From a virus (Duplodnaviria > Caudoviricetes), in IMG/VR virus record IMGVR_UViG_3300038424_000095, positions 1-60,648 of that record: a DNA stretch of 60,648 nucleotides, one strand, 5' to 3'. Positions 1 to 60,648 of the stretch are shown piece after piece. The notes beneath the pieces are model-generated. The model had not been told where the DNA came from. It saw nothing but the letters and a program-made list of their open reading frames with translations, and did not search any database. The position numbers and the translations under genes are program-made. Position 1 is the first letter of the stretch. Each line of letters opens with the position of its first letter.

Positions 1-337
1 CGGTTTTGACACTCTCTTGGGGAAGATAGAGGCATCGCCAAAGACGGACTGGTGTTATGACTACGAAAAAGTAAAGGCATATGGAGGTGCCCAATGAACC
101 TCAAAGCCGCCTACCTCTGCATCGACCGTGATTCTGTATGGGAGCCCCAAGGCCCCATCATCTCCTGCCCCCGCTGCACGTCCTCTATCTGCGTCCCTCT
201 GGCAGCGTGGGTGCCCACTCAGACGATGACCGACAAGGTATGCGTGAAGGTCGCCCAACCCGAGCCGCCGAAGAGGGGGAACAGGAGATTTATGCGGGCC
301 ATGAGAGAGCCGAGGGGGGTGTGATGTCGGATTTCAG
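1..337. repeat. Terminal direct repeat, copy 1 (circular assembly overlap or terminal redundancy)
   Basis: 1-337 matches 60312-60648; the only differences I found are 127 C/T and 210 G/A. Confidence 0.95.
94..324 (+). CDS. Small Zn-finger-like phage hypothetical protein
   Basis: GGAGG RBS; CID(R/C)...CPRC motif; TGATG coupling to the next gene. Confidence 0.6.
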   Translation: MNLKAAYLCIDRDSVWEPQGPIISCPRCTSSICVPLAAWVPTQTMTDKVCVKVAQPEPPKRGNRRFMRAMREPRGV

Positions 338-512
338 CCCTGATGCCATAGCCCATTGCAGTGTTCACGGTCGCTTCTCAATCAACGATTCACCGGGGGG
401 ATGCCCGGACTGTCCGGAACCCGAGGAGGACTTTCTTTTGACGGATGAGGAGCTGGAGGCGTGCGAAGAGAGGGCAATCAAGGTCGTTGCACTCGAAATA
501 CTGGAGGCTTAA
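324..512 (+). CDS. Small hypothetical protein (CxxH...CPxC)
   Basis: ATG at 324 overlaps the upstream stop; abuts the next ORF. Confidence 0.5.
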   Translation: MSDFSPDAIAHCSVHGRFSINDSPGGCPDCPEPEEDFLLTDEELEACEERAIKVVALEILEA

Positions 513-1091
513 ATGGAAGAAACCCCTTGTATCAAAATTCCTTTTGCAATAGGCAAAAAAATATGGTGGACGGGCAACGGCTACCGAACGGAAAACGTGG
601 TGTGCCCCGAGTGCGCCGGTTATAAGTATGTCACGGTCATACAGGGGAACGGTGAAACATACACTCTTGATTGCCGATGCTGCCAACTCGGTTATGATCA
701 TCCCTTGGGATGGATAGAAAGAACTATTCACGAACATGTCCCTACGCCTTTCATTCCTGGCAGAGTGGAAATTTCCGGCCAACATATCAGATATTCCGAG
801 TCTGGACCTAACGCGACCTGTTACTCATCAATAGACGCAGAGAACCTCTTTGAAACCGAAGAAGAGTGCGCCGTGGCCTGCGAGAAGGAAAACAAAAAAC
901 AGGCCGAATGGGAAGCCGAACGGGAAATAAAAAACCTTCAAGGACGGAGAAAGGACAATGCTTGGAGCGTTCACTATTGGGGAGGGATAGTCAAACGGTT
1001 AGAACGAGAACTTGAGGTTACAAAGGCCCGTCTTGATGCCTGTGGAGAACATAAAAAGAGAGGGAAAGCTAAGGAAATATTGGAGGGATAA
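513..1091 (+). CDS. Hypothetical protein with a DnaJ-like Cys cluster and C-terminal coiled coil
   Basis: CPECAG...CRCC; GGAGG RBS; tightly packed operon. Confidence 0.7.
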   Translation: MEETPCIKIPFAIGKKIWWTGNGYRTENVVCPECAGYKYVTVIQGNGETYTLDCRCCQLGYDHPLGWIERTIHEHVPTPFIPGRVEISGQHIRYSESGPNATCYSSIDAENLFETEEECAVACEKENKKQAEWEAEREIKNLQGRRKDNAWSVHYWGGIVKRLERELEVTKARLDACGEHKKRGKAKEILEG

Positions 1092-2039
1092 ATGGAAGCA
1101 ATCGCAAAGCGTGAAGATGGCTATGGCATTGTGAATTTCGATGAAACAGCCATGTCTGTTTCGGCTGTTGTCAAACAAGTCCAGATCATTCAAAGCGTCA
1201 TGAAGGAAGTCATGAAGAAAGACGAACACTATGGAGTGATTCCCGGCACAGAGAAACCGTCTCTCCTGAAGCCTGGAGCTGAGAAGCTTGGGCTTACCTT
1301 TCGGCTTGCTCCTGAATATGACGTGACGGTTGTGAATCTTCCGAGGGATCACCGGGAATACCAGATCAGGTGTCGTCTCTATCACATCCCCACGGGTGCC
1401 ATGGTCGGTCAGGGGGTTGGTACGTGCTCCACGATGGAGAGCAAGTGGCGCTACCTCTCAGATTACGAATGGACCGGAAGGGCAGTACCGAAAGCCTATT
1501 GGGACAAAAGAGACATTGCCCTCTTGGGTGGTAAGGGTTTTGTAGCCAAGAAGAACGCAGAAAGTCAATGGGAGATTGCCAAGATCGCCGGTAAGGTCGA
1601 AAGGGACAACCCCGCCGATACCTATAACACCTGTGAGAAGATGGCGAAGAAGCGGGCTCACGTCGATGCCATCCTGACGGCAACTGCCGCCTCTGACATC
1701 TTCACTCAAGACCTTGAGGAGATAGTCGAGAACGAGGCCCATACAGACAGGTCCTCGAACGGTCAACAATCTTCAGCCAAGAAACAAAAAGAGGAAACAG
1801 AACCCCACCCCGCCTCAGAAGCACAACTCAAAAGAATAGGGATGCTCATGACGGACTGTGGTTACGACGACATTACTCGCCACGCTCATGCGTCTGAAAT
1901 AGCCGGTATACCGGCCACCATCACGAGTATGAAGGAATTGACGGTGACGCAGGCATCCAAGGTAATAGAGTGCCTTATCGCCGAAAAGAAAGAAATGACA
2001 GGAGGGACCACAAATGCCCACGATACCGTACAAAAATAG
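1092..2039 (+). CDS. Putative ssDNA-annealing/recombination protein
   Basis: Phage-type motifs HYGVIPGTEKPSLLKPGAEKL and KMAKKRAHVDAIL...SDIFTQDLE; C-terminal ASEAQLKRI helix; adjacent to an exonuclease. Confidence 0.6.
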   Translation: MEAIAKREDGYGIVNFDETAMSVSAVVKQVQIIQSVMKEVMKKDEHYGVIPGTEKPSLLKPGAEKLGLTFRLAPEYDVTVVNLPRDHREYQIRCRLYHIPTGAMVGQGVGTCSTMESKWRYLSDYEWTGRAVPKAYWDKRDIALLGGKGFVAKKNAESQWEIAKIAGKVERDNPADTYNTCEKMAKKRAHVDAILTATAASDIFTQDLEEIVENEAHTDRSSNGQQSSAKKQKEETEPHPASEAQLKRIGMLMTDCGYDDITRHAHASEIAGIPATITSMKELTVTQASKVIECLIAEKKEMTGGTTNAHDTVQK

Positions 2040-2691
2040 TTTTGGCCAGAAGGTCAAAGGAACCACAACGATTGTCGGCAATAACTGCGCCTGGGGAGCC
2101 CGAGCTCTTCAATGGTGGTATCACTCCAAAGGGCTTCAGGGAATCGAATACAAAGACATCTTCAAAGAAACCGGGGCAGACGTAGGCACGTTGGCTCACA
2201 AGCTCATTACGGATTACTGGTTAAAACAGGTAATCCTTCCTGATCATGGAGACAAACTATACGAAGGGTTTAGCGAAGAACAGTTATCTCTTGCCCTTCA
2301 AGCCCTCGATTCTTTCACCAAATGGCAGAATAACATACGCTTTGAGCCCTATGCCATGGAAATCAACATGGTCTCCGAGAAATACCAGTACGGCCTCACC
2401 CCGGACATCATAGGTCGGTTTCCTGATGGTCTAGCACTTGTAGACCTAAAAACTGGAAACGGGATTTACGACAGTCACGTATTGCAGATGGCAGCTTACT
2501 TCCAGGGATGGCATGAGGTTCACCCCGACGAGCCTTTGACTGAGGGGATTCACGTTCTGAGAATCGGGAAGGAAAACGCCAACTTTACGCATCATTGGTG
2601 GCAATCCCTACCGCCCGAAGCGTGGGAAGCGTTCATGTTGTGCAAGAGACTCGATGAGATACATCCGGTGATTGAGGCGCTTATTAAATAG
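2014..2691 (+). CDS. PD-(D/E)xK exonuclease (Cas4/lambda-exo-like)
   Basis: GTLAH...E...GLTPDII...LVDLKTG...LQMAAY motifs. Confidence 0.85.
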   Translation: MPTIPYKNSFGQKVKGTTTIVGNNCAWGARALQWWYHSKGLQGIEYKDIFKETGADVGTLAHKLITDYWLKQVILPDHGDKLYEGFSEEQLSLALQALDSFTKWQNNIRFEPYAMEINMVSEKYQYGLTPDIIGRFPDGLALVDLKTGNGIYDSHVLQMAAYFQGWHEVHPDEPLTEGIHVLRIGKENANFTHHWWQSLPPEAWEAFMLCKRLDEIHPVIEALIK

Positions 2692-2751
2692 CCCCCTTAC
2701 CCCCATGGCCGTAAGGGAAAGGCGCATAGCATAGAAGAGGGAGGGAGAAGG

Positions 2752-2949
2752 ATGAATATCCAAGGCGCTCATACCATAGAGACTCACGATTGGGGCATAG
2801 TCGTGAGGGCAAAGGAACCCGTCTACGATCTACTTTGCCGCGGATGTATCCCCATGGGCCATGAGTGGGAATGGCCTGAGACCGGAGGTTGCGGGCGCTG
2901 CCAGAAGTGTGGGGATGGACCGTGGCAGTTGCACAGGAGGAGAGTATGA
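2752..2949 (+). CDS. Small Cys-rich hypothetical protein
   Basis: Strong RBS; CGRCQKC; ATGA overlap with the next gene. Confidence 0.5.
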   Translation: MNIQGAHTIETHDWGIVVRAKEPVYDLLCRGCIPMGHEWEWPETGGCGRCQKCGDGPWQLHRRRV

Positions 2950-3266
2950 GCCAAGAAAAGGAAGTGCGGGAGCGGCAAGCCCAAGTGCTGAGGGATTTTA
3001 TCTATGCTCCTACCAAGCACCCCGGCTGTGAATACATAGCCTTGGACACGATCCTCGCCCTTCTCCCTGACCGGGAGGAGGAGGTGAGGTTGAGAGGGGT
3101 ACTCAAGAAAGCTAAACTCCTACTCTTGTTACTTCGTCCTGAAGAGGGCTTGCTTAGTTGGGAAGTCACAAAAAGCCTTCTTGATGCCACGAGAAGCAAA
3201 ATCAACGCAACCCTATCTGCCATCGATCAGGCCCTTAACCCCGCCCCGGAGAGGAGGCCCAAATGA
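2946..3266 (+). CDS. Hypothetical protein
   Basis: AGGAGG RBS before ATG 2946; ATGA coupling on both sides. Confidence 0.55.
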   Translation: MSQEKEVRERQAQVLRDFIYAPTKHPGCEYIALDTILALLPDREEEVRLRGVLKKAKLLLLLLRPEEGLLSWEVTKSLLDATRSKINATLSAIDQALNPAPERRPK

Positions 3267-3742
3267 ACGATGCCACGAACCGACTGATCACGGAGGCGCA
3301 AGGGCTGTGCTGGCATGTTCCTGATCCTCACCATGCAGATGAGTGTCTGAAATGCCATTCAGCCTTTCAGCGTGATAACTATGAGCCGTACAACTGCTGC
3401 ATTGAGGCACGTCCCGACTACTCCCGCGACTGGTATCCCGTCCTCCTCTACCTCCGCGACGATAGCAAACACGGTCAAGAGGTCGAGGTGGGGTGTTGGG
3501 AATGCTCCAATGGGATGGTGCAGGAACCATACAATAAGGTTATGAAAGGGGCAATGTCTCCATACGTATGTCCCCTCTGCCACGGTAAGGGCCGCGTCAG
3601 GATTGGGGTGTTCACTTATGACGAGTTCAAAATCAAGCAATGGGGTGTTCACATAAACGGACTACCAGATCGCCTCATCGGCCCGCCCCTCGCCGACGCA
3701 GCAGCTGAATTTCTCAAGACTTTGATAAAGGAGACCAAATGA
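3263..3742 (+). CDS. Hypothetical protein, ABA-sandwich-like with Zn-finger insert
   Basis: NRLI.E..G...PDYSRD...LADAAAEFL pattern; CWEC...CPLCHGKG. Confidence 0.55.
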   Translation: MNDATNRLITEAQGLCWHVPDPHHADECLKCHSAFQRDNYEPYNCCIEARPDYSRDWYPVLLYLRDDSKHGQEVEVGCWECSNGMVQEPYNKVMKGAMSPYVCPLCHGKGRVRIGVFTYDEFKIKQWGVHINGLPDRLIGPPLADAAAEFLKTLIKETK

Positions 3743-3940
3743 GAATAGACCTCACCAAAGGAGGATAGAGAATGACCGCAGACGAGTTTCAATGGTTTTA
3801 TGAACGGTTGATGGAGAAACTGTCCTCCATTGAAAGCCTTCTCGAAAGGGCTCTTCAGCCTATTAGTTATGACGATGTTGCCCAGGGGACGCTGAAAGCC
3901 CTTATCGATCAAGGGATCATCGCCAAGAAGGAGGACACTA

Positions 3941-4306
3941 ATGGATAGAATCCTCACATTAGCAATCTGCCTCATGCTCATCTCGACCCCCGCCCTCGCC
4001 TGTGGCCATGGTCACGGTCACGGAGGCCACGGGCATAGTCATGGTTACGGCCATCATGGCGGCCAGTGCGGCAAGCCGAGCGGGACCATTGCTCCCGTTA
4101 CGGGGATTCCCGTATCGGCCCCTGTCGCCCCTTCTCCTGTCGCCCCTGTGAGCCCCGCTGCGCCATCTTCACCTGCAGCTACGGCCCCTGCATCCCCCCC
4201 TGCTTCTGCCCCCTCCAGCGCCCCGGCAGCCGCGGCAAGTGCGCCTTCTCAGGGGGTGAGTCCGACTGGATCGTGGAATTGTCTCTACGAGAGGTGCGGG
4301 AAATGA
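3941..4306 (+). CDS. Secreted His/Gly- and Pro/Ala/Ser-rich low-complexity protein
   Basis: Signal peptide ending ALA; GHGHGHGGHGH tract; AGGAGG RBS. Confidence 0.6.
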   Translation: MDRILTLAICLMLISTPALACGHGHGHGGHGHSHGYGHHGGQCGKPSGTIAPVTGIPVSAPVAPSPVAPVSPAAPSSPAATAPASPPASAPSSAPAAAASAPSQGVSPTGSWNCLYERCGK

Positions 4307-5157
4307 TACGGGTTTTCCCCCGTAGGACTAAATGGACCCCCACCGATGAGTCCGCTTTCGTGGGCGATCCTCCTATGTTTCGACCGACCGATAGATGTAT
4401 TCCGGTAAGGATATCTGTCACCTTTACGTGGGACATTCCCGAGGGAAACCGTTTGTGGCGGGCGTGGAGCAGCTTTTATGACGACGTGCAGATCGGTGGT
4501 CCTGCCTTCGGCGATCCTGGCGGGGAGTTCACCATTGGGAAGTTTATCAAGGAAGGGGCTACCTTCACGAGTAGGGGTTGTATCCGCTCGTGCCCCCATT
4601 GCTTCGTTCCTGAACGGGAAGGCAGGAGGATGCGGGAATATCCCATAAAGCAGGGTCATATCATCCAAGACAACAATCTTCTCGCCTGTACGGACCAGCA
4701 TATAAAGGCTGTCTTCGATATGCTCAGAAGCCAAAGAAAGGCCGCGATCTTCTCGGGAGGCCTCGACATCCGTCTATTAGAGCCTTGGCACCGGGAGCTT
4801 ATCGACTCAATTAGGGTGGATGAACTATGGTTTGCCTGCGACTCCGCTGCCATGCTGAAACCGTTGGAGCGGGCGGCCTCCATCCTTGATGGCATCCCTC
4901 AGAGGAAGCGCCGTTGTTACGTGATGATCGGATATGGAGACGAGACGGTCATTCAGGCTCAGAAGAGGGTAGAGGCCGTCTATGCAATGGGTTTTGATCC
5001 ATTCTCACAGCTTTATCGAGGAGAAGGAGAAAAAGAATACATGCAAGACTGGAAAGACTTGAATAGAAAGTGGAGCAGACCAGCAGCATATAAAGCAGCA
5101 AGTGCCCCTTCTCAGGGTCATGGGGGGAATTGCCCGGATATTAGGTGGTGTCGGTGA
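4303..5157 (+). CDS. Radical SAM protein (phage type)
   Basis: CxxxCxxC (GCIRSCPHC), DNNLLA, GGLDIRL, YVMIGY; ATGA-coupled start at 4303. Confidence 0.85.
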   Translation: MIRVFPRRTKWTPTDESAFVGDPPMFRPTDRCIPVRISVTFTWDIPEGNRLWRAWSSFYDDVQIGGPAFGDPGGEFTIGKFIKEGATFTSRGCIRSCPHCFVPEREGRRMREYPIKQGHIIQDNNLLACTDQHIKAVFDMLRSQRKAAIFSGGLDIRLLEPWHRELIDSIRVDELWFACDSAAMLKPLERAASILDGIPQRKRRCYVMIGYGDETVIQAQKRVEAVYAMGFDPFSQLYRGEGEKEYMQDWKDLNRKWSRPAAYKAASAPSQGHGGNCPDIRWCR

Positions 5158-5268
5158 TGACGCCCTGGTACTATTGGATGCTTCAACGTAGCTCTTGGTG
5201 GATTGAGCATGAGTCTTATCAAGGAGAAGTGTATCTCATAACGACTGCTTAATTGGGGAGATGGGTAA

Positions 5269-5478
5269 ATGACAAAATATCATTTGCTAAGAGAAGCCAG
5301 AAAGCTGATTGACATACTTGATACATGGGGAAATGTTCTTGTCCCGACGATACCAGGACAAACCGAAACCTGCGCCCACGACCGGCTTATGTGGATTCTG
5401 AGTCAGTTGAGAGACGATTATGGGGTAACTACGCAAGAGGATTTACAAATGGGCATCGCTTCTCTTTCTGAGGCATAA
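5269..5478 (+). CDS. Hypothetical protein
   Basis: ORF with GGGGAG RBS in a gap between genes. Confidence 0.45.
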   Translation: MTKYHLLREARKLIDILDTWGNVLVPTIPGQTETCAHDRLMWILSQLRDDYGVTTQEDLQMGIASLSEA

Positions 5479-5547
5479 CCCTTGACGATGCAGGTTGAAC
5501 AGTTTTACGATAGCTCCATACTCAATTCAGAGAATGGAGGCTATTCA

Positions 5548-6699
5548 ATGGCCGGAAGTATAAGATGTGTCGGCTGTCACTCCGGTATCGATGAGCGGTC
5601 CAATGGGATATGCCCGAAGTGCAAAAAAGCTAAGGGGTATGCCATTAATTTCTACTACGAAGGCCGACACCATCGAATCAGGCTCGGGTTGAATTGGACC
5701 GCAACCCGGGTGAAGCTTCGTTCCCTGCGTGCGTCGATAGATGAGGGGCGCTTTGATCCCGTTGAGTGGGGCCTTGTCGATCAGAGCCCGAACAGCCTGG
5801 GGCTTCGGCTGTCCGAGTGGTTTGATGAGGTCAAGGATGACACCGCCCTCACCGAAGGGACAAAGACTATGTACGCCACTCAGGTACGGCGCATACTCGG
5901 GAGCCCGCAAGCTACCGTGAATCTTCTTCGCCTGGACATCGAAGACTTCAGGGCGATGTTCAAAGCAATGCCCCTGAGAAACAGCACGAAGCAAACCACG
6001 AAAAAGGCGCTCAGAACGTTTTTAACATGGGCAAGGGGTAAAAGGTACATCCTCTACATCCCAGCTCTCCCACGGATAAGCAGCGACGATGCCAAGGCCA
6101 AATACATCCTCACGATGGAGCAACAACAAGCCGCGCTTGAACGCTTGCCGGAAGGACGAAGAGGATTGTACCAGCTCATGATGAACATTGGCGCGAGAGT
6201 TAGTGAGGTTCTGACGCTCCAGGTGTCCGACGTGAACTTTGCCCGAAAGGTGGTCATCCTTCAGAGAACGTGGAGTGGTGACACGATCAGGGAAACCACG
6301 AAGACCGGGAAACGTAGAACGCTGCCCCTGACTGATACCGCTTTGGAGATCCTCGCAGAAGCAATAGGGGACAAGATCGGGAACGCCTATATCTGGTCGA
6401 AGACTGACGGCACCCCTTACATAAGACAGGAGATTTACACCGAATGGATGAACAAGTCGGGCCTCGATGTCCCTCTGAAGGATGCGACAAGAAGGACGTT
6501 CGCTACACGACTGAGAAACGAGGGTACGCCCCTTGAGATCATCCAGGCTTTACTCGGGCACAAGAGCGTTAGGATGACGGAGAGATACCTTGACGATGAC
6601 GTGGAATGGGTGAGAACGGCGTTGAAGAAAGCCGATATAGTGAATATGGTACGAGCTCGTAACGAGGCAAACGCTAAGGATTCAGAGGAAGATGTCTAA
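5548..6699 (+). CDS. int: Tyrosine integrase with N-terminal Zn ribbon and arm-binding domain
   Basis: GARVSE, TKTGK, DATRRTFAT (variant of HxLR), LLGHKS...TERY catalytic signature; GGAGG RBS before ATG 5548. Confidence 0.93.
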   Translation: MAGSIRCVGCHSGIDERSNGICPKCKKAKGYAINFYYEGRHHRIRLGLNWTATRVKLRSLRASIDEGRFDPVEWGLVDQSPNSLGLRLSEWFDEVKDDTALTEGTKTMYATQVRRILGSPQATVNLLRLDIEDFRAMFKAMPLRNSTKQTTKKALRTFLTWARGKRYILYIPALPRISSDDAKAKYILTMEQQQAALERLPEGRRGLYQLMMNIGARVSEVLTLQVSDVNFARKVVILQRTWSGDTIRETTKTGKRRTLPLTDTALEILAEAIGDKIGNAYIWSKTDGTPYIRQEIYTEWMNKSGLDVPLKDATRRTFATRLRNEGTPLEIIQALLGHKSVRMTERYLDDDVEWVRTALKKADIVNMVRARNEANAKDSEEDV

Positions 6700-6825
6700 A
6701 AACTACCTGCTTTCATTGTTAAATGTAATGCGCTCCGTACTGAAATACAATAATAAACCATCTGAACCTACTAAAAACGCCTTTTTACGGGCTACCACAT
6801 CCGTACCGAGGTCGTACCGAAGTAC
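6648..6825. other. Putative attP with arm-type direct repeats
   Basis: CGTA(C/A)CGA(G/A)G-like repeats at 6648, 6658, 6736, 6802 and 6813 around an AT-rich intergenic stretch directly after int. Confidence 0.6.
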
Positions 6826-6840
6826 ACAGGAGGATATAGC

Positions 6841-7392
6841 GTGGATCTAGGAACGATTCGATGCGCAGGGTGCCATACCGCACTTCTTAGCCCTATTTGC
6901 CCTAAATGCGGCAAGGAAAAAAACTGCTACATCAATTTATATTGGACGAGGTCGGAAGGTGGCGACAGCCATCATCACAGAATTCGGCTTGGCCTTCCTT
7001 TCGATGAAACAAAGAAGGCACTTGAAAGATTGCGCAGCGAACTCAAGTCTAACCTTCTTAACCCATTTGAATGGGGCCTGCAAGGCTCACTGAAGGGCAC
7101 TGTCGTGGCTCTGAGTCCCAAGCGACAACGTTTATGGGTGAAACTCATCAGAGAAGACGGCACAGCAGTCCAGATGCCCCGCGCCCATTACAACTGGCTT
7201 CAAGCAAACCCTTTTTTCAAAGACATTCCGAAAGGTTACACTATCCACCACCTTGACCTGGACGAGACCAACGACGACCCTACTAACCTCGTCTTGTTCT
7301 ACGGAAAGTATCACACGGCCTATCATTATAAAACCAAGCGACTTATGGATGTCAGACGACTTGAGGTTTTCATCCCGGAGAATGTTCTATGA
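6841..7392 (+). CDS. HNH endonuclease fused to an integrase-like N-terminal Zn-ribbon/arm-binding domain
   Basis: N-terminus aligns with the integrase N-terminus (IRCxGCH...ICPKC...IN.Y...HHRIRLGL...PxEWGL); C-terminal IHHLDLDETNDDPTNL...HTAYH; AGGAGG plus GTG start. Confidence 0.85.
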   Translation: MDLGTIRCAGCHTALLSPICPKCGKEKNCYINLYWTRSEGGDSHHHRIRLGLPFDETKKALERLRSELKSNLLNPFEWGLQGSLKGTVVALSPKRQRLWVKLIREDGTAVQMPRAHYNWLQANPFFKDIPKGYTIHHLDLDETNDDPTNLVLFYGKYHTAYHYKTKRLMDVRRLEVFIPENVL

Positions 7393-7666
7393 GGAAAGCG
7401 CAAAGACTGCCCCTCTCGCTATCTGTCTCGCTGCCCTTAAGGCATTAGAAAAGTGATCCCCACCCCCTTCCTCATCGCCCTCCTCGGCATACTCTTAGGG
7501 GCAGGATACCACTCCTGGCATGACCCGGAGATTCACCCTGCCCCCAAGATTGAAAGTAGAGCGCAGCAGTCGGAAAGGACCGCGCCCTTGGTAGCCGTTC
7601 GAGTCCGACCTACCTATCCCGCCGACGCTGTAGCGGGTTCCTCATTTCCTGCCCCTAGGATTGTTG

Positions 7667-8059
7667 TTACGCAGCCGGGGGAGCAGCCGCCGCTACCGCC
7701 GCTTCCATCGCCGCCGCCGAGTCCTTCAACGTCTGCGCCTTCGTTGCAAGATCCGCCGCAGCCGCCGCTACCTTGTCCGCATTCCCCGGTTCTGCCGCTA
7801 CTTCAGTCAGAAGGGTCTGCATCTCTGTGATGATGTCCTGCTGTGCCTTGGCAATCGCTGTGACGCCATCTCCGATCGCTGTGTTGCTGTCATTCAATGC
7901 TGCTACTGCTTCTTCCATCGTTGCCATGTGAATATCTCCTTTGTTTTTGATTGCCTGGACTATGCCCAGGATTATGTTTAGAGCCTTAATAATGGCTACC
8001 TGATTCACAAGGATCGCGCTGAGTCGGTTGTATATGCCCCGGAACATTTCAGCGAACAT
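7667..8059 (-). CDS. Ala-rich coiled-coil protein at the end of the late operon (alternative internal start MATMEE)
   Basis: Amphipathic heptad pattern; internal AAGGAG RBS. Confidence 0.6.
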   Translation of the reverse strand: MFAEMFRGIYNRLSAILVNQVAIIKALNIILGIVQAIKNKGDIHMATMEEAVAALNDSNTAIGDGVTAIAKAQQDIITEMQTLLTEVAAEPGNADKVAAAAADLATKAQTLKDSAAAMEAAVAAAAPPAA

Positions 8060-8062
8060 GGA

Positions 8063-8275
8063 TCACCTGCCCATGTGTATCGGCGCGGTGAGTATGCTTC
8101 CCACACCAAGCATGGAGAAAAGAAAGTAAAATAGGATGATGAGCACGATCACTGCCGCGGCGACTATCACCCATGTCTTGTACGGTGCAGGGACGTGATG
8201 GTTTGCCACCCACACTATCAACGCAAGGATGCAGAACAGGACTAACAGAAATATGAACAGACTTAGAATAGACAT
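8063..8275 (-). CDS. Small two-TM membrane protein (possible holin)
   Basis: Two hydrophobic helices; AAGGAGG RBS; lysis region. Confidence 0.65.
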   Translation of the reverse strand: MSILSLFIFLLVLFCILALIVWVANHHVPAPYKTWVIVAAAVIVLIILFYFLFSMLGVGSILTAPIHMGR

Positions 8276-8288
8276 GCTTACCTCCTTG

Positions 8289-8750
8289 TCAGAATGTCCA
8301 TTTTACGAGTCCCATGCCCCCGTATGCCAGTTTGCCGCTTGCCGTGTCGAAGGCTGCGCATGGGCCGATAGCAAGGCTCAAATTAGGGATTAGGATAGTC
8401 ACCTTGCCACCAATCAGTTTGATGATGTCAACATATGCTGCAGCGGCAAATATCGCCGCAGAAGGAGCACCAGCCGTATTGGTGACTCTCTCAAGCACGG
8501 ACCCATGCAGCGTCAGGGATAGGTTGCTCGCGCCGCCGAGAGTCTTGACATAGGAGGCAATGTCTATGCCCGCCCCGATCGCCAGGAAGCCGCCGGACTC
8601 GCCCTTTTCGAAAAGCAGGGCATTGTCAAGACCCGCCGCAAACGGACCGATCTGCGCCCCCTCCACGGGCTGCGTCTGGGCATGTGCCGTCACTCCCACA
8701 GTCAACATCATCATGAAAACCGCCAGTACCAAAAACATTGTCTTCATCAT
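8289..8750 (-). CDS. Secreted protein, possible outer-membrane beta-barrel
   Basis: Signal peptide ending AHA; alternating hydrophobic strands; C-terminal VKWTF. Confidence 0.65.
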   Translation of the reverse strand: MMKTMFLVLAVFMMMLTVGVTAHAQTQPVEGAQIGPFAAGLDNALLFEKGESGGFLAIGAGIDIASYVKTLGGASNLSLTLHGSVLERVTNTAGAPSAAIFAAAAYVDIIKLIGGKVTILIPNLSLAIGPCAAFDTASGKLAYGGMGLVKWTF

Positions 8751-8836
8751 CGTCCTCCTCTCTTTTATAGCCCCTCGTGATGCAGGGACCGGGGCCAGAA
8801 TGGCGCCCTTTGTATTTGCAATCCGTGCAGCGTGGA

Positions 8837-9433
8837 TCATCCACCCTTTTCATCCTCTTTGCCGTGGGTTAGAAACGGATCGAGAGAAGCGGTATAACTA
8901 CCCTGGTCCCCCTCTCTTGCCCCTGGCCTATGAGCAACGCTGTTTGCCCCAGGCTGTCCTTGTGCATCTCCTGGTAGATTGTCGGAGGTGGCTGTTCCTC
9001 CGCCCGCGCAATTGACTGTGACAGCCGGTCCAGTAGGCTGTTGGGCATTCCCTGATACATTGTTCACCCCCGGAAGGTCAGCCGGGCCGATCCCCGGCGT
9101 GGACATGATGGTAGCGTTGAGAACGTCCTTGAGATGTTCCGTATCCACGTTAGGGTGCTGCATAGCGAGGTTGCCGAGAGCATTGGCCCACTTCTCTCCA
9201 CCCGTTATTTTGTCGCCCCCTTTCTTTATGGCGTCGGCCGCCTTATTCTCTTGGGCAAGCATAGCCACGTTGGCATCCCTTATGAGAATGTCTTCAAGGA
9301 ATTTCAGAAAGCCAAGATGATACCGCTTGCGAACAGTATCAAGAATCTTCGTCAGGATCACGATGGCGATTGTGCCCGCTACTGGGCAAATATAGTGCAA
9401 AAACACATAGGAAAACAGATCACCCCACCCCAC
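8837..9433 (-). CDS. Holin-like protein (LL-H-type architecture)
   Basis: One N-terminal TM, helical domain with G.EK...A motif, disordered tail; GGAGGT plus GTG. Confidence 0.55.
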   Translation of the reverse strand: MGWGDLFSYVFLHYICPVAGTIAIVILTKILDTVRKRYHLGFLKFLEDILIRDANVAMLAQENKAADAIKKGGDKITGGEKWANALGNLAMQHPNVDTEHLKDVLNATIMSTPGIGPADLPGVNNVSGNAQQPTGPAVTVNCAGGGTATSDNLPGDAQGQPGANSVAHRPGAREGDQGSYTASLDPFLTHGKEDEKGG

Positions 9434-9445
9434 GTTACACCTCCT

Positions 9446-9610
9446 CTATTCGTCCCTTTCCTCTATCTTCCGTTCTACCAAAACACCGTCTTCATAGCGT
9501 TCTGTGATAAGCCTCGTTTTTTTGACAGGAACAGACGACGTTGGGGAGCATGTAATCATCGGGTAGAAGATTTGGGGCCACCAGGGGTTATAGTAATAGT
9601 ATCCAGGCAC
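9446..9610 (-). CDS. 54-aa hypothetical protein (not in the ORF track)
   Basis: GGAGGTGTAACGTG RBS/start; MPGYYYYNPWW...; flanked by a 14-bp direct repeat. Confidence 0.45.
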   Translation of the reverse strand: MPGYYYYNPWWPQIFYPMITCSPTSSVPVKKTRLITERYEDGVLVERKIEERDE

Positions 9611-9611
9611 G

Positions 9612-9875
9612 TTACACCTCCGTCTTCTTCATTACGAGATTTCCCCATCCGCTCAGTACGGTCTCGATCCTGGCGGGGATCCATTGTACCGTGGCATAGA
9701 CGACATGACCCCTGACGCCCTTGATAGTAATCATCCCCCCGCATATGCCGTCTGCATCATCTTCCAACCTTTCCCGGGCCTCTTTGATGGCAGACTCGAG
9801 ATAGATATGCGTTCCGGTGGGAATGCGGTTGTCGTGGGCGTCGAAAAGCACATACTCGCTCATGGTTTCCTCCAT
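9612..9875 (-). CDS. Hypothetical protein
   Basis: Coupled ORF in the late operon. Confidence 0.5.
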   Translation of the reverse strand: MEETMSEYVLFDAHDNRIPTGTHIYLESAIKEARERLEDDADGICGGMITIKGVRGHVVYATVQWIPARIETVLSGWGNLVMKKTEV

Positions 9876-10261
9876 GGCACGAGGCCGCCTATCAACGACT
9901 GTATCGCTTTGGGGGATGGCGTGATGATGGCGACAGTATTCTCCCCGTCAAGACTTGTCCAGCCCTGAATAGAAATCACATACCCGTCGTTCGTCAAAAA
10001 ATCGAACCAGCCGCCCTTCATGGCGTAACTTGATAGATCGCCCGGCCTTACCGATCTCACATTGGTTATGATCCCTTCATATATGCCCTGAGAAGTAGCC
10101 AGCCATTTAGTCTGGAGATCCCCATGGCACTTGTATATATCACCGTGGAAGACTCCTTCAGGATAATAGACTAATGTGAAATTGATCGGCCTCGTTATTG
10201 AATGAGACGCACAGGCGGAGAGAGTCAAACAGACAAACAACAAAAAAATGAGGGTCTTCAT
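9860..10261 (-). CDS. Lipoprotein
   Basis: Lipobox LSAC after a hydrophobic core; GGAGG RBS; follows the endolysin. Confidence 0.65.
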   Translation of the reverse strand: MKTLIFLLFVCLTLSACASHSITRPINFTLVYYPEGVFHGDIYKCHGDLQTKWLATSQGIYEGIITNVRSVRPGDLSSYAMKGGWFDFLTNDGYVISIQGWTSLDGENTVAIITPSPKAIQSLIGGLVPWRKP

Positions 10262-10270
10262 GCCGCCTCC

Positions 10271-10630
10271 TTACGTTATCTCAAAGTGCGGATAATCCGG
10301 CGTGTGCCATAGTCCCCCTGGCGTGAGGCCGACCCCTTGTCCTATTTTTGCAGCTTCAAGGTAGTCAGGGATTCCGTCCCAATACACTTTCCCATCTTTT
10401 GTTAGAGCAATATCGAAAGCTTTCCGTTCCTGATGCTTGGAATGTTTTACCCACGTCACTACTTTACCCGGCGCAGTGCGCCCTTGCGCATAGAGCCGGT
10501 CTTGCTCTGCCTGATCCCGATAGGTACACGTCACCACGAAGGATAGTTTTGCTTCACTCATGGCTTTAGCGAATTTCCAATAGAGGGCTTGAATCTCTGG
10601 AAGAAGGTCTTCTATTTTTCTACTTGTCAT
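10271..10630 (-). CDS. Endolysin, peptidase M15 family (L-Ala-D-Glu peptidase-like)
   Basis: TYR...EQDRLYAQGRT.PG, SKH...AFDI, DYPHFE. Confidence 0.9.
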   Translation of the reverse strand: MTSRKIEDLLPEIQALYWKFAKAMSEAKLSFVVTCTYRDQAEQDRLYAQGRTAPGKVVTWVKHSKHQERKAFDIALTKDGKVYWDGIPDYLEAAKIGQGVGLTPGGLWHTPDYPHFEIT

Positions 10631-10949
10631 TATTATCCCTTCCCTTCTCAGTTGTATTATTTAGGCAGTGCCCATCCTTAGCATCAAGCATCGGTGCCCC
10701 CTTCCTCCCGCAGTATCCTGCGGCGTAGTAGGCACAGTCCCGGCCCCCGCCATTGATGCAGATGTAGGGTTCTTTATCTTCAGGTTGTTTTTTCACACTT
10801 CTCCGGGATGCGATTGGCAGCCACAAGAGCGCCGATCTGCATTTGCTCGGGCCATTTCTCCCACATTAGCGCGAAGGCATCGAGTCTTTCCTGGTCATCC
10901 AATGCCTTGAACAGAATCCACCATGTCTTTTCGTATATGCGCCAAGGAC

Positions 10950-11393
10950 TCATCTTATCGCTCTCAGCAGAAAACCCACGAATCCCATTACCATGCCAAA
11001 TACGGCAAGCACGGTGGCGATAGTGACCGACCGCTGTGATGCCTTCCCCGCCAATTCTGCCCTACTTAGTTCTAATGTTCTGATCTTATCTTCAATCCTC
11101 GCAACCGACTGGTCAAAGTCGCTTCTCATGCAAAAGGCCGTCATTCGATCCTTGATGGAAGAATACTCAGTACGGTCGATGAATCGAGATGTCTGGTCCT
11201 TCAGGGCCTCGCGAAATTCATTCATGGATGCAAGCCTCACACTCATCTTCTCGTCGGCTTTTTCGAGGGCAAGGGTGTTCAGTTTAAAATGCTGATCCAG
11301 TCTCTTCTCCAAGTCAGAAATCTTGTTGAGCAAAAATTCCTTGAGAGATACGCCGTCTTGGTAGTCGAAGGAGATGTGGTCTTTGTCGTTCAT
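10950..11393 (-). CDS. Coiled-coil protein with C-terminal TM (lysis region)
   Basis: RLASMNEFREAL motif; C-terminal hydrophobic helix; ATGA-coupled. Confidence 0.7.
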   Translation of the reverse strand: MNDKDHISFDYQDGVSLKEFLLNKISDLEKRLDQHFKLNTLALEKADEKMSVRLASMNEFREALKDQTSRFIDRTEYSSIKDRMTAFCMRSDFDQSVARIEDKIRTLELSRAELAGKASQRSVTIATVLAVFGMVMGFVGFLLRAIR

Positions 11394-11776
11394 CGTTTAG
11401 TCCTACTGGGATGCAGTCCAAGGTTGATTAATATTTGAGTGACGTTATACGAAAGCACCCCTACGGCCTCATTGTTCCCCTTGGCTATTTCCATAATCAT
11501 GTCCAGTTTCTCTTTGACGGCATTCACCTCGGATGCTGAAAGCTCCCGAACCCTTGTCGCATCGTGCTTCGCTTCTTCATGATAGGATTCGATAACCTTC
11601 TCCCACTTCTCTTTGCATTGATGACATTCGCCCACTGGAACGGTGCCGTTTTCCAGACGGCAAACTCTCTTGTCCAAGTCTGAGACGTGTTGCCTGACCG
11701 CATAGAACACGCCGACACCGATTATGAATGCCATAATTATCGAGCTTGGAAGGTGAGTCAAGATGTCTGAAAACAC
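11390..11776 (-). CDS. N-terminal TM plus coiled-coil protein (holin/antiholin-like)
   Basis: TM helix followed by a heptad region; GGAGG upstream of GTG. Confidence 0.65.
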   Translation of the reverse strand: MFSDILTHLPSSIIMAFIIGVGVFYAVRQHVSDLDKRVCRLENGTVPVGECHQCKEKWEKVIESYHEEAKHDATRVRELSASEVNAVKEKLDMIMEIAKGNNEAVGVLSYNVTQILINLGLHPSRTKR

Positions 11777-11805
11777 TGTTAATCCTCCATGCGGCTGTGA
11801 TAATG

Positions 11806-11814
11806 TGGTATAAT
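11806..11814 (+). promoter_or_regulatory. Extended -10 promoter for the counter-oriented HNH gene
   Basis: TGGTATAAT about 70 nt upstream of the HNH start. Confidence 0.55.
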
Positions 11815-11883
11815 AAAGAACGGGCCACCACGGAGCGCGAACTCCGAAGCAGCCCTGAACACCGACCCTACATGGAGGATCGA

Positions 11884-12360
11884 ATGTCTAACCAATACGT
11901 TATCACACCCAAACAACCAATCAAAGAAAGATTTGAAAATCTTATTTCCATGGAACCAACTACAGGATGTTGGTTGTGGATGGGGAGATGGGGCAAAACT
12001 GGGCTGTATGGACAATTCAAAATAGGGAGAAAAAACTGCAAAGCCCACCGAGTCGCATACGAGTTGTACGTTGAACCCATTGCTGAAGGGAAGTGTGTTC
12101 TTCACCATTGCGATACGCCGCCATGCTGCAACCCTAAGCATTTGTTCCTTGGCACTTCGAAAGACAACGTACATGACTGTATTAAAAAAGGAAGAAAACC
12201 AATAGGAGTAAATGCCTCTGGTGTAAAAATCACCGAGGAACAAGTAAGAGCGATACGGAAGGATACCGATTCTGAACACGTCATGGGATTGAAATACGGA
12301 ATTGCTGGATCTCATGCTGGAAGAATAAGAAGAGCGCAAGTGTGGAAGCATATTCAATAG
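11884..12360 (+). CDS. HNH homing endonuclease, counter-oriented in the late operon
   Basis: GCWLWMG...AHRVAY...VLHHCDTPPCCNPKHLFLGT..DN; C-terminal HTH-like region; GGAGG RBS. Confidence 0.9.
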   Translation: MSNQYVITPKQPIKERFENLISMEPTTGCWLWMGRWGKTGLYGQFKIGRKNCKAHRVAYELYVEPIAEGKCVLHHCDTPPCCNPKHLFLGTSKDNVHDCIKKGRKPIGVNASGVKITEEQVRAIRKDTDSEHVMGLKYGIAGSHAGRIRRAQVWKHIQ

Positions 12361-14936
12361 CCGCTCCCGTTTTGTATGTAGCCACTGCCGTATGTGTAGC
12401 CGTAGAAACCACCGAAGCCTACGCCGGAATTTAGAAATTCCCACGCGCCCATCGATGGCAAAGTACCTCCGGCATGAGTGGAATACCCTCCGTAGTCGGT
12501 CAATAAGCCCACTGAAGTGCCCTTCCATATCGCGGGGCTTCCTGGGCATAGCTTGAAATCTGCCGCCACGCTGTAACTCCCCGAGGGGTTGGTGAAGAGG
12601 GGATTGGCAGAAATGTTCCCATTCGATCCTGTCGGGTTTGTTCCCCCTGAGTAGTTCGCCGTGGTGTTTCCATACACATCGTTATTGTTGAAGGTGTAGT
12701 TCCAATTCGTCGCGTCCCTGACGCCATAGGCCGCGTTGTTGTAGACGATGTTGTTCTTGAACAAAATTCCGGTCTGCCCTGATCCGGTGTAGCCTCGGTT
12801 ATTTCCGTAAAGGTCGTTGTTGTAAATTGCCGCGCCGTTTCCACCCACGTTAAGCGAGATTCCAGATTCTCCCGCTACCGTATGGCCCGTTATGATGTTG
12901 TCGTAAATCTGTAAACCAGTGGCCCCAGCATTCTGAGTCTCGATGCCGTTGGCGGTGTTCCCGTGGATGTAATTCTGATAGATCGAGACGTTCGCCCCGC
13001 TGACCTGGATACCGTCGAGAGGACAAAGAGATATGTTGTTTTTGAAGATTGAAACAGTCGAGGCTCCTGGGACAATGGAAATACCGTGGCCTACTGGCCC
13101 AGACGCAGTGAGAGTGTTCCCAGAAACTGTGAGGCCGGTTCCTCCGAAATAAATTAAGTCCCCATTCCCGCCATTGGCGATCGAGTTATTTGTTATGCTC
13201 AGGGAAGTCGCAGCAGGAAAGTAAAGTGTGTCCGTTGCCACCCCGCATCCCGTGATCGTATTTCCAGTTATTGACCAGTTATTAACCGCATAGGTGGCTG
13301 TGCTGATAGCTGGCTGGACCGTATTCGATATGCTGTTGTTGCTGATCGTGACGTTAGCCACGGTGTCATTTGCTCTCACCGCATCGGTCATCACCCCATC
13401 AAAGGTGTTTCCGCTGATCGTGAGGCCAGAAGTAGCGGAGTCATAGGTGTAAACCCCGCTCCCGAGGTTCGTACCGTCAGAGCAATCATGGATATGATTG
13501 TTCTGGATAGTGTTATTGGTTGCGCCGCCATGCACGACGATGCAGCCGAAGCCGTCTTCTTTCGTCGAGTAGACATTATTTGAAATGTCCGAATTTTCGA
13601 TCAAGGCTCCCGCCGCCGTGTTGTAGATCGAGATTGGCGTAGTGACGAGGGAATTGTACGCGGTAACATTGTTAATCACACATCCCGATGTAGCGCCGGT
13701 GTAGCAACTTACGCAATGGCGGCGATGGTTTCCCGTCGAGAGGTTTTCGACTACCGTGTCTATTCCGGTGACGTTGATCCCGCCCATTGTCGCATCTGAG
13801 CCGCCCGTCCGAGTCGTGTCTATGCCGTTTATGACGAGATGGTCTTTATTGTTCGTGTCGATGCCCTGATCGACGTGGTAATGCTCATAGGTTTTGCTGT
13901 TCGTGGCTACGTTTGTTCCGTCCCAGGCATGGAGGTAAGTATTCGCTCCGTCCCAGTACCAACTCCCAGCGTTTGACTCTACCGCATTGATGGATGTCTG
14001 CTGGTTCATCCCGACGGTGTTTTCCCACACCCATCCTGGGGTAGAGGCCGCTGCGGCAGTGTAGGTGTAGGAGTAAGAGGCGCCTATGGCAATTATCTTG
14101 GAGACGCCGCCATTCGTGCCTAATGCCCCGTATCCGGTTGGCTGGGTCGTGGCCTGAGAGTCGTCACTGGCAACGCTCTTGTACCACATATTCACGCCGA
14201 TAGGAGCGCCGAAATTAGGATACGCGGAACTATAGGTCGTCGCCACGACCTGCGCGACGGCGTGGTCGAGAGCATAAGTGATCGTATCCGACTGCTTGCA
14301 GGTGTTCTTGGTAATCGTTGTCCCGCTGGCTCCCGAGTCCCATGTAACCCTAGTCATTGCCGAGGCGTTACTGTTTGTTCCCGTAGCCGGGCCGATGCCT
14401 ACGCCTACAAGGACGGCGTCATTACCTGCTGACGCACACAGTTCGACCTTGATTTGAGCGGCGCTTACGCTAAGGTGGGTGGTGTCGATCACAGTCCGAT
14501 AGCCGTAATAACTTCCTCCTCCAGCGTTGCTCACAGCGTAGGAATAGGTATTGACGTTGCCGGGATTGTAAAGCGTGTATCCGGAGGTTGAGAAGACTGA
14601 CGAGCCTATAATAAGAGGGTTTGCTCCAGTTGTTCCATATGCCCCAAAGGTTATCGGATGCCCCGTTGTGCCAGAAGAGGGAACGGTGAGTTGCTCTCTC
14701 CATGTATCGCCCCTGTTGAACAGGATTTGATCATCACCAGAGAAAGACGCGCCATTGACCTTGGCGATGGTCTGCCAAGGCCCCGTGGTCCCCGTCGTGT
14801 GGGCCTGCTGTGTCCCGTCGTAGGAATCATTACCGGCGTTCGCGACGTAGTACGTAGCCGCATTGGCCCATACGAGCCACCCGAGGACGATGGCGGATAG
14901 GAGGAAGCAGATGAGGGAGAAACGCTTTAAGCGCAT
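12354..14936 (-). CDS. Right-handed beta-helix (pectin-lyase-like) tailspike/depolymerase-like protein with Sec signal peptide
   Basis: Start MRLKRF...ANA; YYVANAGND, GPWQTIAKVN, GDDQILFNRGDTW; many parallel beta-helix repeats; C-terminal SPAIWKG...MGAWEF. Confidence 0.85.
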   Translation of the reverse strand: MRLKRFSLICFLLSAIVLGWLVWANAATYYVANAGNDSYDGTQQAHTTGTTGPWQTIAKVNGASFSGDDQILFNRGDTWREQLTVPSSGTTGHPITFGAYGTTGANPLIIGSSVFSTSGYTLYNPGNVNTYSYAVSNAGGGSYYGYRTVIDTTHLSVSAAQIKVELCASAGNDAVLVGVGIGPATGTNSNASAMTRVTWDSGASGTTITKNTCKQSDTITYALDHAVAQVVATTYSSAYPNFGAPIGVNMWYKSVASDDSQATTQPTGYGALGTNGGVSKIIAIGASYSYTYTAAAASTPGWVWENTVGMNQQTSINAVESNAGSWYWDGANTYLHAWDGTNVATNSKTYEHYHVDQGIDTNNKDHLVINGIDTTRTGGSDATMGGINVTGIDTVVENLSTGNHRRHCVSCYTGATSGCVINNVTAYNSLVTTPISIYNTAAGALIENSDISNNVYSTKEDGFGCIVVHGGATNNTIQNNHIHDCSDGTNLGSGVYTYDSATSGLTISGNTFDGVMTDAVRANDTVANVTISNNSISNTVQPAISTATYAVNNWSITGNTITGCGVATDTLYFPAATSLSITNNSIANGGNGDLIYFGGTGLTVSGNTLTASGPVGHGISIVPGASTVSIFKNNISLCPLDGIQVSGANVSIYQNYIHGNTANGIETQNAGATGLQIYDNIITGHTVAGESGISLNVGGNGAAIYNNDLYGNNRGYTGSGQTGILFKNNIVYNNAAYGVRDATNWNYTFNNNDVYGNTTANYSGGTNPTGSNGNISANPLFTNPSGSYSVAADFKLCPGSPAIWKGTSVGLLTDYGGYSTHAGGTLPSMGAWEFLNSGVGFGGFYGYTYGSGYIQNGSGY

Positions 14937-15865
14937 AGTAATACCTCTTTGTCGGAATAGATAATTGCGGCCCACACGACGCTTATCAGTGCTAGCGGTA
15001 GGATATGCCAAGTAAAGAACGGCACGGCAGATACACAAGCAAGTGCAAGGCCCCACAGAGGTATCCGATCGATGCCTTGTAGTCCACGCCGAATGGTACG
15101 GTAAAGGGTCCACAGGAATAGGGCGATTCCCACGATCCCGAACCGCCAAGCAATCTCGACATATTCATTGTGAGCTTCCAGGAAAAGGTTGTTGTTCTGA
15201 GCGTTATAGAATTGAAAAAGGTGGAAACATTGCCCGAACCACAGGGCCTTTCCCATATCGTGAATGGTGAAGGACCACGCAGCCCACCTGCCCGAGATGT
15301 GCTCAATGACACCGTAATGCTGTGAGGAATTTACAAGAGGAGAAGCCAGGATAAGCCCACCTATGCAAATGGGAATAAGAAGTTGCCACCTTCTCTTTCT
15401 GAAGAATGCCGGAAGACATATCATGTAGAGCGCAAAGGTCTCGTCCACGTTGCTCATGAGTCCGACCAGTTGTCCATTAGTCGGATGGATAAGAAAGGAG
15501 ACGTGAAAATACTGCAAGGCCTGAAATACGATATTCAGCCCCGCGATAAGGATAAGGGCGTCATAAATGAGCCCCTTGAAGGCCCACCAGTGAGGCGCCG
15601 TCATGACTATGAAGAGGAAGAAAACCGACAGGGCCACTATTGTCGAGAGGATCGTGATGTTTATTCCCCTGAGCGTCTCGTAACAGGTATAGAGAAGCAA
15701 AGCCCCTATGGACCAGCTTACGGAGAACAAGGCAATGAGTCCGGAAGCGGCGAGGAAGATGAATTGCATATTCCCGAACCGTTGGACGCGAGGATCTACG
15801 CCGTTCGGTAGAACGAGTACGCATCCGAGAACGAGAATAAAGACAATGATGAGAACGGGCTTCAA
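14927..15865 (-). CDS. O-antigen ligase (Wzy_C/WaaL/PglL)-like multi-pass membrane protein
   Basis: Many TM helices; GRWAAW and EAHNEYVEIAWRFGIVG signature. Confidence 0.8.
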   Translation of the reverse strand: MKPVLIIVFILVLGCVLVLPNGVDPRVQRFGNMQFIFLAASGLIALFSVSWSIGALLLYTCYETLRGINITILSTIVALSVFFLFIVMTAPHWWAFKGLIYDALILIAGLNIVFQALQYFHVSFLIHPTNGQLVGLMSNVDETFALYMICLPAFFRKRRWQLLIPICIGGLILASPLVNSSQHYGVIEHISGRWAAWSFTIHDMGKALWFGQCFHLFQFYNAQNNNLFLEAHNEYVEIAWRFGIVGIALFLWTLYRTIRRGLQGIDRIPLWGLALACVSAVPFFTWHILPLALISVVWAAIIYSDKEVLLCA

Positions 15866-15875
15866 GTTTCCCTCA

Positions 15876-16304
15876 CTAGTGCTTATACACCCCGACCGAA
15901 CACATCGTACCGCTTACCGTGGGCAGAATGGACACGGCGGTGATGGCAAGGTTATTTATTCTCAAGACCGGCTGATATTCGGCTCCGCTGCCGTCCAGTA
16001 TCGACGCGGTCGCGGTAACAACATTCGGAGCAGTACCGGCATATCTCGTGAAGATAGGATTGGTACAACTGAAGGCAACTCCGCTTGCTCTTGCCCCTTT
16101 ATCATCGGTCGGCAAGGTATATGAAACCGGAGTCCCTGCGGTGGGAAGATAGACGTTGTCGATCCACTTGGTCATGGGAAGACCTAGCTCGACAGGGACT
16201 TGGCGCCCCTCTGGAAAGTCAATCTTGCCGAATTCAGTGGCCAGTGCCGTACCGACAAAGGCCAGAAACAGGATTGCCACTACTACCACTACTATTTTCT
16301 TCAT
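15876..16304 (-). CDS. Small secreted beta-rich protein
   Basis: Signal peptide MKKIVVVV...ALA; GGAGGG RBS. Confidence 0.75.
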   Translation of the reverse strand: MKKIVVVVVAILFLAFVGTALATEFGKIDFPEGRQVPVELGLPMTKWIDNVYLPTAGTPVSYTLPTDDKGARASGVAFSCTNPIFTRYAGTAPNVVTATASILDGSGAEYQPVLRINNLAITAVSILPTVSGTMCSVGVYKH

Positions 16305-16314
16305 CTTTCCCTCC

Positions 16315-19300
16315 CTACATCGTTCTCAATATCTTCCGGTATTTTTCAATCTCGTCCTTTGTGAGCTCATTTTTCTCTACGGCATTGGAGAACTTATTGT
16401 AAAAGATAGGCTTGATCGCCTTCTTCTCTTCAGGTGTAGCCTTGTCTATCCCCGTAGCGAGCTGCTCGAGGGTGATCCTCTTGGCCGCAGCTACGGCAGG
16501 GGGCTCTTTCGCCTTCTCGTGGATACTCTCCATGTCGGAAGGAGTGAGTTTATGTTTCCGGATGGCCTGGCGGATCTGCGCGTTGGCCGTTGGGTCATTC
16601 TCCTTGACGGCCTGAGTGAGCTTGGACTTGAGCTTGCTCTTATCGGTCGAGGGGAATGATGGGCCCTCGAGGTTCTGGGCATACTTTTCAAAATCCGACA
16701 TGTATTTGTAGTTCGAGATACCCACCGATCCAAGAAGACCGTTGACGATCTTCCCGAGGGTGGTCTCGCCAGTGTTGCTCTTGAGAAGCCCCTGCCCCGG
16801 GATTGGGACCCACGATGAGAGGATGTCTTTCACGAGTTCCATCGTTCCCATCCGCTTCCCGTAGAAGTCCCTTCCGGTGGCAACCTCGACGAGTGGCCGA
16901 CCCCAGAGGGGATTGATCCGGTGATACCAGAAGCCCCGGGGGTCCGTCACGAGGTGCATCATATCGCCAACCACTGACCTTGGGGTGTACTCACGGCCGC
17001 CAACCATGACTGAGAAGGGCCTATTCCAGTGGGTCTTGTGGTCATCCCCGATGAGCATGTTCGTTACCTGTGCCGCTGTCGCCATGATGATCGCCCCGCG
17101 GAGAAGAGCCATGAACTGCTCCTTTCCCTTCGGTCTTGCGGCCTGGGCGAAGAACTTCAGGCGCGCCTCGAGGAAGTCAGGTGCAAGAAGTCCTATCCGG
17201 AGAACATCCTGCAGCGTGGGGTTCCTGCCGAGGTACTTGTAGTTGAGCTCACCGAAAGCGGCGTTTGCCTGCTTGGCCGCATTGTCGAGGAGCTGGTCAC
17301 GGGTGAACTTTCCCGAGGCCATGTCCTTCGCGTAATACTTCAGGGCCCGGCCTACGGCATGTTCGAACATGAGGGCCTTGAGGCGTGGGATGTAATCCTG
17401 AAAGAGCCACTCCTGATAGTGCTTAAGGGCATCCCCGACCAGAGGAATCCTGTTCCATAGACCGCCGGAAGCCATCCCTTCGGCGAATTCCTGCATGGCC
17501 TTCCCGCTGTAAAGCATGAGCCCGTGGTCGACGCCCTCGCGCAACAGAGGACGGGTGTCGAAGTCTATCTCGGGTGCCACAAAGGGGTTGACCTTATGAA
17601 AAACCGCGTGCTCCCCAAGGTGAAACTGATGGAAGGGCCCTATGAGGATCGTTCCCTTGATGAAGGCCCCACCATGGAGGGCCGTCCTGCCTGGCTGCCA
17701 GCCTCCGACCACTGGCACCTTCGCAGGGATTTCGAAGGTCTGGATCTTCGACTTTCCAAGAAGGGCATTAAGCCGGCCGAAGGCGTCCCGGTGAATTCTC
17801 ATGTTGCCCTGCATGAGAACGGGGTGTCCGTTCACGTCGTTGCCAAGCCATTTCCACTTGCGGAGGGCTGGATGGTCAAGAGGCCGATAAATCTCTCTGC
17901 CCTGATCGTCGTACCAGTCCTTGCCTTTTACATTCGGCTTGACTGCAAAGGCTGAATTGTCCCGTTCAACTATGTGGTCGCCAATGGAGGGGACCTTCTC
18001 GCCGAACATGGGCGTTGTCTTGTTTCCCTCTATGAATTTCTCGGCCTCGTCCTTCGAATCGAAGACCCTGAAGGCTCGGTCCTTGTCCCCGCGCATGACG
18101 GCGTAGGAGGTCTTCTGGATGGGTTCTCCCATGCCCCCGACCACTACCGTAGGTCTGCCGTCGGCCTCAGTGGATGCCATCAATTCCTTGAGGGCCTGGC
18201 GGGCCAGCATTGCTTCACGGATCGATCGCTCATGGGCGACCACTTGATAGCCTATCCTCTTGTCCGTGGGGTCATAGCCAAGCTTCTCGCCTTCGTGGTA
18301 ATTCGCCCATATCCGGTGAAGGGCTTCCCGGGGATTCGTCTTAAAGACCCCCGCATTAATCTGAGAGATAATCTTCTTCCCGGCCTTCTCCGGCTTGTCC
18401 TTCCACTGGTGTCGGACGTAGTTCTCGACATAGTCGATCTCGAGACCGGAATCGTTCGCGGCCTGCCAGGTATCCTGCATATCTTGGGAGCACTTTTCTG
18501 CCCAGGCGTGTTCTTCCGGGGTGAGCTTCATTGCATCAAGGTAGCCTTGTTTGTAAGGCGCCTTGGAATCATCGGCCCAGGCCTGAAGGGTGGCGTTGTC
18601 CCCGCCAGCTTCGATGTAGTTGCTGATGGCCACCTGCCTCTTCTCGGGGATCTCCGCATTGATCTGCTTGGCCAGCTTTGTGAGTTGCCATTCAAGGCGC
18701 TGGAGAGCTCCGGTGTATCGCCCGATGATGCGCTTACTTTCCGTGCTAACCGGAGGTTTCTTGTAGGCTTCCTTGAGGTCGTTGAGTGCCGTCTTGACCG
18801 GTTCGATGACAGGGGAGAAGAAGGTTTTTGGTCTCTCCGGTCCCTTCTCCGCCTCACGCTCTTTCCCGATATTGTCGAGGAAGTCCTGGAGGAGAGGAGG
18901 AAGGTCCTTGTCTTTGAGGACCACCTCGCCGCGCTCATTGGCGAGAGGGGATTCTGCATAGGCTTTCTTGGCTGCCTCGAATACCTTCTTCATTGAGAAC
19001 ATGAACCGTTTGTAGAGGTCCCCGAGGACTTCCTTCATCCGGTCCAGGAAGTCTTTCCAGGTCCTGGCCCCTTCCTGGTAGACGTGGGTGGCAATCTTTT
19101 CGAGGTGCGGATAGGCGGCCTTTGCGTCGTTACCTGCCTCCTTGATCGCATCAAGGCTCTCCTGGATGCTGAAACGGGGCTGCCCCTTATAGAGGACATC
19201 CTGCTTCATGGAGGGGGTGATATCGAGGGAGTGGACGGCAGTGAGTTTTTTCTCAGGTACGCCTTCCGCGACTTCAAGACCCAATATCTCGGCGAGGTCT

Positions 19301-22300
19301 TGGCTTCCATCTTCGTTCATCGCTTCGATGAGAGACTTGCCCCGGTCCATGACATGAAGAACCGATTCCGACGCGCGAGTAATTGCCACGCGTTCTATGG
19401 AGTACATGAGCTTTTCGCCAGTAATCGGACTAACCTTCGTGTTCCCGTATCCCCTGGAGAGCTTGTAGACTTTCTCCAAATCCTCTCGGGTCACTTCGGG
19501 GCGTCCAGTCATATCGGAGGTATCGTGATAGGTGACGGGTGCCCACCCTTCTGACGTGTCGACCTTCGTCTCCCCGACCTTCGCTCCCCACTGTTTGGCA
19601 TACTTGTTCATGAAGGCAGGGAGCATGGTATCGTAGAAGCCCTTCATGCCCTCGCCGCCGACTTTTAGGTCGAGACCGGAAAGGGATTTCAGCTTCATCC
19701 CGTCTTCGTCCATAACGGACTTGCCTTCACTGGCGGCTATCTTGTCGGCTATTTCCTTGCCGAAGAGGTCGGAGACTCTCTTGATGTCGACATTGTCCTC
19801 GTGGAGAACCACGTCGCCGTCTTTTATTGCTCTTACCCAATACTGATCATCCCCGTAGTCGTCGTACTGAATTCTGTCGATTTGCTTGGAGAGATCATAC
19901 CGTTCTGCCTGCTGCTCGCCTGTTGTGAAGGCTATCCGATCATACCCATTCTCCGAGGCCCAGCGTAGCATCCGCTTCATGACGAGTTCCGGCCAGGTCT
20001 TTGAGAAGGGGGCGGGGGGGACAGTCTGTGCGGCATAAAGATTATTTCCCGTCTGCTCTACATTCTCCCGTTTTGGCCCAGAGGCATAGAGATGGCCTTC
20101 TTCATCTAGGGCCATGAACATTTTGGTTCCTATCGGGCGTCCGCTTATCTCTGCAGCCTCTTCGCTATCAATGGTGTACTCTTCTATTCTGAGTGGCTTT
20201 GTGTAGCCCTTCTTCTTGCCCTCCTGGTGCCAGTCGCTCTGCACTTCTTCGATGAAGAGGACTTTCTTACCGTCAGCGTCTACCCGATCATTGAAACGGA
20301 CGTGGGCCAGGACGTTGGGTTCGTCCCAATGAGGTGAGGCGTACTTGCCTTCATAAATGTTACTTTTCTGAAGCCTTCCCTGTTCTGCCCATAGTCTCTG
20401 TTCCTCTGCGCCTACTTCTGATGCGGGTAGATTTCGAATCTCTTCTAGTCTTGCCCTTATTTCAGTGAGACGGCCCTCCTTGCTCTTTACGCCGGTGTCT
20501 TCTTTGCTTGGCAGCGTAAACAGCATCTCCCGGTAGTTCTCGCCCATGGGAAGGGTGTAGGCGGAAAACTTGGTGGGCGACTGCTTTGTTTCGTTCCTAT
20601 CCTCGTAAGCCGCCCTCAATTCTTTTGCCAAAGGCTCTAACGTACTGCTGAGTTCGTTTGGTGTCCTATCTCCTCTTGCGATGTCTAGGGCGGTATCGCG
20701 CGCTCCGCTATCTGTAAAATGCTCATTCTGGGCTTGCCTAATGAAAGCCTGTTCTGCTTTTTGGAGTCGTTCCTGTCCTTCTCCCCCCTTCACCACTTCC
20801 TTCATCTGCACCTGGTTCTCTTTGAGGAAGTCCGCGATCTCGCCCTTCGTGACCTTGCCCGTCCTGCCATCAAGCCAAGGAACCAGTCCCGACCACTTCA
20901 GTTCGTCCGCCTTGTACTCGCCCTTGTTCGCCCACGATTCAATGAGGGTTCGATAGCTCTCGGGCGTGCCCGTGCCGGGGAGCTTGGCGTCGAGGACTCG
21001 GGACATTTTGGAGTAGAAGGTGGGAGCGATGTCCTTCGCACCTGCGTTAAACACAGGCGGTCCTTTTGATCCCGTCCTGCCACCTGTCTTCTTGTATTCA
21101 ATGAGAGCCTTGTCTACCGCGCTCTTTACGGCTTTTGGATCGGTGGTCATGCTTTCAAGTTCACGACCGGCAGCGAACTGAGCTATCAAATCGCCCATGA
21201 CTCTTGTTCTCTGCGATTCCAACATACCAGTGCCTTCGTAGTCCGCCTGGAGTTTTTTCTTATAGATGTCGAGGTTTCTAAGATAGGGCTTTACTTCTTC
21301 CAAAAGTGGTTCATAAATGTCCGGCCTGCTATGTTGTAGAGTATGCATGATCTCATGCTGTGCCGTTGCCGCGACATCACGGGCGTTAGTGTTGAGATAG
21401 AGGACTGTCGGTTCTTGAGGAAGAGTGAATCCGCCTATCTTTATGGCCGATTCCGAGCCATCGAAAAAGTATGCATCAATGCCGTACGATTTCGCATCGG
21501 TAGCTATTTTTCGGTGTTCTGCGGTGAGTTCGACGGGGATTTTGACGTGATCCTGGACGAATCCCTCAAGATGCGTCCCCAAAATCTCCTGGACTTTTTT
21601 GATTGCAGAGCTGTATCGTTCGGATAGTAACGTATTCCGCTCTGTGACGTCAGGCAGATTATTCTCGGTTCTTCCTTCATTACCCTCCTCCTCTATACTG
21701 AATGTTGGCGGTTCCTTGCGTCTCGGCTTCAGCCTCTCCCCTATCTGTTCGGCGGTCTGCTTCTCCTCTCCGAGAGCAAGGCGGCCACCTCTGACTTCTG
21801 GTTCGCTAAAGGTAAGTTGGTGGATAGGCTGGTTGCCGGCGAGAACTTGCTTGACTTCTTCTTCTGATTTTGATACTCTTTCTTTGTTATGCCTAATCTC
21901 CTTTGTAGTACTTGTGGAACCGTAATTAACCGCGCCCCGTGCTTGATCAGAGGAAGCAAGACTGGATTCTTCTTCTGTTCCCGGTTGTGCAAAACTACTT
22001 TTTTCAACCACAAGATCAGGATGGATTGCCTCACTTGCGGCAAGGGGTTCTACGTTTCTCCCTCTACCCTCGATAATGGAAGAGGGAGGTTCTGTAGTAA
22101 AACCTGCTATGCGATTAATCAAGCTACTGGCCGTATTAATTCCAAGGGATACCGTTTTATCAGGGTTGACGGTAAGAGCGTTGCCGAGCACAGAATCGTC
22201 ATGGAACGTCATCTTGGTAGGCGACTTCACAGAAGTGAGGTGATCCACCACATTGACGGGAACAGACTCAATAACGAAATCTCTAACCTTCGGATCATGA

Positions 22301-24771
22301 AGTGCATTGATCACAGCGCCCATCATAATTCGTTGGCTTGGGACATCGAGACCGCCAAAGCCCTTTTGAAGGAAGGTGCTACTTTGCGAGAGGTCTCTGA
22401 TGTTCTGCACGTCTGCGGGACCAGTATTGGAGCTGCCTTGAGACGTAGAGGCGTTACCCTCCGTCTCTTGAGAGGATACAAGCGCACTAGCGGGTAGCTT
22501 CGCCTCTGAGGGGCCGCCAGTCGTTTTTTGGGGTGTGGTGGGGATGGTAGGCTTAGGGGCACCCGCCGGCTCCTCTTCCGCTGGCTTCTGGCTGGCCTCC
22601 TTTATGCCTGCTTCGATTGGAGCCGTGGGTTCCCCTAAAGGCTGCATGGCAGGAGTCAACGGGGCCATCCCGAGGGGTGCCATCGGAGCCTCCACCGGCA
22701 CCGTCAACGGCAGTTCCGCTATCCGGTCGATGATCTCCTTGTTGGCGACATCGGGCGGGAGCCCCTTGCTTCCCACGTCCGCGATGATAGCCTCTGGTGA
22801 GCTGTTCCTAATAGCCTCGTGGGCCTGGATGAACTGGTCGAGGGCGGTAACGGATGGAGCATGAGCCTGGGGACTCGCGGCGTACTGGTCGCGTACTGCC
22901 CGGATATGATCTAGGGTAGTCTCCCCTCTTTCAAGCCCCCTGGTGGCTTGGTCAAAGAATGAAGGGGGAAGAGGGGTGCCGCCCACCGCTGAAGGACCGG
23001 CAGCCGGAGAAGGAGGAGTCGCGGGAGGCGGGCCCTCTTCCGAAGTTGGTCTGGTTTCTGGCATTCCTGGTGTCTGTCTCGGATATGTCGAAACGCCTTC
23101 AACCGCCCCCTTAAGTTCGAAGGGAACAACCTTAGGCTGTCCTGCCGCTGCAACCTGAGTGTCGCTGTAAGGTGGAACGTGAATGGCACTCTTTATCTTT
23201 CTCCACCAGGGACGGTCGGCCACCGTAACGGCCTTTTCAACGGGCATCTCTATCCATGTACCGCCGATGAGGTCTTGGCGCATCTGTGGGCCTGAGCGTC
23301 CAAGTGCCCCGTAGAGTTCTTTTTCTTCGGCGGTAGCCTCTTGTCCGGCCCCGAGGATGTCGTGAATCTTGGCGGGGTCAAGAAATACTCTCCGAGGCAT
23401 GTTGTACTGCTCGAAGGTCTTTGTCGTTGCGGCTTCAAAGGCTTTCTGCGATCCTCCATGCACCTTGCCAGCCGCCCATATCTGACCCATGAAGTCAACG
23501 GCATCAAGGACCGAAGCCTGCCATCCCTCGGCATCATTGATGTCAGCAAGACCACGGCCTCCTCCAAAAGTGTAGGGCTTGCCGCTGATCTTAGATGCGG
23601 CGAAGTTCTCAGCTTCTGCGGCGCCCATGAAGGTCCCAAAACCAGCCGCACCCTTCAGGACATCCTTTGCCATCTGAATCTTCGAGGGAGCACCACCGAG
23701 AATCTCTTTCGCTATGCCGGATCTTGCCAAGTCAAATGCTGTGTTCACTGCACCGGCCGCTTCCTCCGCCGACATACCTGCCTGGACTATGCCGGCCCCT
23801 TCCCGGGCCGCTCCTGCCAAAGCTGAAATACCAGTTCCTGCGCCATATATAGCCGCTGTCGGTGCCATGAGAGGCAGCCAGAACGCCATCATGTACGGGT
23901 TGTTTATGATCTCTTTCCCCGTGGGCGTACCGCGGAGTCCGAGTTGCTTGGTGATCGCGTCGAAGTTGTCATAGATAGCATCAGAGGGGACCTGGACATG
24001 GTTAGCCTGGAGAATCTTCGAGACTTCTGCCGCCCTGTCAGCAACCGGCCAGGAAGGTTCTGCCCCTTTAGATACATAGAGATTGAAAGAGTTCACATCA
24101 TCGTGGTATTGCTTGGCCTTCTGATTAAAGGTCTCTACCTTTGTGTTGAAGGCATCTACCGATGTCTGAGAAGTCCTGTCTACCTTCTCCTGAGATGCTT
24201 TGAGGTCATCGTAAAGAGCCTGGACCTGCTTGCCCTGAATCTCAAGGGTATTACTTTTGGCGGAGAGGTCTTTCCCCCTTGCGAGAAACTCTCCTTCTCT
24301 GGGTGTCGCCTCAGGTGCTTCTGGCGCCCTCATGGTAAAAGGCACTCTCGCCATGTCCACATGCTCTGCGGGGTGCGCGAGTTCCTCCACTATTCGGTGA
24401 TCTGGAGGAGGAGCATTCGCCTCTTCTTCGAAGCGGTGTGCGATGTTGAGGGCAGCCTGAGCTTTCACAGGATCAGGATGGTGAACGACAGTCCCTATAC
24501 TTGGCTTTCCTAACCAGTCCGTTGTGATGAAAGGCTTCATAGTGCTGATTACATCAGGTTCAGGTTGACCGAGGCGGGCCGGGCGGACAGCAGCAAGTTC
24601 CTCTTCGGTAGCGGCAGGAGGAAGGGCTATTTTGACCGGAGCCTTGACGACAGGCGGTTTCTCTGCCGCCGCGAACTCCTCGTCGCTTATGACCCTGAAG
24701 CCCTTACTGACAGGTTGCTCTTGCTTCTGCGCCTGTTCAATCTCGTCATCGCTGATTACAACGTAGGGCAT
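16315..24771 (-). CDS. Giant 2818-aa polyvalent internal virion/ejection protein
   Basis: Last gene of the ejection module; HEIMH zincin motif; conserved phage domain AHVRFNDR...LFIEEVQSDWHQ...GYDRIAFT...GFYD; helical C-terminal region. Confidence 0.85.
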   Translation of the reverse strand: MPYVVISDDEIEQAQKQEQPVSKGFRVISDEEFAAAEKPPVVKAPVKIALPPAATEEELAAVRPARLGQPEPDVISTMKPFITTDWLGKPSIGTVVHHPDPVKAQAALNIAHRFEEEANAPPPDHRIVEELAHPAEHVDMARVPFTMRAPEAPEATPREGEFLARGKDLSAKSNTLEIQGKQVQALYDDLKASQEKVDRTSQTSVDAFNTKVETFNQKAKQYHDDVNSFNLYVSKGAEPSWPVADRAAEVSKILQANHVQVPSDAIYDNFDAITKQLGLRGTPTGKEIINNPYMMAFWLPLMAPTAAIYGAGTGISALAGAAREGAGIVQAGMSAEEAAGAVNTAFDLARSGIAKEILGGAPSKIQMAKDVLKGAAGFGTFMGAAEAENFAASKISGKPYTFGGGRGLADINDAEGWQASVLDAVDFMGQIWAAGKVHGGSQKAFEAATTKTFEQYNMPRRVFLDPAKIHDILGAGQEATAEEKELYGALGRSGPQMRQDLIGGTWIEMPVEKAVTVADRPWWRKIKSAIHVPPYSDTQVAAAGQPKVVPFELKGAVEGVSTYPRQTPGMPETRPTSEEGPPPATPPSPAAGPSAVGGTPLPPSFFDQATRGLERGETTLDHIRAVRDQYAASPQAHAPSVTALDQFIQAHEAIRNSSPEAIIADVGSKGLPPDVANKEIIDRIAELPLTVPVEAPMAPLGMAPLTPAMQPLGEPTAPIEAGIKEASQKPAEEEPAGAPKPTIPTTPQKTTGGPSEAKLPASALVSSQETEGNASTSQGSSNTGPADVQNIRDLSQSSTFLQKGFGGLDVPSQRIMMGAVINALHDPKVRDFVIESVPVNVVDHLTSVKSPTKMTFHDDSVLGNALTVNPDKTVSLGINTASSLINRIAGFTTEPPSSIIEGRGRNVEPLAASEAIHPDLVVEKSSFAQPGTEEESSLASSDQARGAVNYGSTSTTKEIRHNKERVSKSEEEVKQVLAGNQPIHQLTFSEPEVRGGRLALGEEKQTAEQIGERLKPRRKEPPTFSIEEEGNEGRTENNLPDVTERNTLLSERYSSAIKKVQEILGTHLEGFVQDHVKIPVELTAEHRKIATDAKSYGIDAYFFDGSESAIKIGGFTLPQEPTVLYLNTNARDVAATAQHEIMHTLQHSRPDIYEPLLEEVKPYLRNLDIYKKKLQADYEGTGMLESQRTRVMGDLIAQFAAGRELESMTTDPKAVKSAVDKALIEYKKTGGRTGSKGPPVFNAGAKDIAPTFYSKMSRVLDAKLPGTGTPESYRTLIESWANKGEYKADELKWSGLVPWLDGRTGKVTKGEIADFLKENQVQMKEVVKGGEGQERLQKAEQAFIRQAQNEHFTDSGARDTALDIARGDRTPNELSSTLEPLAKELRAAYEDRNETKQSPTKFSAYTLPMGENYREMLFTLPSKEDTGVKSKEGRLTEIRARLEEIRNLPASEVGAEEQRLWAEQGRLQKSNIYEGKYASPHWDEPNVLAHVRFNDRVDADGKKVLFIEEVQSDWHQEGKKKGYTKPLRIEEYTIDSEEAAEISGRPIGTKMFMALDEEGHLYASGPKRENVEQTGNNLYAAQTVPPAPFSKTWPELVMKRMLRWASENGYDRIAFTTGEQQAERYDLSKQIDRIQYDDYGDDQYWVRAIKDGDVVLHEDNVDIKRVSDLFGKEIADKIAASEGKSVMDEDGMKLKSLSGLDLKVGGEGMKGFYDTMLPAFMNKYAKQWGAKVGETKVDTSEGWAPVTYHDTSDMTGRPEVTREDLEKVYKLSRGYGNTKVSPITGEKLMYSIERVAITRASESVLHVMDRGKSLIEAMNEDGSQDLAEILGLEVAEGVPEKKLTAVHSLDITPSMKQDVLYKGQPRFSIQESLDAIKEAGNDAKAAYPHLEKIATHVYQEGARTWKDFLDRMKEVLGDLYKRFMFSMKKVFEAAKKAYAESPLANERGEVVLKDKDLPPLLQDFLDNIGKEREAEKGPERPKTFFSPVIEPVKTALNDLKEAYKKPPVSTESKRIIGRYTGALQRLEWQLTKLAKQINAEIPEKRQVAISNYIEAGGDNATLQAWADDSKAPYKQGYLDAMKLTPEEHAWAEKCSQDMQDTWQAANDSGLEIDYVENYVRHQWKDKPEKAGKKIISQINAGVFKTNPREALHRIWANYHEGEKLGYDPTDKRIGYQVVAHERSIREAMLARQALKELMASTEADGRPTVVVGGMGEPIQKTSYAVMRGDKDRAFRVFDSKDEAEKFIEGNKTTPMFGEKVPSIGDHIVERDNSAFAVKPNVKGKDWYDDQGREIYRPLDHPALRKWKWLGNDVNGHPVLMQGNMRIHRDAFGRLNALLGKSKIQTFEIPAKVPVVGGWQPGRTALHGGAFIKGTILIGPFHQFHLGEHAVFHKVNPFVAPEIDFDTRPLLREGVDHGLMLYSGKAMQEFAEGMASGGLWNRIPLVGDALKHYQEWLFQDYIPRLKALMFEHAVGRALKYYAKDMASGKFTRDQLLDNAAKQANAAFGELNYKYLGRNPTLQDVLRIGLLAPDFLEARLKFFAQAARPKGKEQFMALLRGAIIMATAAQVTNMLIGDDHKTHWNRPFSVMVGGREYTPRSVVGDMMHLVTDPRGFWYHRINPLWGRPLVEVATGRDFYGKRMGTMELVKDILSSWVPIPGQGLLKSNTGETTLGKIVNGLLGSVGISNYKYMSDFEKYAQNLEGPSFPSTDKSKLKSKLTQAVKENDPTANAQIRQAIRKHKLTPSDMESIHEKAKEPPAVAAAKRITLEQLATGIDKATPEEKKAIKPIFYNKFSNAVEKNELTKDEIEKYRKILRTM
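21889..22497 (+). CDS. HNH endonuclease with two Cys4 Zn modules and C-terminal HTH, nested antisense within the giant gene
   Basis: CSTCG...FCSRLC, CLTCGK...FCSKTC, KGYRFI...AEHRIVMERHLGRRL..SEVIHHIDGNRLNNEISNL, TLREVSDVLHVCGTSI. Confidence 0.85.
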   Translation: MPNLLCSTCGTVINRAPCLIRGSKTGFFFCSRLCKTTFFNHKIRMDCLTCGKGFYVSPSTLDNGRGRFCSKTCYAINQATGRINSKGYRFIRVDGKSVAEHRIVMERHLGRRLHRSEVIHHIDGNRLNNEISNLRIMKCIDHSAHHNSLAWDIETAKALLKEGATLREVSDVLHVCGTSIGAALRRRGVTLRLLRGYKRTSG

Positions 24772-25637
24772 TATGGCTCCCTAAAGGACCATGAAACGCA
24801 ATTGCAAAGGCCGCCCATCATAGAAAGATACCGACAGTCGATCATCACCACAGCATGATTTGGGAAGAGGTTGTCGACTATCTGTCTCGCTCTTGCATCC
24901 TTCGGCAATCCAAAAGCCGGAAGAAGAATCACGTTTTCAGTTTGTAGCCAGTTGCAGAAATACCCCCATCCAGGAGAGTACGCATCCGCGTCTGGCCAAA
25001 TCTGTCTAAAGGCCGCCTCTGGCATGTCCCAGTCCCATGAGTCAAAAGCGTACGTGAAACGAAACGTGTTGAAATTGGCCTTCTCAAGGGTCTTTTCGAG
25101 GTCTCGCTGATATTTCCTGAAGCGATCATCCTTGTCGAAAACGCAAGAGTAGTCATTCACGATGAGCGTATTGTGGTTCACAAATCGGCAAATGCCGTCG
25201 CTGTGCCCGAGTTCATCGCCGGGTTCCACAGGAATGAGGATCACTGGACATCCGAGGGCTTGTTCAAGAGCTTCTTGGGATCCAGCGCCGTTGTCATGGA
25301 TGAACTTCTCGGTAACGATTGCCTTGCCATATCCCATGACGCAGTTGCCGCCATCGAGAATCAATGGAGACTCCAGAAGGTTGGGCACCCACCGCCAGCA
25401 TTCCTCGGCAACCTTGAGTTGAGGCCATCTATCCCAGTCGTTTGGTGTCTTGGCATACTGAAACTTCACGAAATGATCCCCTACCTGAACCGGCATGTAG
25501 TCTCTTGACCAAACATTTCGAGTTCCGTTGAACGTGCGCACCTTCACGCCATAGGCTTCAAGGTTAAGTTTGGCAGCCCAGAACACGTCCTTATGGTTGT
25601 GAGCGAACCATTCGTTGAAGTAAACGACGTCTTTCAT
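24771..25637 (-). CDS. Agmatine deiminase / peptidyl-arginine deiminase family protein
   Basis: WSRDYMP, LDGGN, GHSDGICRF, YFCNWL, GGLCNCVS (Asp/His/Cys residues present). Confidence 0.88.
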   Translation of the reverse strand: MKDVVYFNEWFAHNHKDVFWAAKLNLEAYGVKVRTFNGTRNVWSRDYMPVQVGDHFVKFQYAKTPNDWDRWPQLKVAEECWRWVPNLLESPLILDGGNCVMGYGKAIVTEKFIHDNGAGSQEALEQALGCPVILIPVEPGDELGHSDGICRFVNHNTLIVNDYSCVFDKDDRFRKYQRDLEKTLEKANFNTFRFTYAFDSWDWDMPEAAFRQIWPDADAYSPGWGYFCNWLQTENVILLPAFGLPKDARARQIVDNLFPNHAVVMIDCRYLSMMGGLCNCVSWSFREP

Positions 25638-26371
25638 GCTTGACTCATCCTCTCAACTTTCACGATAGGGTCAATCCCACCTTCGACATGGTACACCTTC
25701 CCGTCATTGGGAATGAGTGATTGGAACTTGATCCTATTCTTTGCAACAAGGGGAATGATCAGATCTGCTTGGCTCCCTTGCCTGACAAGGCTGATTTTCT
25801 CCCCTTGGGTATAGAAGTTTCCCGAGGGACCAAACATGCAGACAACATCAATTTCGAAGTCCCCGGTCAGAAGCAGGTGCATATGTTGATTGATTCTCGG
25901 ACAAACGATCTTGCATTTCATTCGCTCGTTATAAAGGGCGTACTGCATCGCATTGATGTTCACCTTGATTCGGTCAAGGATAGCTTTCTCTATCGGGCGC
26001 ATGGAGAGATTCGTTACCTTCAGGGAAGGCATTTTTTCATAGAAGAGGAAACCGCTCACGGGCGCGTGCTGAACATGAATGTCGATACATGTCATGAATA
26101 TCCCGATGACGAGACAGTCTTCTTTAACTTCTTCCCGCAGAAGGGTGTTCACGCTGTACGTCCCGCCCTTCACATTGATGATCTCCTCGTTCGGCCCGAC
26201 TACCTTGTTGTAGATAACAAAGCCATCGGCCGGCGCGTATACCACATTCATGTCATAGTAGATCGGGCGTATCGGATCCCTGGACAATTCCCGTTCAAGG
26301 ATCTGCCGCGGCGGCATCTCCGTGAGTTTCTTTGTTTCCGGCATCTGAAGAAAGGCGTTAAGCTCTTTCAT
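25634..26371 (-). CDS. Phosphatidylserine-decarboxylase-family (pyruvoyl) decarboxylase, apparently soluble
   Basis: APADG, IGIFMT..DIHVQHAPVSG, NERM, RQGSQADL (Gly-Ser autocleavage site); ATGA-coupled start at 26371. Confidence 0.85.
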   Translation of the reverse strand: MKELNAFLQMPETKKLTEMPPRQILERELSRDPIRPIYYDMNVVYAPADGFVIYNKVVGPNEEIINVKGGTYSVNTLLREEVKEDCLVIGIFMTCIDIHVQHAPVSGFLFYEKMPSLKVTNLSMRPIEKAILDRIKVNINAMQYALYNERMKCKIVCPRINQHMHLLLTGDFEIDVVCMFGPSGNFYTQGEKISLVRQGSQADLIIPLVAKNRIKFQSLIPNDGKVYHVEGGIDPIVKVERMSQA

Positions 26372-27312
26372 GACGGGTACGGTACTCCGTTTAAAGGCAA
26401 ACAACAGCAACTCAAAGCTGCCCCGGAAGCCCCTATCTCGCTCAAGTCTATGAAAATTGGTGTCAATCCTGCGTCCATGACGATCTTTTCAAACTCTTCG
26501 TTCTTCCTCTTCTCCTTCTCATAATCCTCATCACTACGCTTCAATTCCGATATGTCCGTCATGGTGTAGACGATTGACCCAATGCGCTGGTTATTGGTCA
26601 CAGACATTTGCGCCGCTTCCTTGCTTACCGGGATGATTTCCGCGACTTTCTCTATCTCTTTGACCGTGGCCCTGTCCTGGCCATCGGTCGCGAACATGAC
26701 TTTGTCCTTCGAAAGAGGGAATATTGAACAATCGAGGTGATAGCGCTTCTGATCTCGTTCTTCGATCTTGATTACCCGGGCATCGAACTTCTGCGCTATC
26801 CAGTCGAGGGCCTCGGGTACGCTGCGCTGTCCATACCCTCCGAAGTAGATGTTATCCCGAAGCCAAAGGAACTCGGCCTTACCCTCGAAGAAGTACGGAG
26901 GGGTAAACTGCTTGTAGCCTGCGATGTCGAGGAACTTACTGAGTTCCTTCTCTTCACCCGGTCGCCCCTCTGCTTTGAATTTGGCGAGCACGAATGTCTT
27001 GTCCAGGTGCGGAAGGCATACCCCGGCATTGGAGATATACATCTGGTCCTGAAGGCCCCTCTTAGGCGGAAGGAGATAGACGAAAGCGTCCTGAGCAAAG
27101 AGGCCGGCCATCTCAAAAAACTGCGCCATGGCCTTATCGACATTGATCTTTCGTTCCTTCTCAGGAAGTTTTTTCATAAAGACGTTGTTCGCGATGTCGG
27201 CCCGGAGGTACTCCGGCGGACAGAGGAGCAGTTTCAGGTATGCATCCTGTGTCTGAACCTTCAACGACTCCTGGCCCTTCAGCTCTTCATCCCCTATCAC
27301 CCTGTAAGCCAT
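26368..27312 (-). CDS. Amidinotransferase/DDAH/arginine-dihydrolase-like (pentein) hydrolase
   Basis: LLCPPEY, GLQDQMYISNAG, R.GE, FEG, YHLDCSIFPL, SGAALSC. Confidence 0.88.
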   Translation of the reverse strand: MAYRVIGDEELKGQESLKVQTQDAYLKLLLCPPEYLRADIANNVFMKKLPEKERKINVDKAMAQFFEMAGLFAQDAFVYLLPPKRGLQDQMYISNAGVCLPHLDKTFVLAKFKAEGRPGEEKELSKFLDIAGYKQFTPPYFFEGKAEFLWLRDNIYFGGYGQRSVPEALDWIAQKFDARVIKIEERDQKRYHLDCSIFPLSKDKVMFATDGQDRATVKEIEKVAEIIPVSKEAAQMSVTNNQRIGSIVYTMTDISELKRSDEDYEKEKRKNEEFEKIVMDAGLTPIFIDLSEIGASGAALSCCCLPLNGVPYPS

Positions 27313-27316
27313 GGCT

Positions 27317-28645
27317 CTAATCCAACGGGACGAACTTATTCCCGAATTTGTCTATCCATACTTGCTTGCCGTTCAGTACAACACCTGGAAGCTTCTTTGA
27401 TCCTGCGGGAATGTTGTCGACATGGGAGCCTAATTTTAGTTTCCCGCTGGCGGTTTCCGGAGTCATGGTTGAAGGTGCCTGTGTCTGAGAGGTTTCCTTT
27501 CCTCCGAACACCTTGTTCCATACCGCCTTGCCAGCTTTTTTTACTACCCCCTCCCCCTCTTCCTCTGCCTTTTTCTTCTCGTCCTCTTCCTTCCGCTGTA
27601 TCGCCTTGATGTCCTTTTTTGGAGGAAGAGTCATGTCGAATTTCTGTTTGGTATTGGCGGCCGCTCCGGCGAATCTGGGGCGGAATTCTTGCTCGATGCG
27701 GTCTATCTCCTCGTTGTATTTTTCTGCCGTTGCGACAGGATCTATCTGAGCGGTCTTATCCGTCAGAATCTTGTCGGCACCCTTCAGCCTTTCATTGAAT
27801 TCCGCCTGTACTGCCCTGAGTCCTGCTGCCCCTTGAGCCTCTGTCTGCCTATCACTGGTCGCCCCGGCCGATGCCTGCGCGAGTTTGAGTTTTTCTTCGA
27901 AGGTTTCCGGCATTGCTTTCTGTTCACCAGTCGCGGTATTTACCTGTACGCCGCCCTGCTGGACAAAAGCGCCAGGGGCTTTAGGCGCAAACTTCGCCAC
28001 ACCGTCTGCCTGAGTGACGAATTCCTGACCGCTCGGGGTTTTGCCGAAGACAGTGCCTCCAGGGGTTATTCCCCATCCGTCGAGTGATGGCAACTTCCCT
28101 AACGTATTAGGGAAAAGCGTTTTGAGCTGTGGGAACATTGCCTTTGCAACCGTCCCGGTCTTGTCAAGAGAGAATAGCCCGTGCATCGTGGTCGCCATAT
28201 CCTTTATCTCGTCCCGTTGTTCCTTCTTCAAAGCGAGAGCTTTTGTGGTATCTCCCTTCTCAAGGAGGAAATTCACCGCCACTTCCTCAGGAGTGGTCTT
28301 AGGGGGAGTCGTTGTCGTCACGTCGGGTCCTGTGGCCGTGCTCGCAGATTCAGGAGTATACTGGGGGATCGTCGCCGTGACGCCTGGGGTTCTTTTTGTC
28401 GTAGGACTGAAATCACCGGCCGCTTTCGAGCTTTTTATCCTGTCCGCAAGCTCTTGCTTTTCGTCGGATTCCTTCTTCTTCTCTATTAACCCCATCTCCA
28501 CAAGCTGATTCTGCAGGTCCTGGGCTTTATTGATACGATCCTCTCGTTCCTGATCGAGCTTGTTCCTTATGTTCTCCTGGAGGACTTGGTCGACCATCCC
28601 GAAGCCGGATTGAATCCCCTGTGCTAATCCTCTAAGGTCTGCCAT
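27317..28645 (-). CDS. Internal virion/ejection protein
   Basis: GLAQGIQSGF N-terminus, coiled coils, short C-terminal beta motif; position in the ejection module. Confidence 0.7.
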   Translation of the reverse strand: MADLRGLAQGIQSGFGMVDQVLQENIRNKLDQEREDRINKAQDLQNQLVEMGLIEKKKESDEKQELADRIKSSKAAGDFSPTTKRTPGVTATIPQYTPESASTATGPDVTTTTPPKTTPEEVAVNFLLEKGDTTKALALKKEQRDEIKDMATTMHGLFSLDKTGTVAKAMFPQLKTLFPNTLGKLPSLDGWGITPGGTVFGKTPSGQEFVTQADGVAKFAPKAPGAFVQQGGVQVNTATGEQKAMPETFEEKLKLAQASAGATSDRQTEAQGAAGLRAVQAEFNERLKGADKILTDKTAQIDPVATAEKYNEEIDRIEQEFRPRFAGAAANTKQKFDMTLPPKKDIKAIQRKEEDEKKKAEEEGEGVVKKAGKAVWNKVFGGKETSQTQAPSTMTPETASGKLKLGSHVDNIPAGSKKLPGVVLNGKQVWIDKFGNKFVPLD

Positions 28646-28670
28646 TGTCTCCTCCCACTATGAAACATTT

Positions 28671-29687
28671 TCATACAAAGACTCCAGCGTTCCACGCCTG
28701 ATCTAAAGCCGTACCGCTGTTAGCAGATGACAGATACCCTGTTCCAAGCCTTGCAGACCCACCTAAAATTGTCCCAATCAGTTGGTTCATGCCCTGAGTT
28801 TGTCCGGCAGCAGTTTGAGCATTCGCCACGTTAGCGCCGTACTGTCCCTGCTGCTGCTGCAAGTACGGCTGAAGTAGTTGACTATATCCACTCACGAGCG
28901 GTGAGTAGGACTGAGAGATATTGGAAAGGGCATTGAGCGTCTGCGTGTTTGCATTGTTGGTAAAACCCATGTCGTTGAGGGTATTGGTCGTCCCCTGCTG
29001 GATGTCCCCGCGGCGCGCCTCTTCCTCTACCATGGCATTGTTGGCGAGGAGGTCGGTCATCTGCTTGCCGGCCGTCGATCCTTGCCAGTTGGGCCCCGCC
29101 TGCCTCTGGAGAGCTTCGGTAAGGTTCTGCTTGTTCTGCGCCAGGGTCTTCTCGAGGGCTGGGTCAACGGGGAGATTGCCCTCAAGTGCCTGCAGGGTCC
29201 TGTCCGCCTGCAACTTTGTTATCTGATCTTGCTCTTGCTGAATCGGCGTCTCATTAGCTGTGATCTGAGCCTGAGTCATCTTCTGGTACTGAGGTTGGGA
29301 CAAAGCACTGATCTGCTGGTCAAGGGCCGTCATCTGGGATTCCATGTTATTAAGACCTGACTTGTCCACGCTTCCAGACTGCCATCCTTGGGTGTATTGC
29401 TGCTGAATGGCCGCTCTCTGAGCGGTAAGGTCCGTAATCTGCTTCTGTGTATCAGAAGAGACAGGTACTGTTGTATATCCCATCTGTTGAAGCATCGCAG
29501 GAAGCAGCGCTTGGGTGAGTCCCTGCTCGCTCTGCATGTTCTGGAGCTGGAGGTTCTCAATCTGCTGTCCTGTGGAACTAACCGCTGGATAACTCACATC
29601 TTCGGAGCCTCCGCCGCTGTTCATTGATGCTGCTGCTATTGCGCCACCTGCTGCTATTGCGCCACCTGCTACAGCCGCCATTGTCAT
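28671..29687 (-). CDS. DNA pilot/ejection protein
   Basis: Gly/Ala-rich hydrophobic N-terminus, Gln-rich body, Gly-rich C-terminal helix. Confidence 0.75.
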   Translation of the reverse strand: MTMAAVAGGAIAAGGAIAAASMNSGGGSEDVSYPAVSSTGQQIENLQLQNMQSEQGLTQALLPAMLQQMGYTTVPVSSDTQKQITDLTAQRAAIQQQYTQGWQSGSVDKSGLNNMESQMTALDQQISALSQPQYQKMTQAQITANETPIQQEQDQITKLQADRTLQALEGNLPVDPALEKTLAQNKQNLTEALQRQAGPNWQGSTAGKQMTDLLANNAMVEEEARRGDIQQGTTNTLNDMGFTNNANTQTLNALSNISQSYSPLVSGYSQLLQPYLQQQQGQYGANVANAQTAAGQTQGMNQLIGTILGGSARLGTGYLSSANSGTALDQAWNAGVFV

Positions 29688-30151
29688 ATGCCGTCTCCCT
29701 GCCCCACCATGGCATTTTCTTTAGACTCGGCAAGGGCATCATATTGCTCGAAGGTGTCAACTGTGTAAAAATCTGCCATCTCGTCTTTGTCTCCACTCAC
29801 GTTCTCAGGGTTTGGATGAACCGTCAAAAATATGGTGTCAGTCAAGGCATATCCTGCTTTTTTGCTTCCAGCCCCAGAAGGCATGACGCAAGGTGCCTTC
29901 ATCTTCATGGTCCTGCCATCATCCATACGGATTATTATTTCTCCATGAAGAAGGATGTTGAGGCATGGACCTTTGTGGATTTTCCCGGTGAGGACGGTAT
30001 TTGCCGGAATATAAAGCGCACGGGCATACAACCCCGGAGAGAAGAACTGCGCCACAGGCAGATCATCCGCTATGTTCTGGAATTTCTCCCGTATGGAGTC
30101 CTCAAGATCCTGAATGTTTTTTCGTTCGCTGGCCTGAAGAGTCATTACCAC
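29684..30151 (-). CDS. Cupin-fold phage protein
   Basis: FSPGLYARALYIPANTVLTGKIHK...APCVMPSGAGSKK...TVHPNP. Confidence 0.75.
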   Translation of the reverse strand: MVMTLQASERKNIQDLEDSIREKFQNIADDLPVAQFFSPGLYARALYIPANTVLTGKIHKGPCLNILLHGEIIIRMDDGRTMKMKAPCVMPSGAGSKKAGYALTDTIFLTVHPNPENVSGDKDEMADFYTVDTFEQYDALAESKENAMVGQGDGI

Positions 30152-31248
30152 GTCCTTCTTGCCGTCAACCGAAGGTTCCAGTTGGCTGCCGTTATTCCTG
30201 ATGATATTCCCGTTGTTTTGTCATTAATGAGTATCCCGCCGGCCCCTGTCGTAAACGTGGCGACGTTTCTCGTGTCAATTCCGAGGGGAGATTGAGTGGT
30301 GACGTAAACCCCAGAACTGTAATAGGCCATCGGGTCTATGGCTATCTCACCTTGCACCCATCCATATTCTGCCGACTGGCACACGAGCATCGCCCGGAGT
30401 TCAACACCGAACTGAACGCCGAGATTGTGGGTGAATGTGGTTTTCGTGGCAACAACGTCAAAAGTAGTGCCTGCTATGTCTGCCGACGTGTAGCGGCCCA
30501 TGAGCGCGTACCATGTGATGGAATCAGTGACCGCACCCGCAGTGACATTTACCTCGCCCACCGCCACCCAATTCGTCTCGTTGGCCGTGGTGCCGTCTCC
30601 CAGGTAACCTTTCATCTCTTGGACATTGAAGGTGAGCTGATCCAATGTGACTGAGGGGGTTCCTCCCCACTGATAGACCGGAGGAAGGGTCGTGGTTGCT
30701 GTAGTGAGAACCCCTCCTAATATGGTGACGCAGAGGTACATGGTGCCCGTCGTGGATAGGCCGGTCCACGAGAGGTCCGTTCCCGATCCTATGACATCCT
30801 TCTGCCCGTAAACCGAATCAAAGCCGTTCGCCGCAGTGGCGACAAGCGTTCCAGTCATTGTAACGGTTGCGCTTCCCGTCGTTCCCCCGAAATCAGGGTT
30901 ACCCGATGAGTCGAGAGGGCCTGAAAGAACAGTTTGCCTGACAGGTGGCTGAAGAAGTTCGCGGATAGATGCCTCGGGTACCTCATACCAATAGGTCTTT
31001 CCGATAAGCATGTTCAACTGATAGCGTAATTGCTGGAGTTCTTCTTCGATGCTCGTCGCCTGTGCGGGTGCGTTGCTAGGGTAAGGGTTTTCAGAGGCCC
31101 GCATTTCGGCGATCGTGTCGGATGCCCCGCCCCATCCGGCGGCGTCACCGTTGGTGAGGATGTTGTCTATGACCGCGTCGAGGTCGGCGGCTTTCAGCGT
31201 TTCTCCGACTATCCATCTTTTGGTGGTAGTAAACGTCGCTCCGCTCAT
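30145..31248 (-). CDS. Tail fibre/needle-like virion protein
   Basis: N-terminal GETLKAADLDA attachment-like motif; Thr/Gly-rich; follows the nozzle gene. Confidence 0.65.
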   Translation of the reverse strand: MSGATFTTTKRWIVGETLKAADLDAVIDNILTNGDAAGWGGASDTIAEMRASENPYPSNAPAQATSIEEELQQLRYQLNMLIGKTYWYEVPEASIRELLQPPVRQTVLSGPLDSSGNPDFGGTTGSATVTMTGTLVATAANGFDSVYGQKDVIGSGTDLSWTGLSTTGTMYLCVTILGGVLTTATTTLPPVYQWGGTPSVTLDQLTFNVQEMKGYLGDGTTANETNWVAVGEVNVTAGAVTDSITWYALMGRYTSADIAGTTFDVVATKTTFTHNLGVQFGVELRAMLVCQSAEYGWVQGEIAIDPMAYYSSGVYVTTQSPLGIDTRNVATFTTGAGGILINDKTTGISSGITAANWNLRLTARRTW

Positions 31249-32801
31249 TGCCGTACCCCCACTGGCTTGAAATCGTACAGAATTTTGCTGATACTGAATG
31301 TTTGGTCGATGCCGGTATTAAAAAACTCTGAGCGAATCCTTTTCGCCCTATGTTTTACATGGAACCGGCCGTCAACCACCTCTTGACCGCCAAGTACATC
31401 GACGTCGAGGATGAAGGAATCAAGAACTCCTCCCGTACCACCTTCAGATATGTTCGTGGTATTCGTGATGGCGATGCCATCTGCCCAGTGATGCGCCGAC
31501 AGCGTGTAGTTTCCCTCTGGCTCCATCACTACCCATCCATCATTGAAATGCTTCGTTGTTCTGGGAGAATCTGCGAAAATGGTAGGGACGTCGAAGCCTT
31601 TGATGTACGCATGGCCGTCATCGTCGATCGAAGTCATCTCGGTCTTCCATACGTTACCGGAATAGTCTCCGGTGTAGACCCGGTAGATACCCATAGATTC
31701 GCGTATATTGACCGACACGGACGCATTGTATCCCGACGGGGATGATACGTTGTCGTGAGGGCAGCCCCAGGCCTCTTGTGGCTGTCTGTCGACACAGAAG
31801 GGAAGACAGACACTTACTGGGGTATCGCCTGACCTCGGAAAGAACCACTTCACCATTCTGTTCTGGGAGTCGAAGACCGCATGGGCCTTGTCAATGTTCC
31901 CGAGGCTGACGTTGTCCTGAATCCATTCATGGATGCCTGCCGGGACCGCGATGGATGCCTGGTAGTAGTCCCCGTAGGCCTGCGTGGTCGACACGGAATA
32001 GATGTCTCCGGATTCGGTGGCCGCATAGAGATTGTTCTTCGTCTTGACGAGAAGGCGCCAGTGTGCAACGCCACCTTCCCATTGCACAGGAACAAGGGCC
32101 CACTTCGAAATGTCGATATCTGAGTCGTCGAGATACCATACCTGAGTCTTTCCGAAGACAAATAGGCGCTTTCCGAATTCGATCATCCCGACAAAGCCTA
32201 TTCCGTCCCCCGTGTCTCCGTAGATGACACCTGATCCAGTACCGTTGAAGTCTGTAGGGGTATCTCCAATACACCAATAGAGGGCGTCCTTGTTGAGCGC
32301 GAAGAGGCGCCGTGAGTTGCCGTTCATGTGCTGCATGACCTGGAAGGGATAGTCATATGCCCCGCCCCAGTCTAAGGCGGGCGTCGTAATGTCTGCCGTC
32401 GCTACGTCTACCCCATTCCATGTCTGGACTTGCGTTGCTCCGTCTGCCACGAAGAGCGTGTCAAGGATGGTCTCGAACGAGAAATAGTCGCTCGTCGACA
32501 TGCCGGTCTTTATCGTGGTGGTCGCATTCTTGTAGAGCTTGCCGTCCTTCGTGGCCGCCATGATGAATTCGGTTGCGTTTGCCAGCCTGAACTTGTAAAG
32601 GCCCATGATGTGAGGAGCGCCGGAAAACGCCGCAGGATACAGTTTTGACGTTCCTCCTCGGGGCTTCCTCACGCCTACATTGATATTGACGTTCCTCGAC
32701 GGCTCGATCATCATCTCAGCCGGTATGGCGTCGATGTTCCGGAGACCGCAGAATCCCCCCCTCGAGCAATCGATCACGAAACTTTTCCCCGTGTATGCCA
32801 A
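31245..32801 (-). CDS. Tail nozzle / tubular protein B (P22 gp10-like)
   Basis: About 520-aa beta-propeller-like sequence, GG...NVN...RGG N-terminus; probable TTG start at 32801. Confidence 0.75.
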   Translation of the reverse strand: MAYTGKSFVIDCSRGGFCGLRNIDAIPAEMMIEPSRNVNINVGVRKPRGGTSKLYPAAFSGAPHIMGLYKFRLANATEFIMAATKDGKLYKNATTTIKTGMSTSDYFSFETILDTLFVADGATQVQTWNGVDVATADITTPALDWGGAYDYPFQVMQHMNGNSRRLFALNKDALYWCIGDTPTDFNGTGSGVIYGDTGDGIGFVGMIEFGKRLFVFGKTQVWYLDDSDIDISKWALVPVQWEGGVAHWRLLVKTKNNLYAATESGDIYSVSTTQAYGDYYQASIAVPAGIHEWIQDNVSLGNIDKAHAVFDSQNRMVKWFFPRSGDTPVSVCLPFCVDRQPQEAWGCPHDNVSSPSGYNASVSVNIRESMGIYRVYTGDYSGNVWKTEMTSIDDDGHAYIKGFDVPTIFADSPRTTKHFNDGWVVMEPEGNYTLSAHHWADGIAITNTTNISEGGTGGVLDSFILDVDVLGGQEVVDGRFHVKHRAKRIRSEFFNTGIDQTFSISKILYDFKPVGVRQ

Positions 32802-32802
32802 A

Positions 32803-33687
32803 CTACTTGCCCCCTGCCGCTTGCTGCTTCGGCACGTACCCAACTAGGTCACGGGCCATCATGGCGACGAGCATATCCTGGTAAAGGCCGTTCTCAGCCT
32901 GGTATCTGTCATCGTCCTCACCAAGCTTCCACACATAGATGCCCTGCTCAAGCACGGTCGCCCACCGTCTTAGGATGGTCGTGTAGAGCTGTCCCGCACC
33001 TTCGGTCGTGTCGAGCTTCATGAAGTCCGCATAGTAGTCACGCTTAATGCCCATTACTGTCGCCGGGATTGGATGAAGGACGATCTGCCCGACCGTCGCG
33101 TTCTCTTTCTGGCTGTACCTCACAGGGGTTCCAGGGGTCCCCGTGGTTCCGAGAAGATTGAAGAAAGACTCAGGGAGAGGAGGAATGTCGGACGAGGAAT
33201 TGACGATGAGATATCCGTCCCCCGTCACTGGAGGCGTATCAAAACCGTCCGCCAGAGTAGCCTTATTGGTTGCCACATCATATGAAACGATCTGTTGGGC
33301 CTGGTTGATGCCTGTTCCTGATGTGATGAGAAGCCACTTCCCTTCCGCCTCTATCTTCGTGGCTCCCGCATTCAGAGTAATGATAGCGGGACTCGTAACA
33401 CCGGCGATGACGGAGGATCTGATCCCAGTCATGATGGCTACCCTGAAGTCGGTCTCGAAATCTGCCGGATTGTCATAGCGCGCTTGGTTGATGACCGTTA
33501 TCTGATACGAAGTCTTGAGCAGAGGGCGCCATTTCTTTCCGATGAGCATGATGTCTCGTTTCACTTTTTCAAAACCGAACTGTTGTGCCCTCGTGAGAGC
33601 GTCGGCCTCTGATGCTCCTCCATCTTCAAACCGGGTTAATGCTGCGGTCGTGATGCTTAGAGTCGTCGGATCGGTAGGAGCGCCCAT
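32803..33687 (-). CDS. Head-tail adaptor / tubular protein A-like with beta insert
   Basis: YDNPADF...GTPVRY...IVLHPIP pattern; position before the nozzle. Confidence 0.7.
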   Translation of the reverse strand: MGAPTDPTTLSITTAALTRFEDGGASEADALTRAQQFGFEKVKRDIMLIGKKWRPLLKTSYQITVINQARYDNPADFETDFRVAIMTGIRSSVIAGVTSPAIITLNAGATKIEAEGKWLLITSGTGINQAQQIVSYDVATNKATLADGFDTPPVTGDGYLIVNSSSDIPPLPESFFNLLGTTGTPGTPVRYSQKENATVGQIVLHPIPATVMGIKRDYYADFMKLDTTEGAGQLYTTILRRWATVLEQGIYVWKLGEDDDRYQAENGLYQDMLVAMMARDLVGYVPKQQAAGGK

Positions 33688-33698
33688 TTATCCCTCTC

Positions 33699-34646
33699 TT
33701 AGAACAAATCGTTCCAGGCAATGCCGCGGTCGAGCCTCTTGGGGGCTATCTTACCTCTCCGGACTGCCCACATATCGACGGCCTTGTTGAAGTAGGCGTC
33801 CGCGCTTGCAATCATGGCCGTGCCTTTCTCCAATACCCCGACAAGAAACTCCACGATGGAGTCATCGAAGAGCTCATTGTACGGAAGGATCTGCTCTGCC
33901 GAGGTAATCTTGGCCTGTTTCTGCCAGTACCTTCCCTTGATCGTCTCGTTGGCAGCAGTCGCCGGGTACGTGTAAATCTTCTGCCCCATGATCTCGTAGT
34001 AGTAGGGGTCTCCGGGAGAAGTGTACTGAAGCCTCGTGTCCTGGTTCGGTATCGGCCAAAGCGGCCATGTCCTGCCGTTGAGGTAGGGTTTCTCCTGGTC
34101 GAGAAGACCCCAAAAATCTGCGGGAAGATAGCCGTAATCCGAGATACTCGTGAGGGTGACGGTCGAACCTGCAGCGACAGCCGTTACCCCTCCTGTCGTG
34201 GCGAGCGTGATCGTGCCGGCGGACAGAGAGGCTATCTTGAAGGGCCCGAGGTTTGCCGTCTGGTCGGAAGTGAAGTCCATACCTGCCGCGAAGCCAGCCG
34301 TGACGAACCCTGAAGCCGAATCGGTGATGGTATCGGCCACTCCCTCCGTGCCCTGGACGAAGGCGATGGTATCGGCTGCTTCGGTCACCTGGGCGTAGAG
34401 AGCGACTAACAGGTCGTTCCTGATCAGGTCCGAATCAAGAAGGCGAAGACGCTTGTTGATGATGGAAATGCCTCTGTTCAAGGCCGCAAATATCATCGGG
34501 CCTTTCTCCGGAGGCACCCGGTCCTGAAACTCAGGGAAGAGGTCCGCGAGCGTCGAACCATATCCTGTTGACTGTTGACTCGGAGTGGAAACGGGAAGCG
34601 AACCCGGTCCCGGCCATGAAAAATCCCCCCATCCACCTCCACTCAT
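33699..34646 (-). CDS. Second adaptor-like protein with beta insert
   Basis: ALNRG...YLPADF...GDPYYY...IYTYPA pattern. Confidence 0.65.
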   Translation of the reverse strand: MSGGGWGDFSWPGPGSLPVSTPSQQSTGYGSTLADLFPEFQDRVPPEKGPMIFAALNRGISIINKRLRLLDSDLIRNDLLVALYAQVTEAADTIAFVQGTEGVADTITDSASGFVTAGFAAGMDFTSDQTANLGPFKIASLSAGTITLATTGGVTAVAAGSTVTLTSISDYGYLPADFWGLLDQEKPYLNGRTWPLWPIPNQDTRLQYTSPGDPYYYEIMGQKIYTYPATAANETIKGRYWQKQAKITSAEQILPYNELFDDSIVEFLVGVLEKGTAMIASADAYFNKAVDMWAVRRGKIAPKRLDRGIAWNDLF

Positions 34647-34658
34647 TCTGCTGCCCTC

Positions 34659-35810
34659 CTACCGCTTGATCGACAGATATACGACTGTCGATGGCAAACT
34701 TATTGTCACGCTGTCATTGCGGGACGATGAAATATTCCCGGCAGCATCTTTCGCCCACGCATAGAGCGTCTTGCTCCCTGAAGATGCAAAGGTGTACGAA
34801 GTCTCCGCTGTTCCCGCCCATCCAGATCCTGAGCACGACGCCGATGTGGGTGCCGAGGGAGATTCGTTGACGCAGTACCCCGTGACCGCTGTATCATCGG
34901 TCGCCGTGTAAGAAGTGATCGAGACTGTGAGCGATGAGGACGTCGAGGGGATAGTGAATGCCGTCACGGTTGGCGGGGTCGTATCGCCTCCTCCTCCTGC
35001 CAGTCCTATGTACGTCCCATTGCTGATGGCGATGTCATCAAAATCTACCGGGATACAGGTACGATTCCCTATCGGCATCTCCTCATTGTTTGAACCGATA
35101 GTTGCGTGCGAAATAGTATGTGAGCCGAATGCGTAATTGTGGTTCAGGACTTGCGTCCCATCGAACCACATGGAGACGTTGCCTGAGTCCCAGTGCAACT
35201 CGTAGCAATGCCAGTTGCCGTCGAAAGCGGTAGCGAGAGGAAGGGTTGTCGAGATATTACCTTCGCTAGGATCGCTTGATACTCCTACGATATATTCCGT
35301 TCCATGAGGTTCGGGAATGATCCAGAAGGAGTTATTCCCGTCCTGGTACATGAAATAGATGTCTTTATGGATTGCATTGTTGAAAGAGAAACCCGCACCA
35401 TACCGCTCGTACCATCTGAAATTAAAGTTACCCGTCGCCGGGAAGTTAATTGCAGGACCCTCGCTATACTGGTTGCCGTCACTACCGCCAAGATATTGTC
35501 TCGATCCTTTGCTTCCGGAAGTCCTACTTGCACTGGCGGTAATGGTGGAGTAGTGGGTGCCCCCTGAATCTGGACAATTTGCGCTGTCTCCGGCATTACT
35601 GGTTCCCCATCCCCAATTCTGCCCGTAGTCTGCCATATCAGTGCAGTACGGGTCTGATACCCCGCTGCCGGACATCCCCGGCAAATACTCACCCGCATAG
35701 ACGAAATCGGGAGATCCACAGGTATAGGTAGTGGACCACAGGGTAGTGGCATGAGAGGGCGTCGGCAACAGGGCAAGGAGCATGAGGAGGAAAAGGTATC
35801 GTTTCATCAT
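34659..35810 (-). CDS. Secreted lectin/lyase-like beta-sandwich plus Ig-like protein
   Basis: Signal peptide ending SHA; GNWHCYEL...MWFDG...FDDIAIS; DTTPPT...TLYAWAKDAAGNIS. Confidence 0.75.
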   Translation of the reverse strand: MMKRYLFLLMLLALLPTPSHATTLWSTTYTCGSPDFVYAGEYLPGMSGSGVSDPYCTDMADYGQNWGWGTSNAGDSANCPDSGGTHYSTITASASRTSGSKGSRQYLGGSDGNQYSEGPAINFPATGNFNFRWYERYGAGFSFNNAIHKDIYFMYQDGNNSFWIIPEPHGTEYIVGVSSDPSEGNISTTLPLATAFDGNWHCYELHWDSGNVSMWFDGTQVLNHNYAFGSHTISHATIGSNNEEMPIGNRTCIPVDFDDIAISNGTYIGLAGGGGDTTPPTVTAFTIPSTSSSLTVSITSYTATDDTAVTGYCVNESPSAPTSASCSGSGWAGTAETSYTFASSGSKTLYAWAKDAAGNISSSRNDSVTISLPSTVVYLSIKR

Positions 35811-37582
35811 GGTGCCTTATATGCGGCCGTTGCGCTAGACCATGCGCCAAGCGGACCATCAAGTTCATTCCAGATAAACTGAACCGCTGAAGTGTTGGGG
35901 TTATAATAAATTCCCCATCCGTTATTCTCGTCACTTTGCGAGAGGTCGAAGTATCCATCGTCCTCTGTAGCCGAAACCCCGTAGTATGAAGAACTCGTAG
36001 GATCAGTCACTGTTCCGACGCCTACCGATACCACGTTGAACACGAGGCCGTTGGAAGTTGCAGGCGTGACACTCGATGTGGTGAACGTCGTGCCCGATGC
36101 CTGAGTCTGATTTTCCAACTTGCTTGACTTGTCGTATGGTACCGTTGCCGCTCCTGTCACGTCGAACAGAAGGTAGTCCTGGTTGTTTTGTGCATCCAGC
36201 GATACGGTGATCACGTTCGATCCTGCCGTAGTATTGGCCGAGTCAAGGATTGAGGCGTAATACATCTGACCAGCATCATCATCCTGGGCGGCTACCCTTG
36301 ATGTCCACGCGGCGGTATTGGCCCCGGTCGAAGCGATACCTGATATGGCACCAGCAGTTGCCATAAGAATCTGCAAGTTGCCCTTCGTGACAAATTGCGT
36401 GACGCTGCTCGTCGTACCAGAGCCGACGAACATGCTTTGAATAGCTATCACCCTAATCCCTGCCGCAGGTGCCGTCCCTGCCGATGCCGCTTTGAGGGCC
36501 ACGGCCATGTTGATGTAATTCTCGGGATCACCAGTCACCGTACATGCCGGATTAATAGGTGACGTAGAGGCGTATACGCGATACTGAGCATAGGAACCGT
36601 CGTAGGAATTTGTGCTGCCGGGTACGAGGCTGAAACCTGTACCCGCCGTCATTCGCTGAGACAAGGCTGTCGCAGAATCCTGCCAACCGACCATGTAGAT
36701 AAGGTCCCCTGTTTGTGATGGCGTCATGGAACCAGCAGTTAGGCTCGTTCCCGCCACCACGTTAGATGTCGAGGCATCTACCGGACTTGCTGAGGCTACA
36801 TTGTAAAATTCCGTGATCTTGAACGCCGTCCAGTTTGACGCCACGGATAAGGTTCCCGTGATCTTGCGTGGGCCGTTGGTGATATTCGGTTTCACCCACA
36901 GGGCATGTGTCTGCGTGTTGGTCGCATCGTAATATGTTATCGTGGGCGATCCGTAAGAATTGCTCTTGTCGTCGGAGATAGTATTGGTCGCTGTTCCGCT
37001 CCAGGTTGCGGCAACGATAAGGCAATTACCTGATAGGACGGGGTTCGCCAGTCTCACCGATCGTATCGTGGTTCCTGTCCCGCTTTGTTCGGCCATGTTG
37101 GCATCCCGGTGCTGAACGTATACAGGGGTTGCCGTTGCCGTGGAATTGTTCGTTACCGACACATTGGTTGTGTACGGGAGATAAGAACCTCCACTACTGA
37201 CAAAGTTGCCAGCGCCGCCTATTTGGGAAATCGTCACAGTGGCTCCAGAAGCAATTGCGGGGCCTGAGATAGTATATGTGATCGTGTTTGTCCCATCTCC
37301 GGTTATGGGACCAGTAGCTAAGACATAGTTGCCTGCGACAGATAAGGCTATGGTGTCCGCCGATCCATAATCTACGGCAACACTAAAGACGAGAACGAGT
37401 GTCGTCCCTGCCGATGGGATAGTTGCTGATACAAGAGTAGGTGCGCTTCCAGTAGTAGTCCCATTCCACGCACTAACAGCCTTACCGTCCCATGCTGATA
37501 TGACTTTTCCATCGACAGTAAAAGCGTTTGCCGCCCAAGGGATAACTAAGCATAGGAGCGCGAGAAGCAGCGTCTTTCTCAT
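35807..37582 (-). CDS. Secreted Ser/Thr-rich multi-beta-sandwich fibre-like protein
   Basis: Signal peptide ending ANA; repeated G(N/D)xLI beta-sandwich modules. Confidence 0.75.
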   Translation of the reverse strand: MRKTLLLALLCLVIPWAANAFTVDGKVISAWDGKAVSAWNGTTTGSAPTLVSATIPSAGTTLVLVFSVAVDYGSADTIALSVAGNYVLATGPITGDGTNTITYTISGPAIASGATVTISQIGGAGNFVSSGGSYLPYTTNVSVTNNSTATATPVYVQHRDANMAEQSGTGTTIRSVRLANPVLSGNCLIVAATWSGTATNTISDDKSNSYGSPTITYYDATNTQTHALWVKPNITNGPRKITGTLSVASNWTAFKITEFYNVASASPVDASTSNVVAGTSLTAGSMTPSQTGDLIYMVGWQDSATALSQRMTAGTGFSLVPGSTNSYDGSYAQYRVYASTSPINPACTVTGDPENYINMAVALKAASAGTAPAAGIRVIAIQSMFVGSGTTSSVTQFVTKGNLQILMATAGAISGIASTGANTAAWTSRVAAQDDDAGQMYYASILDSANTTAGSNVITVSLDAQNNQDYLLFDVTGAATVPYDKSSKLENQTQASGTTFTTSSVTPATSNGLVFNVVSVGVGTVTDPTSSSYYGVSATEDDGYFDLSQSDENNGWGIYYNPNTSAVQFIWNELDGPLGAWSSATAAYKAP

Positions 37583-39528
37583 TGAATGGTCCCCACATCG
37601 AGGCTCGGAATGAGTTCAAGAACAGTCGTGCTCGACGCCACTCCTACTCTCTGTATGAAGTGACCAGATGTCGTCGGCTCCGTAGTGGTGAGAAGCCCTG
37701 CCGTCCCATCACTCACGTAATAGATGCCGCCCTGAGTCAAGCCGGTTGTGGTGTATTTCCCCATTTTCCGGCATACCGTGGTTGAGATAGCCACGCACAC
37801 GGCAGGAAGGGTTGAGGCCGAATCAGCTTTGGCAAGGGCAAGACCTGTGCTTGAATTGATGTAATAGGCGCTGCCGGCTGACAGAGATGTCCCGGTGATG
37901 ACAAACTGCCCGTCCACATAGGCGTCGGTCGAAACCTTCGTGTCGTTGCTATTTGCTGCCTGAGTGGTCGCCGTCTCACCGTTTGGCAAAGCCCCGTTGA
38001 GGGTGAGCGTACCAGCCGTGTCGGTTAGTCCCGTGCTGATGGTTCCGTTGACCACGGCTCCAGAAGAGTTAAGATAGAGAAAATGGCTGTTTGTAAGGGC
38101 TGAACCGTCCAGTAGGCTGTATGTATTTCCGTCGGACCCCAAGGCATGCGAAGAGTCTTTGGTCCCAGTCCACAGTCCGTAAATGTCTGCTGCAGCCGCT
38201 ATAGAAGGCACACCGGTTGCCGTCGTATTCTTGACAACACCGGTTCCCAAACTAGACATCAAGACGCCATTGATCCCTTTGACCGTCATAGCCAGGGACC
38301 CGGCAGTGTTGGTCGCATCTCCGGTATGGGCCGGTTGAGCCGCCGTGGGAAGGGTGGTCTGAAGACTCAAGGTGCCCGAGGTATCGTACAGGATACCTGT
38401 AGCGGCTGCCAAGGTAGGAACGGTAACGTTATTTATCTTGGCAACAGTAGTTGCGCCCTGCGTACCCGTCACATCCCCTGCTACGGCCTCAGAGGATATG
38501 AGTCCCCATGACGGGGTTGTTCCAGATTTCAGAACAGATCCCGTAGCCACAGTTGCGAGTCGTGCAGGGGCACCCCCTGTATCTCCTACGATGATGTCGC
38601 CAACATTAGTCATGGGGTTTGTCAGGGCTGAGCCTACCGCACCGTAAGGACCGACGGTTGAACCGTTTATGTAGGCGTAAAGGCCGCTGGTAGTCGTCCA
38701 AACATCCCCATTGTTCGGAGCCGCTGGTGCAGAGCCGTGAGGCATATTAAGACTTGCCCCGCCACTTGCCGAGGTTGCCGTAACGATCTTGTCGCCAGAG
38801 GTATACCACCCCGTGAGGGCCTTCATGGCTGCATAGCTGGCCGCACTGACGAGGCTAAGCCCATTGGCCGAGGGAGCTGCCCCGGCAAACGAGGTGAGGT
38901 TGGCCGATAGAGGCTGACCACCTATCGATACCAGGGCCTGTCCCGCCGTCTCTCCCGAAAGTGTCTGGAAGAACGCCGAGGGAGGCATCCCGGCATAAGC
39001 GCCGAGGTTGGCGCTGTACGCCTGTACGTTCGTTCCCGGGACAAGGCTCAGGTCCGTCCGCATCTGGGAGAAGGTGTGACCTGCCATCGTCACGGCATTA
39101 GCACTGAAGCCGAGGAAGGTGAGCGTCTGAGCCGCAGAATACCCACCAAACACACCATTGTTGTTGTACTGGATGTAGGTATTGTTGCCGCCAGGAGAGG
39201 TAGCGCCAGTCCCTGCGGTAAAACTACAGGACCCCGGAGCCGTGCAGTACAGATACCCCGCCGTTTCTGTGATAGTCGTATCCCACGCGGCACCTCCGGA
39301 CACCGTGACGATTCCAGTCCCGACCGGATAGGACGTGAAAGCCGCTATGGCACTATGGATTGCCGCATCGATGAGGGTAAAGTTGTTCGACACGGCAGGG
39401 CCCCAGAGCGAAGGAGCATCCCCCTGAGCCGGCACGAACAGGTTGTAGTACGTCGTGTAGGTCCCGGCATTGAGACAGGCAGGGAAGATAAGCGCCAGGG
39501 CCATCAAGATTGAGAAGAACTTCTTCAT
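37579..39528 (-). CDS. Fibre protein with signal peptide, fibre-attachment motif and C-terminal head-fibre/cement-like domain
   Basis: MKKFF...LNA then TTYYNLFVP..GD...WG....NNFTLID; C-terminal LAKAD...GGIYYVS...QRVGVA. Confidence 0.75.
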   Translation of the reverse strand: MKKFFSILMALALIFPACLNAGTYTTYYNLFVPAQGDAPSLWGPAVSNNFTLIDAAIHSAIAAFTSYPVGTGIVTVSGGAAWDTTITETAGYLYCTAPGSCSFTAGTGATSPGGNNTYIQYNNNGVFGGYSAAQTLTFLGFSANAVTMAGHTFSQMRTDLSLVPGTNVQAYSANLGAYAGMPPSAFFQTLSGETAGQALVSIGGQPLSANLTSFAGAAPSANGLSLVSAASYAAMKALTGWYTSGDKIVTATSASGGASLNMPHGSAPAAPNNGDVWTTTSGLYAYINGSTVGPYGAVGSALTNPMTNVGDIIVGDTGGAPARLATVATGSVLKSGTTPSWGLISSEAVAGDVTGTQGATTVAKINNVTVPTLAAATGILYDTSGTLSLQTTLPTAAQPAHTGDATNTAGSLAMTVKGINGVLMSSLGTGVVKNTTATGVPSIAAAADIYGLWTGTKDSSHALGSDGNTYSLLDGSALTNSHFLYLNSSGAVVNGTISTGLTDTAGTLTLNGALPNGETATTQAANSNDTKVSTDAYVDGQFVITGTSLSAGSAYYINSSTGLALAKADSASTLPAVCVAISTTVCRKMGKYTTTGLTQGGIYYVSDGTAGLLTTTEPTTSGHFIQRVGVASSTTVLELIPSLDVGTIQ

Positions 39529-39538
39529 CGTGTCCTCC

Positions 39539-40780
39539 CTACTCCGACAGGATCAGGAGTTTCACGTCATTAAGGGCTGACAGGTTAGTACCGTCCGGGA
39601 TCTCAAGGGGAACTTTTGTCTGAACATCTTCAGGAAGACCCCACAGATAGGTAGGCTTCACGGTAAGTGAGGCCGCAACGCCAGTCCCCGAGGTCCATGT
39701 TCCCGCAGTAACCGCCTTGGTCTTCTGATACCAGTTCGTCGGCTGCCACTGAGTCGTGGACCCGACGGTCATGCCGATCCCGCCTATGGGCCACGTCGCC
39801 GAGGTCGTGGAAAGCGTTACCGATGGCATGAATCCCGGCGTGCTCCACAGGAGGGGTTGCTTCACGAGTGCCGCTGAAGCCGCATGGGTGTAGACCTGAG
39901 ACGATGACGCGGCCGAATCCTCCTCGATGAACCGGTCATAGAGAAAGCCTGCCGCCGGCTTCTTGAGATAATTGAAGACGATGGTGGCCGTTGCCGCATC
40001 CCAATTGGCCGTGGTGACGACGCTCATGGTCGTCGCCGCAGGGCTGGTATTCGTCCAGTCGAGGGCGTATTCTCCCGCAACTGTTGTTTCCCCTTTCTGA
40101 CATGGCTTCGGCGCGCTTACCGTCGTGCTGAGTTTGAGACCTACCATAAGGCCGCACAGAAAACCCGTCCCTACGCTGATGAAACTAATCGTGTCTGGAG
40201 TGCCCGCCGTGAACGTGATACCGTTGGTTGTGGTAGCCCCGGCGGCCATCGTCTCACCCTCAACGAGGTTGTCGAAGACTTCCTTCCACGCCTGGGTAAT
40301 GTAGGAAATAGTGATGGTTGTGTAGCTGTCGGCATCCAGAGACGTAATGGTGGCTCTCGTCCCCGGGGTTCCAGACTGCATGTCGATGCTGATGGTCTTG
40401 GTGACGGGGTTCAGTCCCTTCGGCAGGAGTCCGAGCGCCTGGTTCGCGTTCGAAGCATAGATCGGCCATGCCATCGGGTACTTCGTCGTGCCCGTGTCGT
40501 AAGTCGTGCCTGCCGTCATGGTGACTACTTCTTCGAATACCACCAAAGGCGCCGGCGCAAACACCCTCATCTTCTTGTTCGTGTAGTCATACTTGAAGAC
40601 GTATCCCGCAGGGTTCTCCGGAAGAATAAGGCTCACCGGCCCCGCGGGAAGACCGAAAAGAACGTTGGGGTCAAACGCTTCACCGCCGTAGGAGTAAGAA
40701 CTGTCCATGGCAATCGAGGCAAGGATCTGCTGTCTCTTTCCGACGACGTCATAGTCTTTCGTATTTACCGAGATTCCCAT
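39539..40780 (-). CDS. Minor capsid/decoration-like protein with large insertion
   Basis: SYSYGGE...GYVFKYD...K N-part and EIPDGTNLS C-part; located in the head operon. Confidence 0.6.
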   Translation of the reverse strand: MGISVNTKDYDVVGKRQQILASIAMDSSYSYGGEAFDPNVLFGLPAGPVSLILPENPAGYVFKYDYTNKKMRVFAPAPLVVFEEVVTMTAGTTYDTGTTKYPMAWPIYASNANQALGLLPKGLNPVTKTISIDMQSGTPGTRATITSLDADSYTTITISYITQAWKEVFDNLVEGETMAAGATTTNGITFTAGTPDTISFISVGTGFLCGLMVGLKLSTTVSAPKPCQKGETTVAGEYALDWTNTSPAATTMSVVTTANWDAATATIVFNYLKKPAAGFLYDRFIEEDSAASSSQVYTHAASAALVKQPLLWSTPGFMPSVTLSTTSATWPIGGIGMTVGSTTQWQPTNWYQKTKAVTAGTWTSGTGVAASLTVKPTYLWGLPEDVQTKVPLEIPDGTNLSALNDVKLLILSE

Positions 40781-40792
40781 GGCAGCCCTCCC

Positions 40793-41056
40793 CTAATTGC
40801 CCCAAGCGATGAATGATCCGCTCTTGTTGGCCACCGTGACGATGGTAATGCTGCCACCTGCGAGTGGGAAAGACTCGTTGACAACAGGCGCAGACGTGAT
40901 GACTGCCGACCCCCATTCCTGAATGATGCAACCGTCGATGTGGTTCAGACCGGTAGCAATCTCTCCCCCCGTCGAGCCACTGTCACTGACGTAGGTACCC
41001 GTGACAACCTCATGGGTCGACATTATGTCGTGCTGGTACGTGACTGTGAAAGCCAT
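40793..41056 (-). CDS. Small virion protein
   Basis: AGGAGG RBS before MAFTVTY; GGEIATGL...WG motif. Confidence 0.7.
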   Translation of the reverse strand: MAFTVTYQHDIMSTHEVVTGTYVSDSGSTGGEIATGLNHIDGCIIQEWGSAVITSAPVVNESFPLAGGSITIVTVANKSGSFIAWGN

Positions 41057-41073
41057 TTCGCACACCTCCTGAA

Positions 41074-41101
41074 GGGAGGAGCCCCTTACGAGCCCCTCCC
41101 G
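41074..41101 (-). terminator. GC-rich stem-loop after the capsid/decoration genes (attenuator or processing site)
   Basis: GGAGGGGCTC-GTAAG-GGGCTCCTCC on the - strand; no clear U-tract. Confidence 0.45.
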
Positions 41102-41110
41102 CATAATTCT

Positions 41111-41827
41111 TTAGTCCTGCGACAGATACACAGGACAGTACTTCGTGTTGACGGACGCATAGGAGTAGGACTGTCCGAAGAGTCCACCGAGATAGTTGGC
41201 CGCGATCTTGTAACTGCCCGCCGTAGCCGACATCTCGAGCACCCCGCCGAGCGCCGTGTTTCCCGTGTTCAGGGCTATTGCCTCCCCCCCGGTCTGCGCC
41301 CAGTAGTAGTAGGCTGCCGTCACCGCTATCGGAGCGACACCGGCGAAGAAGCCCGCGACTGCGGCCGTCTCCGTCACGCCGTTCCACGGGTTAGGAACCA
41401 GGGACACGCTGTCAGTCGCAAGGACCGCCACTCTTATGGGCTCGCGCAAGCTGATGTTGATTGCCGCACTGCCGGTCGTGCTGGTCCCATGTGACGATAT
41501 CCTGTACTGCTCGCCCGCCGTACCGGTAGATGTGTCGTACACCTGAAGAAGACCGTCATCGTACTCATTCGCAGTGACAGCTTCAGCCCCGAGGGTCACA
41601 CTGATCTCCCGGACCCCTACCGCAGCCGCAGCCGGGGTGAGGGCGATGTTGACCGTGCCGGCGTTTGCCCCTGTCCCCACTTTCCCGGCAACAAGGGCGG
41701 TTGCTCCCGCCCTGGCGTACCGGAATTTTCGCCCGTCGTCGTCGATCCTCAGCATCCCGAACCGGTGTTTCTTGGTAAGGGACTGCTCATAGATGCTCTG
41801 TTGAAACGAGGTAAGTAAGCCTCCCAT
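41111..41827 (-). CDS. Capsid decoration/cement protein, paralog 2
   Basis: GRKFRYARAG...YYYWAQTGG; collinear with the neighbouring paralog. Confidence 0.75.
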   Translation of the reverse strand: MGGLLTSFQQSIYEQSLTKKHRFGMLRIDDDGRKFRYARAGATALVAGKVGTGANAGTVNIALTPAAAAVGVREISVTLGAEAVTANEYDDGLLQVYDTSTGTAGEQYRISSHGTSTTGSAAINISLREPIRVAVLATDSVSLVPNPWNGVTETAAVAGFFAGVAPIAVTAAYYYWAQTGGEAIALNTGNTALGGVLEMSATAGSYKIAANYLGGLFGQSYSYASVNTKYCPVYLSQD

Positions 41828-41839
41828 ATTGCACCCCCT

Positions 41840-42559
41840 CTATGCCGTGAGGAAGATCGGGCAATACTTGCCGTCCGCCGCCGCGTAACCATATGTCTGA
41901 CCGAGGACACCACCCAAGAAGTCACCTGCCGTGATAAAGGCGCCTGCGGTCGAGCAGAGCTCGATACAGGTCCCAAGGGCAGTCACGCTCTTGTTGAGGG
42001 CTACCGCCTCTCCGTGCATCTGATCCCAGAAGTAGTAGCCACTCGTCACCGCGATACTCGGCACGCCGGCGAACATCTCTGCCGCTGCCGCGCTCTGAAT
42101 CACCACCGACCACGGATTCGGGATAAGCGACCACGTATCGGTTGATATGATGGCCACTCTGATGGGCTCTCTCAGAGAGACCGAGATGGCTTCCGACCCT
42201 GCCGCCGATACCCCATGGCTCGAGATGCGGTACTGGGTGCCGACGGTGCCCGCCGCCCCATCGTAAACCTGCAACCAGCCATCGTCGTACTGGCTTGCCG
42301 TGCAGACCGTACCCCCAAGGGTGAAATTGACCTGCTTGTCTCCGACAGCCGCCGCACCAGCCGCCGCCACGGTCTGCTTGATGTGGTTCGTGATGCCGGG
42401 AGCCGCAGTTGTCATCTGTCCGGCAAGGAGCGTCCCGCCTGCTTTCGCATAGCGGAAGATCCTGCCGTCGTCCTCGATCCGGATGGTTCCGAGTCTATGT
42501 TTCTTCGTCGAGGACTGGTCGTGAATTCCCTGTTGAAAAGATGTCAGTAGACCTCCCAT
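41840..42559 (-). CDS. Capsid decoration/cement protein, paralog 1
   Basis: GRIFRYAKAG...YYFWDQMHG; immediately after the major capsid gene. Confidence 0.75.
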   Translation of the reverse strand: MGGLLTSFQQGIHDQSSTKKHRLGTIRIEDDGRIFRYAKAGGTLLAGQMTTAAPGITNHIKQTVAAAGAAAVGDKQVNFTLGGTVCTASQYDDGWLQVYDGAAGTVGTQYRISSHGVSAAGSEAISVSLREPIRVAIISTDTWSLIPNPWSVVIQSAAAAEMFAGVPSIAVTSGYYFWDQMHGEAVALNKSVTALGTCIELCSTAGAFITAGDFLGGVLGQTYGYAAADGKYCPIFLTA

Positions 42560-42571
42560 GGTCCACCTCCC

Positions 42572-43546
42572 TTAAGCCGTCAGCCCGGAATGACGGATGT
42601 GGGCCTTCCGGTTGCTGTTGATCAAATTGCCGTGCCAGAAGATCTTCATCGACTTGGCCGGCTGGTTTGCGACGATGAGGGACACCCACGGGAACCTCTG
42701 GAAGAAGCCGTCGGTGTGGATCGCCCATCCGATGTAGTTCTTGTTCAGGGCGTAGAAATTGCCCGAACCGGCGTAATCGTCGACCGCGAGTAGCATCCCC
42801 TCGAACCACAGGTTGACAAAGCCCGCCTTCACGGTGTCGGTGTCCTGGGTGAATCTCTGCTGGACCTGTAGTCTGCCCGCGATGACGTTGTAGAGCGTCT
42901 CCGTGGTGAGCCCCACGTCCGGCTTGCCCTCGGCGCTGTCGTTGATCTTGGCCGTCGACCGCATGGTTCTGATCACGTCGAGGCTGATCGACTCCGCGGT
43001 GGTCGTGGTCCTTCCGGTCCATGGCTTCGTCCCGTCGCTTGACACAACGGTGTCTTCCGACAGGGACTCATAGGCCAGCGTCGTGGTCGTGCCGGTTGCC
43101 GCATTCAAGCCGGTGATTTCTTCGGCGCCGTCGGCCGCGGAATTGTAGATGTTCTCCGCGAGGAGCCTGCGGGCTTTCTTCTGTGCGCCTTTTGCCTGGG
43201 CAAGAATAAGCTTCACCTTCGCCATCTCGCCGTTGTTGCTGATCTCATCGACCATGTGGATGGTGCCGCTGCCGTAGACGTGCTTCCATTGGGTGTATGC
43301 GGCGTTGATGATTTCTCTCTGGTCGCTGTTGAGAGCCGTTCCCTTGGTGAAGAAACCGCCCGGAGGAAGATCATAGTCGAGGTTGATCCTGATCCGGTCT
43401 CCGCCTTCGGGCCGGTCGAAAAGTCCCATCTTCTTGTCCATGAAGTAGTTCAGGAAGAAGGACTCCTTGTAATAAATGTCGACTGCTTCCTTCGTAGCGA
43501 AGTAATCGTTGGTCACTGATTGAACTTCTGTGAATGTCCAGGCCAT
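42572..43546 (-). CDS. Major capsid protein
   Basis: 324 aa after the scaffold; GGDRIR, ITGLNAA, AGFVNLWFEG, GNLINSNRKAH pattern. Confidence 0.85.
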   Translation of the reverse strand: MAWTFTEVQSVTNDYFATKEAVDIYYKESFFLNYFMDKKMGLFDRPEGGDRIRINLDYDLPPGGFFTKGTALNSDQREIINAAYTQWKHVYGSGTIHMVDEISNNGEMAKVKLILAQAKGAQKKARRLLAENIYNSAADGAEEITGLNAATGTTTTLAYESLSEDTVVSSDGTKPWTGRTTTTAESISLDVIRTMRSTAKINDSAEGKPDVGLTTETLYNVIAGRLQVQQRFTQDTDTVKAGFVNLWFEGMLLAVDDYAGSGNFYALNKNYIGWAIHTDGFFQRFPWVSLIVANQPAKSMKIFWHGNLINSNRKAHIRHSGLTA

Positions 43547-43580
43547 GTTTGGCCACCTCCTGCCTTAGAATCGGCGGAAG

Positions 43581-44516
43581 CTACCGGCCGGCTCCTGCCC
43601 GTTGTCGCTCCAAATGGCGCTGAAGGACAATGTCGTCTGCCTGCCTTCCGCTCGCGTTTTTCAAGTCATCGTCTGTTGAGCCGCTGATGACCGGAGCCGT
43701 ACCGCTCGCATGGGTCACCGTGGCATGTCCTTTTGCCTCGAATTCCTTTCTGGTCTTCTCGACGGCCTCTTTCACCGCCTTCTCCGTGGCTGCGGTGATC
43801 CTCTTGTCGAGGGTCATGGCCTCGTAAGCGGAAATTGCCGTCGTGTGGAGGGGGTTCTCTTCCATGAACTTCTTGATCTCCCCCTTGTCCCACATCTCTT
43901 TGAAGTCGGGATGGTCTTTCTGGTAGCCTTCGAGCGCCTTGGTGATGGTCTCGACCTGAGTGTTGACCTGCGTCTGCTGGGCGGCCTTCTGTGCCTTGGC
44001 GTCCATGATCTGAGAGGCTTTGTACGTCGCCTCCGCGACCACGTTAGCGTTGTAGCCGACAGGATCGTCCTGCATCCATTCGAGGATCTCGTCCTTCGAC
44101 ATCTTGGACGTGTCCTTAAAGGGCAGTTCCTCGACTTTCGTCTCTGGGACAGGGGCCGGTTGGGCCTTCGCCGCATCCTCTAAGGCCTTCGCCCGTGACT
44201 CTGCCGCTATCCTGGCCTCGCGCTCTTTGGTTACCTCGTCCCTTGCCGTGTCTCTTGCTGTCTTCAGCCTCTGCCATGCAGGGTCTTTGTGGTACGGCTG
44301 AGGGACATCTTCCTCCGCTCCCGCTTCCTTCTTCTCAGGTTCCTCTTTGTCCTTGGCACCAGCGGTATCGCCGCCACTCGCATCCCCGAGGGGGGTGTCA
44401 TCAGGTTCATCGGATACCTGGTCGATGGAGGTAGACGATGTCTCCATCACCGCATTCAGTCCGGCGTCGCGGAAGTCTGCGGTTTCTTGTTTAGCGTCCT
44501 GGGTTTCTTCGGCCAT
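43581..44516 (-). CDS. Scaffolding protein
   Basis: Acidic disordered N-terminus, PYHKDPAWQRL coiled coil; directly upstream of the capsid gene. Confidence 0.8.
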   Translation of the reverse strand: MAEETQDAKQETADFRDAGLNAVMETSSTSIDQVSDEPDDTPLGDASGGDTAGAKDKEEPEKKEAGAEEDVPQPYHKDPAWQRLKTARDTARDEVTKEREARIAAESRAKALEDAAKAQPAPVPETKVEELPFKDTSKMSKDEILEWMQDDPVGYNANVVAEATYKASQIMDAKAQKAAQQTQVNTQVETITKALEGYQKDHPDFKEMWDKGEIKKFMEENPLHTTAISAYEAMTLDKRITAATEKAVKEAVEKTRKEFEAKGHATVTHASGTAPVISGSTDDDLKNASGRQADDIVLQRHLERQRAGAGR

Positions 44517-44534
44517 TTGTGGCCTCCTTTGGTA

Positions 44535-44640
44535 GAATAAAAAAGCCCCTCAAGGAACCGACTCTAAGTCCGGCTCCGAGAGGGGCAATGTGCCCGTGTC
44601 GGCTTTCCTATCCGTGCATCACAGTGAGGGGCGGATAGGC
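44535..44640 (-). promoter_or_regulatory. Structured leader/attenuator upstream of scaffold-capsid genes
   Basis: Two hairpins; the second is followed by a U6 tract; an 8-nt segment can pair alternatively. Confidence 0.55.
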
Positions 44641-44888
44641 GTTAGTTGTCGCTTATGCTCTACTTCATGTCTGAACCTCCATGGATCTGGACGTAAATAG
44701 AAGCTACCATCCCACAGACACTAACGGCCAAGATGGCGATCAGGGCATATGGTTCTATCTGGAAAATGAAACTGAAAAAGCTATCCATCACGCCGCTTCC
44801 CCCTTCTCTTTCAGCAGCGCCTCCAATATCCCGATCATGCCTTTCAGACCCCTAATAATGGCATGGATGAGGAGGCGCGACTCAGAGG

Positions 44889-45158
44889 TCATCTAAATTT
44901 TCTCCTCCACCACGGGCCAAGAGGTGGAAGCAGGTGGCCTTCCCACCGTACTTCCTCTTTCGGTTCGTCAAGACTTGCTGGAGGCATCACACGGATGATG
45001 GCTATTTTAGATACATCGACGAACATTTTTGAGTTCTGGCCTTGAAGAGTCAGGGTTTTGTGAAATGGCCCTTCTTCCGGAAGGACTGTGCCCCCGCAGA
45101 AAGAACCGCCTGTAGTCCAGACCATTAAGACTTTGCCCGTCATCTCGTCTATGGTCAT
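44889..45158 (-). CDS. Hypothetical protein
   Basis: ATGA-coupled ORF. Confidence 0.5.
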   Translation of the reverse strand: MTIDEMTGKVLMVWTTGGSFCGGTVLPEEGPFHKTLTLQGQNSKMFVDVSKIAIIRVMPPASLDEPKEEVRWEGHLLPPLGPWWRRKFR

Positions 45159-45538
45159 ACCTCGATCCTCTCCCGCTCCATCTTCTGTCTCAAGAGCCTG
45201 GCCGCCATCCTGTCCTCGTCGAATTCAGGCTCCCGCCTCCTCTCTTCCCCTGGTTCCATGTGCCTGATGCCTTCCTTCTGCATGAGGATGCGAAGGTTCT
45301 CCCGGGTCGGCGACTTCATGAAGGCCTGGACGTGAGGCTTGGTTGACTCCTTGTCGACCACGTCTCGGATGCTATTGATCCATTCCGCGGTATCGGGCAG
45401 CCTCTTCCCGGCCGAATTGCCGAAGAACTTGTGCATGTCGGCGCCACATTCAGGGCAGGGGATAGTCTCGACGTCCCGATCCACGATGGATTCGGCAATG
45501 GTGGAGCAGTCCGAGCAGACGAAGTCAAAAAGTAGCAT
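45155..45538 (-). CDS. FmdB-like Zn-ribbon protein
   Basis: FDFVCSDC...CPECG...K. Confidence 0.75.
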   Translation of the reverse strand: MLLFDFVCSDCSTIAESIVDRDVETIPCPECGADMHKFFGNSAGKRLPDTAEWINSIRDVVDKESTKPHVQAFMKSPTRENLRILMQKEGIRHMEPGEERRREPEFDEDRMAARLLRQKMERERIEV

Positions 45539-45738
45539 TACCGAACCACCTCTATACCGTTGTTGGGCGTGTCTATCAAAGCCGGTCCCGCCTGTGCCGT
45601 GTCAATGATCTGCTTCTCTACCGACGTGAGAGAAGCCTTTATTAGTTCCCTTGCCATGAGGGGGTTCATCCCCTTCCATGTCGTGTTGACGACGCCATTC
45701 TCACCAATCCAGATACGTACTTCCATTCCTTCCGGCAT
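45538..45738 (-). CDS. Hypothetical protein
   Basis: GGAGGAG RBS; TAATG coupling. Confidence 0.6.
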   Translation of the reverse strand: MPEGMEVRIWIGENGVVNTTWKGMNPLMARELIKASLTSVEKQIIDTAQAGPALIDTPNNGIEVVR

Positions 45739-45764
45739 ACTCCTCCTCCTTTGTTCTCTCCGGC

Positions 45765-45938
45765 CTATTTCGGTCCCCTGTTCATTGCCGCCTGGTACAT
45801 ATGGAAAAGGTGCTTCTTGGGCTTCTTAACATGCATGGGCAGCCCCTTGCTCTTAGCGCCTTCATCAACCCATCGCTGGGCGATCTCAGGGTGCTTGGCC
45901 CACATGAAACGACGCTGACTCTCTGACGAAAATGGCAT
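45765..45938 (-). CDS. 57-aa basic phage protein (MPFSSESQRRFMWAKHPEIA...), not in the ORF track
   Basis: GGGAG RBS; motif recurrent in phage head regions. Confidence 0.65.
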   Translation of the reverse strand: MPFSSESQRRFMWAKHPEIAQRWVDEGAKSKGLPMHVKKPKKHLFHMYQAAMNRGPK

Positions 45939-45958
45939 GGCGTAATCTCCCTGTTGAG

Positions 45959-46303
45959 TTAGTTATTCCCCGTAAATATTTGATACTCCTCAAGATGGAA
46001 ATACCCGCGACACGATTTTATCCCGGTGCGATCTCTTTCAAGCATTGAAGCAACCAAGTCGAGAAGATACTGCTTTGCCTTTTTTTCTTTTATGGCCTTT
46101 TCCTGTTCTACTACACCTGATATCTGTTGCAGTTCCTGTTTGGTCAAGGAGGCCGTTGAAAAAGCGTGCACGTAGTACCATTTTCTGTTCTTCGCTCGGC
46201 ATTTAAAACTGACGAAATAGGTCAACTTGAGAGCGTTATTGATAAAGTGCCAACCTGCAGGCGATTGTATGGCTTTCGACAACTGTTCCCGGTCAACGTC
46301 CAT
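45959..46303 (-). CDS. Hypothetical protein
   Basis: AAGGAG RBS; follows the portal gene. Confidence 0.55.
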   Translation of the reverse strand: MDVDREQLSKAIQSPAGWHFINNALKLTYFVSFKCRAKNRKWYYVHAFSTASLTKQELQQISGVVEQEKAIKEKKAKQYLLDLVASMLERDRTGIKSCRGYFHLEEYQIFTGNN

Positions 46304-46305
46304 GC

Positions 46306-48531
46306 CTATGTCTCCTTATCATTGTCGCTCTTTACCCCGTTAATCTGTCCCTTCTGTATGTCCACAGCCACCTTGGCGGCATCTACCCTTCTCTGCTTGT
46401 GGGCGTCGTGGATGTCCGCCACGGCCTCGGCTCTCTTGATGACGAGGTTCTCCTTGTCGAGCTCAATTCCGGCCGCTATCTTCGCCTGGGCCATCTTCTC
46501 GGTGTTGATCTGCTCTGCTATCAGGGCCGTCTCGGCCCGTGCCTTCTTGGCTTGCTCGCCCTTCAGCATGGCATCGGCCTGTTCCTTCACGTTCGTCTGT
46601 GCCTGTGGCTGTTGTCCCGTGAGCGCCCGTTGAAGTATCTGCATGAACGGCGGTATCTTGCCGGCCTTCTTCGCACGCTCGAACATCTTCGGGTCCATCT
46701 TGGCAAGCGTGCCAATGGCGTCTATCAATCCAGGGGGACATCCTATCTCTTTAAGCTCATTGAGGAGGCTCGACAGCGGGCCTTGTTTCATTCTCTGGAT
46801 GATCTGCTGCTTCCCTGAGTAGTCGAGCTTCTCGAGGAGGGCTTCTTTATCAATCGCTCCCATCTTCGCAAGTTCCAGGGCTTCCTGACGCTGCTGAACC
46901 TTGGAGACGGGCAACGTCGAACCGGTGACGAAGGTAAGATTCGAGGGGATGATAAGGTCCTTCCCGCGGATTGCTTTGCTCACCTTGTCGCCGTTCGAAT
47001 TCGTGTAGGCAAGCCACCTTTCCGTTGCGCCTTCCCCTTCGTTGTAGAAGTTCTGTGCGCAGCTCATATACATCCTGCCCGTCTCACGAATGAGATAGCC
47101 GTAATTGCGGGTCTTGCCCCGCATCATAGTCGACGCCCGCTCCATAAGGGCAGCAAGGGCCTTGAACGCAAGCTGGCCATTCGTATTCTGTGCCTGGTCG
47201 AGTTCGAACGTGCCGGCCACGAGAAAGAAGAGGTCCTTGAACAGGGTGATGTACGCGCTGAGGTCCTGGTTCATCGGGGGCTGTTCAAGCCACCTTATCG
47301 CCTGGGCCTGTTCCGCGTTCGAGGGGTTGACTACCGTGGCTTCATTCGTAAATTCATCGTTCGACACCCCGGACGTGATCGGGTTCATGACTTTCATCCT
47401 GGCGCCGATGTCTTTGTAGTAGATCAACTGACTGATGATTTTGTCGAGTTCACGGACGAGTTCTTCTACCTGCTGCAAGTCGCTCTCTCCCCATGCCGAA
47501 GAGGTGTCGTCAATCGAGTTGGCCAACGCGACGGGAAAACGGTCCCACAGGTATGTCTGTCTGGCAAGGTCTTCTTCAAGGGCAGGGCTGATATTCGGGT
47601 TGCTCTTGTCCTGGAGGACAACCTTGCCTGCGGAGCACACCTCGACGTAGCGGATATTGCCCTTGTACAGATCGTTGTCTTCCTTATCCTTCCGGTAGTC
47701 ATGGCAGTAACACCGCACCAGGAGGGTCTTGTCGTCCTCTCCGTCGAAGAGCATCCCGCCGAACTTCGCGTAGACGGTCTTGATTGTGTTGAGGATCTTG
47801 ATCATCATGGTCGGTCCGCCCTCGCGGGTAACATCCGAGTTGACGTCCCGCCGCTCGTCGCCCATCTCTTTGAGGACTTCGCCGTCAGGCTTGATGTCCT
47901 TAGCCTTGTCTGGGTAGAGGCGCCTGAGACTGCGCACGCTCATGGGCTGCCAGACAAGAAAGGCCTCGCATCCCTGCAGGTCCAGGGGATCGCAGAGTTC
48001 CAGTGGCCACCATCCGAAATGATAGGGGTCGAGGACGTGCGTTTCTACCTCGCCGTAGCCCTTTTTGAGACGCCGGTTGAAGCATACCTCTACGCCTGTG
48101 ATGCCGTAAATCTCTCCGGTCCGGACTGCCCGGGCGTACCGATGCTGCTGCTCGGTCTCGTTCCACCAGTGCTCGGACTGATGAAGCTGGTCTTCGAGAA
48201 CGTCTTCCTGTTCAGGCTGCAACTGCCCCTCGGCGTGGACGTTGAAGGTCGGGTCGTTGTCGGTGAGGACGTTGACTGTGCGCTGAATGTGTGTGTGGGT
48301 GAGGTTGATGGACGCGAGCTTGATGTTGCTGACGTTCTTTGCCTGCCAGTGGAGATTCTTGACGAGTTTGTAGAACTTCATCCAGAGGTCGTGCAAGCCT
48401 AACCTTTTCTTCTCCTCGACGATCTTCCGCCACATCTCCATAACGGCCTCGCCCACAGCCTTGGGGTCTGACTTGGCAGGGAGCAGCTCGTAGTCTTCGG
48501 GAGAATCTTTTATTGCTTCGGGCTCAGGCAC
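46306..48531 (-). CDS. Portal protein (P22-like)
   Basis: 741 aa; position between terminase and scaffold; P22-type helical layout with C-terminal coiled-coil barrel. Confidence 0.85.
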   Translation of the reverse strand: MPEPEAIKDSPEDYELLPAKSDPKAVGEAVMEMWRKIVEEKKRLGLHDLWMKFYKLVKNLHWQAKNVSNIKLASINLTHTHIQRTVNVLTDNDPTFNVHAEGQLQPEQEDVLEDQLHQSEHWWNETEQQHRYARAVRTGEIYGITGVEVCFNRRLKKGYGEVETHVLDPYHFGWWPLELCDPLDLQGCEAFLVWQPMSVRSLRRLYPDKAKDIKPDGEVLKEMGDERRDVNSDVTREGGPTMMIKILNTIKTVYAKFGGMLFDGEDDKTLLVRCYCHDYRKDKEDNDLYKGNIRYVEVCSAGKVVLQDKSNPNISPALEEDLARQTYLWDRFPVALANSIDDTSSAWGESDLQQVEELVRELDKIISQLIYYKDIGARMKVMNPITSGVSNDEFTNEATVVNPSNAEQAQAIRWLEQPPMNQDLSAYITLFKDLFFLVAGTFELDQAQNTNGQLAFKALAALMERASTMMRGKTRNYGYLIRETGRMYMSCAQNFYNEGEGATERWLAYTNSNGDKVSKAIRGKDLIIPSNLTFVTGSTLPVSKVQQRQEALELAKMGAIDKEALLEKLDYSGKQQIIQRMKQGPLSSLLNELKEIGCPPGLIDAIGTLAKMDPKMFERAKKAGKIPPFMQILQRALTGQQPQAQTNVKEQADAMLKGEQAKKARAETALIAEQINTEKMAQAKIAAGIELDKENLVIKRAEAVADIHDAHKQRRVDAAKVAVDIQKGQINGVKSDNDKET

Positions 48532-48701
48532 TTATGCCCTCCTGAATACGATCTGCGCGTCGTGGTCGACGGACTTCAGCCGGTCTCTCCACACAAGCCT
48601 GTTGAAGTACTTACAGGCCCTGAGCGTGTCCACAACCCATTTCCTTCGGACGGGAGCGTACCACTTCTCGACTACGGCATCGAGGTCGGCATAGCTGAAA
48701 C

Positions 48702-48977
48702 TCACTTCTTCTTGTCCTCCGCTGCCTTGTCGGCATACTGCTCGTCGGTCTTGAACTGCGTGCATTCGGACCCCGTGCAGTCGCCAGTAGGCTGCTCTGC
48801 CGGGGCTTCAGCGGTCGGCTCAGTGGCCTCTACGGCCAGCTCGAAGTCTATCTTCACTGTGTGCGCCGGCTCGTTGGCCGCATGGACGAGGGAGTACACC
48901 TTGTTCACGACGATGCCTTCAGCCACCGCGACGTCATAGTTTCCCTTGGCCGCGTTCCAGGATAGTTCAAGCAACAT
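48702..48977 (-). CDS. Acidic hypothetical protein
   Basis: AAGGAGGAG RBS before MLLELSW. Confidence 0.55.
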   Translation of the reverse strand: MLLELSWNAAKGNYDVAVAEGIVVNKVYSLVHAANEPAHTVKIDFELAVEATEPTAEAPAEQPTGDCTGSECTQFKTDEQYADKAAEDKKK

Positions 48978-49151
48978 GTTTCTCCTCCTTGGCAAATTGC
49001 CTCTGTTTCTCCCTGGTCCCTCTGCCGTGACAAGCCACGCACCGCTTGGTTCCACGGCGCACGCCAGGCTCAAACCCTGAGCCGCCGCAACGCGTGCATT
49101 TGATCTTGAAGAAGTTCTGAATAATCCAGAGAAGGCCGTATTCGTGGGTCA

Positions 49152-49571
49152 TCAATGCACCACTCTTTTATGCGCAATCAAGCCAGCATTGCTTTTGCAT
49201 GGCTTCCCGCATTCGTCACAGGTCCATAGTGCCGAGGAGGGGGCTGTCTTACCAGCACCACTTGAGGGTGTCATGGCGTCGCCCCCTCCTTCTATCGGCA
49301 CTCCCTTACCTTCTGGCAGGGGCTTCACTTCGAATCTCCCTTCCTTGGTCATCACCGCATCTTCCTCGGTAAAATTTGAGTGGCAAACAGGACATAGCAT
49401 CTCTCCAAACCGTCTTGTAGCATCCAGCTCAAAAGGTGGTGGGAAGCCATTTTGTGGTCTTGGACTATAAAACATGCTGCCATCAAGAGGAAGATGTAAT
49501 TTGTCGGTATCAACATTCGCAGCCCACTCTCCGCAAGCCACGCAAAGAGCTTTGGTAATCATGATGCCCAC
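49152..49571 (-). CDS. Zn-finger protein (CxxC pairs plus C-terminal C2H2)
   Basis: CVAC, CPVC, CDECGK...GLIAHKRVVH. Confidence 0.65.
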   Translation of the reverse strand: MGIMITKALCVACGEWAANVDTDKLHLPLDGSMFYSPRPQNGFPPPFELDATRRFGEMLCPVCHSNFTEEDAVMTKEGRFEVKPLPEGKGVPIEGGGDAMTPSSGAGKTAPSSALWTCDECGKPCKSNAGLIAHKRVVH

Positions 49572-49707
49572 CGTACTGTTTGTCTAGGCTTGCTTATAAC
49601 ATCTTCTGGAGACCATCCCCTTTGTATGCGATTATCCATCCCAACTCTTCCTACAGTGCTTGGTCCTATAATGTCTCCAACGCTATATGTCAGCGTTATT
49701 TTCCCCA

Positions 49708-49968
49708 TCACTTCTCCCTTTCCCCGGTTTCACCGATCGGCTTATCCGAGGTGCCTCTCATCATGTCTTCCCAGATGTTCGTTTGAACCAGCGGCTCCCC
49801 ATCCTTCTTCTGCCTCTTGAAAACCAGCGAGGGTCTATTTTCTTGAGGCATAACAGTCAGCCTCCCCCATCGAAAACCGATCCTGGCGCACCACAGCGCG
49901 AGCAATATGCCGATAATGGCGCCAAAGAGGATGCCGAGGACGAAAAGCTCTTCTTGGGTCGCGGTCAT
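49708..49968 (-). CDS. Single-TM hypothetical protein
   Basis: N-terminal hydrophobic helix; ATGA-coupled. Confidence 0.55.
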   Translation of the reverse strand: MTATQEELFVLGILFGAIIGILLALWCARIGFRWGRLTVMPQENRPSLVFKRQKKDGEPLVQTNIWEDMMRGTSDKPIGETGEREK

Positions 49969-50156
49969 ACTGTCGTTACTCCATATTCCTGAAACTGCTT
50001 GCGCTTAGCTTCCATAGCGAGCTCGATGTCGGCCTGGTCACGCCAGCTTTGCCAAGGGACCCTATGATGTTTGATACACGAAAGCCATTGAAAGCTGCGC
50101 CCGCCATACTGCCAAACCTGAACAACTTTCTTGCACTCAGGGCAATATGCCTTCAC
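49965..50156 (-). CDS. Small Zn-ribbon hypothetical protein
   Basis: CPEC...CIKH; ATGA-coupled to terL. Confidence 0.5.
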   Translation of the reverse strand: MKAYCPECKKVVQVWQYGGRSFQWLSCIKHHRVPWQSWRDQADIELAMEAKRKQFQEYGVTTV

Positions 50157-51802
50157 TCAATCCCTCCGCACGGGTCAAATATATCCCCTTCCCCCTCCAT
50201 CTGCCCGAAGACCTTGCGCAGGTAATTGTCTGTGCGCATCTGCTCGGTCAGGTGTATCCGCTCGGTTTGATTCCCCGGCTGGCCGGTGACGGCGTCGATG
50301 ATGCGGTCGGAGAGAGGGCGCCGATGCTCTGGGTCCTTGTTAATCTGCACGATCTTGTCGAGGAGGAGTCCTATCAGCGCGAAGCTGTCGACCTGGTCCT
50401 TCGTGCGTGCCTTCGGAAATCGGCGCAGCTCGTATTCGAAGTCTGCCAGCCATGGGGGCTCAAACGCTCCCCGCTTTGGCAGGAGGATAACTCCCTGCTT
50501 TGCGCGACCCTGGATGGATCTGGCCCGGGCAACCTTGTCCTTATCAGGCCTAAATTCCTCAAGATTGAGGTAAACACCGGCTTCTTGCATGGCCTTTTTC
50601 AGGAAGGGCCCTATCGTGCGTTCTATGTTCTCTACCTCGATGGCGAACATGAGGGGCTTCCAGGTCCTCTGTACGTCGATGAGCTCCTCGATGATGGACA
50701 AGGCGTCCCAATGGCCGCGTCTTACGTGAACGACCGGCAGGCGCTTCAGCATGTCTATTCCTGCCACCACAATAGCGGTATAGGCTGCCTTCTCTCGTTC
50801 GGATATAGCCAGGTCAGCAGCGGCGTAAAGCGTGAGCCTGTCGGGGATTACCTCATAGCGGGGAAACCAGTTGAGACTGAAAAAAGCATTTTCGTCTTCA
50901 GGGGTTGGATCAAGGAGGTATTGGCAGGAGTAGATGTAATCCCCGACTGTCGGGTCCTTTCTGATTTCTTCTTGTCGATTGAGGCTAAACTGCTCTGGCC
51001 ACAGTGCTACGGCACCATCGGATGACGGCGGTACGGCCTTACCGGTCATGAAATGATAGCTTGCCGGCCGCTTGTACGTCCGGTACATTCCGGACTTTTC
51101 CATGTCGCAGTGCAGGTCTCCGTCATCGTAGATCGTCCCTGCGATCTGAATATTTCCCCCAGTCTGAAGGATCGATGAACGCATGAGACCGTAGGCATCG
51201 CGGTTCTTGTCCATCATCTCCCTGGAGGTACAGGTCTCGGGCGTCACGATGTCATCACACTTAATCCTCGGAAAATGGAGTCCAGTCGGCTGGTTCTCAA
51301 GGCTGGTTGCCAAAAACGAAGGCTCCTGCCGACCGGTGTGATAGGGAAGAATGAATTCCTCGTCAGTCCACTTAGGTGATTCCTTTTGAGGGTTTGCCCA
51401 TATCTTGTCAGGAAACAACTCTCGGAGCCTTCTGTTGCTCTCAAAGTGCCATTTGACGGCACGCATCTTCTTAACACTTCGCTTAAGGGCGTCACATACG
51501 ATAGCGATAGGCTCTGAGGGGACCTTGAGGTATTGTCTGATGCCATCGGCAATAGTGAAAATTTGGGTCTTGCAGTGGCCGCGGGGGAGGAGAAACAACG
51601 ACAGGTTGGTGTCCTTCTGGACTTCGGCAGCAAACTCCTGGTGTACGGGCCCGGTGAGCCACCAGTACCCCAGGATGAATTTCGCAAAGAAATAGAGGTC
51701 ATTAAGCCCCCACTCCCTGATCAGATTCGCCTGGTCTTCCGAGGATAAGCTTTGTAAGGTCCTCAACAATGGCTCGTACTTCAGGTCCACAGGTAAGCTC
51801 AT
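50153..51802 (-). CDS. terL: Terminase large subunit
   Basis: Walker A-like LPRGHCKT, TGLH...KCDDIV Walker B, GTIY, nuclease AADLA...DQVDS; start uncertain. Confidence 0.93.
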   Translation of the reverse strand: MSLPVDLKYEPLLRTLQSLSSEDQANLIREWGLNDLYFFAKFILGYWWLTGPVHQEFAAEVQKDTNLSLFLLPRGHCKTQIFTIADGIRQYLKVPSEPIAIVCDALKRSVKKMRAVKWHFESNRRLRELFPDKIWANPQKESPKWTDEEFILPYHTGRQEPSFLATSLENQPTGLHFPRIKCDDIVTPETCTSREMMDKNRDAYGLMRSSILQTGGNIQIAGTIYDDGDLHCDMEKSGMYRTYKRPASYHFMTGKAVPPSSDGAVALWPEQFSLNRQEEIRKDPTVGDYIYSCQYLLDPTPEDENAFFSLNWFPRYEVIPDRLTLYAAADLAISEREKAAYTAIVVAGIDMLKRLPVVHVRRGHWDALSIIEELIDVQRTWKPLMFAIEVENIERTIGPFLKKAMQEAGVYLNLEEFRPDKDKVARARSIQGRAKQGVILLPKRGAFEPPWLADFEYELRRFPKARTKDQVDSFALIGLLLDKIVQINKDPEHRRPLSDRIIDAVTGQPGNQTERIHLTEQMRTDNYLRKVFGQMEGEGDIFDPCGGIE

Positions 51803-52226
51803 GCTGTATCGGTTCTCCCCCTTTTCCAGTGACCTGAACATTCTTCGCCGGTTCATCCCCTCTCAATTCCACCAGGCGCCACAGGGCGTCCAACTTATCG
51901 TAGAGTTCAAACTCGACGGTCGATGTTTTAAACATCTGCTCGCCGTCCTTGCTTTCGGTGATTCGTGTGTGTTCCTTCACCTTTTTGATAGCGGCCAGTT
52001 TACGCTTACCGCCTTTCTGGGCCTTGATTTCCTCAAAGGTATTAGCGCATATCTCCCCTCCTTCGGCAACCGTCAGGTAGTCATCGATGCGGGAGAACGC
52101 CACAGAGCAAAGCTCTTCGGCAATGCGTTTCAGGGTTCCCCCAGCTTTCTCGATGGTCTTGATTCGTTCAGCCACGACGATATCTGCTGCAATAGAAGGT
52201 GCTGAATCAGAAATAGAAATGCTCAC
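51702..52226 (-). CDS. terS: Terminase small subunit
   Basis: EELCSVAFSRIDDY...AIKKVK...FELYDKLDAL...VTGKGGEPIQ. Confidence 0.85.
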   Translation of the reverse strand: MSISISDSAPSIAADIVVAERIKTIEKAGGTLKRIAEELCSVAFSRIDDYLTVAEGGEICANTFEEIKAQKGGKRKLAAIKKVKEHTRITESKDGEQMFKTSTVEFELYDKLDALWRLVELRGDEPAKNVQVTGKGGEPIQHELTCGPEVRAIVEDLTKLILGRPGESDQGVGA

Positions 52227-52265
52227 CCCTAAAGTATGACGTATTACATTGTTGGTGTGCAGATG

Positions 52266-52580
52266 TTACTTTGATGTCAAAGGGGGATCATTTTTGATGT
52301 CACCTGATCCAAAATTATTGACTCTCCCCTGCCATTTGGAGTATCCTCCCCCCATACCCCCCTTAAGAACAACCTCATACACCCTTAGCCACTCTTCTAC
52401 CTCACCACGTAGCAGATAAGGCCGTCCATTCGGTGCATGGTGAAACAACTTCTCCATCGCGTATCGTTCCCGCCATCGGTAAACTTTCCTCCATGCAACG
52501 TCCTGATCCCCTGATAATCCGAGCAATGGCTTCAGATACTCAATAATCGCTTTTCTTCCCACGATCATATCCTCACTCAT
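52266..52580 (-). CDS. Winged-HTH DNA-binding protein (late regulator/excisionase-like)
   Basis: IVGRKAIIEYL...VYRWRE...PYLLRGEVEEWL; just upstream of the packaging genes. Confidence 0.55.
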   Translation of the reverse strand: MSEDMIVGRKAIIEYLKPLLGLSGDQDVAWRKVYRWRERYAMEKLFHHAPNGRPYLLRGEVEEWLRVYEVVLKGGMGGGYSKWQGRVNNFGSGDIKNDPPLTSK

Positions 52581-52807
52581 TCTTCCCCCATGTTCTCGTA
52601 TTCAGCACACCAACTTGCTTGATTCCACGCCGATCTATGCGCGAGTTTCTTTCTCAGCTCCCAGGTTTGCCCGATTCGATACCCATGCTCAAGATATTTG
52701 CACCTGGCAACCCCCTTTTTGATCTTGAATTGCAGACAGTTAGCGCAACTAACTTCAGGGATGTTCGACATTGGGTCCGATCTGTAGGAACCTTCAGGTC
52801 TTGCCAT
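52577..52807 (-). CDS. Cys-containing hypothetical protein
   Basis: CANC...C...CAEY; ATGA-coupled. Confidence 0.5.
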   Translation of the reverse strand: MARPEGSYRSDPMSNIPEVSCANCLQFKIKKGVARCKYLEHGYRIGQTWELRKKLAHRSAWNQASWCAEYENMGEE

Positions 52808-52971
52808 TATCTCACCCCAAACACTTCCATACTCCTCACCCACGCATACCCCACCGCCCCTATCACAATGGCTGCCTCCAGGATCCACAGGAGGCGGGTG
52901 CACCATTTATCCTTCGCTCTCATGTATAACCTATGCTTATGACATCATAAGTTCTTTTGTGCAAATACTGC

Positions 52972-53000
52972 TTGACACGTATTAAGATACGTGTTATAGT
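52972..53000 (+). promoter_or_regulatory. Strong sigma70 promoter with palindromic operator
   Basis: TTGACA-17bp-TATAGT; perfect inverted repeat ACACGTAT-taag-ATACGTGT at 52975-52994. Confidence 0.85.
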
Positions 53001-53045
53001 ATAGGTATGATGATAGAGGATCAAATAAACCAAACGGAGGGTGCT

Positions 53046-53336
53046 ATGAGAACCAGTGGAACATTTCAGGACGTGTACGAGGCGGCCAAAAACTACTCTA
53101 ACGGTGGTACTACTTATGGTGGGCGCCCAATGAATCCGGTTGTGCGTAGGCGTGCCTCTGACGGCGTATGGATGTTGGAAAGCGGTCTTGATAGCGCGGA
53201 GGGCAGCGATCTTGAATGCTCTTTGGACGCATTTGACAACTGGTTTTATGAGAGCTACAAAACGGACTATATTCCAGGCGATGAGGACATAGCGGATTTT
53301 GCAACGACAATAACCGAGGATATAGACAATGTCTAA
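53046..53336 (+). CDS. Small acidic moron protein
   Basis: GGAGG RBS; 96 aa; 19 D/E versus 7 K/R by my count. Confidence 0.75.
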   Translation: MRTSGTFQDVYEAAKNYSNGGTTYGGRPMNPVVRRRASDGVWMLESGLDSAEGSDLECSLDAFDNWFYESYKTDYIPGDEDIADFATTITEDIDNV

Positions 53337-53475
53337 ACTCAAAGTCCCCACTCTTACCTGTCTCCGCTGCGGCCACACTTGGGTTCCCCGCTCCGCCGAT
53401 GTCCGGCAGTGCCCTAACCCTAAATGCCACTCGGTGCTTTGGGATGTGCCACCCAAAAAATCTATCAGCAAGTAA
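53329..53475 (+). CDS. 48-aa Zn-ribbon protein, putative regulator (not in the ORF track)
   Basis: MSKLKVPTLTCLRCGHTWVPRSADVRQCPNPKCHSVLWDVP; GAGG RBS; overlaps the upstream stop. Confidence 0.75.
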   Translation: MSKLKVPTLTCLRCGHTWVPRSADVRQCPNPKCHSVLWDVPPKKSISK

Positions 53476-53482
53476 TCCTCAC

Positions 53483-53506
53483 GAGGCCCTTCGGGGCCTC
53501 TTTTTT
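53483..53506 (+). terminator. Intrinsic terminator
   Basis: GAGGCCC-TTCG-GGGCCTC followed by T6. Confidence 0.9.
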
Positions 53507-53521
53507 GTTCGGATGCGCCAT

Positions 53522-53824
53522 TTAGGGGCCATTAGCGGCCTCTTCCTCATCGTGACATTCCTTGCACAGCGTAACTAAGTGCTCCGGTGTCTGAAGCACA
53601 TTGCGGATAATGTAATCAATCACCCGTTCCCAATCGATACCCGAGCAATGGTGAACCTCCACACTGAACTCGTGTCCTTTGGCCTTGGTTTGCCGTTTAT
53701 GGCAGCCCTGGCATGTGTAATCGTCCCGACGTAATGCTGCACCCCTTTCGCGAGAACGGAGCCATATGAGGCGCACAGCACGCTTTACGTGGGCACGGGG
53801 GGTGACATCGGGATTGCGCTTCAC
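53522..53824 (-). CDS. HNH-family nuclease
   Basis: RDDYTCQGC...EVHH...LVTLCKECH; GTG start after AAGGAGG. Confidence 0.75.
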   Translation of the reverse strand: MKRNPDVTPRAHVKRAVRLIWLRSRERGAALRRDDYTCQGCHKRQTKAKGHEFSVEVHHCSGIDWERVIDYIIRNVLQTPEHLVTLCKECHDEEEAANGP

Positions 53825-54006
53825 TTGGCCTCCTTCTCGATTTCTACGCTTACCCTCACAGCTCTCAACTGGTGATTTCGTTTGACTGTCCGCCACGGCA
53901 ATTTAGAATCCCTCATAACCGCCTTAATGGCGTTCTGCCGTTTCTCTCGAATTGTGAAATCCCAAATAGCATTCCATTTATCGCTGAATATCGCCCAAGC
54001 TTTCAT
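53821..54006 (-). CDS. Hypothetical protein
   Basis: GGAGG RBS; GTGA overlap with the next gene. Confidence 0.5.
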   Translation of the reverse strand: MKAWAIFSDKWNAIWDFTIREKRQNAIKAVMRDSKLPWRTVKRNHQLRAVRVSVEIEKEAK

Positions 54007-54333
54007 CCCCCCACCTCCTCCACCGCCCTACTCTGCTCCCTCGCCTTTCTGCCGATCCAGGGGCCGACGAGAAGGGCGACAGGGAAAGAGAGGATAACCC
54101 ACGCGGCCAGGATGGCGAGGAGGAGGCTCATAGTTTTGGCTCCTTGTCTTGCTTTGAGTCTACCTTCGTCTCAAGTTCTTGAAGGCGACATCCGATCAAG
54201 TACAAAAGGTCATGGAGTTGGTCTCGGAGCTCCCCGGTCTTCAGGTCGTTTATCATTTCCCACATATCGCGGCTTCGTTCCCCAGAGAATATTTCCATCC
54301 TTCCCCTCCTTCCTGGTCATAAGGCGTTGAGGT

Positions 54334-54879
54334 TCATGCTCTTAGCGCCTTTTTGTCTCTCGTGCCGATCTGAAAGACTTCTGCGGCGGCTCCATTTGCT
54401 TCTAGCTCACCCGTAAATTTGACCGGCCCCAATTCGTGAGCCTTGGCAGAGTAAGCCTTGTAGAGCTTTTCGAACTCCAGCCGGTTCCACTTCCGTTGAT
54501 CGGCCGGCCAGTCGCAGACCTTCATCCATCCACCCATAGCCTCAACACACTTCCCAATCACGCCGTCTTGGAACTCTACAGAGTGATTTGCCCCGTAGTC
54601 GTGGATGGCACCCAAGAGAACGTCAAAGGCGGCGATAGCGCGTGTCTCTGGATTGCCCTGCACGGCCTCTCGTATCTCCGCAGGAGTCGGAAACGTGTGG
54701 ATGGTCTTGGTGTTGGCAAGATTGATCGTGGCATCGTTTATCTCCTCGATGGTGAGGTCGGATAGGGCCTTGAAGTAGAAATCGAGCTTTATCTCGCTGA
54801 TTGCCTTGTCAGGGTTCCCGAAGGTTTCGTTGAGGATTGCCATGATTTGAGAGAATTTATGTAAGTCCGTTCTCTTCAC
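54334..54879 (-). CDS. Replication-associated protein (DUF6475-like, helicase-loader position)
   Basis: FPTPAEIRE...SVEFQD..I..CVEAMGGW...EFEKLY; follows the initiator. Confidence 0.7.
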   Translation of the reverse strand: MKRTDLHKFSQIMAILNETFGNPDKAISEIKLDFYFKALSDLTIEEINDATINLANTKTIHTFPTPAEIREAVQGNPETRAIAAFDVLLGAIHDYGANHSVEFQDGVIGKCVEAMGGWMKVCDWPADQRKWNRLEFEKLYKAYSAKAHELGPVKFTGELEANGAAAEVFQIGTRDKKALRA

Positions 54880-55630
54880 GTTCTGCCTCCTCCTGTCTTC
54901 TCTTGCCCCAATCGAGGATACCAGCCGATGATTTGCTTATCAGTGGTTGACCGCTGTTCGGTTCTGTTGCCAGTTGATCCTCCCATCCTTTCCTGTTCAA
55001 CCACGTAGCCGGATATGGGATATACTGGCCACTATCCTTAAGCCAATCGGTCGAGGTCTTGGCACGCTGTACGGCTGAGAGGATTTCTCCTGTCAGGTGC
55101 TCGCTCGGATTGATCTTGGCCCATGCGTTTTCCGCATCTCCCTTGGCTACTTTGCGTGGGTACTCTGTCCAGAATTTTTGAAATGCTTCTAACAGAATCT
55201 CTTTCGAGGGTTTCGGTTTCTGTTTCGGTTTAACTTCTGTTTCTGTTTCGTCAGTGAGTACTCCGTGAGGAATCAGTGAGCCATCAAGAATATGTGATGG
55301 TGGCTCAGGATTTCTCTGCAAAGATGGACGGTTGATTGTTTGATGCTTAGGAAAGGTGCGAATATAGTAGTATTTCTCGCCATCGGCCTCAAAAGGAATG
55401 ATGCAGTGCATTGCCTCAAGTTCTTTTAACCACTTCAAAAAATCGGGCGGCTTAATTTCGTCGTAGGGGAAAATCTTGTTCTTAAGCCACAAGGGATGCC
55501 CTTTTACCACGGCGTAGTCATCAGAATGATTCCACATGCCTATAAACGTGAGCCGGGCATCTCTGGAAGTATTTACCGCCAACTTCTCATCATCCCAAAA
55601 CTCAGGCTTGACTATTCTGGATCGAGCCAT
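54857..55630 (-). CDS. Replication initiator protein
   Basis: MARSRIVKPEFWDDEKL N-domain; FWTEYPRKVAK...YIPYPATWLN C-domain. Confidence 0.85.
   Translation of the reverse strand: MARSRIVKPEFWDDEKLAVNTSRDARLTFIGMWNHSDDYAVVKGHPLWLKNKIFPYDEIKPPDFLKWLKELEAMHCIIPFEADGEKYYYIRTFPKHQTINRPSLQRNPEPPSHILDGSLIPHGVLTDETETEVKPKQKPKPSKEILLEAFQKFWTEYPRKVAKGDAENAWAKINPSEHLTGEILSAVQRAKTSTDWLKDSGQYIPYPATWLNRKGWEDQLATEPNSGQPLISKSSAGILDWGKRRQEEAEREENGLT
55209..55283. other. Putative replication origin inside the initiator gene
   Basis: Three 11-bp-phased TC(A/C)GTGAG repeats (55251, 55262, 55273) next to a strand-biased GAAAC repeat tract. Confidence 0.55.
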
Positions 55631-55859
55631 TCTTAGCTCCGCCCCCGTATGTTCCGCAACCTATATGGCACCAATGACACAGCGTTCTTCCGTTGTCGAC
55701 GTCGTATTTAAGGTCCGGTCTTAAGCAACGAGGAATTATATGATCCGATTCAAGGCGGTATTTACATCCACACAAGACACACTGATGCCCATCTCGTTCA
55801 AACACCAGTTTTCTCCAGGCGTCGTATGACATCGGTCGAATCTTCTTAGATCCCCTCAT
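55602..55859 (-). CDS. HNH endonuclease
   Basis: WRKLVFERDGHQCVLCG...SDHII...NGRTLCHWCH. Confidence 0.85.
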   Translation of the reverse strand: MRGSKKIRPMSYDAWRKLVFERDGHQCVLCGCKYRLESDHIIPRCLRPDLKYDVDNGRTLCHWCHIGCGTYGGGAKNGSIQNSQA

Positions 55860-56158
55860 CCCTTCTTCCTCTCCTTCCACCTCACTGAGCTCGCCCGCCT
55901 CTGCCTTTTCAGGACGACCATACTGCACGGCGAACAGTACTTTTGGTTCCCGCTGATAGGGTGGTAGGGCTTATGGCACTCGTCGCAGGACCTGGTCTGG
56001 TTCATAGGGCGCTTGCCTTTGGGGGGCTTGTGGTTGGCGGGATCGTCGGCCTCGGGCTTGCGCACGATGATAAGCCCACAGCAATGCAGCCACAACTCGT
56101 CCTTCGATGCGTCGATGCGCTCAGAAACAAGGGGAGTTGTGCAATGGGGGCAATTCAT
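55856..56158 (-). CDS. Zn-finger protein
   Basis: CPHC, CDEC...QKYCSPC. Confidence 0.65.
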   Translation of the reverse strand: MNCPHCTTPLVSERIDASKDELWLHCCGLIIVRKPEADDPANHKPPKGKRPMNQTRSCDECHKPYHPISGNQKYCSPCSMVVLKRQRRASSVRWKERKKG

Positions 56159-56694
56159 TTTTTTGGCCTCACAAACCCTAGTTTCAATCGCCGTTTGTAC
56201 CGTCTACCCCTTTCTGTATCTCTTTTTGTCAAGCAGAGTCGGCTTCCGCATGTCTTCGGCGCCGTGCCGTGTTGTCGAGGATTAATTAAGAATTCCACGC
56301 CGCACGATGTGCAGATGCCAATCATGGATTTTCGCGTAGGGACGCAGGCAAAATGCCGATATACTATCTGTTCCGGCAGTTGGTACGTTGTCATGTTTTC
56401 AGGATCGTCCCAGGCCTTACAGACCGAGCACCGCTTCTTGCGAGGATCGCCCGTCGCAGCATAAGACTTCTGCCTGGTATGAAGAAGCATGTGATATTCG
56501 TGGTCTTCGCAAATTACAAGTGGGCCGCCGTTCAGACCGCCATCTGCATGATGGACCGGAGCTTTTGCGGGCAACGGTTTACCGAGAGCTTTCTCTGCCA
56601 CAGCCCTATGAAGATTGACATTCTTTCCATTGACTCTCGCTTGCTTATAGGTTTTGCCATTGTATGGCTTTACGAAGGCAAGTTTTTTATCCAT
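56155..56694 (-). CDS. HNH endonuclease with C-terminal Zn modules
   Basis: LHRAVAEKALGKPLP...VHHADG...LVICEDHEYHMLLH; CSVC, CTSC. Confidence 0.8.
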   Translation of the reverse strand: MDKKLAFVKPYNGKTYKQARVNGKNVNLHRAVAEKALGKPLPAKAPVHHADGGLNGGPLVICEDHEYHMLLHTRQKSYAATGDPRKKRCSVCKAWDDPENMTTYQLPEQIVYRHFACVPTRKSMIGICTSCGVEFLINPRQHGTAPKTCGSRLCLTKRDTERGRRYKRRLKLGFVRPKK

Positions 56695-56865
56695 GAGGTC
56701 CCTCGCACTTCTCTACATCCTGAAGCAATCGGCAATAAGGCGGCGTGCCTTTCTCTTTCCCGTCTATCCGGGGGAAGGATTGAAGGGGTTCGTCCCAAAG
56801 CCAGTTACAGAATGAACATGAATTTTTGAGGGAGGATGGAGTACAGAGGGAGGCGACCGGGATCG

Positions 56866-57270
56866 TCATACCTTGATGACCGCCTCAAGCTTGTGCTCCC
56901 TGATCTGTTCTTTCAGGAGCCGGAGCTCCTCCTCGGCGCTCATCTTAGGCTTTTCCTCCGAAGGGTTCCTCCCTATGATCTCCAGAACGAAGTCGAGGGC
57001 CTCCTGTGCGAGAAGGTCAGGGGCGAGCACCATGAGGGCCCCCGTGAAACATATCTGCCACCGTTTCTGGTGATCTTCATTGTTGCTGTTGAGCACTTCA
57101 GACATGTAACTGTACGAGACATCGCACACCGCGGCGAGGTGCTTCCTGTCGATGCCCGCGGCTACCCCTTTGAGACGGCGCTCAAGTTCGGCCCCGAAGG
57201 CCTTAGCCTTCCCCGCCTGCTCCTGTACCGCCAACTCCTCGAACGTGCCTTGATTCATGCGATCCTCCAT
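56866..57270 (-). CDS. CII-like HTH regulator
   Basis: KHLAAVCDVSYSYMSEVLN HTH; position immediately after the cro-like gene. Confidence 0.6.
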   Translation of the reverse strand: MEDRMNQGTFEELAVQEQAGKAKAFGAELERRLKGVAAGIDRKHLAAVCDVSYSYMSEVLNSNNEDHQKRWQICFTGALMVLAPDLLAQEALDFVLEIIGRNPSEEKPKMSAEEELRLLKEQIREHKLEAVIKV

Positions 57271-57342
57271 GGGCTTGCGTAACCTTGCGTAAAAACTAAC
57301 GATGGACTACGCAAGGGCAAAACGGATAAAAAAAGACATGAA

Positions 57343-57552
57343 TCAGGCACATTGCTCTTCAGCCGTGAAGACTTCGATGGAGGCACCCAGTTCGGTGGCC
57401 ATTCTTTCAAGCACGCCGATGGTAGGGTTTATCTTTTCCCCCGCCTCTATCTTGGAGATCATCGACCGATCTATGCCTACCCGTTCGGCCAGCTCTGCCT
57501 GCGTCATGCCTTTCGCCATTCTGAGGTCTTTGAGCTTCGTTCCTATCATCAT
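57343..57552 (-). CDS. Cro-like XRE HTH protein (leaderless)
   Basis: LKDLRMAKGMTQAELAERVGIDRSMISKIEAG; divergent from the repressor. Confidence 0.85.
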   Translation of the reverse strand: MMIGTKLKDLRMAKGMTQAELAERVGIDRSMISKIEAGEKINPTIGVLERMATELGASIEVFTAEEQCA

Positions 57553-57591
57553 GTGCATATTATTCACTTGGGGGCAGTGAATGTCAAGCAC
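57553..57591 (-). promoter_or_regulatory. Leftward early promoter with two operators
   Basis: TTGACA-17bp-AATAAT; operators GTGCTTGACATTCAC and GTGAATAATATGCAC. Confidence 0.8.
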
Positions 57592-57637
57592 AATTTCATC
57601 CTATTCAGAAAAAGCCGATTATCGTAGACTTTTGATC

Positions 57638-58039
57638 ATGGCAAAACCTGACGACACCGCCCCCCAAGAGGAGTTCATCCCCGAGGAGCTGCGAAGGACC
57701 ATCAAAGAATTGCGGTTAAGCAAGAAGCTCGGACAAAAAGCGATAGCTGCCGTTCTTCGAATGGAGCGGAGCAATTACACGAAGATCGAGAGCGGCAAGG
57801 TTAAAAACATAAAGACCGAACACCTCGCGAAGTTAGCAGAGTTCTACAAAGTCGATCTGCACGGCCTAGCGTACGGTCACGCACTGAACCCCACCGCGCT
57901 CCCACACGATGAGTCTCGACTACTTACCGCCTACCGCGAGATCAAAGCAAAGAACAAGCACAGAGCCCCCGGGATGATTGATTATCTTGAGTTCAATCTT
58001 GCTCGCATCAAACGAAGTGACGAAGAATTAACAACTTAG
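57638..58039 (+). CDS. CI-like XRE HTH repressor (no S24 peptidase domain; start uncertain)
   Basis: IKELRLSKKLGQKAIAAVLRMERSNYTKIESG; C-terminal DESRLLTAYR. Confidence 0.8.
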   Translation: MAKPDDTAPQEEFIPEELRRTIKELRLSKKLGQKAIAAVLRMERSNYTKIESGKVKNIKTEHLAKLAEFYKVDLHGLAYGHALNPTALPHDESRLLTAYREIKAKNKHRAPGMIDYLEFNLARIKRSDEELTT

Positions 58040-58066
58040 CAGCGCACTCTGGTAAATGGAGGTAGG

Positions 58067-58282
58067 ATGAGAGGAAAGTTTATAGACTTCTTCCATGCTT
58101 GCCAGGGGAGGGGCGACTACGATCCTCCCGTCCGGCCCGAGTTTCGATGGCAATGCCTTGAGTTCCTCTATGCGTGCGCCTATTACCTCGCAATCGTCTC
58201 AATTGGTCTGCTCTTTGTGCTCACCATCATCTACGTAGCAGGTGTCTTCAGCCACAACTCCTGGATCTGGTTCCTGAAGTAA
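58067..58282 (+). CDS. Small membrane protein next to the repressor (possible superinfection exclusion)
   Basis: GGAGG RBS; long C-terminal hydrophobic segment. Confidence 0.55.
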   Translation: MRGKFIDFFHACQGRGDYDPPVRPEFRWQCLEFLYACAYYLAIVSIGLLFVLTIIYVAGVFSHNSWIWFLK

Positions 58283-58343
58283 ATTAGCTCTTTTCCCTCT
58301 AATCTGACTCCTCCCAAAAATATTTTTACGTCTACTCCAAAAA

Positions 58344-58382
58344 GTGCTTGACATTCACTTTTCATGGGTGCATAGTATTCAC
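58344..58382 (+). promoter_or_regulatory. Rightward early promoter with two operators
   Basis: TTGACA-17bp-CATAGT; operators GTGCTTGACATTCAC and GTGCATAGTATTCAC. Confidence 0.8.
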
Positions 58383-58874
58383 ATGACGATAAACCAGAGA
58401 GAAAAAGCCTTCGTAACGGAAGATGAACAAAATACCTACATCGAACACCCCGCCGTCTTCTGCCTGTCCGATGGGACAAAATACACTCCCGACTTCTACT
58501 GCATTGAAACAGACGAATTCATAGAGGTCTCCGGTACGAGGCAAGCTCACGCCCAAAATAAAGGGAAATACGAACGCTTCAGGGCTGATTACCCAAACCT
58601 GAAGTTTCGCATTGTTAATACAGGCGCATGGAAGGAGAACAATGTGAAAAATCATGATCAGAGCCAAAAAGCCATAGCCTACCGCCTCGGAATAAGTCAG
58701 GTGACAGTAAGCGAGGTTAAACGAGGCAATAAACATACAACCAACAAAGACCTTGCGTTGATGCTTTCCGCCGCTACTGGGAAGCCGGGGATTGATTTTA
58801 TCAGCCCCAGGGCTCGGGAAGCTTACATATTGGCCTATCCGGAGCTTCAGAGCATTCAGGAGCCTACCCCATGA
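58383..58874 (+). CDS. PD-(D/E)xK nuclease-like domain fused to an XRE HTH (leaderless)
   Basis: YTPDFY...FIEVSG; SQKAIAYRLGISQVTVSEVKRG. Confidence 0.7.
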   Translation: MTINQREKAFVTEDEQNTYIEHPAVFCLSDGTKYTPDFYCIETDEFIEVSGTRQAHAQNKGKYERFRADYPNLKFRIVNTGAWKENNVKNHDQSQKAIAYRLGISQVTVSEVKRGNKHTTNKDLALMLSAATGKPGIDFISPRAREAYILAYPELQSIQEPTP

Positions 58875-58923
58875 CCGCCCACAGAGACCTTATCCTCGTC
58901 TCAAAAACCCAAAGGAGGAACCC

Positions 58924-59121
58924 ATGTTCAAGATTGAGAAAGGAATACCGATGTCAAAGCGCAGAAAATACCCTTTTGCAGAAATGGAAATCGGAGACTC
59001 CGTGTTTATTGAAGGACTCAAGAGCGTGGCCGAAATATCTGGATCCTTCCGGGGCCATAGGCCAAAGAAATTCGCAACTCGCCAAGTAGACGGCGGCATC
59101 AGAGTCTGGAGAATAGCATGA
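58924..59121 (+). CDS. Small conserved phage DNA-binding-like protein
   Basis: KIEKGIP...KYPFAEMEIGDSVF...GIRVWRI; AAGGAGG RBS. Confidence 0.75.
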   Translation: MFKIEKGIPMSKRRKYPFAEMEIGDSVFIEGLKSVAEISGSFRGHRPKKFATRQVDGGIRVWRIA

Positions 59122-59172
59122 CCCCCCACGCCGAACTGATCTTTGTAGCAGAAACAGGAAAGGAGGCACGCC

Positions 59173-59838
59173 ATGACTAAAACTGAAATTAAAAAAATCC
59201 TCGACGCACATCTACTCTGGATCAGAACTGATGGCAAAGAAGGGAGCAGGGCGAACCTCTACGGGGCGAACCTCTCCGGGGCGAACCTCTACGAGGCGAA
59301 CCTCTCCGGGGCGAACCTCTCCGGGGCGAACCTCTACGAGGCGAACCTCTCCGGGGCGAACCTCTCCGGGGCGAACCTCTACGAGGCGGACCTCTCCGGG
59401 GCGAACCTCTCCGGGGCGAACCTCTCCGGGGCGAACCTCTCCGGGGCGAACCTCTACGAGGCGAACCTCTCCGGGGCGAACCTCTACGGGGCGAACCTCT
59501 CCGGGGCGAACCTCTACGGGGCGAACCTCTACGAGGCGAACCTCTCCGGTCTACTGAAAAGAAATTCGGTCCACAGCCTTCTGACCGTTATCAATTGGGG
59601 TCAATTGCCCGATGACCTTACCCTTGAGATGATGCGCCATGACGCCGAATCGTGCGGCCAAGAAGCAATGCAGGCGTGGGTTGACAGCGGTCTGTGCCCC
59701 TTCCATGACTCAGTCCGGGATTACCAGTTTCAGGAGAATAAGGCTCTTTGGGTTAAGGGCTCGCCGCAGTATCGCGGCATGGAGTTGCTGAAGAAACTCT
59801 GCGAAGCCAAGGGTTACAAACTTGAGGCCACCCCATGA
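59173..59838 (+). CDS. Pentapeptide repeat protein
   Basis: ILDAHLLW...G.RA then 20 x A(N/D)L(S/Y)(G/E). Confidence 0.92.
   Translation: MTKTEIKKILDAHLLWIRTDGKEGSRANLYGANLSGANLYEANLSGANLSGANLYEANLSGANLSGANLYEADLSGANLSGANLSGANLSGANLYEANLSGANLYGANLSGANLYGANLYEANLSGLLKRNSVHSLLTVINWGQLPDDLTLEMMRHDAESCGQEAMQAWVDSGLCPFHDSVRDYQFQENKALWVKGSPQYRGMELLKKLCEAKGYKLEATP
59251..59550 (+). repeat. 20 x 15-bp coding tandem repeat GCGAACCTCT(C/A)CG(G/A)G
   Basis: Directly visible; encodes the pentapeptide repeats. Confidence 0.95.
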
Positions 59839-60128
59839 AACCCCACGAAACGCCAGGCTCGGACTGGGCTTGGGACTATCTTTCTAAGGAGGAAACGAAA
59901 ATGCGAGTGATCTTCCTACACAAGAACGATGTGTTGTTGATCATGGACTGCCCGGACAACACCAGGGCGATAGACCTTGCCTATGAGACAGACCTGCTCG
60001 CCATCCAGGAGAAGTGTGCCGGAAGCGACATCAAGGTCGAACTCGTATCCCCCTTCCGGACCGGTCACACGGCGCTGTATCAGCCGACAGAGGAGTTTGT
60101 GAGTCTGAGAGGTGGCCCCCATGCCTAA
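59835..60128 (+). CDS. Hypothetical protein
   Basis: ATGA-coupled; alternative start after AAGGAGG near 59901. Confidence 0.5.
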   Translation: MKPHETPGSDWAWDYLSKEETKMRVIFLHKNDVLLIMDCPDNTRAIDLAYETDLLAIQEKCAGSDIKVELVSPFRTGHTALYQPTEEFVSLRGGPHA

Positions 60129-60408
60129 ACTCGTCTGCGTCAAATGCCAAGTGGAACTGAGACCCGAGTTGAACGGCTTCAAGGTTGTGGAAATGATGAG
60201 CGATGACAGACCCTACAAAATATGGGACTCAGACAAATGGAAGTGCCCGGAATGCGGCTTCGAGGTCGTGTCAGGTTTTGGTTATAACGCCGAGAAAGAA
60301 CATTTCGAGACCGGTTTTGACACTCTCTTGGGGAAGATAGAGGCATCGCCAAAGACGGACTGGTGTTATGACTACGAAAAAGTAAAGGCATATGGAGGTG
60401 CCCAATGA
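60121..60408 (+). CDS. Zn-ribbon hypothetical protein
   Basis: CVKC...YKIWDSDKWKCPECG; GAGG RBS. Confidence 0.65.
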   Translation: MPKLVCVKCQVELRPELNGFKVVEMMSDDRPYKIWDSDKWKCPECGFEVVSGFGYNAEKEHFETGFDTLLGKIEASPKTDWCYDYEKVKAYGGAQ

Positions 60409-60648
60409 ACCTCAAAGCCGCCTACCTCTGCATCGACTGTGATTCTGTATGGGAGCCCCAAGGCCCCATCATCTCCTGCCCCCGCTGCACGTCCTCTATC
60501 TGCGTCCCTCTGGCAGCGTGAGTGCCCACTCAGACGATGACCGACAAGGTATGCGTGAAGGTCGCCCAACCCGAGCCGCCGAAGAGGGGGAACAGGAGAT
60601 TTATGCGGGCCATGAGAGAGCCGAGGGGGGTGTGATGTCGGATTTCAG
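60312..60648. repeat. Terminal direct repeat, copy 2
   Basis: Matches 1-337 with two mismatches (60438, 60521). Confidence 0.95.

What the first reader, a model, noticed from the sequence alone, without database searches (positions are those of the whole stretch)
52972..53506. Self-contained acr-aca-like moron: strong promoter, palindromic operator, acidic protein, Zn-ribbon partner, terminator
Seen: a counter-oriented unit with TTGACA-17-TATAGT, a perfect 8-bp inverted repeat between -35 and -10, a 96-aa acidic protein, an overlapping 48-aa CxxC...CPxxxC protein missing from the ORF track, and a UUCG terminator. Established: anti-CRISPR and other anti-defence genes are often small and acidic, strongly transcribed on entry, and repressed by a downstream Aca protein binding promoter inverted repeats. 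Inference: an anti-defence (DNA-mimic-like) gene with a non-HTH, Zn-ribbon autorepressor.
Basis: partly seen in the sequence, partly recalled or inferred. Interest (0 to 1): 0.72.

Follow-up and report, generated by a model that had tools for sequence, protein, structure and literature searches.

The report
Phage moron behind a HicB operator
A temperate phage carries a small two-gene insert whose strong promoter holds the exact DNA site that HicB antitoxins of toxin-antitoxin systems bind, although the phage itself has no hicAB genes, so a resident cell's antitoxin may switch these two unknown phage genes on and off.

Summary
These are the near-consensus promoter, a perfect 8-bp palindrome filling its spacer, a 96-aa acidic gene, an overlapping 48-aa Zn-ribbon gene and a UUCG terminator. 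The unit points against all its neighbours, between the HNH and terminase genes of a temperate phage from peat.

Both proteins belong to real, uncharacterised families. They are never neighbours elsewhere: 0 of 36 Zn-ribbon loci hold the acidic gene, and 0 of 5 acidic-gene loci hold the Zn-ribbon.

The palindrome is not private to this operon. The exact site TTGACACGTAT-N4-ATACGTGT occurs in 37 other loci, mostly Bacillota and their prophages. In 33 of them hicA and/or hicB follow directly. Among hicB loci chosen by protein alone, 47 of 75 carry the site with 3 or fewer mismatches. Controls gave 0 of 80 with 4 or fewer.

The window encodes no HicA or HicB. I therefore read the unit as a moron behind a HicB-type operator-promoter, probably controlled in trans by a resident HicB. 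The Zn-ribbon autorepressor idea is disfavoured. An anti-defence role for the cargo remains possible but untested; one relative of the acidic gene lies near ArdA.

The parts
52936..52951 (.). Second perfect palindrome CTTATGA-ca-TCATAAG, 21 nt upstream of the -35 and 29 nt from the start of the divergent gene at 52906. Its role is unknown.
   Evidence: unique in the window
52972..53000 (+). Sigma-70/SigA-type promoter TTGACA-17-TATAGT with an extended -10 TG. The transcript is expected to start near 53007.
   Evidence: 11 of 12 matches
52975..52994 (.). Operator ACACGTAT-N4-ATACGTGT. It is identical in both half-sites, in spacing and in position to the consensus operator of hicAB promoters.
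53007..53045 (+). Predicted 5' leader. It begins with an in-frame ATG ATG exactly 7 nt after the -10, which could be a leaderless start giving a 109-aa form. GGAGG lies at 53036-53040.
   Evidence: the 13-residue extension is absent from 13 of 14 aligned homologues and P0007 carries an unrelated 18-residue extension
53046..53336 (+). Gene A: 96-aa acidic protein of an uncharacterised family. The predicted alpha/beta fold has no solved relative.
53329..53475 (+). Gene B: 48-aa basic Zn-ribbon protein (C11, C14, C28, C33) with a basic tail. It is translationally coupled to A by an 8-nt overlap.
53483..53506 (+). Intrinsic terminator: 7-bp G+C-rich stem, UUCG loop and a run of six T.

Best explanation
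The unit is an autonomous two-gene moron inserted against the direction of the late genes of a temperate phage, between the HNH and terminase genes.

Shown: its promoter is a copy of the promoter-operator cassette that drives hicA-hicB operons in Bacillota and their prophages. That cassette is TTGACA overlapping ACACGTAT-N4-ATACGTGT, abutting the -10. In the window it drives two unrelated small genes, acidic protein A and Zn-ribbon protein B. The phage encodes neither HicA nor HicB.

Inferred: in a cell that carries a hicAB module of this clade, chromosomal or on another prophage, HicB binds the operator and occludes RNA polymerase. The moron is then silent while HicB is plentiful, and is switched on when HicB is lost or outnumbered by HicA, that is, when that toxin-antitoxin system fires. 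In a cell without such a HicB the promoter would be strong and constitutive.

Guess: the cargo acts on the host, with A the more likely effector (anti-defence or exclusion). B is a nucleic-acid-binding accessory protein from a family that usually stands first behind strong phage promoters.
For: 1. Anatomy is confirmed.

2. Exact-site scans. The site TTGACACGTAT-N4-ATACGTGT was found in 7 IMG/VR loci and 30 genome loci, nearly all Bacillota. About 4 chance hits are expected in the 596 Gb genome set; that is my own arithmetic. Of these 37 loci, 33 have hicA and/or hicB directly behind the site: 30 with hicA and 31 with hicB. The rows were not de-duplicated; L044 equals L047 and L043 equals L062 over the stretch shown.

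3. The genes are HicA and HicB by comparison with solved structures. HicB matches 9svk_B at E 2.9e-15 and 5yrz_A at 3.4e-10. HicA matches 4c26_A at 7.8e-18.

4. Unbiased test. I took 80 loci chosen by HicB protein similarity alone; at least 524 such loci exist in IMG/VR. Of 75 distinct upstream regions, 47 hold the site with 3 or fewer of 16 mismatches, and 11 hold it with none. In the listed sites it abuts a -10 hexamer (TATAAT in most) and mostly lies about 270-310 nt before hicB. Control regions gave 0 of 80 with 4 or fewer mismatches.

5. Half-site changes are symmetric, for example ACACGTCT..AGACGTGT and ACACGTAA..TTACGTGT. This is expected of a site bound by a symmetric protein.

6. The window has no HicA or HicB: best E 0.36 to 0.64 over six frames.

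7. A review (PMC8138530, passages read) states that HicB represses its promoter. It states that excess HicA relieves repression in E. coli and lowers operator affinity 200-fold in B. pseudomallei.

8. The phage is temperate: integrase at 5482-6696 and an XRE-type repressor-like gene at 57581-58036.

9. Cargo. Family A has 91 clusters at E 0.001 or better among 1.84 billion representatives and a median pI of 4.07 over 72 members. Its model has pLDDT 85.6. An ArdA gene (PF07275, E 2e-36) lies about 750 nt downstream of a relative in L003.
Against: - No HicB binding was measured, and the host is unknown, so the presence of a matching HicB in the natural host is assumed.
- The operator could be an inherited leftover of a displaced hicAB operon with no present function. 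An intact site may only mean recent capture.
- The exact-site scans require exact half-sites, so their uniformity is by construction. Only the protein-first test is unbiased, and there 28 of 75 loci have 4 or more mismatches.
- The DNA-binding role of the C-terminal tail of these HicB proteins is inferred from its ribbon-helix-helix-like pattern, which I recognised myself. It was not tested here.
- The function of A and B is not shown by anything here. There was no hit in Pfam, PHROGs, NCBIfam or PADLOC.
- A single ArdA neighbour among 5 loci is weak association.
Confidence: 0.5

Rival explanations
1. Promoter capture without regulation. The hicAB promoter was taken over, or hicAB was displaced by A and B, simply because it is a strong promoter. 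The operator is a leftover. The unit would be a constitutive lysogenic-conversion or accessory moron whose products act on the host or on other phages.
For: The window has no HicB. In L067 the same promoter is followed by an IS607-like resolvase and a TnpB, which shows the cassette can be separated from hicAB. Morons with their own promoter and terminator in late regions of temperate phages are a known pattern (recalled). The phage is temperate.
Against: All 16 operator positions, the 4-nt spacing and the placement against the -35 and -10 are intact. Flanking DNA shows no similarity to hicAB loci, and the cargo is unrelated. This HicB clade is very common in prophages, with at least 524 IMG/VR loci, so a resident HicB is plausible.
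Confidence: 0.25
2. This is an acr-aca-like operon in which A is an anti-defence protein and the Zn-ribbon protein B is a non-HTH autorepressor that binds the promoter palindrome.
For: - B is basic (family median pI 10.0).
- Its domain is fused N-terminally to a DNA methylase, an HNH nuclease, a primase-polymerase, a nucleotidyltransferase and DUF433.
- B-family genes stand behind 10/12-or-better promoters in 11 of 31 distinct loci, against 0.014 expected per locus.
- Palindromes with arms of 7 or more occur in the 80 nt upstream in 7 of 31 loci, against a 7-8% background.
- A 2026 paper poses zinc-finger Aca proteins as an open question (PMC13551039, passages read).
Against: - The palindrome is the HicB operator, and none of the 37 other loci that carry it encodes a B relative.
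- Palindromes before other B genes share no half-site with it or with each other.
- Against promoter-matched controls the enrichment is not significant (4 of 12 against 9 of 66, p = 0.11).
- In most loci B is the first gene, not the last.
- A and B never co-occur elsewhere.
Confidence: 0.08
3. B is itself the effector. It would be a small Zn-ribbon host-takeover or anti-defence protein made first on entry, like the 52-aa zinc-ribbon protein Enki that overcomes AbiH and a retron. A would be a second, independent cargo.
For: - B-family genes are commonly the first gene behind strong promoters.
- In five loci (L013, L017, L023, L028, L032) the ATG lies 7-9 nt after the -10, which suggests leaderless transcripts.
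- The invariant residues R13 and W18 and the near-invariant H16, S35 and W38 would fit one conserved target.
- Enki is described in bioRxiv 10.1101/2024.06.14.598830 (one passage read).
Against: There is no detectable similarity to any GenBank phage protein. tblastn of the window's B found nothing at E 0.01. Two relatives found only archaeal-virus and weak hits at E up to 1. So a link to Enki is not shown. The function is untested.
Confidence: 0.1
4. A and B form a toxin-antitoxin-like pair, with an acidic neutraliser and a basic toxin, that replaced hicAB behind its promoter.
For: The layout resembles type II TA operons: two small overlapping genes of opposite charge behind a TA-type operator-promoter.
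Against: - The two genes are never neighbours elsewhere: 0 of 36 B loci hold A, and 0 of 5 other A loci hold B.
- Neither has a recognisable DNA-binding antitoxin domain.
- A shows no relation to HicB (hhalign probability 0.1%).
- There is no PADLOC hit.
Confidence: 0.05

Closest known systems
hicAB toxin-antitoxin operons of Bacillota and their prophages (HicA toxin; HicB antitoxin with a C-terminal ribbon-helix-helix-like tail)
   Same: The promoter-operator is the same. TTGACA overlaps ACACGTAT-N4-ATACGTGT, which abuts the -10, followed by a Shine-Dalgarno sequence and two small overlapping or adjacent genes.
   Different: The two genes are not hicA and hicB and show no relation to them. 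The charge order is reversed, acidic first. The repressor gene is absent from the phage.
acr-aca anti-CRISPR operons (Aca1-13 HTH, Aca14 RHH)
   Same: There is a strong promoter with an inverted repeat, a small acidic first gene and a small second gene, in a phage. The logic of repressing a strong early promoter is also shared (PMC13551039, passages read).
   Different: The second gene is a Zn-ribbon with no HTH or RHH. The inverted repeat belongs to another regulator family (HicB). No similarity to a known anti-CRISPR or other anti-defence family surfaced in the libraries I could search (Pfam, PHROGs); dedicated Acr databases were not available.
Phage morons (independent promoter-gene-terminator units in late regions of temperate phages)
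   Same: It has its own promoter and terminator, sits between late genes in the opposite orientation, and has slightly lower G+C: 0.46 at 52750-53199 against about 0.48-0.55 in the flanks. The phage is temperate.
   Different: The promoter carries the operator of a toxin-antitoxin regulator that the phage does not encode.
Enki, a 52-aa zinc-ribbon anti-defence protein of Vibrio phage 1.080.O
   Same: Both are very small phage Zn-ribbon proteins (one passage read).
   Different: No sequence link was found.
Acidic DNA-mimic anti-restriction proteins (ArdA, Ocr)
   Same: Small size and strong negative charge. An ArdA gene lies near one relative of A.
   Different: A has no sequence or fold similarity to them in the searches run. 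The conserved positions of family A are mostly hydrophobic plus R34 and S46, not acidic.

Membership tests
hicAB toxin-antitoxin operon | Promoter with the HicB operator | tested here: met
   0 of 16 mismatches to the clade consensus, with the same spacing and the same position against the -35 and -10
hicAB toxin-antitoxin operon | HicA toxin gene | tested here: not met
   HMM built from 4 HicA sequences, run against the window's six frames: best E 0.64. No Pfam hit for A or B.
hicAB toxin-antitoxin operon | HicB antitoxin gene | tested here: not met
   HMM against the window's six frames: best E 0.36. Profile-profile comparison of family A against HicB gave probability 0.1%.
acr-aca operon | Aca regulator with an HTH or RHH domain of a described Aca family | tested here: not met
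   B has only sub-threshold Zn-ribbon-type hits in Pfam and NCBIfam and none in PHROGs
acr-aca operon | Promoter inverted repeat bound by the operon's own regulator | not testable with these tools
   Binding cannot be measured here. Indirect evidence points to HicB rather than B.
acr-aca operon | First gene is an inhibitor of a defence system | not testable with these tools
   No homology to any named family. Dedicated anti-defence databases were not available.
Phage moron | Own promoter and own terminator flanking the cargo, inside a block of genes transcribed otherwise | tested here: met
Type II toxin-antitoxin pair (generic) | The two genes are kept together across genomes | tested here: not met
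   0 of 36 B loci hold A, and 0 of 5 other A loci hold B next to it. L002 is cut inside the A gene, so its downstream gene is unseen.
Zn-ribbon (four-cysteine) small proteins | Two CxxC-type knuckles conserved across relatives | tested here: met
   C11, C14, C28 and C33 are invariant in 31 sequences. The model has pLDDT 80.5. No specific solved relative was found.

The most novel reading that the evidence does not exclude
The phage eavesdrops on a host or rival-prophage toxin-antitoxin defence. By placing a counter-measure operon behind the HicB operator, it keeps the operon silent while HicB is intact and fires it when HicB is lost or HicA gains the upper hand. The acidic protein A (or the A and B pair) would then neutralise HicA or its consequences. 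This would be a phage-borne, trans-regulated surrogate antitoxin of a new fold. My three searches bearing on this (titles and abstract starts only) surfaced no described case of a phage gene wired to a host antitoxin's operator.
Probability: 0.13. Interest if true: 0.85.

Novelty: new variant of a known kind. Interest (0 to 1): 0.55.

Why it matters
If a resident HicB controls this operon, it would be an example of a phage wiring accessory genes into the regulatory circuit of a toxin-antitoxin system it does not encode. That would give a direct handle on how phages sense or pre-empt abortive-infection modules.

It also gives a practical search rule. Intact antitoxin operators that stand in front of genes other than toxin-antitoxin genes may flag counter-defence cargo, much as Aca genes flag anti-CRISPRs.

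Separately, the work defines two uncharacterised protein families:
- an acidic family of about 90 aa with a fold that matches nothing solved;
- a widespread phage Zn-ribbon of about 50 aa that typically stands first behind strong promoters, often with leaderless spacing.

The hicAB operator with its symmetric co-variation is a clean data set for studying how repressor and operator specificity evolve together.

Tried and rejected
- **Fold searches for A.** Foldseek against PDB gave a best E of 0.9 and against BFVD 0.6. VIA-align wide gave a best Z of 3.5. No relative was found.
- **Fold and sequence searches for B.** These returned only generic Zn-ribbons.
- **ESM Atlas.** B matched only unnamed clusters and A gave no usable hit.
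- **Fusions of A.** Longer A proteins carry no Pfam domain. The hits to FG-GAP repeat proteins look like chance hairpin similarity.
- **Complex prediction of a B homodimer with zinc.** No verdict.
- **GenBank phages.** There was no DNA match to 50000-56000 and no protein match to A or B. Two B relatives gave only archaeal-virus and weak hits.
- **More A loci.** The wide alignment A3 was too diverse for pattern scans. The subset A4 gave one more locus, L042. The genome scan with A1 found none.
- **Relatives of a virus record** cannot be drawn.
- **Sequencing runs.** No RNA holder was listed. Contigs of four peat metagenome runs match the window without a single difference and show no form lacking the unit.
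- **Rfam.** Nothing above noise in 52000-54500.
- **Terminase association of B.** A PHROG tally of 146 same-strand neighbours suggested it. Per-protein scoring showed only 3 of 31 loci with a large terminase nearby, so I dropped the idea.
- **Immunity repressor as the operator's binder.** No copy or half-site excess was found elsewhere in the window, including 57-58 kb.
- **Supplementary files** of the papers cited could not be opened. Their tables of Aca families and of predicted anti-defence proteins might list relatives of A or B.

Full report
**Setting.** The window is a single IMG/VR virus record of 60,648 bases, estimated 88% complete. It recurs without any difference in contigs of four peat metagenome runs. 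It is a temperate tailed phage. It has a tyrosine integrase at 5482-6696, an XRE-type repressor-like gene at 57581-58036, an exonuclease and several HNH nucleases. It also has a large terminase at 50153-51856, a small-terminase-like gene at 51702-52226, an HNH gene at 53522-53896 and replication genes at 54334-55630, all on the minus strand.

**Observation.**
- The promoter TTGACA-17-TATAGT, with TG before the -10, scores 11 of 12. It is one of two such sites in the window.
- The palindrome ACACGTAT-taag-ATACGTGT fills the spacer from inside the -35 to the base before the -10. Only two inverted repeats of that quality exist in the whole window.
- Gene A (53046-53336) has GGAGG five bases before its ATG, and its MRT start is shared by all 14 aligned homologues.
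- Gene B (53329-53475) overlaps A by 8 nt.
- The terminator is a 7-bp stem with a UUCG loop and six T, at -15.5 kcal/mol.
- The unit points against all its neighbours and has slightly lower G+C.

**Protein A.** It has no hit in Pfam, PHROGs, NCBIfam or PADLOC. A word-indexed search found 15 relatives among 16 candidates. A profile search of 1.84 billion representatives found 91 at E 0.001 or better and 66 at 1e-10 or better, almost all stand-alone proteins of 82-110 aa. Acidity is a family trait: median pI 4.07 and median net charge -14 over 72 members. The AlphaFold model is confident, with pLDDT 85.6 and the order strand-helix-three strands-two helices. It matches nothing solved or in the viral structure set.

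I could read five other loci holding a relative of A:
- In L002 it is the first gene behind TTGACA-17-TATTGC.
- In L042 it heads a block with replication genes.
- In L004 it is the last gene before a similar terminator.
- In L005 it lies in a row of small genes.
- In L003 an ArdA anti-restriction gene (PF07275, E 2e-36) lies about 750 nt downstream.

None of these loci has B next to A.

**Protein B.** It is a four-cysteine Zn-ribbon with a basic tail. A pattern scan of IMG/VR gave 36 loci, 31 of them distinct. In the 31-sequence alignment C11, R13, C14, W18, C28 and C33 are invariant. The family median pI is 10.0. None of the 36 loci holds a relative of A.

The domain also occurs at the N-terminus of longer proteins. 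These carry a nucleotidyltransferase, DUF433, an HNH nuclease, a DNA methylase or a primase-polymerase domain. That pattern fits a nucleic-acid-binding module but proves nothing.

B-family genes stand strikingly often right behind strong promoters. In 11 of 31 loci a 10/12-or-better site lies within 120 nt, against 0.014 expected per locus. In five loci the ATG lies only 7-9 nt after the -10, which suggests leaderless transcripts.

Palindromes with arms of 7 or more occur in the 80 nt upstream in 7 of 31 loci, against a 7-8% background. They share no half-site with one another. Against other promoter-like sites in the same loci the excess is not significant: 4 of 12 against 9 of 66, p = 0.11.

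The genes that follow B vary: a NUMOD3 nuclease, TnpB (twice), DUF968 and an integrase.

**The turn.** To see whether the operator travels with B, I scanned IMG/VR for the exact site TTGACACGTAT-N4-ATACGTGT. Seven loci came back. In every one the site is followed by TATAAT, a Shine-Dalgarno sequence and a hicA gene. Wherever the DNA continues, a hicB gene follows. The same scan over one genome per species gave 30 loci, nearly all Bacillota. These include Clostridia, Paenibacillus, Sporolactobacillus, Oscillospiraceae and Lachnospiraceae.

Of the 37 loci, 33 carry hicA and/or hicB directly behind the site. The four exceptions are:
- two sites without a -10, in a Burkholderiales and a Saprospiraceae MAG, which is about the number expected by chance;
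- one locus that ends 46 nt after the site;
- one (L067) where an IS607-like resolvase and a TnpB follow instead.

The identity of the genes was checked against solved structures.

Exact-site scans make the half-sites uniform by construction, so I ran the reverse test. I took 80 IMG/VR loci chosen only by HicB protein similarity; at least 524 exist. Of 75 distinct upstream regions, 47 hold the site with 3 or fewer of 16 mismatches. Most of these sites lie about 270-310 nt before hicB and abut a -10 hexamer. Control regions never come closer than 5 mismatches, 0 of 80. Variant sites change symmetrically in both arms, as expected of an operator co-evolving with a symmetric repressor.

**Consequence.** The window's palindrome is the consensus operator of this hicAB clade, in the same register with the -35 and -10. 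Yet the window has no HicA or HicB, and A is unrelated to HicB. The 37 other loci with the site have no A or B relative.

According to a review whose passages I read (PMC8138530), HicB represses its promoter and excess HicA relieves this. The simplest mechanistic reading is therefore trans control. A resident HicB would shut this strong promoter, and loss of HicB or a surplus of HicA would open it.

Shown: the homology of the promoter-operator and the absence of the cognate genes. Inferred: binding by a resident HicB, and the presence of such a HicB in the host. Guessed: what A and B do.

**Rivals.** I weigh four.
- The operator is a functionless leftover of a captured or gutted hicAB operon (0.25).
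- B is itself an early effector like the zinc-ribbon protein Enki (0.10, one passage read).
- A and B are a toxin-antitoxin-like pair (0.05), which their independent distribution argues against.

**Novelty.** Morons, hicAB operons and acr-aca operons are all known. A hicAB operator-promoter driving unrelated phage cargo in a genome without hicAB is a variant I did not find described in my searches (listings only). A 2026 paper names Aca families as HTH and, newly, RHH, and leaves zinc-finger regulators as an open question (PMC13551039, passages read). My evidence does not make B such a regulator.

**Verdict.** The most useful result is the identity of the operator.

Noticed in passing
L006-L041 (IMG/VR loci with the Zn-ribbon gene): The Zn-ribbon family is usually the first gene behind a near-consensus promoter (11 of 31 loci). 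In L013, L017, L023, L028 and L032 the ATG lies 7-9 nt after the -10, which suggests leaderless mRNAs.
   Followed up: partly
window 53007-53045: An in-frame ATG ATG lies exactly 7 nt after the -10 and would give a leaderless 109-aa form of protein A. The 12 bases from the -10 to this ATG (AGTATAGGTATG) are identical to those before the Zn-ribbon gene start in L017.
   Followed up: partly
window 52936-52951: A second perfect palindrome, CTTATGA-ca-TCATAAG, lies in the divergent gap between the moron promoter and the minus-strand gene that starts at 52906. It is unique in the window.
   Followed up: partly
window 57340-57590: The only other 11/12 promoter of the window (TTGACA-17-AATAAT, minus strand, 57587-57559) abuts the ATG of a small HTH-like reading frame that runs divergently from the repressor-like gene at 57581-58036. 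This is probably the immunity switch, again with almost no leader. I read that frame's product by eye only.
   Followed up: no
L080-L159 and L043-L079: hicAB operators vary symmetrically in both arms, for example ACACGTCT..AGACGTGT, ACACGTAA..TTACGTGT and ATGCGCAT..ATGCGTGT. This is a ready data set for repressor-operator co-evolution.
   Followed up: partly
L064, L071, L078: These loci have the operator-promoter and hicB but no detectable hicA. L064 keeps what looks like the last codons of hicA. These are solo HicB repressors of the kind that could act in trans.
   Followed up: no
L067:51-626: A hicAB-type operator-promoter is followed by an IS607-like serine recombinase fragment and a TnpB instead of hicAB.
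   Followed up: no
L008:5004-6178, L011:5001-5677, L007:4986-5689, L031:4989-6448: The Zn-ribbon gene directly precedes, and often overlaps, a TnpB (twice), a NUMOD3 homing-endonuclease-like gene and a tyrosine integrase.
   Followed up: partly
L005:5780-6302: Three consecutive small genes, one of them the relative of protein A, are each preceded by the same 16-nt GCCAACCGGAGAGAAA (0.15 expected by chance). The next gene ends in a CPDC...CPDC Zn-ribbon.
   Followed up: partly
L003:1033-1524: An ArdA anti-restriction gene (PF07275, E 2e-36) lies two genes downstream of a relative of protein A.
   Followed up: yes
L033:162-485 and 558-767; L015:7721-7882; L018:3688-3837: Some phages carry two copies of the Zn-ribbon gene. 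In L033 they are in tandem.
   Followed up: no
window 16315-24771 (minus strand): A single open reading frame of 2818 aa lies in the structural region. I did not examine it.
   Followed up: no
P0111-P0130: The closest long relatives of the Zn-ribbon are multi-ribbon proteins of Methanomassiliicoccales archaea. The only GenBank virus hits of the family are archaeal viruses.
   Followed up: no
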